Of a DNA stretch of 64,000 bases, positions 1-64,000 are shown piece by piece. Position numbers and translations under genes: made by a program. The notes below the pieces were generated by a model. The model was not told the origin of the DNA. It searched no databases and saw only the letters and a program-made list of their open reading frames with translations. The stretch spans positions 1-64,000 of the forward strand of contig JAUCBJ010008394.1 of the NCBI GenBank assembly GCA_032718475.1. The letters run 5' to 3'. How positions within the stretch are numbered: position 1 is the stretch's first letter; the number at the start of each line of letters is the position of its first letter. This DNA comes from Nemertoderma westbladi (Eukaryota > Animalia > Xenacoelomorpha).

Positions 1-356
1 ATCTAGTGTATTAGGTGTAGTAAAAAAACTAAAATAAAAACTAAAATACATTGACCCTATTCACCTTGTGCTTATGATTAGTTGCAATACCAATCACATT
101 TTCGTACTATTGTGTAGGTGCATTAAACGTCCCAATAAATAATCATATAGACTCTATCTATCTGATTTAATATCAATATCATATTTTAATATCATTTTGT
201 AGAGACCAACCAGTGTTGTATGTCACCCGAAATAGCAAATACTTATAACAATTGCGAGGTACAGGGCATTTTTTCGCCTCTGGGGCTATCTTCTATTGGT
301 TCAATATCAATATTAAACCAAAAGATGACATAATAATACACGATTTATATAGAAAC

Positions 357-601
357 GGGAAGGGTAGCTCAATTGGTTGAGCCACAGCCCTGCAATCTAT
401 TGCCTGTAGGTTCGAACCCCGCCATGGTCCACTCAGCCTTTCATCCCCTGGGTTCGATAAAAGGGAACCAACCAGTTGAATTAATTTGGGTAAAACTTGG
501 AATATGATTAGCGTCCACCCTTACCTTTGGTAGCAGCTATAGAAAGAGGACCCTACTGGTCGTCGTTTGGCTGACAGTTTGCTTTGCTTTTTTGCTTTTT
601 T
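357..601 (+). mobile_element. tRNA-derived SINE (tRNA-Cys-like head, conserved core, TTTGC-type tail)
   Basis: Box A TAGCTCAATTGG and box B GGTTCGAACCCC flank CTGCAA (GCA anticodon-like). The core ACTCAGCCTTTCATCCC..GATAAA resembles Sauria/Meta-type SINE cores. The element ends in a (TTTGC)/T-rich tail. Confidence 0.75.
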
Positions 602-1510
602 CAATTGCGTCTGACTATTGATTTTCATTACATCAATGGCACTATAGGATGTTATGTATATCGGGCCCTACTTTTGTAATTATTTAGTTGGTAATAATGC
701 ATCATTTTTCATACTGTAAAAGCTACTGTAAATAATAGCTAATATTATTATTATTGACATTTAATTGTATTAATTCCAACATATGGAGTAAAGATTTAAA
801 ATCAATGAATATATCGTTGCAATAAATTAATAAAATTATTTAATGTTAATCAATTTATTATTATTGTATATATTATTATTGTCTATACATACAGTCGGGG
901 TCTCAAAGTGCATCTGTTCTTTGAGATTTTCTCAAAGTTTTTCTAAAAGTGTCTAAAAGTCATTACATTACTCCCAACGGCCGCTTTGAATTCTTGTAGA
1001 CACTTTTAGTTGGGAATCTCAAAGTGATTTCCTGCTTTTAGGCACTTTGAATTCTTTGAATTCTTTGAGAAATGTCACTTTGAGGTAGTTTGCGGCACTT
1101 TTAATTCTTTGAGAAAATAAACTCCGAGGTATTCCTGATTGACAGCTCGTGGTAAGTTAACTGAGAGGCAGAGGCATTCTCGGGGAACAATATTATGCGG
1201 GCAACAAAGTGATACTTGTGTGTTGGCCAGTTGTTGCATAGAAGCTATATTCCCATTAATTTATCAAATTGAGGTTCCTGAGGTCATTACAGGATGGGTT
1301 TTCGGTCGCAAGTACAAATTGAATTTACGGCACCCTAAAGTCTTTCTAAAAAACATTCATTCAAATAATACATGAAACATAATTTGTGAAACAAGATTAA
1401 TGCTTGACAAGATTGATTATTTTAATAACATAATACAATATCAGATTAACAATTAATATAAGAGAAACTTCTCTGTAGTTTCTCTGTGTATACGCAGTTT
1501 CATTATAATG

Positions 1511-1542
1511 ACCTAAAGAAGCCCTGTTGGGAGAAAGCTTGT
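1511..1542 (+). ncRNA. Degenerate Penelope-type minimal hammerhead ribozyme
   Basis: AC-CTAAAGA-A-GCCC-TGTT-GGGA-GAAA-GC-TT-GT, versus consensus CUGANGA/stem II/GAAA/palindromic stem III. About two substitutions from consensus. Confidence 0.5.
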
Positions 1543-2283
1543 AATAACATTTGTTATTCATTTCATTAGTCACCTCAGGTCAAACCGTACTACCTTTACT
1601 GTTTAATTAATATGATAACTATGTTGACGAGAGCGCGAGAATTCCTTCTTAAAAACTAAGAAAGGCTTTCGACTTTCAAGTACGATAGAACGGCTACAAT
1701 CTTGTGTTGTTTTAGCTTAATAGAGATATTAAAATATCCCCTGCCGCTGGCGTTTATATTTGAGCATATTTTAAATGTTTGCCTCATATTCAATTGATGT
1801 GTACCGCCTTCTGGCAAAGCGGCACCCAGTTTAAACTATCAATCACAGCTAGTGAGTAGCGACCCACGGTCGGCGACCTTCAAACAAACAGGTGCAGAGT
1901 CGGAAAGAACTGTCACATGCTTTGCTTGGCTTGTGGTACCATTTGATTACATAATAGATTTTGGCAGACTGGGCGGTCGCTCTGACCATATGCATTGCGC
2001 ACCAACAATGCCTAAAACATCTATGGGAACAGCCAATTAGTGCGCTTGAATCATTTATCTTTATTCCTGCCTCTATCGTTATTCTTTACTTTGTATAACA
2101 CAATTTACAGTGCGGCAAAGTATGGCTGGTTGACCATTGAAATGCATTGGTAAAGGTATTCGGCGTTCACGTGGGCTAAACAAATTTAAACAGTACAGTT
2201 TTAGCACTATACATTAATATAGATAGGGCAACAGACAAACTGTCTATGACACAAATACCAACACATTCCGATAGCCCGCAATT

Positions 2284-2814
2284 ACGGCGTCTCTAAAGAG
2301 CCCAAATATAAATTAATAAAATCCTCTATGAAACAATAAAAATTCCTACAAAAAATACTGCTGTATTAAATATTAGTTACTGCAGTAACATATAACAATT
2401 ACTGCAGTAACAAATATTTATTACTGCAGTAATAAATATTTATTACTGCAGTAATAAATATTTTTTTATTACTGCAGTAATAAATATTTATTACTGCAGT
2501 AATAAATATTTATTACTGCAGTAACAAATATTTATTACTGCAGTAACAAATATTTATTACTGCAATAATCAATATTAATAAATTAATAAATAATTGAATA
2601 AAAATTAATACTGCAGTAATCAATATTAATAAATAATTGAATAAAAATTTCTACTGCAGTAACAAATTATTTGTTACTGCAGAAAAAGACAATTTTTTAT
2701 TACTGCAGTAAGTTTAATTCTTACTTTCAGTAACAAATATTTATTACTGCAGTATTTTTTGGAGGCATCTTTATTGTTTCATAGAGGTTTTTATTACTTA
2801 TATTTTACCCTTTA
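2284..2814. mobile_element. Foldback MITE filled with a palindromic ~22-bp satellite
   Basis: The left arm GGCGTCTCTAAAG..CCTCTATGAAACAATAAA..AAAAATACTGC is the reverse complement of ~2748-2814. The interior is repeats of TTATTACTGCAGTAATAA. The same terminus recurs near 45180, 59840 and 60140-60218. Confidence 0.75.
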
Positions 2815-4989
2815 GTAGTCAAAGTCAATATACCCCATACCATAGCCAGCTTCAGGCAGGACTGTATGAAATGACTGACAGTACTACTTTGAAATCTTTG
2901 AGGACACTTTGTCATTTTCTTGGACCACTTTTAGAAATTTGAGACACTTTTAGTTCTTTGAGAAAATCTCAAAGAACAGATGCACTTTGAGACCCCGACT
3001 GTATTTATCAGTTTATTCAAGTTTATTGAAAGCATTATATTTTCAAAATTATTCCCAGCATATGGTTGTTCCTGTTCTAGTCCTACCAAAAGCTTCCCAT
3101 ATTGTAACTGCACACTTTGATATCAATCTCATTACTATTTATTAATCTCATTCAATTATGTAAGGTACACCATATTGAAAAAAAAGGTTTTATAAGATGC
3201 TATATGCCTCTGCATTCCTTACATTAATTGATACTTTGTAATATAGGGATTTTTTGTTTTCCTTCTTCCTTCTAAAGTTTTTTCTAGTTTTTGGTGTTGT
3301 TGTAACATTTTCTTCACCAAAAACACGAAAAAGCTTAATGAAACAGCTGACTTTCAGTTGCAGTCCTACTCAACTATTTATCATTTATAAATTATTTGCA
3401 TTAAAAATAGTGTGGCATAGGCGGTTTATAATGTTACAAGTTACCTATTGTTTGAACAAAAAAAAATAGGTTAGTTAGAACAGTAACAGAGAAAAGCTCT
3501 TGTCAACTACTCAACCTCACTGACTCTTGGTAATGCCTGTTCCGCTGACGGGGCTGCCGATCAACGCGACCCTGACACCAATAAAAGGGCCCTCTTTCTT
3601 TTGGGGCATTATTATTGTTGGAACTGATATGCTCCAACTTTACAACTCATCACACCTCCCACTCCCACTATCTGATAAAAGTTAGCAGCAAATCAACACA
3701 CCAAAACCCACATCCAGACAACCAAAAAAAAAGAAAAGAAAAAAATAAATTAACCCTAATAATAGGGTTAATTTAAAATAAAATAATTCCGTTGGAGAAG
3801 AAGACCAATAATTAATAACTTAGTGCTCATAAATCAATTTAATTATATTAGAAGTTACAATTTAAATTATTTATGATCCACTATGTACTTATGAGATGAC
3901 GATCCTCAGTTATTTAATAATAAAAAAAAATAAAAAAAATATTATTCAAGGGAAAATGCTCGTTGTTTTCAACAGCGGGTTGTAAAACCTTCCCTTTGTA
4001 ATAATACAGAACAGAGCCCTTCAAAGTCAGGAGTTTCGGAATTTGTTGAATAGCATATGGTGGTTATGGCTCTTTTTACTACCATTTCCTTCCTATAATG
4101 TAACTACTATAACATAAATTTATTACTTTATTACGTATCCCACATAGAAAGAAAGTACATCCATTATGCAAAAAATACACAATAAATATACCCACATCTT
4201 ATAAATAGACCATAGATTGTTGTTACTCGGTATAAAATTATTTCAATTAGTTTGCATTTTTACGAACATTAATTACTATACATAATATTTTAAGTTAACA
4301 TACAATAAAAAAAAATATAAGTGAATTAAATCAGTTAGGTCTACCTAATGTTAGTAGTTTTTTTACAATATCTAAGTTTAAAAAAAACAAGTGGTGCAAT
4401 TTAAAATGAGTGCTGATCAGAGTTGATTGCCATAGGGTGTTTAAGTAAAGATACGAGGATCAATATACTTTAAAGTAACTTGCAAGAAATATTTATGTAG
4501 TATATTTATTTATTTATGTAGCGGAACTGCTTCTCCTCTAGGCCAGACCAAGTTAGAAGTAGAACCGTCACCAACCCTCAACAAGAAAATATGAATCTGA
4601 CACTTTCCACCACACACCCCCCACTGACACTTAAACGACATGGGTACCTACATTTTCAAATTACATGTAAGCTATCAATCTTGATAAATATTTTTGTTCT
4701 AGAACACATTTTTTTTTGTTCTAGAATACATTTTTTGTACAATGCATAAAATACCATGTTATATAAAATACACAGGTTTAAAAAAATTTTGAAAATGTAG
4801 GTACCCATTTCGTATAAGTGCCTCCCCCCCCCCCCCCACACCATGACGCACACACCATTACCCCACCACCCACGCACATACTAGCTTCCATTCCAATGAA
4901 AACAGTGATTTATGAAAAAAAAATTTTATAGCTTTAGTTTTTGTAAAAACACTACTGAAGCGGTGGAGTATACTAGCTACCATGGAAAT

Positions 4990-5192
4990 CAATTTACTCG
5001 CGAAATTTTTACTCGCAATATTTTTACGCTCGATATTTTTACTTGCAATACTTTTACACTCGATATTTTTACTTGCAATATTTTTATTCGTGATATTTTT
5101 GATATTTTTCATCTTGTTATATTTTTCCCTCTATGTTTTTTACTCGGGATATTTTTTCTTGGGATATTTTTCAAGTCTCGATATTTTTCAAT
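4990..5192 (+). repeat. ~15-bp CTCGATATTTTTA-type minisatellite
   Basis: Tandem ACTCG(C/A)ATATTTTT units. Same family as 34222-35530, with a shared flank (ACATGTAAGCTA.CAATCTTGATAAATATTTTTG at ~4663 and ~34975). Confidence 0.8.
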
Positions 5193-5605
5193 ACCATAAA
5201 TACATGTATTGAAATATCTGGCAACTCAGAAATGGATTCAACATCACTGTAATGAAAGGATGACCAAATATGAACCGAAATCGTCAATGCCTTCCCATAT
5301 TCCAACCAGTCAATTCCTAATATAACTCCAATAGAAAATGTCCCTTAAAACCAGAAACAATGAATTTGATACACTAACAGGAAAAATTAATAGATAACAA
5401 ATAGAAGTAATGATATCATCATTCCACAATACATCGGACATCATTCCACAATACAGAATCTGAAAGGTAAATTCATAGGCGATTTCAAACAGAGAAGAAA
5501 AAGATATTCTCCAATACACTGAGGCAGCTGAAGACCCAACAACTTGAGAATAACTCAAGTTAACGAATGTGGGAGTAATAAGTAGAAAATCACAACAATC
5601 ACCTC

Positions 5606-6830
5606 TGTAAAAGCTTTTGCGGAATTGCCCGGTTATTTTTCCTTATTTTTTCCGTAAAATACTCTGTAGTTGGTTTAGTAGGCGTAAGAGGCCGTATTAT
5701 TGCTGTATCGGTGTTTTTTAGAGGACCTAAGAGCTATTTCCTCCGTATGTGTACTTTGGGGGACATGGTTGGTGATTCTATGGCAATTCTATGACGCAAA
5801 ATAGCTAGATCCTCTTGAAACAGTAGTTACTATGACGACGGTTAACAGCTGAGCTGTATACGTGTCGATTTTCTTTGTTCTACGGTGCCTCTCAGTTCAG
5901 TCAACCAATCAGAGCGTTTTTACTGTTCTTGTACAGAAATTTCCTAGAAATCACGCAATGCTTTATGGGCAGTGTTATCATTCAGTCCTTAGCCAAGAAA
6001 GAACGGCTTTTGGAATATTTGTGCTTTTCTGCTTTTAGCCTAACACTAGTAGGCTTAATTATAAGGACATATATCCGTTATCACACTGGTCACACTGGGT
6101 AACTCAATGGTTAACAACTTACTCAATGCTTGGCTGGTCTTGTCGTGCATACTTTTATAACGTTATACTGCTATTTACTGTCGGTTATTCATTATATGGT
6201 TGATGAAATATTATATCGGAATACTGATCAATAGTCCGACATCCCAATCTTCTTGATATACTAAAGGTTAGAGAGACCGGTTACAGATAAACGATTGTGA
6301 CTTATGTTAAAGTGGTTTGAAGTGAATCTAATGTTATCTGATAGACCCTACATGAGTCGGTCTGTGTTCCTTTTATATGTGACTAAAATCAGTGAAGATC
6401 GGCAGATCAGTGTGCAGTATTGTGCAGCATTGTGTATGAGTGAGACTGATAACGAAGCATTTCCTAAAGAATGCGCCATATATGTGAATTGTAACTAAGC
6501 CATATCGTTGCATGTAGTTTAAGTCATAGCTCTGTTTATATAGATAGAGCGCCACGTCCAAAAGGAACTGTTAATATTCCCCGAAGGTGAATAATATTGT
6601 CAGAGATTATATAATACTGTCAGTCGAATAATACATTAGGCTTACATAGCAATAAGATTAAGCCGTCGAAGTCAATCTCCCGGGTATATCCAGCGGGTGA
6701 ATGATCGCGCACAGATTGGTTTCAACTAGTGTAGTGAATCAAATACTTGTCAGAGGCTAAAAGCGATTTATTATCTAGAAGACATCCTAATTTGGCGGGT
6801 TAAACTGCCAAAGGTCTGAAAGCGCGAACA
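5606..6830 (+). repeat. 5' LTR (1225 bp)
   Basis: TGTAAAAGC...GCGCGAACA, directly repeated at 16740-17965. Confidence 0.95.
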
Positions 6831-6841
6831 ATAACGGATAT
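6831..6841 (+). promoter_or_regulatory. Putative self-priming primer-binding site
   Basis: ATAACGGATAT immediately follows the LTR and lacks the TGG of tRNA-type PBSs. It is the exact reverse complement of LTR 6071-6081 (ATATCCGTTAT). Confidence 0.6.
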
Positions 6842-7176
6842 TGCTTCTGGATTGCGGTGTAAACAATCTAGTAGAAAGTACCGGTCGACCGGTAACCAGT
6901 AGGCCTGACTGCCTGATCATCCGGACCGGTACCTACTTACGGTACAGGTACAGCAGTATTATTCGATTTGATTATTATATGCCGGTAGGTCTTAATAATT
7001 AATCGGGGACGCCTGGTTTTTATTGGGATTTTACTTAGGCCTATTTCTGTCAGTTTTATTTATTTGTAGGCCAGTATTGAGCAGAAGGCGTGTAAGCCCG
7101 CTCAGATTGTACAGATAATTTGTAGGCTTGACTGTTGGCTAACTGTTGATTAGGTCTGAACGGATTGCAGTGCATG

Positions 7177-7690
7177 TAGAGTGTATGTCCGATAAAGAAC
7201 GGTTAGGAAGTAGGGGCAGCCATAGCTGTAAGGTAAACCCCCATCTAAAGAATAAGTCGTACTACTGGGTTAGAACGCATACTACTTAACCATTTCGGAG
7301 TCTGCATGTCCTGTGGTTTATTTAGGCTTGATAGTAGTCTGCCATCGTTTGGTCTGTACTTTGTTTGTGTAGTCTGTGCGGGTAGCGTATAATTTTATTT
7401 AGAAAATTTATAGGCTGGATAGTTGTCTGGCTGTTGTTGGGTTTGAGGAAATTTCGGTGTGTGTAGAGCATCTGTCCGATAAAGAACGGTTAGGAAGTAG
7501 GGGCAGCCATCGCTGTAAGGTAAACCCCCATCTAAAGAATAAGTCGTACTACTGGGTTAGAACGCATACTACTTAATCATTTCAGAGTCTGCATATACCG
7601 TAGTTTGTTTAGGCTTGATAGTAGTCTGTCAGTATTTGGTCTGCATTTTGTTTGAATGGTTTGTACGCGTAGCGTAATATTTATTATTCA
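7177..7690 (+). repeat. ~290-bp-period duplication in the retroelement 5' leader
   Basis: TGTCCGATAAAGAACGGTTAGGAAGTAGGGGCAGCCAT...CTTGATAGTAGTCTG occurs at ~7186 and ~7474. Confidence 0.85.
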
Positions 7691-9014
7691 GAGTTTATGC
7701 GATTATTCGCAACATTCATTCCCCAAGTTTATTCCTACAGTAATTGTGTTTGTTATACATACCGTTATAGTTAAATTAACCCCGGTACTACATCAGGGCT
7801 GCTCGGCGTAGGTAAAGACTGGAGATTTTGTGCTTTGGTCACTCCAGCAGATGCCGTGGTTCTTTTAGCTGTTCAAGTATTTTAACTACTAATTATTTGT
7901 TATACAAGTACTTGTACCTAATTTAGGGTTTAGTGTACAGTGCTTTCCGAAAGCAATTAGTGTGTAGGCAGTGTATTTGTGTTGTAAAGTGGTTAATTGG
8001 CACGTTGGTTCTGGTAGACCGCGGTAATTAACTTCTAGGTAGGGACACTCCGTGATACATAACGTAGTACCTATAGCGATACGGTTATAGGTCGTCAGGC
8101 GGTGGTATTTTCCTATCTGGACAACGCAGTATATTTACTACTACTTATTATTTTCAAATACCGTAGTAACCTGTCCGTTGTAATAACCAGATATTCTAAC
8201 CCTTTGTTAGGCTGGTTAGTAGACTTCTTGTAAAATTACCCTAAAAATTCGTATTTGTGTATTTGTAATTAAATTTTTGTGTTTATTTAGAGATTGTAAT
8301 CTCACCCCGAATTGTACGTAATTTGTAGTATTAAGTAACTTAGGTAAATTAGAATTATTTGTTTTAGTGTCTAACAAGTAGCACTCCACTAAGAGCGCAC
8401 AGCTTATGTGTAGTGACTCTCCCAGAAATAATAACATTTATTTCAACATTGACAAAACCCATTAAACGGGTATATATATATTATAAATCAACTCAAACGA
8501 TTTATAAATAGTAGGCCTACCATATAACAATTAGGTCTCAATATCAGTTGGACTACTGCTCAAATAACTGTAATAAAGTAAGTTAAAGTAACCAAGTAGC
8601 CCTTAAAATTCAGAAATTCAATTATTCTAAAATAATTGATATACCGGTATTTACAATAGGCTTATTCTTTTAATTTATAAATATAGGCTGAAATCATACC
8701 GGTATTCTGTAATTAATTCTAGTTAATAATTATACTTATATATACTATAAGTAGGCTGTATACTGGTATTCACGATAGGCCTATTATATATTTATATATT
8801 TGTACTAAAATTATACCGGTATTCTGTAACAAACCTAGTCTGTAATAATACTTATATATATACTATAAGCATACCGGTATTCTAATATATTATATATATC
8901 ACGCTACACTGAGTAGCAGTATCGGTAATTAATTGTTAGGCTAACAGTGATACTGAATTACTAGACTTGCTTTAACTGTAATATAGCAGTAGGCATTCAA
9001 CTATACAATCAAAC

Positions 9015-12000
9015 ATGGCTGACACAAGGCAAACTCTGTCAGATAGTCTCCTAGAAACAACAGCCTGTTTCTCAGATCAAAGTGTAGAGAATCTCAGACC
9101 AAGGTCTGAAACCCATCATACTGTAAGAAGGGCGAGGTGGTTGTGTCAGTGGTTGTTGGCAGTGGTTGTGTCAGAACCTAGGTTGGTAGAAGCGATTTCG
9201 CAATTTGCGAAGTTAGTGAAGCGCCGTTGGTCTGCCATAGGCACTCGGGCCCAAGTCAAGCGGGATCAAGAAGCAGCTGTCAAACAGCAGCAACATCCTA
9301 GCCAAGAACCTAGTTTTCAGCGGCCCGATAGCTCCAGTAGTTCGGATACTGATGAGAGGACGCCCGAACGCGGAGCAAAGATGGCGGATAAGGTTTATGA
9401 TGAGCGGCCAACCTATGAAGAATCAACCGACGCCATTTTTTCTCAAGAAGAAAGCGAAGTGACAGCAGAGAAACCGCATAAGAGGGATGCTATTGACATC
9501 TATCTGTCAGACTATCAACGCTTTGTAGGAGATGAAGAGTTGAGGAGAAGGTTGGAGGGGCTTAGCCCTAATAGTGAAGGAGCCCAGCGTGTGTTGGATG
9601 CAATCGATGTGGATAGGTTAGCTGCGAACCAAGCTAAATTCAATGAAAGCATCCGCATCGCTAAGGTTCAAGAAGAACAAGTAAGGAAAAAACGTATAGA
9701 AGACAGAAAGATAGCAGCAGTGGCAGAGGCAGAAAGAAAAGCGACCTTGGCAGAAGCAGCGGCAGAGGCAAAAGCGGCAGCAGCAGAAGCAGCGGCAGAG
9801 GCAAAAGCGGCAGCAGCAGAAGCAGCGGCAGAGGCAAAAGCGGCAGCGGCAGAGGCAAAAGCGGCAGCGGTGGCGGAAGCAGAACGGAGAGCGGCTGAAG
9901 AGATCGCCCAACTGGAGTTGGAAAATCTTCAAGAGAAACAAGACAACTTTAATAAACAGTTAACAGCTAGTAATATGCAGATGATGAGTCGATCTACTCC
10001 CAAAAGACAGGGGTATACATCATCTGAGGAAGGCGATACCACCGATACTGAAGGCAAAGGAAATCGATCTCGCCTAAGCAGACGTAAAAGAACATCCCAC
10101 CGTCAAAAATTGCCTGATTTGCCTCCAGCTGTTAGAAGGCAACTAAATAACACCTACTTAGGTAGTACAGAACCCACAGACCAAATAATTACAATAGAGA
10201 GACTCCCTACTATAGTAGATGAGCCCGAAATAGTTAGGTCTGTTCCCGAAGCCACCCTTTCGGTCGTAGAGACACCTGTACTCCCTGAACCTACCTCTCA
10301 ATTCCCTTTGCACAGCACTAAGCTACCTGTGCCCAGCAGAACAGCCCATGAGACAGCTCATGCCCTGGACTCCGAGCGAAATATTCATGATTTGTCGCCC
10401 GTTGTCCCTCGTCCGCCCGCTACAACGTTGGCGAATCCCGCTTCGGCGGTTGAATGGGTGGATGAGAGACGACGGGGGATGGATCTCCTGCTCGGACAGA
10501 TGCAGGAGACCGTTCAGCAATTCAAGGGCACAGTAAGGGAAAGTAGGTTAGAGTTGCAAGAAGTGCAGCAAAGTATCGCGCTAGAATGCGATAAATTAGT
10601 AAATACACAAAGGGGTATACCACCACCCCCTGTAACAATGTGTCAACCTGTTAGGTCTGAAGTATCTCATGCGCAAGGTGTGGAGCCTACACACATCTAT
10701 ACTGCTAGCGAAGTAGAAACTCCTATAGTGAACCCTATTAAGGGTAATTATAGACCTGTTGATAATGATATTCCCTATAGACCGGATCATAATCCGAGAA
10801 ATTTATATACCGATAACTCGATATTAAATAACACAATGGCCCAAGAAAGTTTTACGCGTCAAATGGCTAGAACCGAAGCCCGTCAAGCGGTAAAGGTGGG
10901 AGAGATCGTCAAGTTCAATGGAGATGAGATGAAATGGTTACCTTTTAATGAATATTACAAAGATAACATACAGAACTCTGTACTATCTAATGGAGAGAAA
11001 CTTAGATTCCTCATCGAGTGCTTGGAAGGATCTCCCAAGTTAATGGCGTTAAAGTTTATTGGACATCCAGACGGATTAAGACAAGTTTGGGATACACTAA
11101 ACATCAGGTATGGTAATAGGAATAACATAGCTAGGTATTTGTATGCAAAATTAATGGCGCCCCGAAAGTTTCTTAGCAGCGGGATTATAGAGTTTTCCGA
11201 TGAGATTCAGGAGATCTGTAGACAATTAGATTGGCTAGGTAAGTCTCATGAATACCAGAATTCTATGGTTGTAGGAGCCTTAGCATCTACTTTGCCCAAG
11301 GGTGGAGTAGGTACACGCTGGGACAAGAAAGTGTTATATATGATGGAACAACAACGACGAGACCCTACCATGGCTGATCTCATGTCATTCTTAGATGGAG
11401 AAGTGAAATTACAGCTCCTAAGGCAGTCCAGAGAGAAGACACTGGAAAACAAGGTAAGTGAGAAACCCGTTTCTAGGAGAAGGGTAACACCAGTGTGTTA
11501 TACAGACGACGGCGAAAGCCAGACTTCTCAAGGAGAGGATAGCGGGAAAGACACTGAAAGATCTTATTATGTCAATAAAACGCCTAAAGACCAGGTAAGT
11601 AAATTCAAGTCTCGAACCAATGACAGGAGAGAACAGGTAAGAAAAACTCCTCCTACGTCTCCCAAGAGAATTCAGGTGAGAAAGCCCGAAGAAAGAACGA
11701 ACGTGCACCACACAGCACATGTTAAAGTAAGTAACATCAAGCCCAAATGTGTGCTGTGCGACGGGCCCCACCGTTTAAATGCGTGTGATAAATTCCTGAG
11801 GAAATCTCTAAAGGACAGACGTGAAGTCATGTGGGATAAGCGGTTGTGTTATAATTGCCTCAGACGAGGACACCAACGGCGAACCTGTTACTCCGACGCA
11901 AGGTGTGCAAAGTGCGGTGCGAAACATCATATCTTGTTGCACACTGAATTCGAGCGAAATAGTCCGAGTCAGGTGAGTGATTCCGAACTACATGTCCAAT

Positions 12001-13487
12001 TCAGTGATGTGAACGACACTGATCAATCTGAGATGGAAGGATTCTATACGGACGAATTCTCCGACCAAAACGAATCCTGTTACTTAATAAACACCACCGC
12101 AGTGTATCGAGCACTCATGTATGAGAAAGACACAGACAGCGACCTCACCCTAACTACTTCAGATCAACAACAATCTTGGAAAGCGCCAACTTCAAATGTA
12201 GGAATCCGAGAATTTCCTGTAGTCCAGTTACGGGTCCACGGACCTCAGAAGAGCTATATAGTGAACGCCCTCCTGGACTCCGGCAGCACAGGAACATTCA
12301 TCGATAAAGAACTAGCCGAAGACATCTTTGCTGGACAACCCAAGTTCCGAACCAAGCTAAACATGTCAGGGATCATGCAGGTTTGGAAATCTGCTGTGGC
12401 TGCCGACTATTATATAGGTGAGTTGTCCACTCCACAGGATAAACTAGGAGAACACAGTATAAGGTCAGTCAAAATGGTGGCAATAAAGAACTTCACTACC
12501 ACCCAAGTGGAACCTTATAATTGGGACGAAGATGATCATGCCCAACAACTTAACATTCCTAGATTCGACACCGATTATCCTGGAGTACAAATATTAATCG
12601 GTCAAAACGCGCATGAGGCGCTGGAGACATTGGAGAAACGACCTGCTCAACCGCAACCACTTCAGACCTATGCGGTAAGAACTAGAGTAGGTTGGTACCT
12701 TACTGGACCTTCCCGAAGAACGCTCAGAGAAAGACTGCTTCAAGATCGCGTCTGCCAGGTGAGTGAATGGGAAGATGATACTAGTGAGGGAGACGACCCG
12801 ACTGAGGGAACACCATACTCCTCAGATAATGACGATATTAGCTCCAATGTAGATCAATGGAGATATTGTCCCAAGAAGTTTAATCCAACTGACATCGCTT
12901 CCAGAGGAGCAACTCCTCAAGAACTGACAGATACTACAGACCGGTTAGGTGAACCCGACTTCCTGAGTAAGGAGGATGAATGGCCTCCCCATCTTACTCC
13001 GACTGAGATTAGACCAGCCAAGGGAGCGGAGAAAGTCAAACCTAAAACCCGGACGGGTGGATCGGAGTTATTTGAACCCGGGATAGATCTGTCGGTATTA
13101 CATATTGCCAGGGACGACGCCGTGGATCTGGACCTCCCCACCGCGAGTGGATCCTTCATGATGATCAGAGAGAGCGATTGGAGCTCTGGAACATCAGACG
13201 TCTCGCAGGGACTCTCACCTCTCCTGCAGGGAGCGACGGACCACCATAGCTCCTGGAATCGGCTTTGTAAGGCCGTCGTGTACCTAGAGCGATGTTTCTA
13301 TCGTCACTATTCCAGGACGAAGAGGAAACCTGGAATTGTATTCGGGATGCAGCGACTCAATCACCCAGTCGGTCGTTTGTGCTTACCGGAAGGGAATGGA
13401 GGACTCTCCGGAAACTGTGGAAGGCAAGATTCTCTTCCCACGACCACCTCCCTAATCCTTCAAACATCTAGGGACTCCATAACGTAA
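9015..13487 (+). CDS. gag-pro: BEL/Pao Gag-protease polyprotein (1490 aa) lacking RT and integrase
   Basis: Ala/Glu-rich coiled-coil repeat. Gag core (KFNGD..KW..F...KLRFL..CLEG). Triple knuckle CVLCDGPHRLNAC/CYNCLRRGHQRRTC/CAKCGAKHHILLH. Aspartic protease ALLDSGSTGTFI. RNase H-end remnant QWRYCPKKFNPTDIASRG and SSWNRL. No YxDD motif or integrase core. Confidence 0.9.
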   Translation: MADTRQTLSDSLLETTACFSDQSVENLRPRSETHHTVRRARWLCQWLLAVVVSEPRLVEAISQFAKLVKRRWSAIGTRAQVKRDQEAAVKQQQHPSQEPSFQRPDSSSSSDTDERTPERGAKMADKVYDERPTYEESTDAIFSQEESEVTAEKPHKRDAIDIYLSDYQRFVGDEELRRRLEGLSPNSEGAQRVLDAIDVDRLAANQAKFNESIRIAKVQEEQVRKKRIEDRKIAAVAEAERKATLAEAAAEAKAAAAEAAAEAKAAAAEAAAEAKAAAAEAKAAAVAEAERRAAEEIAQLELENLQEKQDNFNKQLTASNMQMMSRSTPKRQGYTSSEEGDTTDTEGKGNRSRLSRRKRTSHRQKLPDLPPAVRRQLNNTYLGSTEPTDQIITIERLPTIVDEPEIVRSVPEATLSVVETPVLPEPTSQFPLHSTKLPVPSRTAHETAHALDSERNIHDLSPVVPRPPATTLANPASAVEWVDERRRGMDLLLGQMQETVQQFKGTVRESRLELQEVQQSIALECDKLVNTQRGIPPPPVTMCQPVRSEVSHAQGVEPTHIYTASEVETPIVNPIKGNYRPVDNDIPYRPDHNPRNLYTDNSILNNTMAQESFTRQMARTEARQAVKVGEIVKFNGDEMKWLPFNEYYKDNIQNSVLSNGEKLRFLIECLEGSPKLMALKFIGHPDGLRQVWDTLNIRYGNRNNIARYLYAKLMAPRKFLSSGIIEFSDEIQEICRQLDWLGKSHEYQNSMVVGALASTLPKGGVGTRWDKKVLYMMEQQRRDPTMADLMSFLDGEVKLQLLRQSREKTLENKVSEKPVSRRRVTPVCYTDDGESQTSQGEDSGKDTERSYYVNKTPKDQVSKFKSRTNDRREQVRKTPPTSPKRIQVRKPEERTNVHHTAHVKVSNIKPKCVLCDGPHRLNACDKFLRKSLKDRREVMWDKRLCYNCLRRGHQRRTCYSDARCAKCGAKHHILLHTEFERNSPSQVSDSELHVQFSDVNDTDQSEMEGFYTDEFSDQNESCYLINTTAVYRALMYEKDTDSDLTLTTSDQQQSWKAPTSNVGIREFPVVQLRVHGPQKSYIVNALLDSGSTGTFIDKELAEDIFAGQPKFRTKLNMSGIMQVWKSAVAADYYIGELSTPQDKLGEHSIRSVKMVAIKNFTTTQVEPYNWDEDDHAQQLNIPRFDTDYPGVQILIGQNAHEALETLEKRPAQPQPLQTYAVRTRVGWYLTGPSRRTLRERLLQDRVCQVSEWEDDTSEGDDPTEGTPYSSDNDDISSNVDQWRYCPKKFNPTDIASRGATPQELTDTTDRLGEPDFLSKEDEWPPHLTPTEIRPAKGAEKVKPKTRTGGSELFEPGIDLSVLHIARDDAVDLDLPTASGSFMMIRESDWSSGTSDVSQGLSPLLQGATDHHSSWNRLCKAVVYLERCFYRHYSRTKRKPGIVFGMQRLNHPVGRLCLPEGNGGLSGNCGRQDSLPTTTSLILQTSRDSIT

Positions 13488-15275
13488 CAACATATGGAGT
13501 GGGTGTGTGACTCTATTATTTTATATTATTTTATTATTTTTATATTTCTGTATGTATTACTATGTAATTTTATTATAATCGTTTTATTTAATTTAGTAGA
13601 ATATTATTTAGCGATTATTTAGTAGAATAGTGCAATATATTCGTGTTTATTGCGTACGTAATTACTTATATTATATTTAGTGTGACGGTGCGAAACAAGT
13701 ATTTTTCTCTTTCCTTACTGTCCGTGTTATATTATAAATACGTGACTACAGTAAGATGAAATATCCGTACTTATTAAAGTACAATAAAGCCACTACTATA
13801 TTCAAGTATTATTGGTAGGCAGAGTATTAGGAATGCAAAGTTCAGATCCTCGTGTCTCAGCTAAACCAAGCTCTGGGTAGACCTTGGAAACGACTTGCCT
13901 CTTCACACTGACATTGCTTCGTGCGATATTGCTCTCATACCGTATATTAAATAATACATATAGTAGCGTGATGTCCCTCTAACAGTAGCGTGAAACGCAA
14001 ATAAATCTGTTAAACCTTTTGACCATCTGTAATTCTAGTCGATTAAGATATCGCGGCACCCACCGATATACTTGAAAGACAAATTCTAGAATCAGTGGTT
14101 AACGTCCCCAGACAAGTTCTGGAATAAATCGGTGCCCATCTCAAATATTAATTATTTAATATTTGCAAATCTAATAAATCAAAATCTGTAAAATTCAGAT
14201 CCTTCAACAATTCTAGTCAATTAAGACATCGTAGCATTTACCGATATTCTTAAAAAGACAATTTTCATAGAATTAAGGATCTTGTGTCCCCAGACATGTA
14301 ATAGAATCAAAACATGTCAATTTAATTATCAAATAATAAAATTTCAGGGAATAAATTTAAATTCATGCCTTTTAATGAATTTAATAAATTGCCATTTTTA
14401 CGCAATTTATAACATTCCCAAAATTCCATTAATTAATAGATCAAGGGAGCGGAGATTTATCTTCTTATGCGTATGAGTGTGCGAAAGTCTCCCAAACATA
14501 GTCAATAGCCGATAAAATTCATAAAGCCATGTATAAAACAGGACATTGACCATTAAAGAATTACTATTAAATAACATCCCAGATCTGTATGCATTGGAAT
14601 TACCCTAATTCTACCGCTAGCTTTGCATAATGTCACCATAGCAACAACCACGCTAGAATTAGAATTGAGTTAAAAGAACAATAGAAAGCTTGTCCCATTG
14701 AATAGCATAGGGAATAAATAGCGCACTGCTAGTATCCAAGGATACATGATAATAACGTGACATTCTGGAAGGCACTGACTAACGGACAAGTGACCCGAGT
14801 GTGTGTAATTTGTGGCAAGTTGTGTGTGTGGTTTTTGTGAGTTTATAGGCGAATGTTACTACTAAGGTGTGTTTACAGTAGCGAGTCGCAATTGTGAAAG
14901 TAACCCTAACTCTCCAGTAAGAACCTGAGGTGTATCTAAGCCTTTGGGACGGACAGTCGAGTGACTTGTGCCGGTTGTCGTTGTCTTTGTGCGGCTACGT
15001 CGTTGGCGAAAGTACAGCGGAGACGACACATCGGCGCTGAGGATCTCGCACTGTCCGGGGGCTGATTGGGGTAGGCAGCGACGCCCGCTCGCCTAAATAT
15101 AAACTCATTATAATATGGATAAACTTATATAGCAGATATGATTGAGTTGATAGATGATGATCTTGGTATCAGGGAGCGATATACTCTACCTTTACAAGCG
15201 TTTGTTGATAGCTTGATACGCAGCGACGCTGGTCCAACTACTACGGAGGACGATGGTCGTTATATCTAACCGCCA

Positions 15276-15833
15276 ATGTCCCGGGAGCAACTTGCGCGTG
15301 GGTTAGACTGTAGAAAATTCACCGCTCGCTATACGCATCGTAATGGTACGTATATGGACTTCTTAACTACTGGTCATCCTATCGACCTACACGATACGAA
15401 CGATATAGACACCGAAAGGGAAATGGTTTTATTTAAATATCATACCCAGCGGAGTCGAAACGATAAATCGAGAATAGAACACGAGAACTCTATTCGAAAC
15501 AGACTCGAGAGGGAAGACGTTGAAGAACCTGATAAACATCGCGACTTCAACGACTATCTAGAATTCCTAAGAGAGACCTATCTCAATATTGCCAGTCAAC
15601 AAAACCTCGAAACTCGATATCCTCAAGGTATACATTCAGACCCTATGATGAAACTCAAACGGCTCTATTTTACGATGATGTATCTTACCGCCGATCGACC
15701 GCTACCTGTCGTTCCAGATAGCTTCGAACAGATGGAGGAATATTGTAAAACTGGAGAGCGATCACCCGCGTTTCCCCTTCAAGACGTGCGTCTTTGGTAT
15801 TATTACGATAAATGCCCTAGACCCAGCCAATAA
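15276..15833 (+). CDS. Orphan accessory ORF in the 3' region of the LTR element (possibly starting at 15138, with a premature stop)
   Basis: 185-aa ATG ORF with a protein-like charged composition. An in-frame ATG at 15138 is separated from it by one TAA (15267-15269). TATA-like TAAATATAAA at ~15094. Confidence 0.5.
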   Translation: MSREQLARGLDCRKFTARYTHRNGTYMDFLTTGHPIDLHDTNDIDTEREMVLFKYHTQRSRNDKSRIEHENSIRNRLEREDVEEPDKHRDFNDYLEFLRETYLNIASQQNLETRYPQGIHSDPMMKLKRLYFTMMYLTADRPLPVVPDSFEQMEEYCKTGERSPAFPLQDVRLWYYYDKCPRPSQ

Positions 15834-16739
15834 ACGGAAAGACATAAATAAACATCCACGGAAACGTTGTGTTAAACACAGTTGTGCTCGTTATATTTAC
15901 TGGAGTTTCGAGCGAAACTTGTTTGACGTATCACCTATGCTCACTCGGCTCGAACGATCCTGGAGTAAACCTACGATCAGAGTCCCGGAATACTCGGTCA
16001 AACCTCCTCATTCCTTAGTTGGACCTCAGACCTGCGATCCTGGTGGTGTCGCGGATCCTCGCGGACTGTATTCACTGTTCAAAGATCTAGTGCTACCCTA
16101 ACAATTAATCGGTAACACTCCGACAGTGATTTCTAGCTAGCCGCTCATCTTACCTAGCCGGATTGTGACGCGGACACCTAATATCACTATCCAACCGTAT
16201 GGTCGTCCCCGTTTAACGCGATACAACCCTTCATCAAGGTGAAGGAGAGCGTTGTACGAAACGAGTTAAACGCTATTCTATAAAGATCAAAAAAGAAACC
16301 TGCGTTTGTTCAGATAAACGTAAGTTATAACAGTAAGTCCAATCGATAAACGAATTGGCCTTATCTCAGTTCGATTGGGAAATCTCGAATCTCTAAGAAG
16401 ATATCAAGCTTAGAAAACCCTATTCTCTGCGAGAGTTTTGGACGAACGTATCCCATGACAAGCGGAGGAAAATCAGCTCGAGGAGAAGCATATCGAAATG
16501 GACGAGACACCGACCGTAAACCCAAACCTTCTAATGCAATTGTATTGCACCCTTTACCCAGGAGTTATAGCCTTTCTAGTAAAGTGGCTCGCCCCAAAGA
16601 GAAAAGGACTCTTGCTGGCCTCGGGAAACTGCGTGAACGCCGTCCGCGCAAGAAAAACTAACTGTTTAGAGTATCTTTATGTCTTAGAAACTGTGATTTT
16701 TCTATTTTATAGACTGAAAATCCCATTTTCTGGGAGCGG

Positions 16740-17965
16740 TGTAAAAGCTTTTGCGGAATTGCCCGGTTATTTTTCCTTATTTTTTCCGTAAAATAGTCTG
16801 TAGTTGGTTTAGTAGGCGTAAGAGGCCGTATTATTGCTGTATCGGTGTTTTTTAGAGGACCTAAGAGCTATTTCCTCCGTATGTGTACTTTGGGGGACAT
16901 GGTTGGTGATTCTATGGCAATTCTATGACGCAAAATAGCTAGATCCTCTTGAAACAGTAGTTACTATGACGACGGTTAACAGCTGAGCTGTATACGTGTC
17001 GATTTTCTTTGTTCTACGGTGCCTCTCAGTTCAGTCAACCAATCAGAGCGTTTTTACTGTTCTTGTACAGAAATTTCCTAGAAATCACGCAATGCTTTAT
17101 GGGCAGTGTTATCATTCAGTCCTTAGCCAAGAAAGAACATGCTTTTGGAATATTTGTGCTTTTCTGCTTTTAGCCTAACACTAGTAGGCTTAATTATAAG
17201 GACATATATCCGTTATCACACTGGTCACACTGGGTAACTCAATGGTTAACAACTTACTCAATGCTTGGCTGGTCTTGTCGTGCATACTTTTATAACGTTA
17301 TACTGCTATTTACTGTCGGTTATTCATTATATGGTTGATGAAATATTATATCGGAATACTGATCAATAGTCCGACATCCCAATCTTCTTGATATACTAAA
17401 GGTTAGAGAGACCGGTTACAGATAAACGATTGTGACTTATGTTAAAGTGGTTTGAAGTGAATCTAATGTTATCTGATAGACCCTACATGAGTCGGTCTGT
17501 GTTCCTTTTATATGTGACTAAAATCAGTGAAGATCGGCAGATCAGTGTGCAGTATTGTGCAGCATTGTGTATGAGTGAGACTGATAACGAAGCATTTCCT
17601 AAAGAATGCACCATATATGTGAATTGTAACTAAGCCATATCGTTGCATGTAGTTTAAGTCATAGCTCTGTTTATATAGATAGAGCACCACGTCCAAAAGG
17701 AACTGTTAATATTCCCCGAAGGTGAATAATATTGTCAGAGATTATATAATACTGTCAGTCGAATAATACATTAGGCTTACATAGCAATAAGATTAAGCCG
17801 TCGAAGTCAATCTCCCGGGTATATCCAGCGGGTGAATGATCGCGCACAGATTGGTTTCAACTAGTGTAGTGAATCAAATACTTGTCAGAGGCTAAAAGCG
17901 ATTTATTATCTAGAAGACATCCTAATTTGGCGGGTTAAACTGCCAAAGGTCTGAAAGCGCGAACA
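16740..17965 (+). repeat. 3' LTR (1226 bp), preceded by a short purine tract GGGAGCGG
   Basis: Repeat of 5606-6830, followed by TSD ACCTC. Confidence 0.95.
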
Positions 17966-17970
17966 ACCTC

Positions 17971-19000
17971 ACTCATGAAACATAAGTTTTTGGAGTTCTC
18001 CAACCGAATATGGACCAGTGATAAAACACCAACGGACTGTGGAAAGAGAGTCATTATTACCTTCATCACAAAACCAGGAGACCCAAGGGAACAAGCACTT
18101 GAGGAATATAGTTGTTTAATCTCTTCATGGTATTCACCTTCATCGTTCTCAATTGCATGAAACAGACAGGTAAGGAACAATTCTGAGAAAACCAAGCTGG
18201 TTTCTGATCAGGCAGAGGATGTACGGACAGCATACTTGTCATTCGCCAACTAATCGAACACCATCTCACCTAATATACAATGACTTATCCAAGGCTTACA
18301 AATCTGTTCACCAACCATCAATGTTCGCAATACTTAGAAATTTCGGCTTCCTCAAGAGAAACATCAACATTCTAATAAGTATCTATTAATCATCAAGTAT
18401 CAGGCAAAGGTCAGATTTCATGGCCAGATAATAAAATACTTTTAATAATTCAGGGAATGATGCAAGGTTGTCTATTCAGACCCATATTCTTTGATTTCAT
18501 ATCACAGCTTTAATTCTCAATTTTGTAGACAAGGAACTCATACAATGGGGGGAGTTACCATTCAGATCAGATACTGACTTACTAGAGTACTGCAACATAT
18601 CACAAAAACATCTTCATTACATTTCCCGGGAAGGATGTATAAGTTTGTGTACACATTAACCCAAAGAAATCTGAACTACTGAAAATTTATCGAGATCAAA
18701 ATCTAAAGAACAGGGAACAGTGTGCAACAAACCACTAAAATAAGTTAATGTTATTTCATTCTTAAGTCCTATTACTAATAAAAACAATCCCTACCCGCAG
18801 TCAAACATAGAATCTCAAAGACAACTGGAAATTTTCATGCTCTGCAAGATATGGAAAGACAGAATCATCCATCCATGTTATAAAGGTGCAGGTATTAAAA
18901 CTATGGTAAGAACTATTATCCCGTTCCAGAAGGGCTATATATCATTCCAGAACAACGGACATTGATGAATGTCAACTAGACAACGTTTTATTAGATTAAT
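17971..19000 (+). pseudogene. Decayed LINE reverse-transcriptase relic, the host of the BEL insertion
   Basis: Reads TFITKPGDP and QAGF*SGRGCTDSILVIRQLIE (LINE RT N-terminal motifs). Likely continues upstream of 5601. Confidence 0.65.
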
Positions 19001-20653
19001 GCTTTGGACAGTGTTATTTATATAACCAACAGCGTACTGTGTATAGCATTTCAATTATTTGTGTTCTTGTGTTGCATCATCAATTAATTTTACTGTCAAT
19101 AAATATCTAATCTAATCTATGCCATATGGACTAGAGAAAATATTATTATCTGAGTCAGTAGAGAAGACATCATACTTTACAGACAGATGATTACTGCATC
19201 CCCTTCTCAAGCATCATCTGTATGACTTCTTCTCCACACAATAACTCTACCTACAAGCCAAACTTTATATCCACTTTCAGAGATACTACGAAGGGGAAGG
19301 TTGAGATGGTTCAGGCACATAGTGAGAATGATAGTTAAGTACCTTCCCACATTGCCCTCAATCTGAAAATGCCATCAGGTGAAAGGATGAAAAGTGGGAG
19401 GCCATCTATTACTTTCTGTCAAACTGCTTCTGAGGGACTTCGCGCCACTACTACTACTATTAATTGTCCTGCCCTTAACCCAGAACCAAAGGGGTTTTAT
19501 TCCAATCAATTTAAGTACAATTTCTTCAAATTTGTAATAAGAATTAATTAGTATGCCATTAAAATGGAAATATTTTATGGAAAATTTAAGCAAAAACCAT
19601 TAATTTAAGCTAAAATATTTATTTAATATTCATTGATTATGGTTGGATGCTTGCCCTACCATGCCACAGTACTATGGTATCTAATAGCTGTATCACCATG
19701 CATGCGTGTTCATGACCTACTATAGATACGACCCGCTAAGCTGCTGCAAAGCCCCTAAATTTAGTGGGCCAGTTATTTCTCTCAGATAGAACCCCTGAAA
19801 CAATATGTCTAGCGCGTCAAAAGTACTTGTCCGTAACTAAAATTATATCCTCTTTCAGATGAGACAAATAAAAAGATAATAGCTCCAGTAATTTTCGAGA
19901 TATGAGGCATTCCTGGCACCCATACCATATCAGCAGTTTTCGGAATTGATATGGTATAACTATTAAACTATAGTACTATGCTTTATCGGTTTGTTGATTT
20001 CATTATTAGTAATCGAAAGCAAGATTAGAAGCAAAATTTTCTTTTTTTTATTTATCAATAGATAGTAAAAGAGCACCAAAAGTGCAAGTATCACATTTTT
20101 CAAAAGTGGTAAATTGGCCGTACAATGTCAGAATGTGCTGATTTCATGTTAGTTCATTTAGAGTTCATTTATTCCTCTACATATCTAGATATCGAAGAGT
20201 TGTGTAATATAACAACATACAACAAAATATCGTACCTTGTTGATTACGGCATTTTTGGATACGTGTCAATGTGCGGCACGAAAAATACAAGTAGCAGAAA
20301 TTTCATAATGAAAAATCATTACCAAATCAACCTGGTTTATAAAATTTGGGGTTTTTTGGGATGCTAATCACGAATATGACACTGGAAAATATCGTACCTT
20401 GTTGATTACGGCTTTTTTTGGATACGTGTCAATGTGCGGCACAAAAAATACAAGTAGCACAAATTCCGTTTCAGGTGGCGAAAATTATTTATCTTGTTTT
20501 CATTGCCTTCATTCATAATTTGTTCAATTTGCCCACCATGTAGGAAAAAAGCCTTTATTTTTGCCACTTAATTAGTTATTTATATACCATATAATTATAA
20601 TATACAAGTGATACACTGTACGTATATATATATTTATACTCACAGTATAGAAG

Positions 20654-21964
20654 ATGTCAGATGAAGAGGCTCCCATAACCCCAAGTTCAATGAATAATAG
20701 TCGTTCAAATGAAAATTACCATCGAAAAGGATGGAGACTTTATATATTAGTGGCTATGTTGCTGAGTATCCAAGCAATACCAGGTTGGTGTCATGATCTA
20801 TTAGAGTCGTTCTTCCCAATTGTTGTTGAAGAACGAGGTTGGTCAAAGACTCTGATTGGTGCATTACTTTCAACGTTTTCAATGGTGAGACTGACAATAT
20901 TTATAGCTTGCCCTCATTGTTTTAACAATTGGGGAACTCATATATCTTTGGGCCTATTTGGCGTCATTGGGGCTCTTTCCCAGTTAGCGTTTGGGTTTGT
21001 AGAATATATTCCTAATCATAGCAATGGATTATATATATTTACATGTTTTTCACTGCGCATCATCGAAGCTGTTGGTCTCAATGTCAGTTTTATGTATTCA
21101 TTCAGTTTGTTGATGGAATTGTGCCCCATGCAAAGAACATTAATAGCTAGTCTAACTGTTGTTAGTAGCAACATAGGATACATGCTTGCACCGGGTTTTG
21201 GTTCTACAGTTTTTGCTGCTTTGGGTTTTGAATTCCCATTTATAATATCGGGATTAACGTTTCTCATTATCACCATTTACTGTTGGATAGAATCACCAGC
21301 TTACATTCAAGACAGATGTGAATCTAATGAAGCCAGACCAACCTATCTTGGAGCTCTGAAGAACCCAGAAATTACACTTATATTTATTTTGAATGGATAT
21401 TTTAGGATAGTATCAGCATTTACAGTTGCCAACTATGCTGCCTACATTCATCACACCTACAATGTGAACCAATACAATATTGGTCGGATATATATGATAT
21501 TTCCCAGTATTCAATCCTTCATAGGTATAATAATGAGCTTATTGATGAAGAAAATGAAGACCATCTTTCCTACTGTATTTGGAGTACTTATAATAGCAGT
21601 ATCAATGCAACTAATAGGCCCTACAGAACTTCTGGGTTTACCTCAATATCTCTCAATCTCTATTACTGGATGTGCAATTCTCGGAATCGGTGCAGGATTA
21701 TACATGACCCCTGCATTAGAAACGCAAACACAACTGGCTGTGAATGTCTGTGGTTACCAAGACAACGTTGACACCAGATCTCTCCTCCAACAAATGTTTC
21801 GAATTTCAATGTCAACTGGAATAATTATAGGTCCCGTATTTGGTGGATTTCTCAATGATTATTTTGGAATGCAACCAGCTTGTTCTCTTATAAGTCTGTT
21901 GGGTTTGCCTTTTCTTTTCTCTTTAGTGGCTGTATTGGGTATTAGAAGTCGTCCTTGTGGCTAG
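20654..21964 (+). CDS. MFS transporter, SLC18B1-like (436 aa, intronless CDS)
   Basis: About 12 hydrophobic segments. Motifs FFPIVVEERGWS, LRIIEAVG, GYMLAPGFGS..F..LGFEFPF and IGPVFGGFL resemble SLC18B1-type MFS proteins. Confidence 0.85.
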   Translation: MSDEEAPITPSSMNNSRSNENYHRKGWRLYILVAMLLSIQAIPGWCHDLLESFFPIVVEERGWSKTLIGALLSTFSMVRLTIFIACPHCFNNWGTHISLGLFGVIGALSQLAFGFVEYIPNHSNGLYIFTCFSLRIIEAVGLNVSFMYSFSLLMELCPMQRTLIASLTVVSSNIGYMLAPGFGSTVFAALGFEFPFIISGLTFLIITIYCWIESPAYIQDRCESNEARPTYLGALKNPEITLIFILNGYFRIVSAFTVANYAAYIHHTYNVNQYNIGRIYMIFPSIQSFIGIIMSLLMKKMKTIFPTVFGVLIIAVSMQLIGPTELLGLPQYLSISITGCAILGIGAGLYMTPALETQTQLAVNVCGYQDNVDTRSLLQQMFRISMSTGIIIGPVFGGFLNDYFGMQPACSLISLLGLPFLFSLVAVLGIRSRPCG

Positions 21965-22239
21965 CTGAAGTGTAACCAATTGTGGTTGACTATTTTGTTG
22001 TATTTTGCTGTTTTGATAATACTATCAATTTAATCTGGGAGGGATGGTACATACCCCGCCGAATCTTACTGTATCCAATTAAATTCTATTGTAAAACTGT
22101 TTAACCGGTGTCAGGGTTAGAGTAACATGGCAGCCACTTTAATTTCGCATAAAAAGCCCATCTTTCCATATAATGTTTAATTAATAAGTTATATATAATT
22201 AATTTAACTTGTTGTTCTTGCATATTTTAGTTATTGAAA

Positions 22240-23240
22240 AAATACAATCCTTGCTTAAATATGAACTACAGCATTGGAGGTCATGAATGAATTACATGAT
22301 GATGGATAATACGAATCGATGATGGATATTATTGATAGCACTGATATACAAGTTTCAAGCAACTGGAAGTTGCCAAAAATCGCCTTGGATATAAATAACA
22401 TAATCTGTAATAGAAAAAACAATGGTGTAAGGACTTTCAGCCACTAAAGGTGTTATAGTGTATTTAGATGATATATTGGTGAAACGGACCAATAACTGAG
22501 GGACCGGGTAAATCAGCATAAGAGAGGGTGGGTACATAGTTCTCGAAATTCGGCATTTGGTAGCCATGGCAACTGTATACCCAGTTTCAACAACGTGGAA
22601 ACATTAGCTTTTCAGTCTAACCTGAGGTTGAGGCTACTTTTGGAGTCAGTCTTTATCCGGACTAATGGTCACAGGGAAACTATTATACGCTCTCCCAATG
22701 ATTACTCAATCAATAGGAACTCCGGTAGTCTACTGAATGAATGTTGGCTTCCTGCTATTGCCAACTCAATTCCCAATTAAGCCCCCCCTCCCCCTTTTAT
22801 TGTTTTTGAATTAGTCTTGGAATATAATTTTTACTTCTTTTATATTTCGTAATTTTTCAACTAAAATTTAAACCCTGTTTAACCCCAAATTTAAACCCTG
22901 TTTAACCCCAATTTTGTCGTACAGTATATTATTACTTATACAGTATTACTGTATAATGTAAAATACTGTATATTTGGTATATCCAATTGTCTAATTTTTG
23001 TTGTATACTGTACATTACTGTGCGAATATCGATATATATTTTTGTAAAATTACATATACAGTATATAGCTGTAGAATGTAAAGTAAATTCGATATGTCGT
23101 GTTGTCCACTACATGTACCGGTAGTGTACGTACAACATTAATCAGTACTGCATTGATAAAGATAAACATTGTTTATTGAAACGTCTGCAATACACTATAA
23201 CACCTTTTGTGGCTGAAAGTCCTTACACCATTGTTTTTTC
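22240..23240 (+). mobile_element. Penelope-like element relic (GIY-YIG C-terminus-like segment plus hammerhead relic)
   Basis: Reads RLRLLLESVFIR..NRNSG..L...W at 22595-22780. Hammerhead-like motif at 23149-23189. Confidence 0.5.
23149..23189 (+). ncRNA. Degenerate minimal hammerhead ribozyme
   Basis: TGCA-TTGATAA-A-GATAAAC(ATT)GTTTATT-GAAA-CG-TC-TGCA: stem I TGCA/TGCA, stem II, GAAA and a GUC cleavage triplet. The core is mutated. Confidence 0.5.
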
Positions 23241-25041
23241 TATTATTCTCGCCACATTCAATTAATCATGTCTTTTAATAATCTGTAATGATATATAAAT
23301 GCTACTTTTCCTAATTGCAGTACGAGTTTTTAAAAATATATTTATGGAGAAAACAATGGGAATTGAGGTTTCATATAACATAGCTGACCCTAAATTCTAA
23401 CAGCTATCAGGACTTTTAAAACTATTCATGCCCTTTTCAAACTAACCAAAGTTGACCTAAAAAGGCATCACTTCCAAAAAAGTGTTTACTATTCTGCAAT
23501 CTATATAGTGGTCTTTGTCTATGGGTCAGTTCAATCCTAAGCACAATGTCATTCTCAGAATATGGTGGTCATGGAGCTTCACTTCAATTCATTTAAATAA
23601 GTGAAGGCACATACACTCTCAACCATCACTCCCAACATTGGCTGCTTTCCATGAACTTTTGGAACATACATTTACACATACATACACAGTGTACAACCTT
23701 ATAGTGTTGAAAAACAACTTAATAAACTTTGAGATAATGCATCGAAGATAAACACTTGATTACAACTCTAAAGATATTGGTGAAGATCCAAATCTCACCA
23801 TAATTAAAGTTTGAACCATTGTCACTATATTATACAAACAATGGGTTAAATACATCACTATCAGCATGTTGCTGATAAGAATGACAATACATTGGATTCC
23901 TATTCACCAAATGCATCTTCAAAATCATTGTCTTGCGTAGCGATGTTAAACTCCTGCAGAGCAGGTTCACAGTTCTACCTTTTACCTTCCCCGGACACTT
24001 TGGCTGGGGACAGCAGTATTGCTTTAGGTACTTCAGACCTCTGAAACATACTTCTTTATTAACCTGCCTATGCACATTTGAATGAAATGAGTATATCTAT
24101 GTTTGCATCCCAGACAATTCATTAAGTTTGTTTTGGGGAGTTTACATCGCCTTTTTCTTTTCTTTGTTTAATTTGCCACTCTGGATAAACGACTCTATGG
24201 AGATATTTGCATATAATTTGCCTTTAATACCTACCCCATTATAAGCTAACACAACACAATACAAACCAGTAACCAATAATGGTGGTTGTCTTGGTTTTGA
24301 ATTACTCTATTTTTCATAACTGCGTATATCTTTTCAATATACAAGTCTAATTAATTCCCAAGCATGTTAAGCGAAGGAAGTGTTTGATAGTTATGGACTG
24401 TTCACCATAAGAGTTAGTTTTTTTACCACAATTATTTTTAACAAGCGAGTAAAAGCCTTTCAAATATATATATTATGCATATACAAAACCCACCACCACT
24501 GTCATTGCCTGGAAACTAAATTTTTTTTAATTATTTAGAATTATACTGCAGTATCCTCCAAATCAGGACCTCACACGAACACCCCTGGATCAGAGTCTTG
24601 GTAGTACGTGTGGCACCCTCCTTGCCTTTCAGGCAACATCCAAGAGAGTGGAGCCGTGGAGCCTTTAAGATACCTCCAGTGTTTCGTGTTCATACATTCA
24701 TCTATAATTTCACTTGGGTTCTTTTTTTTTACCATAAACCCTATAATAGTGGCCATTACTGGTGTCTTAGTGGTATTGGTAGGTATTAACCCTTCACTGA
24801 AGTGGCGCACTGCTTATAATTGCTTTTATTCTGTGATCGACATGCACTCGTTTCACACTAGTTCACACGAGCTAGAAGTTGACCAGAGTTGCCACAGCAT
24901 GATTCCTCAATACCAATAGCTATGCAGATTGTGTACATGACAATGTCATTGGTAACGAGTCTATCATGTATCAACCACATTTATATATCTCCATTCATGA
25001 CTATCTAGTCATTTAGTACATAATATTGTTGTAAAAAAGGT

Positions 25042-25220
25042 CACACTCTTTAAAGGCAACCAGGAGACTGTGCTCTCTACACCACCACTACAGTCCACAA
25101 CTCAAACTCAAATGTCGGAGTCTGCCTGGTCCACCAGCCAAACTCAAACTTTTGAGTTTGGGTTGTGGACTGTAGTGGTGTACAGTGCAGTCACCTGGTG
25201 TCCGGTTGCCTAAAGAGTGT
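25042..25220. repeat. Short hairpin MITE / inverted repeat
   Basis: CACACTCTTTA.AGGCAACC..CACCACTACAGTCCACAAC.CAAACTCAAA pairs with TTTGAGTTTG.GTTGTGGACTGTAGTGGTG..GGTTGCCTAAAGAGTGTG. Confidence 0.75.
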
Positions 25221-27358
25221 GTCTGTGGGGGGGGGGGGGGGGGGGGGGTGGTGATATCCACCGTTTGCCATCCTCATCACAATATGATCGACTGATGACA
25301 GTGAACAAATGCCCTTATGGGTGAGTGAGTACAAAACAAAGACCAAAGACACTGTACAAAGACCTGTGCAAAGCACATGTGTTAACTTTCCTTTATTGTT
25401 TTGGTTCTCCCAATACGCCTCTGTATCCTGCACCTTTTCCAACCTGTTCTTTCAAATTAAGATGCGGATGATCTAGCAAATGTCATGGGTCATGGTGACG
25501 CGCTTTCTCATTTTTTCTCTGTAAATATGTTTTTTCTCATTTTTTCCATTTCTCTGTAGGTCGGTTCTTGCCCAGGTCACTGGTCACTGGTATCATTAGA
25601 TAAAGAGTTTGTTTTCTTGGCTGGACCTATGTCTAAGCCAACAATTACAATTAATGATGAAAAAAAAAATCATCTTAGTTTTAATTAATCTTTGATGTTT
25701 TTCAATTTCTGAACAACTTATTACAATACCATTCATTAAAGTTGCATTAACAGCTCAACTACAATTCATTTATTTATTAAGGACCAAACATCAAAGTCTA
25801 ACATTTGTTGTCATATTAATGCAATTCATCTTCTATTGTAGGTACCAGTATCGGTATATATTCCGTCGTAAGATACACCATATGGAGGAAAAAATTAATA
25901 AATATGAGATACCCTATGATAATACAATACATTGTTACTATGTAAATACATATAATCCGGGAGATATAAGGGCTTTCCTTTGTGCAGAACCTTGCATATT
26001 TTCCAATATCCATTTTTGTTGTTGTTGTCCGGCGGTCCTCTCTTCCACATAGATTAAAAAAAATTTAATTAAAAAAAATGCAGCCCAAAATTTTAAATAA
26101 TAATGTTTAAGATATAATCAAATATGGCACAATGTAGGCCTTAATTTAAAAGTACCAAAAATAAGGTCCTAATAAGCTTAGTTGCATTGGTCCTAACAGG
26201 CTGATAGGCTATTCAAGTAGTTGTAGCTAGCATGCAGTGCAATAGTGCCTGCAAGGCCATTTGTGCCTGCCTAGCAGCTAGGCATTCCGGTAACAGTTTG
26301 TTTCAGTTTGTCATCAGTTTAGTCTGTGCAACAGTAGGCCTAGGTTTAGGCCCAAGGCGTACAATGTACCAGTAGTTTCAATTTGTCAGTCCTGTTAGTC
26401 TGTACAGCTGAGGACTAGACGGTCTGAAACATAACAATGGGATGTACACTGTACAGTAGGCCTATGATGGAGGGACCATGACTTTGCAGTTGTTGTTGCA
26501 TTGGCTTTAGATTCTAAAGAGGAGGCCATTGTAATAAGCATGTAACTTTTGTAAATATTAATGTGTCACAGGGTGTAATTTTGAGACTCAATAGTCGGGC
26601 AAATAGTAGCTGCCACAGTAAAAACTTACTCAGTTTATCAATACTGATAATGCGTTTAGAAGCACTACAGGTAGGGGTGCATCAGAAGAGAAAGCCATGA
26701 TTGTAGAACTACAGTAGGCTGCTCAGCCTACTGTAGTGACATGTAATAACTACAGTAGTGAGTGACTGTAGTAATAACAACTGACAGTTTATTTGCTTCC
26801 AATGTAATTTTTTAAAATGTTTTTTAAATTATAATCAGATGTCTTTAGCAAGTATACAAGTTGTATAGTATAGCATTTAAGATTTAAAAGCTTATTTAAT
26901 AATTGCATTTAATAATTCGTATTAAAAAAGGTGGGAAATTCAAAAAATTTGAGTTGATTTCTAATGGCAGTGATTTTTTATGTCCTTTTATTTGACTTTT
27001 TTTGTCCTCCTTTTTTTACGAATTGTGCATAATGACTTTTGTTGTCCCTTTAATGACTTTTGTTGTCCTTTTAATGACTTTTTATTGTATTTCTTAAAAC
27101 TGTCAGACTGCTGATTTCTGGACTGTCAGACAGTTGATTTCAACATGCCTATGCCAAAACATTCAAAATTTGTTGATTTCTGGTCTGTCGGACAGTTGGT
27201 TTCACTATGCCTGTGCCAAAACATTCCATGATTTATAGACTATGAGATAGATTTCCATATGCGCCTGTGGTAAAAGACTCTAAATTTAATAGTTTGTGGT
27301 TGTTGTCGATAATCGATTACCACATGACGTAGCAAAACACTCTATAGCCAAAAACAAT

Positions 27359-27950
27359 TACCAATTGATGGAAAGGAGCAGGTTAAGACCGAATTTTCTA
27401 ACCCAAACAATAAACAGTCACTTTACCAAATGAAGGAAAGGAGCAGGTTACAGAGGCGGGATTTTCTAACCAAAACAATAAACAGTCACTTTAGCAAATC
27501 AGGGAAAGGAACAGGTTACAGAGACGGGATTTTCTAACCAAAACAATAAACGATAACATTACCAATTGAGAGAAAGGAGCAGGTTACAGAGGCGGGATTT
27601 TCTAACCAAAACAATAAACAATCACTTTACCAAATCAGGGAAAGGAGCAGGTTACAGAGACGGAATTTCTAACCAAAACAATAAACGATAACATTACCAA
27701 TTGAGAGAAAGGAGCAGGTTACAGAGGCGGGATTTCCTAACCAAAACAATAAACGATCACTTAACTAATTGAGGGAAAGGGGCAGGTTACAGAGGCGGGA
27801 TTTTCTAACCAAAACAATAAACAGTCACTTTACAAAATGAAGGAAAGGAGCAGGTTACAGAGGCGGGCCTTTCTAACCAAAACAATAAACGGCCACTTTA
27901 CCAAATCAGGGAAAGGAGCAGGTTACACAGGCGGGATTTTCTAACCAAAT
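27359..27950 (+). repeat. 68-bp minisatellite, 9 units
   Basis: GAAAGGAGCAGGTTACAGAGGCGGGATTTTCTAACCAAAACAATAAAC recurs at 27371, 27436, 27504, 27572, 27640, 27707, 27775, 27843 and 27911. Confidence 0.95.
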
Positions 27951-28096
27951 CAACCGGTAGGCCTACCAGTACCGTATTTAAATGGTTGGCTACACAGTAG
28001 GCCTACAGCAGTACTGGTGCCGGTACCGGTACTAAAATACCTGCTTTATACCTACTTCTGTACATGCAATACTGCAAAATAGTGCTCTATATACTA

Positions 28097-28292
28097 ATAC
28101 CGGTACTGATAGCCTGAGAGAACAGCAGTAGAGAAACCGGTAGCATGGAACCTAACGGTAAATTTCTGGAGGACATAAAAAGTAAAAAAAAAAACGAATA
28201 CCGGTACTGATAGCCTGAGAGAACAGCAGTAGAGAAACCGGTAGCATGGAATCTAACGGTAGATTTCTGGAGGACATAAAAAGTAAAAAAAA
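28097..28292 (+). repeat. ~101-bp tandem duplication
   Basis: ATACCGGTACTGATAGCCTGAGAGAACAGCAG...GGACATAAAAAGTAAAAAAA occurs twice. Confidence 0.9.
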
Positions 28293-28524
28293 GGACAAAA
28301 AAAGGATTTAAACGGACAATACAAATTATTGCGATTTTTAATTGTGCTGTTACCCTGCCATTCTATTATTTATTGCAGCTTTGAAATATATAAATAATAT
28401 TATTTATAATATTTTGGAGCGCCAAAGTTATTGAATTAACATCTAAAAAGCCATTAGAAGCATTTGTGAAGCAAAACCATTTGGAAAAAATAAATATTAA
28501 TAATACCTTTCTAAAGAGTTTGAA

Positions 28525-28880
28525 TTGCCAGTTAGGAAGGCAGCTCAAAAACCTCGACCATCAATGAAGAATCTCAGGGATACGAAATTATTCTGCCAGA
28601 AATCCAAAGAAAGATTGGGAAAAGGTGTCACAGTTCACAGAGATTCGATTGGTTGTTTTGTCGGATGCCTTGAGGGTGAACGACGGAATCCAAAGTATAC
28701 CATGAAGACTGTGAAGAATCAGCCAAAGGTTATGGTTTGTTCGCGCTTCTGTGCAAGAGTGCAGGGTAGAATGTGGTTTATGCCTAAATGCACCACACTT
28801 ATTAATGGTCCCCATTATAAAGAAGTCCTGGATGAATGACTCATTCCAGCAATGGTGGCTCTTGCAGCAACCACATTTCA
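28525..28880 (+). pseudogene. Tc1-like transposase relic
   Basis: RKAAQKP, GERRNPKYTMKTVK..KVMV and INGPHYKEVL resemble Tc1 transposase segments. Truncated. Confidence 0.65.
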
Positions 28881-30449
28881 ACATTTTTCAATATCATATT
28901 TGCACTACTTGTTTTTTCATGCCCCAGGGGGCACATTCGAAATTACGAAAAAATGTCTCGAATGTTATTATATTTGAGTTCTATAATCGTGATAAGTGTC
29001 CAAAAAAACCGCTATATACTGCAAATAAATTAATTTTAGTGAGCCATAAAATCTTTTGAAAGTTTTCACACAAAAAATACTGGAGATGGGTGCCTGAACA
29101 CAGCACGAAAACTAACATAGCGATGTAAATGGTGTTTGCTCTGTTGGATAGCCCATTAAATTTTAGGAAAAGTTGATGTACTGTACATTGTACAACATCA
29201 CTACATGTTGTTGTAATGCCCTAGGTTGATGGCACATACAACCTCACTACGTGATGTTGTAGTGCACATATGTCCAATACGATATACTGAGTTTTATGTG
29301 GGTGCTTCTAGTAATATGTCTGATAAGGACTATATTGAGAATAGTCTGTTAACCATTACTAATTGATAAGTATATAAGAAGTATACTTTATTTAAGTATA
29401 ATTGGAGTTACTCCATAACAAATGAATACCAATAACTTTCCTGTTTTGTGTCATATTGTGCAGCAATAAATCTAATCTGATCTCTATCATTGCAATTCAT
29501 CCAAGCAATGTGATCGACAATTATGAAGCACCCTATAACCAAAGAAAGCTGGGTAGCTCAGTTAGTTGGGCACCAAACTTTCAATATATTGGCTGTAGCT
29601 TTGAGTCCAGCCAGGATACTAGGGTAACGGTGGCCGATAAAATGACGACCAGTTAAATTTCCGGAAGAAAACATGGGATAGGACTAGTACCGGGTAGCAG
29701 CTATTGAGAGATGAGCCTTTGTCGGGTCGCCTCTGACTTCTGCTATTACCAAAGCCCAGCTCCACCCTTGAATCCGACCACTTAAAAAAATGTCTGTCCC
29801 ACTACAGACTGTATGCATCAGCCTGTTCAACTTTGTATATATATAGCAAGCTACATTGTGGATTGAACAAACATGGTAACAAGTCAATGACCTCCTCCTT
29901 GTTTCAAGTTTCAATGTTTGCTCATGGGCACTACTGGACTTAATAACATTGTGGGGTGTATTGCTGACCTGTGACAATGGGTTTTGGTAATTGGTAATGT
30001 GCAACATATAAACTCACTGTTAATGCAAATGGATAGGGGTGCACCAAATAGCAATTTTTGACTCCAGCCGGATTGTATCCCCCATGAATTGTTCCAGATA
30101 GCCAACCAGTTGGATGTCTGGCAAGATATTAAATACTTTTATTTGCAGGATATAACAATGGGCAATCATTGCCCTATATATATGGAGTAAATTATCAGTT
30201 ATATTTGAAGCTAAATATAACGAACCCATTTATAGAAAACTTAAATAAAGAGACTTTCAATAAACCATATTATAAGAGGTGGTAAAAAATTTATTCGTAC
30301 TAGTTTGCATTGCATTCGGTTTATAATCACTTCCCCAACTACGTAGGTAAAAATTAAATGATTTAGCAACCTCTTAATTGTCTATTAATATTTACCATAT
30401 AAATAGCAAGTGATACAGGTATATGCAATATACATACACAGTATAGAAT

Positions 30450-31758
30450 ATGTCAGATGAGGAGGCTCCCGTAACCTCAAGTTCAATGAATGATAGTCAA
30501 ACAAATCAAAATGACCATCGAAAAGGCTGGAGACTTTATATGTTAGTGGCCATGTTGCTGATGTATCAAATGATACCGGGTTGGTGTCATAATCTATTAG
30601 AGTCCTTCTTCCCAATTGTTGTTGAAGAACGTGGTTGGTCAAAGACTCTGATTGGTGCATTACTTTCAACGCTTTCAATGGTGAGACTTCCAATATTTCT
30701 AACTTGCACTCATTCTGTTAACAATTGGGGAACTCATATCTCTTTGGGTCTATTTGGCATCATTGGAGCTGTTTCCCAGTTAGCATTTGGGTTTGTAGAA
30801 TATATTCCTAATCATAGCAACGGATTATATATATTTGTTTGTTTTTCACTTCGCATCATCGAAGCTGTTGGTCTCAATATCAGTTTTATGTATTCATTCA
30901 GTTTATTGATGGAAATGTGGCCGGCCCAAAGAACTTTATTAGCCAGTGCAGCAGTTACTTGTAGCAGCCTGGGATACATGCTTGCACCGGTTTTTGGTTC
31001 TACAGTTTTTGCTGCTTTGGGTTTTGAATTCCCATTTATAATTATCAGGTTTGATGTTTCTCATGATAGTCCTTTACTGTTGGATAGAGTCGCCAGCTTA
31101 CATTCAAGACAGATGTGAATCTAAAGAAATTAGACCGACTTATCTTGGGGTTCTGAAGAATCCAGCAATAATGCTTATATTTATTTTGCAAACATATTGG
31201 ATAATGCTTGCACAATTTACTCTTGCCAATTATGCTGCCTACATTCATCACACCTACAATGTGAACCAGTATAATATTGGTCGAATTTATATGATATTTC
31301 CTAGTATCCAAACCTTTACAGGTGTAATAATGAGTTTCATCATGAAGAAATTGATGACTACCTTACCAACAGTAATAGGAGTAATGGTAGTAGCAGTGTC
31401 AATGCAACTAATAGGGCCTACAGAACTTCTTGGTTTACCTCATTATCTCTCAATCTCTGTCACTGGATGTGCATTCCTCGGGCTCGGTATAGGATTATTC
31501 ATGACCCCTGCACTGGAAACGCAAACACAACTGGCTGTGAATGTCTGTGGTTACCGAGACAACGTTGACACCAGATCTCTCCTCCAACAAATGTTTCGAA
31601 TTTCAATGTCAAGTGGAATAATTACAGGTCCCGTTTTTGGAGGATTTCTCAATGATTATTTTGGAATGCAAACAGCCTGTTCGATTCTCAGTCTGTTGGG
31701 GTTGCCTTTTCTTTTCTCTTTAGTGGCTGTGTTTGCTTTTCGATTTCGTGTTGGCTAG
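30450..31758 (+). pseudogene. SLC18B1-like MFS paralog with one +1 frameshift (pseudogene or sequence error)
   Basis: Collinear with the other two copies. ATAATTATCA at ~31038-31047 versus ATAATATC(A/G) in the intact copies. 1309 bp = 436 codons + 1. Confidence 0.85.
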
Positions 31759-34221
31759 TTTTGCTAGGCGAATTTTAAATGAATTTTGTTGTATTTTGCT
31801 CTTTTGATAATAGTTTGAATTTAATTAGGGCTATTGGTTTTATGGTTCGTACCTTACTAAATCCTACTAAATTTAATTAACAAATAAATGTTTATTCTTG
31901 ATATTGTAAAACCGAAACACTTTATCGTTAGGTAGCTAATTTTAACAATAGTCATTCAAATTATGTATAAAAAAGCCACCTCCATTTACATTATAACAAT
32001 TATATTAACATTATAATGTTTAATTAGTAAATTATTATGTTTTATTTTAGTTATTGAGAAATAATTATATCTACTATTTATTCAGAACATAAATAACTGC
32101 AGAATATTGGAATCGAATAGTCTATTTTATTTATGTTCGACATACAGACAAGCACAGACAACACATACCCACCACCAGATAGTACATTGTTCATAGCCTG
32201 GTGACTGACAGAAGAGTGACAGAGAGTACCAGTACCAGTTGGATAAAACCACTACCAAGCTGGGTGTCACTTAAACTTGAACTTTATTGCCATCAATTGA
32301 TACATTTAATACATGATGCACCCAAGGAAAAAAGGCAAACACTATAGATTAGAGAGATACCAGTCTAATGAAATGACTTATATAAGAGGGCAGAAAGTGG
32401 CGGAATGTTATACATACAAAGGTGTAGTAGTTCGTTGATTTTAATTCAGAGAGGCTTTAGTTTTTTGTTTTTTGTTATGTCCATTCCCTGTTTTATACTT
32501 TTTTGTGAGTATTTTTTACGTATATAGCATGACTTTTGACTTTTTATGTCCGTATTTCTTCAAACAGTCACTCAGTTGATTTCACATTGTCCGTGTCAAA
32601 GGCATTCAAATTCGTTGAAATATGGACTGTCAGATGAGATTATTGTAGTATTTGAAAAATATGATTTATGGACAGTGAGATAGAATTCCTTATGACAGTG
32701 GTAAAAGACTCTAGATTTTATGATTTCTGGACGTTCAGGGCCCCAACTGATTAGGTTATCTGTTCGGAGAACACTGAAACTGTGGCCGGCCACGGAACTA
32801 GTCTTCCAAATAGGGTTATATAGAATTCTGGAAGTTGTGGATGGGACGGAGCAATCTCAGTAACTAAGCGAAAGCGAATAATAAGATGTCCCTAGACCCC
32901 CCTGCCCAAATTTAGTTACAAGACTTTTTGCCATATATAATATGTTTAAAAAAGTCTATAGTTCTCCGGCTAGGGCCCATTTGAGTAAAAAAATACACTT
33001 CCCTAGCAACCTTGTTGCAATGGAGCTACAGTCAACGGCTAATGCTACAAACTTGGGACTGGCGCCAAACTGTAGACAGCATATGGTTTTAATGGAGAAG
33101 CGTTATTTTCTAAGCTGCCTGATTGTGATATTGGCCACGATCAGCAAAGATCGTTTTTGATCACATGACACGGACAAGATCACGGACACTCAGGAATTGC
33201 TACATGGAAAAATTTTCAATCGCAAAAAGATTCCTCGCCATCGATTTAGTGGCGGGTCCCTTCCTGCTCAAAACTATCCTTCCTGCTCAAAACTATTCTA
33301 TCTTCTATTCTATCTACTTCATAAAATCGTAACTTAAGCATGTTGGGATTAAACAATTACTGTAAGAAACGTTCACAGCACCGTCGATAAAAAAAAATTG
33401 GCTTGATCGGTCACCAACTGGTTCTCGAGATATGCTTCCTGATCATAAAAGATTTTTTTCGATCAGTTTCGGTTGTTTCAGAAGTACTGCAAAACTACCA
33501 ATGAGACCCCCGACTTTTTTTTATTTATTGACTACTATGGGACAGGGGCAACTTTGGTATATTTTCCAAAAAGGAATCTGGTCAGGCCATGATCAGGAAA
33601 GATCATGTTTTTGGTGTTTTTTCAAAGATCAAGTCCTCTAAGTTCATTGTATGGAAAAACTTAACATTACAAAAGGATTCCTCACCCTCGACTTAAGGGA
33701 GGGGGGGGGGGGGGTGTGGGGTAGGCAAAATTTGGTTATAAACATTCAATTCTAGGGGGTCAAAACTGAAGATCATGATCACGCAAAGACCAGTCACGCT
33801 AAAATCGAATCTAAGCATTTTTCTAATAGACATTCATTCTAAGAAATTCTGTCCATTCTGAGTTGATAAAACAAATTGGCTCAAATGGCCCAGCGGTTCT
33901 CGAGATAGCCTTCGTCACTTTCGTGATCAAAAGTGCCAAAATGTCCCCAAGCAATGTGCATTGCTATGGAGCAACAGCCACAACGGCTAATGCTACGGAC
34001 TTCGGACCGGCCCAAACTGTAGGCAGCATAATGTTTCTATGGAAAATTGTTATTTTCTAAGCTGCCCGATCATGATCTTGGCAGCGATCAGAAAGATCAT
34101 TTATGATCAAAAATTGAACACAGAAGAATTGCCCCTATTGAAAAAGTTTCAATCACAAAAAGATTCAGCACTATAGATTTGGTGGGGGTAGTCAAAATCT
34201 GGAAAGAAAAAATCAATTCTG

Positions 34222-34862
34222 AAAAATATCGAGTGTTGAAAAATATCGAGAGTAAAAATAACGAGTGTTGAAAAATATCGAGAGTAAAAATAACAAGTGG
34301 TGAGAAATATCGAGTGTTGAAAAATATCGAGAGTAAAAATATCGATTGTTGAAAAATATCGAGAGTAAAAATAACGAGTGTTGAAAAATATATTGTTGAA
34401 AAGTATCGAGAGTAAAAATAACGAGTGTTGAAAAATATAGTGAGTAAAATTATCGATTTTTGAAAAATATCGAGAGTAAAAATAACGAGTGTTGAAAAAT
34501 ATAGAGTGTTGAAAAATATCGAGAGTAAAAATATCGAGAGTAAAAATATCGAGTGTTGAAAAATATCGAGAGTAAAAATCACAAGTGTTGAAAAATATCG
34601 AGTATTGAAAAATATAGAGAGTAAAAATATTGAGTGTAAAAATATCGAGAGTAAAAATATCGAGAGTAAAAATATCGAGTGTTGAAAAATATCGAGAGTA
34701 AAAATAACGAGTGTTGAAAAATATCGAGAGTCAAAATAACGAGTGTTGAAAAATATCGAGTGTTGAAAAATATCGAGAGTAAAAATATCGATTGTTGAAA
34801 AATATCGAGAGTAAAAATATCGAGTGTTGAAAAATATATAGTGTTGAAAAATAACGAGTGTT
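34222..34862 (-). repeat. AAAAATATCGAGAGT / GTTGAAAAATATCGAG minisatellite
   Basis: Dozens of 14-16-bp units, which explain the spurious ORF at 34097-34870. Confidence 0.95.
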
Positions 34863-35093
34863 GCTATCAATTTTGATAAATATTACAGAACAAAAATATT
34901 TTAGTTCTAGATCACATTATTACTTTTTTAAAATAGCTAGTATTTTCTACTTCTTTTTATAAATGTTATGGAACACATGTAAGCTACCAATCTTGATAAA
35001 TATTTTTGTTTTAGAACACATTTTTTGTACGAGAACATTTTTAGGAAAAAAATTATCATACTGTACATGTACAACCCTTATTAAAAAACTTGT

Positions 35094-35535
35094 TACTCTC
35101 AATATTTTTCAACACTCAGATATTTTTACTCTCAATATTTTTCAACACTCGATATTTTTCAATAATCGATATTTTTACTCTCGATATTTTTCAACACTCG
35201 ATATTTTACAACACTTGATATTTTTACTCTCGATATTTTTCAACACTCGATATTTTTACTCTCGATATTTTTCAACACTCGATATTTTTACTCTCAATAT
35301 TTTTCAACACTCGATATTTTTACTCTCGATATTTTCACACTCGATATTTTTTGAACTCTCGATATTATCGTTATTTGTCAATACTCAATATTTTTACTGT
35401 TGATATTTTTACTCTCGATATTTTAATTCTCGATATTTTTTGAACTCTCGATATTATCGTTATTTTTCAACACTCGATATTTTTACTCACGTTATTTTTA
35501 CTCTCGACATTTTTCATGTCTCGGTATTTTTCAAT
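35094..35535 (+). repeat. The same minisatellite in the opposite orientation
   Basis: ACTCTCGATATTTTT / CAACACTCGATATTTTT units. Confidence 0.95.
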
Positions 35536-35740
35536 GTTACCGGCTATAGAGAGTGCACCAATGGTTGCTTACTGGGTCTTCAGATAGTCAATTTCCATAT
35601 ACCTGTAGCGAAGCACTCATTTTCTAACCAATATAACCAATATATGAATCTAACTTATTATAAATTTTATTTTTTTCTTATTTTTTTTCTAAATACCATA
35701 ACAAAATATTTTGTCGACAAGCCGGCACAGCATTCTTAAT

Positions 35741-36135
35741 ATATATGTAATATATAAATTATTGTAGGAAGATATATTACTTGAATATATAAGAAACCGC
35801 CGTGGGATAAGGGATCCGGTTTAGTGTATATATATTTGTAAGCATAAAATAATAAATAAATAAAATATTATTTTAAATAAACCTAGATCGACCTCAGAAA
35901 AAATTATAAGTGATTTTTTTTTTTTTTTTTTTTTTATAATAAGAAAAAATTCATATAGTATATTAATATATTTATATTATATTTTTATTTTTTATTATTT
36001 TTTTTGTTCATATATTAGTGATAAAGTAATATATGAATTTTTTCTGAGGTCGATCTAGGTTTATTTAAAATAAAATAATATTTTATTTATTTATTATTTT
36101 ATGCTTACAAATATATATGTAATATATATATATAA
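35741..36135. mobile_element. AT-rich palindromic insert splitting an RTE 3' tail
   Basis: Inverted arms at 35832-35905 and 36036-36115. Flanked by GCCGGCACAGCATTCTTAA on the left and GCTGCAATGCAGCATGCTGATCGTAGTAATAGTAGT on the right. Confidence 0.65.
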
Positions 36136-36427
36136 TAATGCTGCAATGCAGCATGCTGATCGTAGTAATAGTAGTTCCATTATTGGAAAATTAACAATTC
36201 AATGGCAGATGGAGTCTGTCACCCTCAGGATGCGCAGTAGTTTTCTTTTTTAGTAGTTTTTAGTAGTTTTTGTTTTCTGTTTTCTTGTCGTCGACTAAAA
36301 GGGAGGATGAAAACTATGTCACGTTCCTATAATTTCATATCAACAGAATCTATATAATATCATCTTGCTTTTGTCACAAAAATGAATGGAAGAAGAACAT
36401 CTGGGATCAATGGTCAACTAAAATGAA

Positions 36428-37115
36428 TTAGTGGGTCATGACAATTGCGACCAGCAACCTCTGCAGGAGGAACAAGTGGGAGCGAGGCTCTTTGGTTGAG
36501 TCTCTCAGCCTCGACCCCATCACTGCCAGGAACTCTTCTGTTTCAGGTCCTGCCCGGCCCATCGTTTCAAAGGCTACTGGACGGAACAGGTAGCCTCTGT
36601 CCATCAGTTCACCATACTTCTTGTTCTTCCGGACCTCCGCTTCCTCGGCTGCGCTTCCTCCACCAGAAGAGAGTGTACGAGATGTATGGCTGGCTGCCAG
36701 GGGTCCACCACAGTTGCGTCCCATGTTAGTGTTCTTCCTCTGGACCACGGCACTAGGGTGACTCCATCGACTCTTTTGCCATCAATGCGGCAGAGACCCG
36801 GGGGCTCCAGCATGGTGGGGATGTCGCAGGTAGTGAGAGCACGCTTTACAATTTCATTAATCATGGTGTGCCTGGGAAAACGTCCAGCGCTCCGTTGGCA
36901 GGAAAGGCCATGGAGCCCATTAGCTGCAACGGGAGACCCACAACGGGTGCAGGGGTGAGGCTCGGTTACATGGCAGCCAAGTCGGGTGGCAATGGTAATC
37001 CGGAACTGTGTATCACTAAGCTTCAGCCCCAACGCCTGTGAAGGTATGGCATCCAGCCAGCAGCCGGAGATTGGGTTGGAGACACTGTTGAGCCTGGCTC
37101 TGTCTGAGGGTGATG
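36428..37115 (-). mobile_element. CRE-clade non-LTR retrotransposon 3' fragment (zinc knuckle + restriction-like endonuclease), frameshifted
   Basis: CTRCG..HGLSC..RH..IN..EPPGL.R.DGKRVDGVTLVPW..G..L.WDATVVD, then KKY..L..F.PVAFET.G. Confidence 0.85.
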
Positions 37116-37660
37116 CCTATTCACGGAGGGCACGAATTATATTATTAATAAACAAAGGAGTACAAGACAGAGTATGTAATAAAAAAAAGTACAAATAGGA
37201 GACAGACAAAGAATTCAACTGACTAACTTTTATTCAAATGAATAAAGTAATTGATTTCAACGATGTAATATTGTATTAATACCTAGTATGTACTTTCACT
37301 TTCAAATTATTTTATATCAGTATCGGGTATCGCAATTGTGTACCAATATTGTGTACATTACGTAATTTTCACACTACTTGGAGTAAAAGCGGGTTCGTGG
37401 AGTACACAATTAAATTATTGATTGCTAATAATTGGCCATAATCAATAATCAATCATCAAAAAAAAGAAAAAAGAAAACGAAAAACAAGGATTAATCGCCA
37501 TGAACAGAACATTGCGACGAATACCTAACATTACAAGCACCGTTGAGAATACATTATAATAATCAATCAATAATTTAATCTGTACTCAATGAACCGTCTT
37601 GTCTTGCAAATCTTGCAAACCGTCAAATACCCCCCCCCCCCCCCCCTCCCCTGTACACTA

Positions 37661-40446
37661 GGGCGTTTTTTACTTTTTTTTTCGATTTCAATGTTCTACC
37701 GGTGCACAAAAGTTGCCAAATGGTTAAAAATTAAGGCAAAAAAATTTCTATAAATTTCATCTATATCTTCACCGATCCCAAGAGGATTGAAATTTTGAGC
37801 CATCGTGATGCACCATAATGAAAATTATAACAATATAACACATTGATGAAAGGTCAATGACTCAAGAAAGAACTTCCTGCATGCATCAAATGTCATCAAA
37901 TGGGTCCAAACTTAGTTAGATACCAAAATTTTAATTTTTGGATCAAGGGAACTAGTGCCACAGGCACATGGACAGAACCTACCATTTGGTGCAAATGACG
38001 ATTATTCTCAATTTTCGCGATGGCCATCTTTTAGTTCTCCTACTGCATTAATATTATGCTCATTAGAACCGGGGGTAAGACACCTTCAAAACAAACGTAG
38101 AACAAATAGTTCTTGAGATATCGCAGAAAATGTGAAGTCCGGCACAAGTTTACATTACCGTACCGCCTTGATGGATATGGACAAATACACTAAAAATGAT
38201 TCTTTGAATTATCTCAAGGAAACAAAAATAGACACATCACAGAAAATGATTGATGTAGTGGGTGTAGACACCTTCAAAATAAGAGTAGAGTCATTAATTC
38301 TTAAGTTATTTTACAAAATTTCAAGACTATGTCTACAAATGGATACTTGATATTGAGTTGACCCATTCCACACATTTTGTACAAAAAGCAAAAACTATTG
38401 TCAACTAATCACTACTCTTTAATTTTGAAGGTGTCTGTATACACTAAATCAATTTGTTGCAGTGATGTGTATATATTTGATGCATTAAGATAATTAGAAG
38501 TACATTTTTTAGTGTATTTGTCTATAAATCATCAAGGCACTCATGTTGACTTGTGCCGGACTTAACATTTTCTGCAATATCTCGAGAACTATTCGCTCTG
38601 CACTTGTTTTGATAGTGTCTACCCACACTAAATCGGTTTTGCGGTTCTAATGAGCATAATATTAATGCAGTAGGAGAACTAAAAGTTGTCCATCGCGAAA
38701 GTTGAGAATAAGAGTCACTTGCTCCAAAGGGTAGGTTCTGGCCATGTGCCTGTGGCACTATTTCCCTTGGTCCCAAATCAAAATTTTGGTATCTAACTAA
38801 GTTTGGACCCATTTGATGCATGCAGGAAGTTCTTTCTTGAGTCATTCATCTTTTATCTATGTGTTATCTAATATATATAAATATCGATTGTCTGTCTGTC
38901 TGTCTGTCTGTCTGTGTGTTTGTCATCGGCTATACAATCGAACCCATCTCGATGAAATCTCGCTTGCTATAGCTCGTTAGAAAGGTCTCGCCCTAACTCG
39001 TTGCAACGTAATACTCAGAGCCGTCTGAAGTTCGCCCGTCTGCCGCTAGAGGGCGATTTTCTTGATTTTCGGGCGAAATTTATCGAATTATTTCTGTTCT
39101 TCTATCGCTAATTAATGATTTAGAAGGCTAACATTTATCCCACCTGGTATAAAATTAACATGGGTAGATTCGCCGTGTCCCATTCTCACAAAGTTTTTAT
39201 TTTATTCGAGTGTTTAATATAAATATGTATGATTATTTATTGATTAAAAATCAAATAGTGTATAAATATGTCATATTCGCCAAGCACGATCGAATTGGCC
39301 TATTGCTATTGAATAGGGAAGGATTGTTTTCTGTATCATAGCAACGTTAGGTAATTATTGAACTCGCAGCTAGCTGGCTGGGCACAGATAAGGAGCAAGC
39401 AGGCTGGAGTGTTGATTGGGGTGGGTTTGGGTTGTCTATTGCGAATTGCTCAAGAGTAATTCTGCTTTCTCAATCATTGGCTGCATGGAAGGAGAGGTTT
39501 ATAACATTTTTGTTTTACTGTTATGAATATTAAAAGTAAAATAATTATTTCTGTAGGCCTATACTTAGGTACTGTATTATTATTTTATCTAATATTATAT
39601 ATCTAATCTCGATGAAATCTCGCTTACTATAGCTCGTTAGATAGGTCGCGCCCTAACTCGTTGCAACGTAATACTCAGAGCCGTCTGAAGTTCCGAATTG
39701 TCCGATAGTGAAAACCTGATCTTATTGGGTTGTTTTTAATGCTTTTGAGCTGAAACTTGGTAGCTATATACTGCAGCATAGGCTGTATATTTCCGGAGTC
39801 ACTGGGTTGTCTACAGTTCCCCAGTCTACCGTTAGAGGGCTAAATGTCTGAGAGTTAACATCTTCGCCAACTTTATTATTTACAATCCATTTTGACTGAA
39901 ACTTGGTAGGCATCTACTACAGCATAGGCTGAATCTTTACTGAGTCGCAGAGTCGTCTACAATTTCCCAGTCTACCGCTAGAGGGCGAAATGTCTGCAAG
40001 TTAACATCTTCTCCAACTTTGTTATTTATAATCCATTTAGACTGAACTTGGTAGGCATCTACTACAGCATAGGCTATATCTTTACTGAGTCGCGCAGAGT
40101 TGTCTACAGTACCCGCGTCTGCCGCTAGAGGGCGAAATGTATGAAAGTTAACATCTTCTCCAACTTTGTTATTTACATGTGTTTTATTTAATGATGGTGT
40201 CTGTTCCATATGCAGTTCTCAAATCTCCCACACATAGTCATATATCATCTGCAGGTGCACTAGAAAGCTTTCTAGTATTGTTATAAATTTCATTATGGTG
40301 CATCATGATGGCTCAAAATTTCAACCCTCTTGGGATCCATGAAGATATAGATGAAATTGATATAAATTATTTTGCCTTATTTTTTTACCACTTGGCAACT
40401 TTTGTGCACCGGTAGAATTATGAAATCGAAAAAGTAAAAAACGCAC
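37661..40446. mobile_element. Foldback DNA element with ~700-bp inverted arms; right arm interrupted by a Helitron
   Basis: 37661-38300 is the reverse complement of 38405-38866 plus 40276-40446 (termini GCGTTTTTTACTTT / AAAGTAAAAAACGC). Confidence 0.85.
38867..40275 (+). mobile_element. Non-autonomous Helitron
   Basis: 5' TC and 3' CTAG ends, inserted between A and T with no TSD (empty site GTGTTA|TATTGTTATAA inferred from the opposite arm). CTGT microsatellite near the 5' end. Internal ~155-bp repeats. Confidence 0.85.
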
Positions 40447-40699
40447 CACCGTACTGTGCTGTACGCCAAGATATGGCAAATAAACGTCACTATAACACAG
40501 AATTAATTTCATTTTAACATTAAACAATCAATTTAATTAATAAATAAATTTGTTACTTGTTATATATAAGATAAAAGTTTATATTATATATAAAAACATT
40601 CTGCATGCATACTAGCATACTATGCATATCTGCATGCTAGCAGAACACATCAATTTGCCTTGCTGCGGCATGACTGGTCCTCTATGTTGCAACAGCCAA

Positions 40700-42690
40700 G
40701 TGTGGAATCCAGCTTCACACTACAGCTGAGCAACATGTATGTGGTTCTTGCCTCTGAGGCAGCAGATCACTTCGAGGGCTATACTACTGCCTTCACATAA
40801 GCAGTTAAGTTAGCAGCTGCAGAAACAGTTCCTGTATACCCTCGAAACAGGAAAAGGGCCCCCTGGACTGACAACAAAACCCAGAAGTGTCGAAATGACC
40901 CATATAAGGCGCAGAAGGAGTCCCGACTCAAACAGACTACCGCGGCCAAGAATGCAGTTAAGGCTGCATCTAGGTCCCTGAACAGGCAGTACTCTGTTAA
41001 TCTACAGGAGCTAATAAACCAACAGGTTGATGCCATCAATGATGATGACGACAGCAGGCAATCATCCCAGGCATGGAAATCGATCAACTTGCTTACTGGG
41101 TGGAAAAGCCAACCAACCACCAAGGTTAAGGCAGAATCACAAGCCGATCGCCTTAATGGTTGGAAAGCCCACTTTGAAAAGCTCCTCAATAATGACAGGG
41201 TATTGCCTGATAACTTTATAGAAGTAAAAGTGTCTGAGTCTGTACTCCCAGATATTCCCATTGGAGATATCTCCTTTGCAGAAGTGAAGGCTGCTGCAAA
41301 GAGCATTAAGACCAATCGTGCCAGTGGAGTAGAAGGTGTTCCCACTGAGGTCTTTAAAATACCCGAGTGTTTAAAGCTCATCTATCCCTGTTGACTTCTT
41401 CAAGTCCTTTGATTCTGTCTCTCGCTCACGTATGTTCAGCATACTTTCATTATATGTGATTCCTGATGAAATTATTGCAGCAATCAGATCAGTGTACAGT
41501 ACAATGGTTCGACAATATTTGTGTCTACTGTTGATGGTGACACAGAACCATTTGAAGTATTATGGGGAGTCCTCCAAGGAGACACACTTGCGCCATTCTT
41601 GTTCATAATTGTGGTTGACTATTTCTACCCATGTCCTTAGATCATCATAATGATGATGGGGTGATGGTAACTCCACCTAATAGGCTCCAGAAGTTGAGGA
41701 TATCTGCCAAGTACCTAACTGATCTAGACTTTGCTGATGACTTAGGAATACTCTCAGAATCACTAGAGGGAGCCCAATGGCTCCTCAGCTCATCAGAATA
41801 GGCTGCTTCTAGTATTGGACTTTTTATTAACTCCAAAAAGACCAAAATTTTGACAGTTAACTTTAAAAGTCCTCAGCAAGTCTCTGACCGGATGAGCATA
41901 AGCTCAAAGGATGGCATGCTTGAGCATGTGGACGACTTCTGTTATCAGGGATCATGGATCCGGAAGTCAGATGAGGGCCTTCGAATATAGTGCATGGGCA
42001 GCCTTGAATAGGCTTCCCAGGATTTGGAAGTCACAGATAATTAATCAGAAACTTAAGGTCCGATTATTTAGAGCAATTTATTTATTATACTTTATTAATA
42101 TAATAGGTCTGACGTAGCCCGGTAGGGCGAAAACGTTCACCAAATTCAGCGTTTCATTATAATATTCAGCCAGTGTAGACCCCTAATACTTACCTATATG
42201 CTATACTTTGCTTATGGTAATTTATATTTATTATTATTTAGAGCAACAGTAGTTCCAGCACTCCTCAATGGGAGTCCATGCTGGGCTCTAACTGCTGAGG
42301 ACACCAAATCTCTGGATGGCACATTCACAAGAATGCTACGCCGGGTTCATTGTGTCACGCCAGGTTCATTGTGTCAAGTACAATGCACACATCTCCAACC
42401 AGACACTATATAACATTGGAGGTGTCTCATTGGTTCCCCCAATCTTGACACTTGAACAAAGTCGCCTCCGCTTTGCAGGACATTGCTTTCGCCATTAGTG
42501 AATAAGCATGGTGGACAGCCCATGACTTTCTTGAGACGCATCTTAAAGGACACTGGCCTTGAAGATGCGGATTATCTAGCAAATGTCATGGGTGATAGGG
42601 AGTTGTCGCGGCACAATTTTGTTGACAAGCCAGCACAGCATTCTTTAAAATGCAGCTGCAATGCAGCATGCCCATCCTAGTAGTAGTAGT
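40700..42690 (+). mobile_element. RTE-like LINE, decayed
   Basis: GVLQGDTLAPFLFIIVVD, LDFADDL, ESRLRFAGHC-like segments. Ends in ..GCATGCCCATCC(TAG)n. Confidence 0.85.
42106..42141 (+). ncRNA. Penelope-type minimal hammerhead ribozyme within a 157-bp insertion
   Basis: GGT-CTGACGT-A-GCCC-GGTA-GGGC-GAAA-ACGT-TC-ACC. The insert 42077-42233 is flanked by the 13-bp duplication TTATTTAGAGCAA. Confidence 0.65.
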
Positions 42691-43449
42691 ATACTACACT
42701 TTCCTGGAAGACTCGACTAGAGTTCCAATTTTGTGATTGTGACGGGATCTATGAGATCCTGACTGGGTTAGATTTGTATGCGTCACCGTTCTGCTGGCAG
42801 TTATGCTAAGTCGCTTTGGCCGAAGGCCGTTGGGGAAAACAATAGAGTTTCTGTTTCTCGATATTGATAGTCGAAACGATAATGGCACAATCGGTAAATC
42901 GGTAAATCAGTAATGACACAGATATAATAACAGATTAATTGCTGATGTTAGTGGCGGTGATGGTCATAGACTATGACCGGTCTGCAACTGAGTAACTAAT
43001 GAACTGACTGGTAAATCAGTAGTGCAGAATAATATATATGATTAACACACACCGATATTGATTTCACCTCTTACTGTACTTGGCCCACTGTACCCAGTTG
43101 ATGCTTTCCTAACTCTAATCACGTGCTTCCCTCCCCGCTATTGGCTACTATACTAATTGTCACTTTGGCACTCCCTGTGAGTATTTCCCCCCGCTGCTGC
43201 TAGCCTCTACTAGCTGTATTCCTTCCGAGGTGGTTTGACCTCTCACCTCTCCCTGTGGCTTTAGGGCTTGTGTCCCCCCCCCCCCCCCCCCCCAATGTCG
43301 GTTATGAGACGAGATTAATATTGGTAATCTCGTATCCCCAACTTATTGGTGAAATGCCACTGGTCCCATTTTCTGGTGGGTAATGAAGTGGAATTGAATC
43401 TGCTTACAGTGATTCAGATATCTTGTTCGTCCATTTGATAAAGTTGCCT

Positions 43450-44055
43450 TTCGAGCACGATGCGCAGTAATTGCAATGTCAATCTTTTATCTTCTTCTAG
43501 TTTCGCTACCTTGCTATTCCACAGCAGCTTCGGCGTTGATTACATCAATTCGGACCTCTCAGTAGTAGTCCTACTGAAGCTGGTTCATACAAATTGCTGT
43601 AGTTTGGTAACGATTACCTCAATCTCATCCATTGGAAGTGATTAGGAAGTCGGAGATTTCGATGAAGGAAAGATCATTGATGCAATGTGATTAAGAATTC
43701 CAGGAAATGAAGCTATCTTTTAAAGTATCGATTAAAGCCACTTCGCTGTCATTCAAACAAGGTTCGGGCTGTCCTCCACCAGTTTGGTGCAAACTCTTTT
43801 TCATGACAGCATTCTTTGCTTTCACATTTTTCTTTATGTACTGTACTTGAATTTATTATAGACCTGCTGTCTTGTAAGTTTCAAACTAAATTCTGCACTT
43901 AGCGTAGCTGTGATTCGGTCCCAAGCAGCATGCTTCTTACCCTCAATTCCTGGAATCTTACTGGTATTGGTAAATATACACCAGTCCAATACTCAATTAT
44001 ACGCACGTGGATTTAGTTTTGCTTCAATTTCTGAAAATCTGTAAGAACCGTTCAT
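43450..44055 (-). pseudogene. Harbinger ORF2-like Myb/SANT DNA-binding protein relic
   Basis: Minus strand reads RFSEIE..KKHAAWDRITATL...LTRQQV...KSLHQTGGG, with stops and frameshifts. Confidence 0.6.
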
Positions 44056-45875
44056 GTCAAAACCAGGAACTGTCTGACTGTAGGCCTACTAACATGAAAC
44101 TACACAGATATTTCAGCTTTACTGAAAGAAAGAAAATACTTTCAGTTTCTCTCTTACACATATTATAGCCTAGTAGGTGATCTACAGTAAATACCGTTCA
44201 GTACAGTAGTTGCTGTTTACTAATGCCTACTAGTTTGGGTCTTGTTGTCTACATACCGGATGTTGGATCTACTATACTGTACTTTAACCGACACCACAAA
44301 AAGAAAAGCCACTGTACTAGAATAGTAAATAGAATAGAAGTGTAAGTTAATCAAACAATTTAAAATCAAATTTACAGAACACAAATGACAATAGAATTGC
44401 ACAAATTAATTAATTAATAACAGTACTAAAAATATAAATATATAAAGCTAGTCTATTCCTTGTTGTTAGCAGGTGCAGGGTGGGGGAGACAGGTCCTCAT
44501 ATAGAGGCCGTCGCCGGCTGAGAGGGCGGGGTCCATGGTACCCAGGATAGAGGGTGTCGCAGAGGCCGTTGCCAATCAGAATGGTGTTCCGATCAAATGA
44601 AATCCATAAAATTGTCCAAATATAGTACGTTTAATAATACATTAGGGGGTGAGGTAAATCTAGCTTGGTCGTGTCAATCCTGGGGCCATATTGCATATTT
44701 TAGTGAGCACTAGACACAGGTAATCAGACTAGATAGCACAAACTTCGTACTAAATTTAGGTTAAATTTGGTGATATCTAGTCTGACTACATATGGGTAGT
44801 GAGAACTAAGAACGCCCCAGAACGAATCAACGCCAATTTATGTAATGAAAAAGCAAAATTACAGCATAAACTTCAAATTAATAATTGTTTCTTAATACCT
44901 ACTGTACTTTTAGATTTAATTAATATTAAACATAGGAAAATAAAATGTTGAAGTCATCAGTATCGCTTAAAGAACTGTATGTGTATTTGGGTCTGTAGAT
45001 GAGGGTAGTCTGGAGAGTGTTGGTACGATTCTCCACACATATTGCATATGGATTTTACCTGAAGTTGAGGATAATCATACAGTACCCTCAGCTGCGGGTA
45101 ATTATCATCACCTTTACCCCTAGCTGCGGTTAACATTGCATACAGCTGCTGATGTAACTGTTTTCCTTGGTATAACTTATGGTGTCTCTAAAGGGTCAAA
45201 AAATATAGCTAGTATAAAAATTGTTGGGTGGATGTATTATGTACTGGATGCTATAAATGTAAATTTCCTTACGGATGAATAGGTTGCAATGAATAATTAC
45301 AAACATTCACAGACTGCACCGATGCGAGTGCCAGTTTGGTCAGTCGACAATCGACTTCCTCAGCCACCGAAAAATCTCAGCCCAGGGTGCCACCCCGCTC
45401 CCCAACAAGGTCGCCGCCATCCGTGAGTTCACCCAGCCGACCACCACCAAGGGCCTACAGCGCTGCAGGAATTTCTAGGGATGGTGAACTTGTACCATCA
45501 GTTCGTCCCTGCTGACACCACCATCCTGCAGCCCCTATACGCACTACGCAGCCCTCGCCTCTAAAACAAGAACTCTGGATTGAACCACCGAGATGGTGGC
45601 AAGGTGTACTATATATAAGGCCATGCCATCGAGTTAACTGGGGGTGGTAGCTGTTAACAAGATTTTTTTTACAACAATTTGATATTTTGATATGGGGAGA
45701 GTTCTATAAATTTTAATTTGCTGCAATTTGGTCAATGGACGTAATTGAAGCATCCTCGTTAAGTACAATACAAAATATTTGGTAGCTAGTGTTTTAGGTA
45801 GGTTTAGCTAGTGATTTCCACACTGGTTCCGACATCCTACTTCCTTCTATAAATATTTTGTAGTAGCTAGTTCTT

Positions 45876-46592
45876 GTGGGGCGAGCGACGAAAGTAAGCG
45901 AGTTTAGCATACAGGTACCACTAACTCAATCGGTGTGTCTGTTGTTCTGTTGCTCTTTTGATCTGTTGTGTCCAATTTTAAACGTTAATAACTCGAAATC
46001 TGCGGTGGAAATTGGCGCTGTTAACACCAAATGTTAATGAAATTTAACCAAACTTGGTACACATGTAGTCTGTCCAAAGTTTAGAAATTTTCCAAGTTGA
46101 ATTTCCGTGTGGCCTTCGAGAAGTTAAGATAATAGCAGTTAATTAGTTAATTAAGTTGGTTAATAACTCAGCCAAATGTTAATGAAATTTAACCAAACTT
46201 GGTACACATGTAGTCTAGCCAAAGTTTAGAAATTTTCCAAGTTGAATTTCCGTGTGGCCTTCGAGAAGTTAATTAAGTTGATTAGGGTAAAATCAGCAAT
46301 TTCAACCTGCCTCTTAAAGGATATTAATTATTTTCTAGTATAAGATTTAAATAATTATACTGTATTCCCCATATCCCATTCCATTATAGTTTTTAATTAG
46401 TTCAAGAGATTTGCTTTAAGAAACCTTTCTTCTCTTCTTTGATTTATTCTTATTGGTTTTGGTTAAATTTTCCTAATTATTTATTTAAATTTCTTAAGTA
46501 CCGATTTTGGGATAGAATTGTTCAATTTTAATCTGTATCTAATAACTGAGCCTCGTCCTGCGCGATGGCCCAGCGACTGCGACGTGTTACTT
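45876..46592 (+). mobile_element. Helentron/DINE-like non-autonomous element
   Basis: Internal ~146-bp duplication with ACCAAACTTGGTACACATGTAG. GC-rich subterminal segments. Present in the left arm only. Confidence 0.5.
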
Positions 46593-47376
46593 TTTGTATA
46601 GAAAATGTTCCAGAAGATGTTGGCTATTCATTTAAAAAAAATTATGTTCTAGAACAAATATTTTTTGTTCTAGAACATTTTATAGAAAAAATCTGGATTC
46701 TGTTTAAAACGCATGGAATCGTTTTAAAACGTGTTTAAAATCAATAAAAAATATTTCAATTTTTTTTTCGAAAATTTTTTTTCACAATATTATTTTTTCA
46801 CAATTTTTTTGGCTAGAGTTCCGTATAGAACTGCGTTTTTAAAACATATGTCATTGTTACTATGGCAACATTGAAGAGTTCTAGAACAATAGAAAATTAT
46901 TATATACTATTCTAGAACATAAATAAAATAAAAAATATAATGTTCTAGAAAATATAGCTAGTTTTTTTTTAATTTTAAAATAGCTAGTAAATTAAAAAAA
47001 ATATCCAATTTGGTAGATAAATTTTCTAATAAATAAATAAATTTTTTTTTGTATTACCAGCTTTTTTTTCACAATATTATATTTTCACAATTTTTTTTAG
47101 ATTTTAAACACGTTTTAGAACGATTCCATGCGTTTTAAATAGAATCCAGATTTTTTTCTGAAAAATGTTGTAGAACAAAAACTATTTGTTCTAGAACATA
47201 ATTTTTTTAAAAAATGAATAGCTAACATCTTCTGGAACATTTTCTATACAATTAGTAATAAGACCTAGCTAGTACAAAATATTTATAGAAGGAAGTAGGA
47301 TGTCGGAACCAGTGTCGAACTCGAAATTACTAGCTAAACCTACCTAAAACACTAGCTACCATAAAACCTTACTTAC

Positions 47377-47797
47377 TTGAACTTGAACTTGAACTTGTTT
47401 ATTAGCGGATTACAAATAAAAATAAATACAAATCACGATAGAAATTAACAAAAAGAAAAAAAATGTAGCCGCTAAGGATAGCCCTAAGAGATAATTACAT
47501 CTCATTTCCATAGGGATCCCTGTTATAAAAGGTAGATAAAATATAAAGTTTATAAGTAATAGAAACATAATAAAATCGCTATGTTATTGTGAACACCGAG
47601 ATATCCGTAGATGCAAGTTTATCTAAAAAGTGTTTCTTCAGGTTGTGTTGGAATACGACAAGAGATGGCGCTCGAGTTATTGACCCTGGTAGATCGTTCC
47701 ACAACGAGGGCCCGTAGTATGAGAATGTAGACTGGCCGTGGACGTTGTGTCTCTGTGGGATTTCCGCACGTATATGTGGCCCCCGAAGATTCATTGC
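47377..47797 (-). mobile_element. CR1/L2-type LINE 3' end
   Basis: TFSYYGPSLWNDLP..I....L..F..NLK. (TTCAAG)n tail. Possible ACCTTACTTA flanking duplication. Confidence 0.65.
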
Positions 47798-48450
47798 ACC
47801 TACCTACCTACCTTACTTAACGAGGAGGCTTCAAGTACGCGTCCATTGACCAAATTGCAGCAAATGTAGAAAATTTATAGAACTCTCCCCATATCAAAAT
47901 ATCAAATTGTTGTAAAAAAAATCTTGCCCCGAGTCACCGCCCCCAGTTAACTCGATGACATGGCCTTGTATATAGTACGCCTTGGATGGTGGCCATGTTC
48001 CAGAATGCCAAGGTGGTCCTTGCCAACATGACGATGCTCGCCCATACCAACACAAATGCCCTCACCACTCTCACTGTGGATGCTTCCGGCACGGTGGTGG
48101 GCGCCATTCTAGAACAGCTCGTCGCGGCGATTCTTAGCAGCATCTGGCGTTCTTAAGCCGCCAACTATGATTCCCAGAGGTGAAGTACAGCGGCGAGTTC
48201 GACTGCAAACTTCTCGGGCTGTAGCTCGCAGTCTGTCACTTCCAGTATTTCCTGGAGGGCCGTGTGTTCACCACCTACACGGACCACAAGCCACTAACAG
48301 TTGCCTTCACCAAGATCAGCGACCCGTATTGCCACACCCTTTACATTATTTTCACTGCAAATTTAGCTACTGAATTCATAGAATGTTTGTAATTACACAT
48401 TGAAACCTATGCATCTGTAACAAAATTTACATTCATAGCATATTACATAG

Positions 48451-49878
48451 GGCACCACTGTGGAGTGGGTCACCATTTATTTTTTAATTTTATACAATTA
48501 TATATTTACTATTTTTTACACACACTATAAACATTAGTTTTGTTTATTAGAATAAGTGAATTTGAAATGTTGCTTGAGTCACTGTGTAGGGAATGATTTC
48601 TTGATTAAATCGATTAAATCAGTAAATGGAGAAACTTTGTGCAGCATCCTCCAACGAAACTCGGCGAGATGGTTTTCGAGCAACAAGTTCTTCGTTCCCC
48701 TCTTTTTCCTCATGATCGTTGTTTTGGCGTGGGACCATATTCCTTCAATCCGCTGCGTATGGGCGCCCGTGACAACGTTCACAAATCGGCCTTTGCCTTT
48801 GATATTATGGTTCACACTTTCGTGTAAATACTTGCCGCTGCCATCGAGGGCCCTCCATGGCCTTGTCTTGCTAGTGATTCCCACAGTCTTACCACAGTAA
48901 GCGGCCCACTCGTCACTATGGATTAGGGTCCCTCCTTTAACGTTGGCTTCCACTATTGGGCGTAAGGTCAGCATGTTTCGACGTTGAACATAAAACAATC
49001 GGACATCCACTTGGCCACCTGGGGATTTACATACAATTCCGAAAATCCACGGTCCATTTACCCGTTTACCATAATTCCTTGCCGATGTATTGAATTGACC
49101 GACTCGTTTATTGTAGATCTTTTTGACTCGTTTATTGTAGATCTTTCTCCTTCTTGTTACATCCCCGAGCAGCTTCCTCCCACGATTATACTTACGCTTA
49201 CCGCGAAAGATCGATTCGTCGATCTGGACTGTCATCCCAACTCCCCCCATTGGCCCAGCGTTATGCATGTCACTATTCATTAGTTCCCGAATGAAATTAT
49301 GCCAATCAACGAATGTATGGTCGTTGATTCCTCTGATCATTCCATTGAGCATCAGGTGTGCTGTGTTCAAAGTAATGTCTTGAAGAAACATAAACGTAAT
49401 CCATAGAATCTGGGATACTAGTAGTTTAGATGCACCAAACCACGTCCCGTTTCTTGCCGATAATTGGTGTCTTTGTGGCCCTTTGCAACGCCACATTAGA
49501 CAAGTACCTCCGTGTTTTGTACGTCTAAAAATGTGGGCAGAGTAGCTACAACCAACATGTTTGCAAGAACTTTTACTAGTGGGTATGGGTAACAGGCCAC
49601 AGGATTGTGCAAATGTTATCGCACTCCCCTCATCTTTTAAATTTTGGGAAATTTCTATAATATTTAAATCAGTGGACTGTCTCGAATATAAATGTCTTTG
49701 AATGTTTGTACTCATAATGTCAAAAAACACAAATGAATCTTTAAAATATGAAATGAATATAAACGTTCTAGAATTGTGTTGTAGTTGGAAACAATATTTA
49801 AATAAACTTAGTACACTTATAATATCGGTTAAAATACACAATAAAAAAAAATTAAAATGGTGACCCACTCCACAGTGG
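48451..49878 (-). mobile_element. Merlin (IS1016/IS1595-related) DNA transposon
   Basis: TIR GGCACCACTGTGGAGTGGGTCACCATTT. 8-bp TSD TTACATAG at 48443-48450 and 49879-49886. Empty site in the paralogous block near 62555. Confidence 0.9.
48579..49715 (-). CDS. Merlin DDE transposase (378 aa from the ATG at 49715)
   Basis: VQIDES..KYNRGR, WIFG, IHSDEWAAY, H.SVNH, TGAHTQRIEGIWSHAK. Uninterrupted ORF. Confidence 0.9.
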   Translation of the reverse strand: MSTNIQRHLYSRQSTDLNIIEISQNLKDEGSAITFAQSCGLLPIPTSKSSCKHVGCSYSAHIFRRTKHGGTCLMWRCKGPQRHQLSARNGTWFGASKLLVSQILWITFMFLQDITLNTAHLMLNGMIRGINDHTFVDWHNFIRELMNSDMHNAGPMGGVGMTVQIDESIFRGKRKYNRGRKLLGDVTRRRKIYNKRVKKIYNKRVGQFNTSARNYGKRVNGPWIFGIVCKSPGGQVDVRLFYVQRRNMLTLRPIVEANVKGGTLIHSDEWAAYCGKTVGITSKTRPWRALDGSGKYLHESVNHNIKGKGRFVNVVTGAHTQRIEGIWSHAKTTIMRKKRGTKNLLLENHLAEFRWRMLHKVSPFTDLIDLIKKSFPTQ

Positions 49879-50505
49879 TTACATAGTACCTACCTCCATC
49901 CACCTATTTTTATACTAGCTGGTTTTTTTCTCTAAATTTTTCCAAAATTATGAGCAGATGTTAGCTAACTATTAATAATGTTCCAGAATAAATTTTTTAT
50001 TCTAGAACTTTTCAAAAAGGATAAAAAATCATATATCATATATATGTATATGTATTTTTAATTTTTTGTAAGTTCTAGAACATTAATTTTATTCAGGGAG
50101 AAAATTTAAAAAAAGATACATATCACTCGCAAATATAGCTAGTTTTTGCTATTTATAATATATAGTCTAGATTGTGTTCCCTATTCTTAAAAACTCATTC
50201 CATAACAAGTTTTTCTTATTCTAGAATGTTTTTTAAACAATTTTGTCTCTTTTAACATGGTCTCGAAGAAAATTATTTCTTCTATAACCATTTTTATAAT
50301 ACCTAAACATGTTTTAGAACATTTCAAACAAATCTTTAGAAACGTTTATAAAATTGGAGGGGTTTTGGAGGTGTTGGAGACCCAGTGCCATAATGGAGAG
50401 GAAGTATAATTAAGAATTCATTATATGAGAAGAGAAGAGAGCAATTCATTTCATGAGAACATTACAACATCTAAAAGCCAAGATCTGACATTGGTTACGA
50501 TTCTC

Positions 50506-51816
50506 CTAGCCAACACGAAATCTTAAAACCAATACAGCAATTAAGGAGAAAATAAAAGGCAACCCCAATAGACTGAGAAGCGAACAAGCTGCTTGCATTC
50601 CAAAGTGATCATTGAGAAATCCACCACAAATTGGACCTATGATAATTCCAATAGACAATGACATTCGCAACATTTGTTGGAGAAGAGTTCTGGTGTCAAC
50701 ATTGTCTGGGTAACCACAAACATTCACAGCCAGTTGTGTTTGCGTTTCCAGTGCCGGGCTCAAGTATAAACCTGTACCAAATCCAAGGAGAGCGCATCCA
50801 GTAACAGAGAAGGGGAGATAATGAGGTAAACCCAGAAGTTCTGTAGGACCTATTAGTTGCATTGCTAATGCTTCTACCATTACTCCTAATACAGTTGGTA
50901 CGATAGTCTTCATTTTTTTCATTTTTAAACTCATTATTACACCTATAAACAATTGAAAACTAGGAAGTATGATATATATCCGACCAATATTATATTGGTT
51001 CACATTGTAAGTGTGATGAATGTAGGCAGCATAATTCGCAACTGTAAATGATGTCAGCATTACCCAATACATGTGCAAAATAAACATAAGAGTTACTGCT
51101 GGATTCTTCAGAACCCCAAGATAGGTTGGTCTGACTTCATTAGATTCACATCTGTCTTGAATGTAAGCTGGTGACTCTATCCAACAGTAAAGGAGTATAA
51201 TGAGGAACATCAAACCTGATATTATAAATGGGAATTCAAAACCAAAAGTAGCAAATACGGTTGAACCAAATACTGGTGCTACCATGTATCCAAGGCTGCT
51301 GGAAACTACAGATACACTGGCTAATAATGTTCTTTGTGTGGGCCACACTTCCATCAATATACTGAATGAATATATATAACTGATGTTGAGTCCAACAGCT
51401 TCGATGATGCGAAGTGAAAAACAAACAAACATAAATAATCCACTGTTATGATTAGGAATATATTTTACAAACCCAAATGCTAATTGGGAAACGGCTCCAA
51501 TGATTCCAAATAGACCCAAAGAGATACGAGTTCCCCAATTGTTGATAGAATGAGGGAAAGTAATATATATTGTAAGTCTCATCATTGAAAACGTTGAGAG
51601 TAATGCACCAATCAGAGTTTTTGACCAACCTCGTTCTTCAACAACAATTGGGAAGAAGGTTTCCAATAGATTATGACACCAACCTGGTATCATTTGATAC
51701 ATGAGCAACATGGCCACTAACATATAAAGTCTCCAGCCCTTTTGGTGACCATTATTATATGGATGACTTATATTAATTGAACTTGAGTTTTTGTGATCAT
51801 CTTCATCTGACATCAT
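50506..51816 (-). CDS. MFS transporter, SLC18B1-like (436 aa, intronless CDS)
   Basis: Paralog of 20654-21964; intact. Confidence 0.85.
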   Translation of the reverse strand: MMSDEDDHKNSSSINISHPYNNGHQKGWRLYMLVAMLLMYQMIPGWCHNLLETFFPIVVEERGWSKTLIGALLSTFSMMRLTIYITFPHSINNWGTRISLGLFGIIGAVSQLAFGFVKYIPNHNSGLFMFVCFSLRIIEAVGLNISYIYSFSILMEVWPTQRTLLASVSVVSSSLGYMVAPVFGSTVFATFGFEFPFIISGLMFLIILLYCWIESPAYIQDRCESNEVRPTYLGVLKNPAVTLMFILHMYWVMLTSFTVANYAAYIHHTYNVNQYNIGRIYIILPSFQLFIGVIMSLKMKKMKTIVPTVLGVMVEALAMQLIGPTELLGLPHYLPFSVTGCALLGFGTGLYLSPALETQTQLAVNVCGYPDNVDTRTLLQQMLRMSLSIGIIIGPICGGFLNDHFGMQAACSLLSLLGLPFIFSLIAVLVLRFRVG

Positions 51817-52509
51817 CCTCGGTGTGTGTGTATATATACCTATAGTATCAAGTGGTGGATCAAGAGTCTTTGCAGTTCCAAAGATATTCTACAACCTGGA
51901 ATGTGAAGAAGCTGTGGAGGTTGCACTATAATGCGTACAGGTTGTTGGAAATATGGAAATATATTTCAAACATATATTACATGTAAAAGATTTATTGAAT
52001 TTTCTTTATTTCCTTATTATTATTATTTCCTAATTCTTATTTAGTTTCTTTAAAATTTTCAAATATTTTGCATGCTACCCTTACATTGATAGACTTTAGA
52101 AATAGGTCTGGTACAAATTATGGCTAGAGTATTATAGAACTACATTTTTAAAACTATGTCAATGTTACCTTGGCAAGATTGAGGAGTTCTAGAAAATTAG
52201 AAAAGTATTATATTCTATTCTAGAACATAAATAAAATAAAAAATATAATGTTCTAGAATATATAGCTAGTTTTTTAAATTTTAAAATAGTTAGTAAATTT
52301 CGAAAAATATTCAATTTGGTAGCTAATTTTATTAATACATAAATAATATAAATAAATAAATTTTTTTTTAATATTAATAGCTATTTTATTTATGCTCTAG
52401 AATAGTGTATATTAAATATTACATAAATAAAATAAAAAATATAACATTCTAGAATATATAGCAAGTTTTTTAAATTTTAAAATAGCTAGTAAATATTCAA
52501 TTTGGTACT

Positions 52510-53690
52510 TACTGCGTAAGAGCCAAAACGAATTTCGACCAAATAGATCAACAATAGCTCAGATACTTGCACTATGGAGACTGATTGAAGGAATTAAGTC
52601 AAAGAATATCCCCGCAGTCATAACTTTTGTGGACTTCAAGGAGGCATTCGACTCCATCCATAGAGGTAAAATGCTTGAATCCTAAGAGCTTATGGAATAC
52701 CAGAAGTAATTGCTGCTGGCATTGAATTGTTATATTGTGATACAGAAGCACAGGTACTCTCACCAGATGGCGAAACTGAGTTTTTCTCAATCCTGGCTGG
52801 CGTACTGCAAGGTGACACATTAGCACCATTACTATTTGTAATTGTGCTGGATTACGCAATGAGGATGGCCACAAAGGGTGAAGATCTGGGATTCACACTT
52901 CAAGCATGCAGAAGTAGTAGATATCCGGCAACTACAGTCACAGACACCGACTTTGCGGATGACATCGCCCTGCTCTCTAATATGCTAGCAGATGCACAGC
53001 TTCTACTAAATGAAGTGGAGAGGGCTGCTAAGGGGGTTGGATTGCATATAAATGCTACCAAGACCGAATTCGTGACCTTTAATGTTGATGGAAACTTGAC
53101 AACCATTGATAATAATCAACTAAGGAAGGTCGATGACTTCCAGTACTTTGGATCATGGGTAGAGAGTAGCAAAAAGGACATAGATGTTAGGAAAGCAAAG
53201 GCTTGGGTAGCTCTATCAAAAATGGATACCATCTGGAAATCATATCTCTCCAGGCACCTGAAGACTACGTTCTTTCGAGCCACAGTGGAAACCTGGTGAG
53301 ACCTGAACACTGACTAAATCACTTGAACAACGAATTTATGGTTGTTACACAAGACTACTAAGGGCAGCCCTAAACATAGCTGGAGACAACACATGACAAA
53401 CGCCGAGGTTTATGGTACAATACCACCTGTATCAACCAGGTGGTATTCCTCCGTGAACACAGATTAAGATTCAGTGGGCACTGCTGGCGAAGTAAAGACG
53501 AGGTCATACCAGATCTACTTTTCTGGACTCATGGAAAGTGTAGTCATGGACAACCGGCCATAACATATATAGATCAACTTGAAAGGGATACTGAACTTGG
53601 GAGAAACGAAATTGTGACAACTATGGAGAATCGGGAAGCATGGAAGGATCTCATTTCCACTGTCCGAGTTCGCTCGACCTAGTAGTAGAT
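52510..53690 (+). mobile_element. RTE-like LINE, 5'-truncated and decayed
   Basis: FVDFKEAFDSI, GVLQGDTLAPLLF, DFADDIALL, RLRFSGHCWR; TAG tail. Confidence 0.85.
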
Positions 53691-55353
53691 GGATATATCA
53701 TCCATATAAATTGTATTGAATTCTAGTATACCTGTTACTATTCAATTGGGGTTTTGTTTAGAATTGTGTAACATTTTGTGTGATTATATGGCGGATTTTA
53801 ATAAAAAAAAGTAATAGTAATTATTCCAAATTTTAAGATTACTTAATGCCATTTTGTTAGGATGCACTCATTGAATACTAAATATACACAGGACAAATGT
53901 ATCATACCCCTGGAGGTAATCTTTGTAATTTATAAAATGATAGATTAATAATTGGATATCGTACATGTTAGATTAAAATAAATTTGGCTAAATATTCAGT
54001 TCTGGTGAATGTAAAAGTGTGCATTACTACTTAATTAATTTGGTGCTCAAAATAAAGTGGTTGATCTTTCGAGGTAAAGGAGGTACAGTACATGGACAGA
54101 TTAAACAGGGTGGAAATGTGTTAAGAGTTGCTGAGACCAATAAAATAGTAGTGGTCCGTTGTACATGCAGGATGTTATGTACTTGTGGCATATCAAAATG
54201 TTTGCCAGATGAGAGTAAACCAGTGAAATGCCGTGCCCATAATTGCTCTGTAACCTGCTGGGCCACCTGGTTTGTAGCCCAATTTATTCTTAATAATATC
54301 CAAGAAGTGCGACTTATCATTCTCACATTTCTTAATTAGATTATATTTTTTCTATTAGATTAGTTGCTTAAACGATCTTTGGCAGTCAGAATATACCGAT
54401 TGAATTACCAAATGAGTTGCTTTGTAATATTAACAAAAAGAGTCATATTGACAAACACCATGCCAATAACACTCTGGCCATTCCACCACACAGATATGTT
54501 GTGATATCAGGGACAGAAAGGCAATATAGTTCAGCCCCGATTAAATGGTCACTTAATAGGTCACAACATTGACTATAACCACCCAGTCTACAGTTGAAAT
54601 CTCTCGATAGTCAGTGAGTTAATGTTGTCTTGCTGTACATTTTTCCAATGAGTGGTGTTAGGTCAAGTCATATATCGCTGACATCACTATTTGGCTTGTG
54701 AAAAAGTAATGTTGATGTTTGAGTGTTTAACATTCAATTCACAGCAGCTGCTATGCTAATTCCCTGGAAGGGCGTCCTGTGGAACAATTTTTGATTTTTG
54801 AACAGCAGGAGTCTCAAATGGCTAGATGTCCGAATTATCACCTAATGGCGGGTTTATTTGGGCCAATCGGGATGAGTGATTGTTTAAAGAAGTGAAAATA
54901 TTGCAACAACAACAACAACAAAATAGAAAATAAAACTTTGGACAATTGTAAATGTTATGCCAAAAAATCTCTTACTTCTACCATTGCAAAGTATCAATCA
55001 ATCTAAGGAATGCATATTCATATGGCATCTCATATTTATAAAACATTTTTTGCAATATGGTGTATCTTACATAATTGCATAAGTAATGAGATAATAAAGT
55101 ATGTAGGAAGTAGTAGGAATCCTAGTATGTATAGAGGAAGATTTTGGTAGAACTGGAACAGGAATAACCACATGCCGTGAATAATTTGAACAAAGAAATA
55201 ATATTGTATAAATAATATATATCTTTAAAGACGCCGACTCATCGAAACTAATACGAACTAATGACTATTATGTTATAGCTCACTATGAAAAACTTCAATA
55301 GGGTTGGTGCAAGAAAATATTGTTGGGTTAGAAACAATTGAATAAGGAGTAAA

Positions 55354-55795
55354 CACTACTACTAGGATCGGCATGCTGCATTGCAGCTGCATTTTTAAGA
55401 ATGCTGTGCCGGCTTGTCAACAAAATTGCACCGCCACAACTCCCTATCACCCATGACATTTGCTAGATCATCCGCATCTTTAAGGCCAGTGTCCTCTAAG
55501 ATGCGTCTCAAGAAAGTCATTGGCTGTCCACCATGCTTATTCACTCCATGAGGCTGCCAAAGTACAAGATTATGCACTGGCTGGTCCTCACGGTGAAAGC
55601 AATGTCCTGCAAAGCGGAGGCGATTTTGTTCTAGTGTCAAGCTTGGGGGAACCAATGAGACACCTCCAATGTTATATAGTGTCTGGTTGGAGATGTGTGC
55701 ATTGTACTTGACACAATGAACCCGGCGTAGCATTCTTGTGAATGTGCCATCCAGAGATTTGGTGTCCTCAGCAGTTAGAGCCCAGCATGGACTCC
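55354..55795 (-). mobile_element. 5'-truncated copy of the 40.7-42.7 kb RTE family
   Basis: Very similar to 42280-42690; TAG tail. Confidence 0.85.
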
Positions 55796-56400
55796 GGGAG
55801 TAAACAAGTTGTCCTCAATCGAGTGCCAGGGTGTGTTCTTTTACGGAGAGTGATCATATTATTGATCAATTTAAATCCTCATTAAAACTCAATTATTTCG
55901 CACATGATTTATATCATTAGAAAGCTGAGAATCATGTGCATCTTTTGACGCATAAATTAATTAAATTCATAAAGAGGAAAGCTCATAAAAATGCTGATTG
56001 AAATTCTACAATTAACTACACAAGTATATGTAGTTTTCAAAAGTTTAGTAATTATACACACAGACAGACTTCTATATATAGTTCCCCTGTCTGTCACTAA
56101 GGGAGTAACTGTAAGAAACAAAGTTAACTTTTTGGTGTCTCTCAACCTTCAACGTGCAAATGTGTTGCTATCTCGAGAAAATGACATCATATTATGCGAA
56201 AATTTATCCGAATTATTTGATACAAAATGTCCATAAATACATCAGGAGATATAGGGAGATATCAGCTGTAACTAAATGTAATGATTGGAAAGATCGAGAC
56301 TCAGTTAACTGTATCACAATTTAATATTATTGATATTAACAATGTGTTGTTGGCAAGCTGTGATTTTCGAGGTATTTATTATACATTTATTACATTAAAT

Positions 56401-56468
56401 ACTACTAGGATCGGCATGCTGCATTGCAGCTGCATTTTTAAGAATGCTGTGCCGGCTTATCGACAAAA
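56401..56468 (-). mobile_element. Very short RTE 3' tail
   Basis: ACTACTAGGATCGGCATGCTGCATTGCAGCTGCATTTT.AAGAATGCTGTGCCGGC. Confidence 0.75.
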
Positions 56469-58244
56469 TTACATTAAATACAATATTATATTCAATATAC
56501 ACAAAATTATATAAAACTATCTAATTTATTAAACCAACCCGAAACCACAATAAGCATAAACGTTAATAATTATATTATTAATAAACAAGATAGAGTATGT
56601 AATAAGAAAAAGTACAAGTAGGAGACAGACAAAGAAGTCAACTGATTCGTTGGTACCATATGAAAGGTAACGTTCCGAAAATCCCAAACCATATCCTGTA
56701 CACTCTGTACTAGATATCCACCCAGTTTGACAGAGGGATCTATAAGAACTGGTTGGACATAATAACAAATAATTGATTGATATATCAGTAGTAGTTTAAT
56801 AAAGATGAATTAATAATTTAGTTATTTAATAATAATTAAATAATATAGTTTATAATAATATTTAATAATTATTTATGCGGTTTATAAATAAATGCGGTTT
56901 AAATAACTAAAAATTTAGTTACTTCAAAATAATTAGTGATTAGTAAAATTTGTAATTATGGGGAATTAATAATTAATTTAGTCACTTTCATTGAAGTTCA
57001 TAGCGAGTGCAGGGGCACTCGCCATCTCTTCCAGGTGGCTTATTTCCATGTTCCTCACCCTCCCCACAATTTCCCCTGACCCACCCGCTTCCGCCTCAGT
57101 CTCCTGATTTTCTCTTCCCCAAACTCTTCAACGTTCGTTCCCATTATTTTTCCCCATCCCTTCCGCGACTTTCCACCACTGTCTTCCGCCATAGTTTGTA
57201 ATATTATATACATTTACGATACCCTGATAGTTAATGGTCATTTTGCCCCACCCCCACTCTCCCTTCCGTTGACACCACACTGATCCATCAATAACACCCC
57301 CATGTTAAGTATTACCATACATCCAAAAAAATTAACTTTTCAGAAGAAATGGAGTTTGTATTTTTGGTATTCTAGCAACTGGGCTGTATACGATGTACAG
57401 CACAATGTATATATAATCTCCTATTTTTGGGACGAATTTTAACTTGTTTGAATTTAAAAGTAATGGATATAGACTGAATTATTATTCTTACTACTATAGA
57501 ATTGGTAACGGTACTGTACAATAGGGATGGATACGCGGGGAACGGTCGTGGAATGAATGTCGAGAAAGAAGAGAAACGAATAAGCAGTTGGGGAAGAAGC
57601 AGTAGGGGGGAGCCAGGGTTGAGACAGTACACTGTACTTGTGAAGACCCGTGGCCCTATGAATCTGGAAATTTGGAGTGCGCTCAGATTTAGGAGTTTAA
57701 ATCTACCTGTGTTGATAAAGTTAGCAAAATCGTCAGCGACTTTTATAATTTGATAACTCAATCAGTCATACAGGGACTCAACAACTTATAATAATTTACT
57801 CAATTCAAAAGCTGAAATATACTTTCAGGGATGCTATGTGACAAGACATCAAGCAACCTACCGATTCCAAATTTTTCAAAAATATAATTTAAAAAACATA
57901 AACTTTGGTTGGAATTAACAAGTAAGATTATCGTTTGATCTGCGGATCCCACTGCTCTTGCTTGATCTGTGAAATAATTTATTAAACATATATAATTTAA
58001 ATTCATAAATCGTTAAAAGTTAAATGTAAAGAAAAAACAGCAGTCTATCAATCAGCAGTACGGTCTATAAAGATAAACCATGGGTAATTCTCTCCGCACC
58101 TTGAGGTAATTATCTACAGCTTCAGGTAAATCTATATGCAATTGTTTTTGCAATTCTCCGCAGTTGTGGGTAAAAATATATACCCTGAACTAGGGGAGGG
58201 TAAACACATTTATCCACAGTTTTTTTGTACAATCAAAAGGTAAA

Positions 58245-58985
58245 ATGGCTCCTTTTATGGAGGTAGCAGTACCACTCAATTGTAAAACTGAAATTTATAG
58301 AAACATACCATCGATTTTGTTTCGATAACGAAGGTATTATTTACTAGTTTCTCCAACTTTCTCTTGTGCGCATTGCAACAAAAGGCAGACCTACTCCGGT
58401 GGAAGTAATTAAAGTGTAGATTTCTTTGCGCTATTCCGCATCCAATGACTATCAAATAGGTGTGGCCGATGACTTTGGCATCAATCAGTCCAATGTTTCG
58501 AGAATTTTGGATAGTTTCCTGAACACTTTGGTTTCAAAACTTAATGATTATATTAAAATTCCAACCACATCTGACCAGTTTCAGATGTTATTAGAGGGAA
58601 GTTCCTTTTGGGAGTGGGGTGGGTATATTGGATTGCATTTGTGGTATGTTTACTTCACTTATTGTTGTAACTATAGTTCTTTATGTGGATAGATGCACTC
58701 GGTTGTGTTACTCTATTGTCCTGGTTACTCTAGTGCTACAATTCAACTCAACTGGAAACTCATGTTCTAAGCGAGCAAGTTTTTGGTCGCTTGAAAAGTC
58801 GTTTTGCATGATGAAACTCGTCTTTCACTTCTAAGGTTGCGAAAGTAGTTGTTGCTTGCTGTATTTTGCACAACATGGGTTTGCCAAATTTAGACGGAAA
58901 TGAAGACAATAATATTTGGAATATTCCAACTGTGCCATGCACAGGTAATTTAATTACAGGCGATGCATATCGCAGTCATGTTGGG
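58245..58985 (+). pseudogene. Harbinger/PIF (HARBI1-like) transposase relic
   Basis: LRYSASNDYQIGVADDFGINQSNVSRI..YIKIP, G.LDC, KVVVACCILHNM. Deleted and frameshifted. Confidence 0.75.
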
Positions 58986-59838
58986 TCAATAGTGTATTTT
59001 GAAATTATGATACTGTAGGCCTATTGTGTGTTTTTTTTCTGACGAGTACTAACTTTTATTCAACTAAATACAGTAATTGATTTCAACGATGCAATACATA
59101 CCTAATATGTACTTTCACTTTCAAATTATTTTACATTATGTATTACATTATGTACATTATGTAATTTTCACACTAAGGGAGGAAAATCGGGTTTGTGAAG
59201 TACAAAATTAAATTATTGATTGCTAATAATTGGCCATAAACAATCTCAATCCTGGGGCCATATTCTTTCTTAGTGATCACTAGGCACAGGTAATCAGACT
59301 AGATAGCACAAACTTCGCACTAAATTTAGGTTAAATTTCGCGATATATAGTCCGACTACTTGTGGGTAGTGAGAATTAAGAACGCCCAAGAACGAATAAA
59401 CGCACTATAACATACAGTACGCAATATATGTAATGAAAAAGCAAAGCTACAGTATAAACTTCAAATTAACAATTTTTCTTCTAATATTAAATATAGGAAA
59501 ATTAAATCAGTCAACCGTGTGGCACATATATCCTACAATCATAATAATACAAGCCAACCCTTTTTGAAATGAGGGGAATATAAAATCAATCAATGAGTTG
59601 TCCTAAAATGCGTGCATCCCACTTAAAAAAGTGAATGTGTATTTGGGTCTGTAAATGAGGGTAGTCTGGAGAGTGTGGGTACCATTCGATTGTTCACACA
59701 TATTGCATATGGATTTTACCTGAACTTGAGGATAATCATACAGTACCCTCAGCTGCGGGTAATTATCATCACATTTACCCCCAGCTGTGGTTAACATTGC
59801 ATACGACTGCTGATGTAACTGTTATCTGTGGTATAACT

Positions 59839-60219
59839 TATGGTGTCTCTAAAGAGACACAAAATATAGCTAGTATACAAATTGTTGGGTGGATGAATTA
59901 TGTACTGGATGCTATGAATGCAAATTTCCTTACAGATGAATAGGTTTTAAAATTACAAACATATTACAAACTACAAACATTCTATGAATTCAATAGCTCA
60001 GTTTTCAGTAAAAGTAATGTAAAAGGAGTGAAAAATAATGTAAAAGTTGTGAGAATGATGTAGTTGATTGTTTAACGGCTTTTCTATGGAAGGAGTTTTA
60101 AAATTATTCTATTTAAAAATAAACAAAATTTTTATTAGTGCAGTATTTTTTTGGAGGCATTTTTATTGTTTAATAGAGGTTTTTATTCACTTATATTTTG
60201 ACCCTTTAGAGACGCCATA
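59839..60219. mobile_element. MITE with TATGG(T/C)GTCTCTAAAG termini
   Basis: TATGGTGTCTCTAAAG ... CTTTAGAGACGCCATA. Same family as 2284-2814. Confidence 0.6.
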
Positions 60220-60454
60220 TTAACTTGCCTTTGAATTATTACAATTGCATAACTACTGTGAAATAAATAATGTTTCAGAATTTTCGGCATTTATTTAATA
60301 TAATTTATTTTTAAATAGAACATTATTTCAACTCCTTCCATTAAACAATCAACTACATTATTCTCAGACCTTTTACATTATAGTATATAATAATGATTAT
60401 GGACTATCAATATACAGATACCAAATATAGCAAATAAATAAAACATTGCCACAT

Positions 60455-62450
60455 TGGTGACCCCGAACCCCAAAACGCATTTTTGGAGTAACTGCTGAAC
60501 CCGCTTCACAGCCCTCACAAATGGCCGAATCCAACGCAGTGTTGTTGAAGTTTCCAACCTTTTGGACGAGCCAGTCCACGTGGACAATACAGAGTACTAC
60601 CACGTTGTGGGGGCCCTGGACCAGGAAGCGGCAACTCGCCTTCTCCAACTCATCCGGGACCCTCCTGCCACAGGAAAGTACCACAAATTTAAGGAGCACT
60701 GGGGGACTGCTGCCCCTCATAACGCCTGAACGAGATGCAGGCACTACTCAGCGACACCATTCGTGTCTGCTGTTTGAGGAGGCCTTCCTCCGGACAATGC
60801 CTGCAGACATCCGCCTCCAACTCGCTGAGGAGGTATTCCAAGACCTGGACAGAGTCGTGGATGGCGCTGATGCGCTGTGGGAGGCCACCCTCCAAAACTT
60901 GCTTTTGGCCCATGCTGTTGAGAAACCGGAGTTGGTCTTGCCCACTGTCATGCAGGAACTCCTCGACTAACTCTGCATCCCGACTAGTGCTACTTCCACC
61001 AGTGGTTTGGCCCAATGCCAAGTGTCACCCGCCCTTCAGCTCAGGGAAACACCCAGGCCGGCCGTCAGTAGCAGCTGCCATGGCTGGCCTCCCCAATCTG
61101 CTGCTCTTTGCCTGGGACTGGATTTCTGGGCAACGTTTCTTAGTGGATACCACGGCCAGCAACAAAAACAACATCCAGACCTACGGCGAGCGGCAGGTAA
61201 AAATTCCCCCTTCAATGATTCATACTCGATGATTCGAGTGGAAGTTCACCACCACTGACATCGTCCAGCCTCTCCTCGGAGCCGACTTCAAGCCAACAAC
61301 CTGTTGGTCGACCTGAGAAGCCATCGTCTGGTTGACACTGACACATTGACCTCAATCCGGTGCGGCCAGACACGAGGCCACACCCTGCAACTTGGTTCGG
61401 TGGCTGCCTCCGACATACGATTTCGCCCGATTCCTCACCGAGTTCCCCGACATTACGGTGCCGCGGTTCTCCGACCCCACGACCAAACATGGGTCACACA
61501 CTTTATCCCCACTGAGGGACCCCCAGTTTACTCACGCTCCCATCATCTGTCTCCGGATAAGCTGCAGATCATGAGTGAGGAGTTCAGGAAGATGGAAGAG
61601 ATGGAATCATCCACCAGTCCCTGGTCGTCGCCCCTCCACATGGCCTCGAAACCCTTGGGTGGCTGGTGGGGCAACTATCAGCGTCTCAACAATGCCATGA
61701 CCCCGTACCAGTACCCTATCCCCCACATCCATGACTTTTCTGCACGACTGGTAGGGGCGAAAATCTTCTCAAAGACCGATCTGGTGCGCGGATACCACCA
61801 GATCCCCATCACTGAGGCTGACATTGCCAAGACCGCAGTCATCACTCTGTTTGAACTGTTGAGTTCCTTAGGATGCTGTTCTGGTTGAAGAATGCGGCCC
61901 AGGACTTCCAGAGACTGATGGACACAGTGTGCCAGGGACTCGACTTCCTCTTTGTCTTCTTAGATGATGTCCTCGTCGCCAGTCGGACTCCCAAGGAGCA
62001 CCATAAACACCTTCGTCAGCTCTTTATGCGCTTTCAACATGTGCCATCCTGCGGCCCCTATACTCAGCCCTCGCCACTAAAACAAGAATTCTGGATTGGA
62101 CCACCGAGATTCTGGCCATGTTCCAGAATGCCAAGGTGGTCCTTGCCAATGCGACAATGATTGCCCATACCAACGCCAATGCCTTCACCTCTCTCACTGT
62201 GGATGCCTCTGGCACGGCAGTGGGCGCCATTCTAGAACAGCTTGTTGGTGATTCTTGGCAGCCTCTGGAGTTCTTAAGTCACCAACTATGACCCCAGAGG
62301 TGAAGTACAGCAAGTTTGACCGCGAACTTCTCGCGCTGTACCTCGCAGTCTGTCACTTCCAGTATTTCCTGGAGGGCCGCATGTTCACTGCCTACACAGA
62401 CCACAAGCTGCTTACATTTGCTTTCACCAAGATCAGCGACCCGTATTGCC
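60455..62450 (+). mobile_element. Decayed Gypsy LTR retrotransposon with a tRNA-Trp PBS
   Basis: PBS TGGTGACCCCGA at 60455. Gag KFPTFW, protease RFLVDT, RT SPWSSPLHM / DLVRGYHQIP / FLDDVLVAS, RNase H TVDAS / TDHK. Confidence 0.85.
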
Positions 62451-63370
62451 ACACCCTATACATTATTTTCACTGCAAATTTAGCTACTGAATTCATAGAA
62501 TGTTTGTAATTACACATTGAAACATATGCATCTGTAACAAAATTTACACTCATTGCATATTATATAGTACTTACCTCCACCCACAATTCTTATAAGCTGG
62601 TTTTTTCCTCTAAATTTTTCCAAAATATGAGCTGTTGTTAGTTAACTATTAATAATGTTCTAGAATAAATTTTTAATTCTAGAACTTTACAAAAAGGTTA
62701 AAAAATCATATATCATAATATATCTAGCTATTTGTTGTATTTTTAAATTTTTGTAAGTTCAAGAACATTAATTTTATTCTGGAAGAAATTTATAAAAAGT
62801 TACTAATCATTCGCAAATGTAGCGGGTTTTTGCTATTTATATAGTCTAGATTGTGTTCCCTATTCTTAAAAAATAATTTAGTAACAAGTTTTTCATATTC
62901 TAGAATGCTTTTTAAACAATTTTGCCTCTTTTAACATGGCCTCAAAGAAAATTATTTGTTCTATAACCATTTTTATAATACCTACACTTGTTTTATAACA
63001 TTTCAAAGAAATCTTTAGAAATTAGCTAGTTTATAAAATTGGAGGGGTTTTGGTGGTGTTGGGTACCCAGTGACATAATGGAGAAGAAGTATAATTAAGA
63101 CATTAATGTTCTAGAATAAGCAATATTTAAACAAAATTCCTGCTTACCAATATGTCGTAATGCATAACTTTTGATGTACTAAATAGAACTAATATATAAA
63201 TAACGTCGTGAAAATAATGTTCCATTTTAAAATTAACTACTTATTACATGCTAAATAAATATCATGGAACATATTTTCACTATGCACTCGATTCTTTATT
63301 AACCTCGCTACGCTTGGTAAATAAAATATCTCGAGTATAGTGAAAATTATTTTCTACATTATATACTTAT

Positions 63371-64000
63371 TTTTTTTTTTTTTTTTTTTTTTTTAAGTTG
63401 AAGTAATATATATATAATCAAATAATTTTACAAACAATAATGTGAAATCTAACTTAATATAAAAAACTATTGAATTAATATTCAAACTACCTACTAAATA
63501 TAAAAAGCACAATGAGTATCGGGGGGGGGGGGGGGGGGAGTTAGGGACCATGGACCACCTCGTAGAGTCCCTCGTTATTGCTGAGTGAGGGGTCCACAGT
63601 CCCTATGATGGAGGCCGCATTGCCGACTAGGATGGCGATGGCCAGCCTCTGCAGGAGGAAGCGGTGAGATCGGGGCTCCTGGGTGACAGAGTGGAGTCTG
63701 GCCCCGATCTCCTTCAGGAACTCGGATGTTTCAGGGCCGGGGCGGCCCAAGGTCTCGTAGGCTACCGGGTGGAAGAGGTAGCCCCGGTCCATGAGTTCCT
63801 GATATTTGCGGATCTTTAGAGATTCCGCTTCCTCCGCAGTACAGCCTCCCGCGGATAGAGTCTGGGCGAGGTGGCTGGGTGCCAGAGGGTCCGCCACTGT
63901 CGCGTCCCACGTGAGGAACCGTCCGCGGCTCCACGGGACCAGGGTGACACCATCTACTCGCTTCCCATCCCCTCTACACAAGCCTAGAGGCTCGAGCGTA
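63371..64000 (-). mobile_element. CRE-clade non-LTR retrotransposon 3' end
   Basis: DGKRVDGVTLVPWSRG..LTWDATVAD..KY..F.PVAYETLG..GNAASI. Poly-A tail on the minus strand (T-run ~63371-63394). Confidence 0.85.

Follow-up and report, generated by a model that had tools for sequence, protein, structure and literature searches.

A BEL/Pao derivative in Nemertoderma westbladi with a candidate Tf1-like self-primer in its LTR

The window analyzed here, a stretch of 64,000 nt from a contig of Nemertoderma westbladi (JAUCBJ010008394.1), carries at 5606–17965 an LTR element with the LTR pair, TSD, and PPT of BEL/Pao elements (Table 1). Its two LTRs differ in 5 columns of 1226 (99.6% identity). No further copy was found inside the 64-kb window, and Rfam gave no matches within the element; the 185-aa ORF in its 3′ region has no Pfam match and no informative Atlas match. 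Elsewhere in the window there are three MFS transporter ORFs, uninterrupted or frameshifted, which form a local paralog set (20651–21964, 30447–31758, and 50506–51888); a minus-strand ORF with a DDE_Tnp_IS1595 (ISXO2-like) transposase domain (48579–49889), which we take to be Merlin-like; two RVT_1 fragments without a BEL profile match, probably from non-LTR elements (52679–53299 and 61259–61888); and tandem arrays with units of 22 nt (2312–2754), 68 nt (27322–28067), and 15/17 nt (34158–35550).

Table 1. Features of the BEL/Pao derivative and its immediate flanks, in window coordinates.
Feature	Position	Strand	Basis or remark
TSD ACCTC, left copy	5601..5605	+	flank comparison
5′ LTR, 1225 nt, TGT...ACA	5606..6830	+	LTR alignment
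CCAAT box, likely promoter element, 166 nt upstream of the 11-mer	5905..5909	+	inferred
TATA-like TATAAG	6060..6065	+	too near for a start at 6069–6071; would point to ~6083–6092
CA dinucleotide; predicted start A6069	6068..6069	+	inferred by analogy with seven relatives
Candidate self-primer 11-mer ATATCCGTTAT	6071..6081	+	predicted cleavage after 6081
U5 hairpin, 8-bp stem with one G-U	6791..6812	+	not common to relatives
PBS, non-tRNA, ATAACGGATAT	6831..6841	+	offset 0 from LTR edge
Long 5′ leader	6842..9014	+	internal duplications 7113–7403/7401–7692 and 8640–8751/8759–8869
Single ORF, 1490 aa: Gag, aspartic protease, then directly post-RNase H segment	9015..13487	+	
DUF1759 and Cys/His knuckles in Gag part of the 1490-aa ORF			DUF1759 at aa 634–762
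Post-RNase H segment remnant	12840..13019	+	profile positions 1180–1238
3′ region without BEL pol similarity	13488..16731	+	includes 185-aa ORF 15276–15833
PPT, short purine-rich tract GGGAGCGG	16732..16739	+	directly 5′ of 3′ LTR
3′ LTR, 1226 nt, TGT...ACA	16740..17965	+	second copy of the 11-mer at 17206–17216
TSD ACCTC, right copy	17966..17970	+	flank comparison

An initial sequence-only reading had called this a BEL/Pao element, which its Gag and protease bear out, without mentioning that RT, integrase, and most of RNase H are missing. A profile built from 30 BEL proteins matches nt 9825–12743 (E 1e-74), covering Gag and protease and then skipping to the segment behind RNase H. Within the 1490-aa ORF the DUF1759 match is clear (E 3.3e-12) and that to aspartic protease weak (E 0.017). 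No frame of the element matches the RT or integrase of the BEL profile; the RNase H core is missing in frame, most of RNase H is absent from the element, and the distance from the protease motif to the post-RNase H motif is 196 aa, as against ~700 in intact homologs. With RT gone, the PR-RT-RH-IN pol by which BEL/Pao membership is judged in RT phylogenies is incomplete, and an RT tree is impossible. Of the 11 highest-ranking relatives scanned, nine have DUF1759, Peptidase_A17 (specific to Pao), or both. The protein relatives found are all distant, with 17–27% identity over shared columns, and viral contigs gave none; the sole 20-nt match in a metagenome scan (L001), without further similarity, was put down to chance. 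Two other BEL proteins, P0014 and P0001, also seem to have a short distance from protease to post-RNase H motif or no RT match, so similar RT deletions may recur among BEL elements. Because BEL/Pao Gag and protease are kept and RT and integrase are absent, the copy is by its Gag and protease a young, non-autonomous BEL/Pao derivative with RT and integrase deleted. Its family is abundant, since summed contig depth in DNA runs X1 and X3 places the element at hundreds to thousands of times its flank, a ratio that is not a copy number.

The 11 nt directly following the 5′ LTR, ATAACGGATAT, are the exact reverse complement of 6071–6081 within that LTR, and of 17206–17216 in the 3′ LTR. The match ends at 11 nt on either side, where T6070 faces T6842 and C6082 faces A6830, and it abuts the LTR edge; on all of these points the letters agree with the sequence-only reading. 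When the LTR was shuffled with its dinucleotides preserved, 15 of 20,000 versions contained a complement of the 11-mer, or 31 of 20,000 if offsets of 0–3 are allowed. Among 9,899 internal 11-mers, six have a complement in the LTR, and under a looser score that includes spliced matches three of 2,000 internal positions get to 11. A self-primed element of Tf1 type is expected to have a PBS complementary to its own LTR over at least 10 nt and 0–5 nt from the LTR end; in this copy the values are 11 nt and 0. A second exact 11-nt complement between leader and LTR joins 6956–6966 with 6624–6634. Within the family, at least three contigs (short sides under 30 letters) replace the sequence from 1 to 2 nt behind the 11-mer, a weak hint; among the variants in 40 of 664 rows none falls in either 11-mer, which proves nothing on covariation.

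A tRNA-type PBS is not seen in this position. As had been noted from the sequence, there is no TGG directly behind the LTR, the nearest lying 17 nt downstream at 6848; this was rejected as a displaced tRNA site, its complement being without a T-psi-C motif. The complement of the region after the LTR likewise contains no T-psi-C motif, and no CCA end at offsets 0–16. Inspection for TGG and T-psi-C found no counterpart of the 18-nt PBS with which BEL/Pao elements are expected to pair the 3′ end of a host tRNA. LTRs that are 99.6% identical, together with the TSD, show that the element was reverse transcribed recently although it has no tRNA site.

A scan of genome contigs yielded 21 further BEL loci, all on eukaryote-type contigs within prokaryotic genome bins, for which we infer a eukaryotic host origin. 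Eighteen were examined (L012, L019, and L022, on contigs of 1.0–1.3 kb, were left out), and these are equally divided between loci with a usable 5′ LTR end (L002, L004, L008, L009, L011, L016, L018, L020, and L021) and loci without one (L003, L005, L006, L007, L010, L013, L014, L015, and L017). Seven of the nine ends were taken from an LTR pair; that of L004, whose 3′ LTR is truncated where its contig stops, and that of L011, from its similarity to L009, were deduced. The LTR pair of L021 (7256–7960) has the ends TA...AA, not TG...CA, and its reading frame, like that of the window element, jumps over the RT portion of the profile.

A TGG-type PBS is present in two of the nine, L016 and L020, neither of which has a self-complement. 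The remaining seven all pair 11–14 nt with their own LTR, 0–4 nt from the LTR end. In L002 the pairing is contiguous; in L004, L008, L009, L011, L018, and L021 it is found only across a GT[A/G]AG...YAG intron of 318–1022 nt in the LTR. Random internal positions equal the score in 0–5 of 2,000 trials for each of the seven. In a cross test of nine elements, scores of at least 11 were confined to pairs of PBS and LTR from one and the same element, and mismatched pairs reached at most 10. There are six different PBS sequences among the seven relatives, each matching its own LTR, so that PBS and primer co-vary across distant BEL families in 7 of 7 cases; these are kin, not independent cases. L009 scores 8 with the stricter acceptor filter and 11 with a looser one set afterwards. 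L009 and L011, two sister families, have LTRs that align in patches only, yet both retain the two halves of the primer, the splice sites, and the PBS. Four collapsed contigs (L005, L006, L007, and L014), scanned blind, gave neither a self-complement nor a tRNA site, and a match in L013 proved to be a slicing artifact.

Conservation of the complementarity in relatives had been proposed as a check, and it is seen in all seven distant BEL elements lacking TGG, most with an intron-split primer. Because seven of seven non-TGG relatives pair with their own LTR, by different letters, and neither of the TGG relatives does, putative self-priming is supported for BEL elements at the group level; the claim made for this copy is thereby partly supported.

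The same counts bear on whether the 11-nt match arose by chance, with priming by some unrecognized host RNA, either a tRNA fragment such as the half-tRNA of some copia elements or another small RNA. A one-off probability of ~1e-3 is not small when many windows are scanned, and half-tRNA primers are known in copia lineages (PMC6317226). Chance does not readily account for the match between PBS and own LTR in all of seven relatives, among which the PBS takes six different sequences, however, and tRNA priming is opposed by the absence of a CCA end at offsets 0–16 and of a T-psi-C motif. By the usual tRNA layout, the PBS complement is also unlike a half-tRNA ending just behind the anticodon loop. 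This origin is accordingly regarded as improbable.

In a tree of 421 Gag-protease columns from 43 sequences (shortened search, rooted on L020; L021 and P0001, with zero aligned columns, were dropped), the element is sister to the clade holding the six self-complementary loci present, and apart from the TGG loci L016 and L020. Support for this position (SH-aLRT 72.6/UFBoot 93) is below the usual thresholds and the element is on a long branch, so its place beside the self-complementary clade is given moderate confidence.

The sequence-only reading placed the transcription start near 6071, with the caveat that no TATA box lies ~30 nt upstream. There is indeed none, though a TATA-like TATAAG is found at 6060; the start itself is better moved slightly. 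Each of the eight self-complementary elements, counting this one, has a CA whose A stands 0–2 nt before the first paired base (A at −2 in this element, L002, L004, L008, and L018), against a background for CA of 0.11–0.19 per element. CA is a common Pol II initiator. The pattern was first seen on six elements, and L004 and L011, added later, both fit; its product over seven families, ~1e-6, is overstated, being post hoc on six elements from related families. Because CA precedes the paired stretch by 0–2 nt in all eight elements, the analogy suggests a start near A6069 as more likely than 6071, with a capped primer of ~13 nt. More generally, a CA start would imply primers of 11–15 nt and, in the spliced forms, first exons of 5–8 nt.

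Transcription could conceivably begin downstream of the 11-mer, at ~6083–6092 as directed by TATAAG. The 11-mer would then belong to U3, and only its 3′ LTR copy (17206–17216) would pair with the PBS, either to signal 5′–3′ circularization or, cleaved from the 3′ end of a second RNA, to act as primer. The Inr-like sequence TCACACT occurs at 6081 and 6090, the latter ~32 nt from the TATA-like word, and the 749-nt loop of the self-primer model is unusual. In Tf2, an alternative downstream start gives an RNA unfit for reverse transcription (PMC5341516), and since Tf2 has such a start, both could coexist in this element. Among the seven relatives, however, six have no TATA-like word ~30 nt upstream of the primer, and all have CA directly before it; the splice donor of the six intron-split relatives, 3–7 nt into the paired stretch, would also fit a cap-proximal primer. 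A start downstream of the 11-mer is considered unlikely.

With a start at 6069 or 6071, folds running to 6900–6960 include the 11-nt duplex in the MFE structure, with pair probabilities mostly 0.7–0.99; it is lost from folds that begin at 6041 or 5606 or run on to 7100. From primer end to LTR end there are 749 nt here, as against 44–153 nt in the relatives. With a putative intron, 6099–6753 or 6099–6778, spliced out, the loop would fall within the range of the relatives; the donor at 6099 is weak, and is replaced in one family variant. A splice-built primer was rejected for this copy, the best GT/GC-AG junction yielding at most 10 Watson-Crick pairs vs. 11 unspliced. U3 also contains a strong donor (5684) and a pyrimidine-rich acceptor (6038), 355 nt apart; as an intron for the primer this pair was discarded, since it lies upstream of the predicted start, its junction does not pair with the PBS, and the donor is not directly preceded by a CA.

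A hairpin in U5, just upstream of the PBS, had been offered as part of the self-priming signature. It is present, but does not serve as a marker: the last 50 nt of U5 have a fold z of only −1.7, and the hairpin is not shared by the relatives, so it was rejected as a diagnostic feature of self-complementary elements. A U5-IR-like stem adjoining the PBS of Tf1 was reportedly described by Lin and Levin in 1998.

The pairing might also be real and purely structural, an LTR–leader helix for packaging, dimerization, or translation control in a non-autonomous element, supplying no primer. This copy does require packaging in trans, and the second leader–LTR complement described above would suit such a role. 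Yet the end of the duplex coincides with the LTR edge, the point at which minus-strand synthesis has to begin, and falls within 0–4 nt of it in the relatives; no other primer site is evident. A helix of this kind, with no part in priming, seems very improbable.

Among the closest known parallels is Tf1, whose RNA pairs its first 11 bases with the PBS and is cut by RNase H between the 11th base and the 12th (PMC7175516 and PMC4600332). As in Tf1 and Tf2 of Schizosaccharomyces pombe, Tj1, and the Tf1/sushi group, it is 11 nt of the LTR, and not a tRNA, to which the PBS is complementary. Unlike the Tf1/sushi elements, which are Ty3/gypsy, the window element has a BEL/Pao Gag and protease, and no RT or RNase H of its own; its proteins are of BEL/Pao type, and do not form a Ty3/gypsy chromovirus polyprotein. 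It further differs from Tf1 in its predicted 2-nt unpaired 5′ overhang and 749-nt loop, which are known here from sequence alone, and in that the primer is intron-split in most of its BEL relatives. Judged by sequence criteria, it would work like Tf1, yet is a BEL/Pao derivative and not a member of Tf1/sushi.

The ICTV profile of Belpaoviridae describes replication as primed by a host tRNA, for which there is an 18-nt PBS, and as poorly understood (PMC8742986). With BEL/Pao the element shares its DUF1759 Gag, Cys/His knuckles, aspartic protease, post-RNase H motif, TG...CA LTRs, and 5-bp TSD; unlike the elements of that profile, it has no tRNA PBS, RT, or integrase (PMC8742986). Self-priming had been described in the sequence-only reading as known from Tf1/sushi-type Gypsy elements. 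This is correct, and it has also been proposed for plant Tcn1 chromoviruses and copia TAR elements (Houba, Osr-1), by prediction from an LTR complement of at least 10 nt just after the LTR (PMC6317226, available part). The 11 nt of this element reach that published length; it belongs to a different superfamily and host than Tcn1 and TAR, and the same part of PMC6317226 reports no intron-split primer for either.

For BEL/Pao itself, neither PBS nor tRNA is mentioned in the main text of a BEL survey (PMC3118150) or of the Sinbad paper (PMC554778), and the available parts of PMC3601003, PMC8220671, PMC6934838, and PMC5443660 report no BEL self-priming. No report of it was found in the full-text literature searched; an earlier mention in Repbase, subscription journals, or supplements is possible.

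Tf1-like self-priming by a BEL/Pao element without RT, with RT supplied in trans by an autonomous partner, is probably the correct reading of this locus. Transcription would begin at the CA, at A6069, giving two unpaired bases followed by the 11-mer, and the 5′ end of the RNA is predicted to fold back onto 6831–6841. The RNase H of the partner RT would cut after 6081, as in Tf1, leaving a 3′ OH on a capped primer of ~13 nt at the LTR edge. Minus-strand strong-stop DNA would then copy U5 and R down to 6082, and the primer sequence would be restored from the 3′ LTR following strand transfer. The primer is in one piece here, as in L002; the other six relatives would splice a first exon of 5–8 nt.

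We lean slightly toward a broader proposal, in which a wide BEL/Pao clade, including this high-copy family, gave up tRNA priming, its primer being the capped first 11–15 nt of its own RNA from a CA initiator. Most members would splice a 5–8-nt first exon across an LTR intron, so that the host spliceosome would license reverse transcription, and intron-free forms would carry the primer ready-made. If such a self-priming BEL clade exists, a third LTR superfamily would join Ty3/gypsy (Tf1/sushi, Tcn1) and copia (TAR) in this mode of priming. BEL elements without a recognizable PBS would thereby be accounted for, and they would presumably lie beyond control by host tRNA fragments. The relatives suggest, in addition, unusually short first exons, and splicing as a replication switch.
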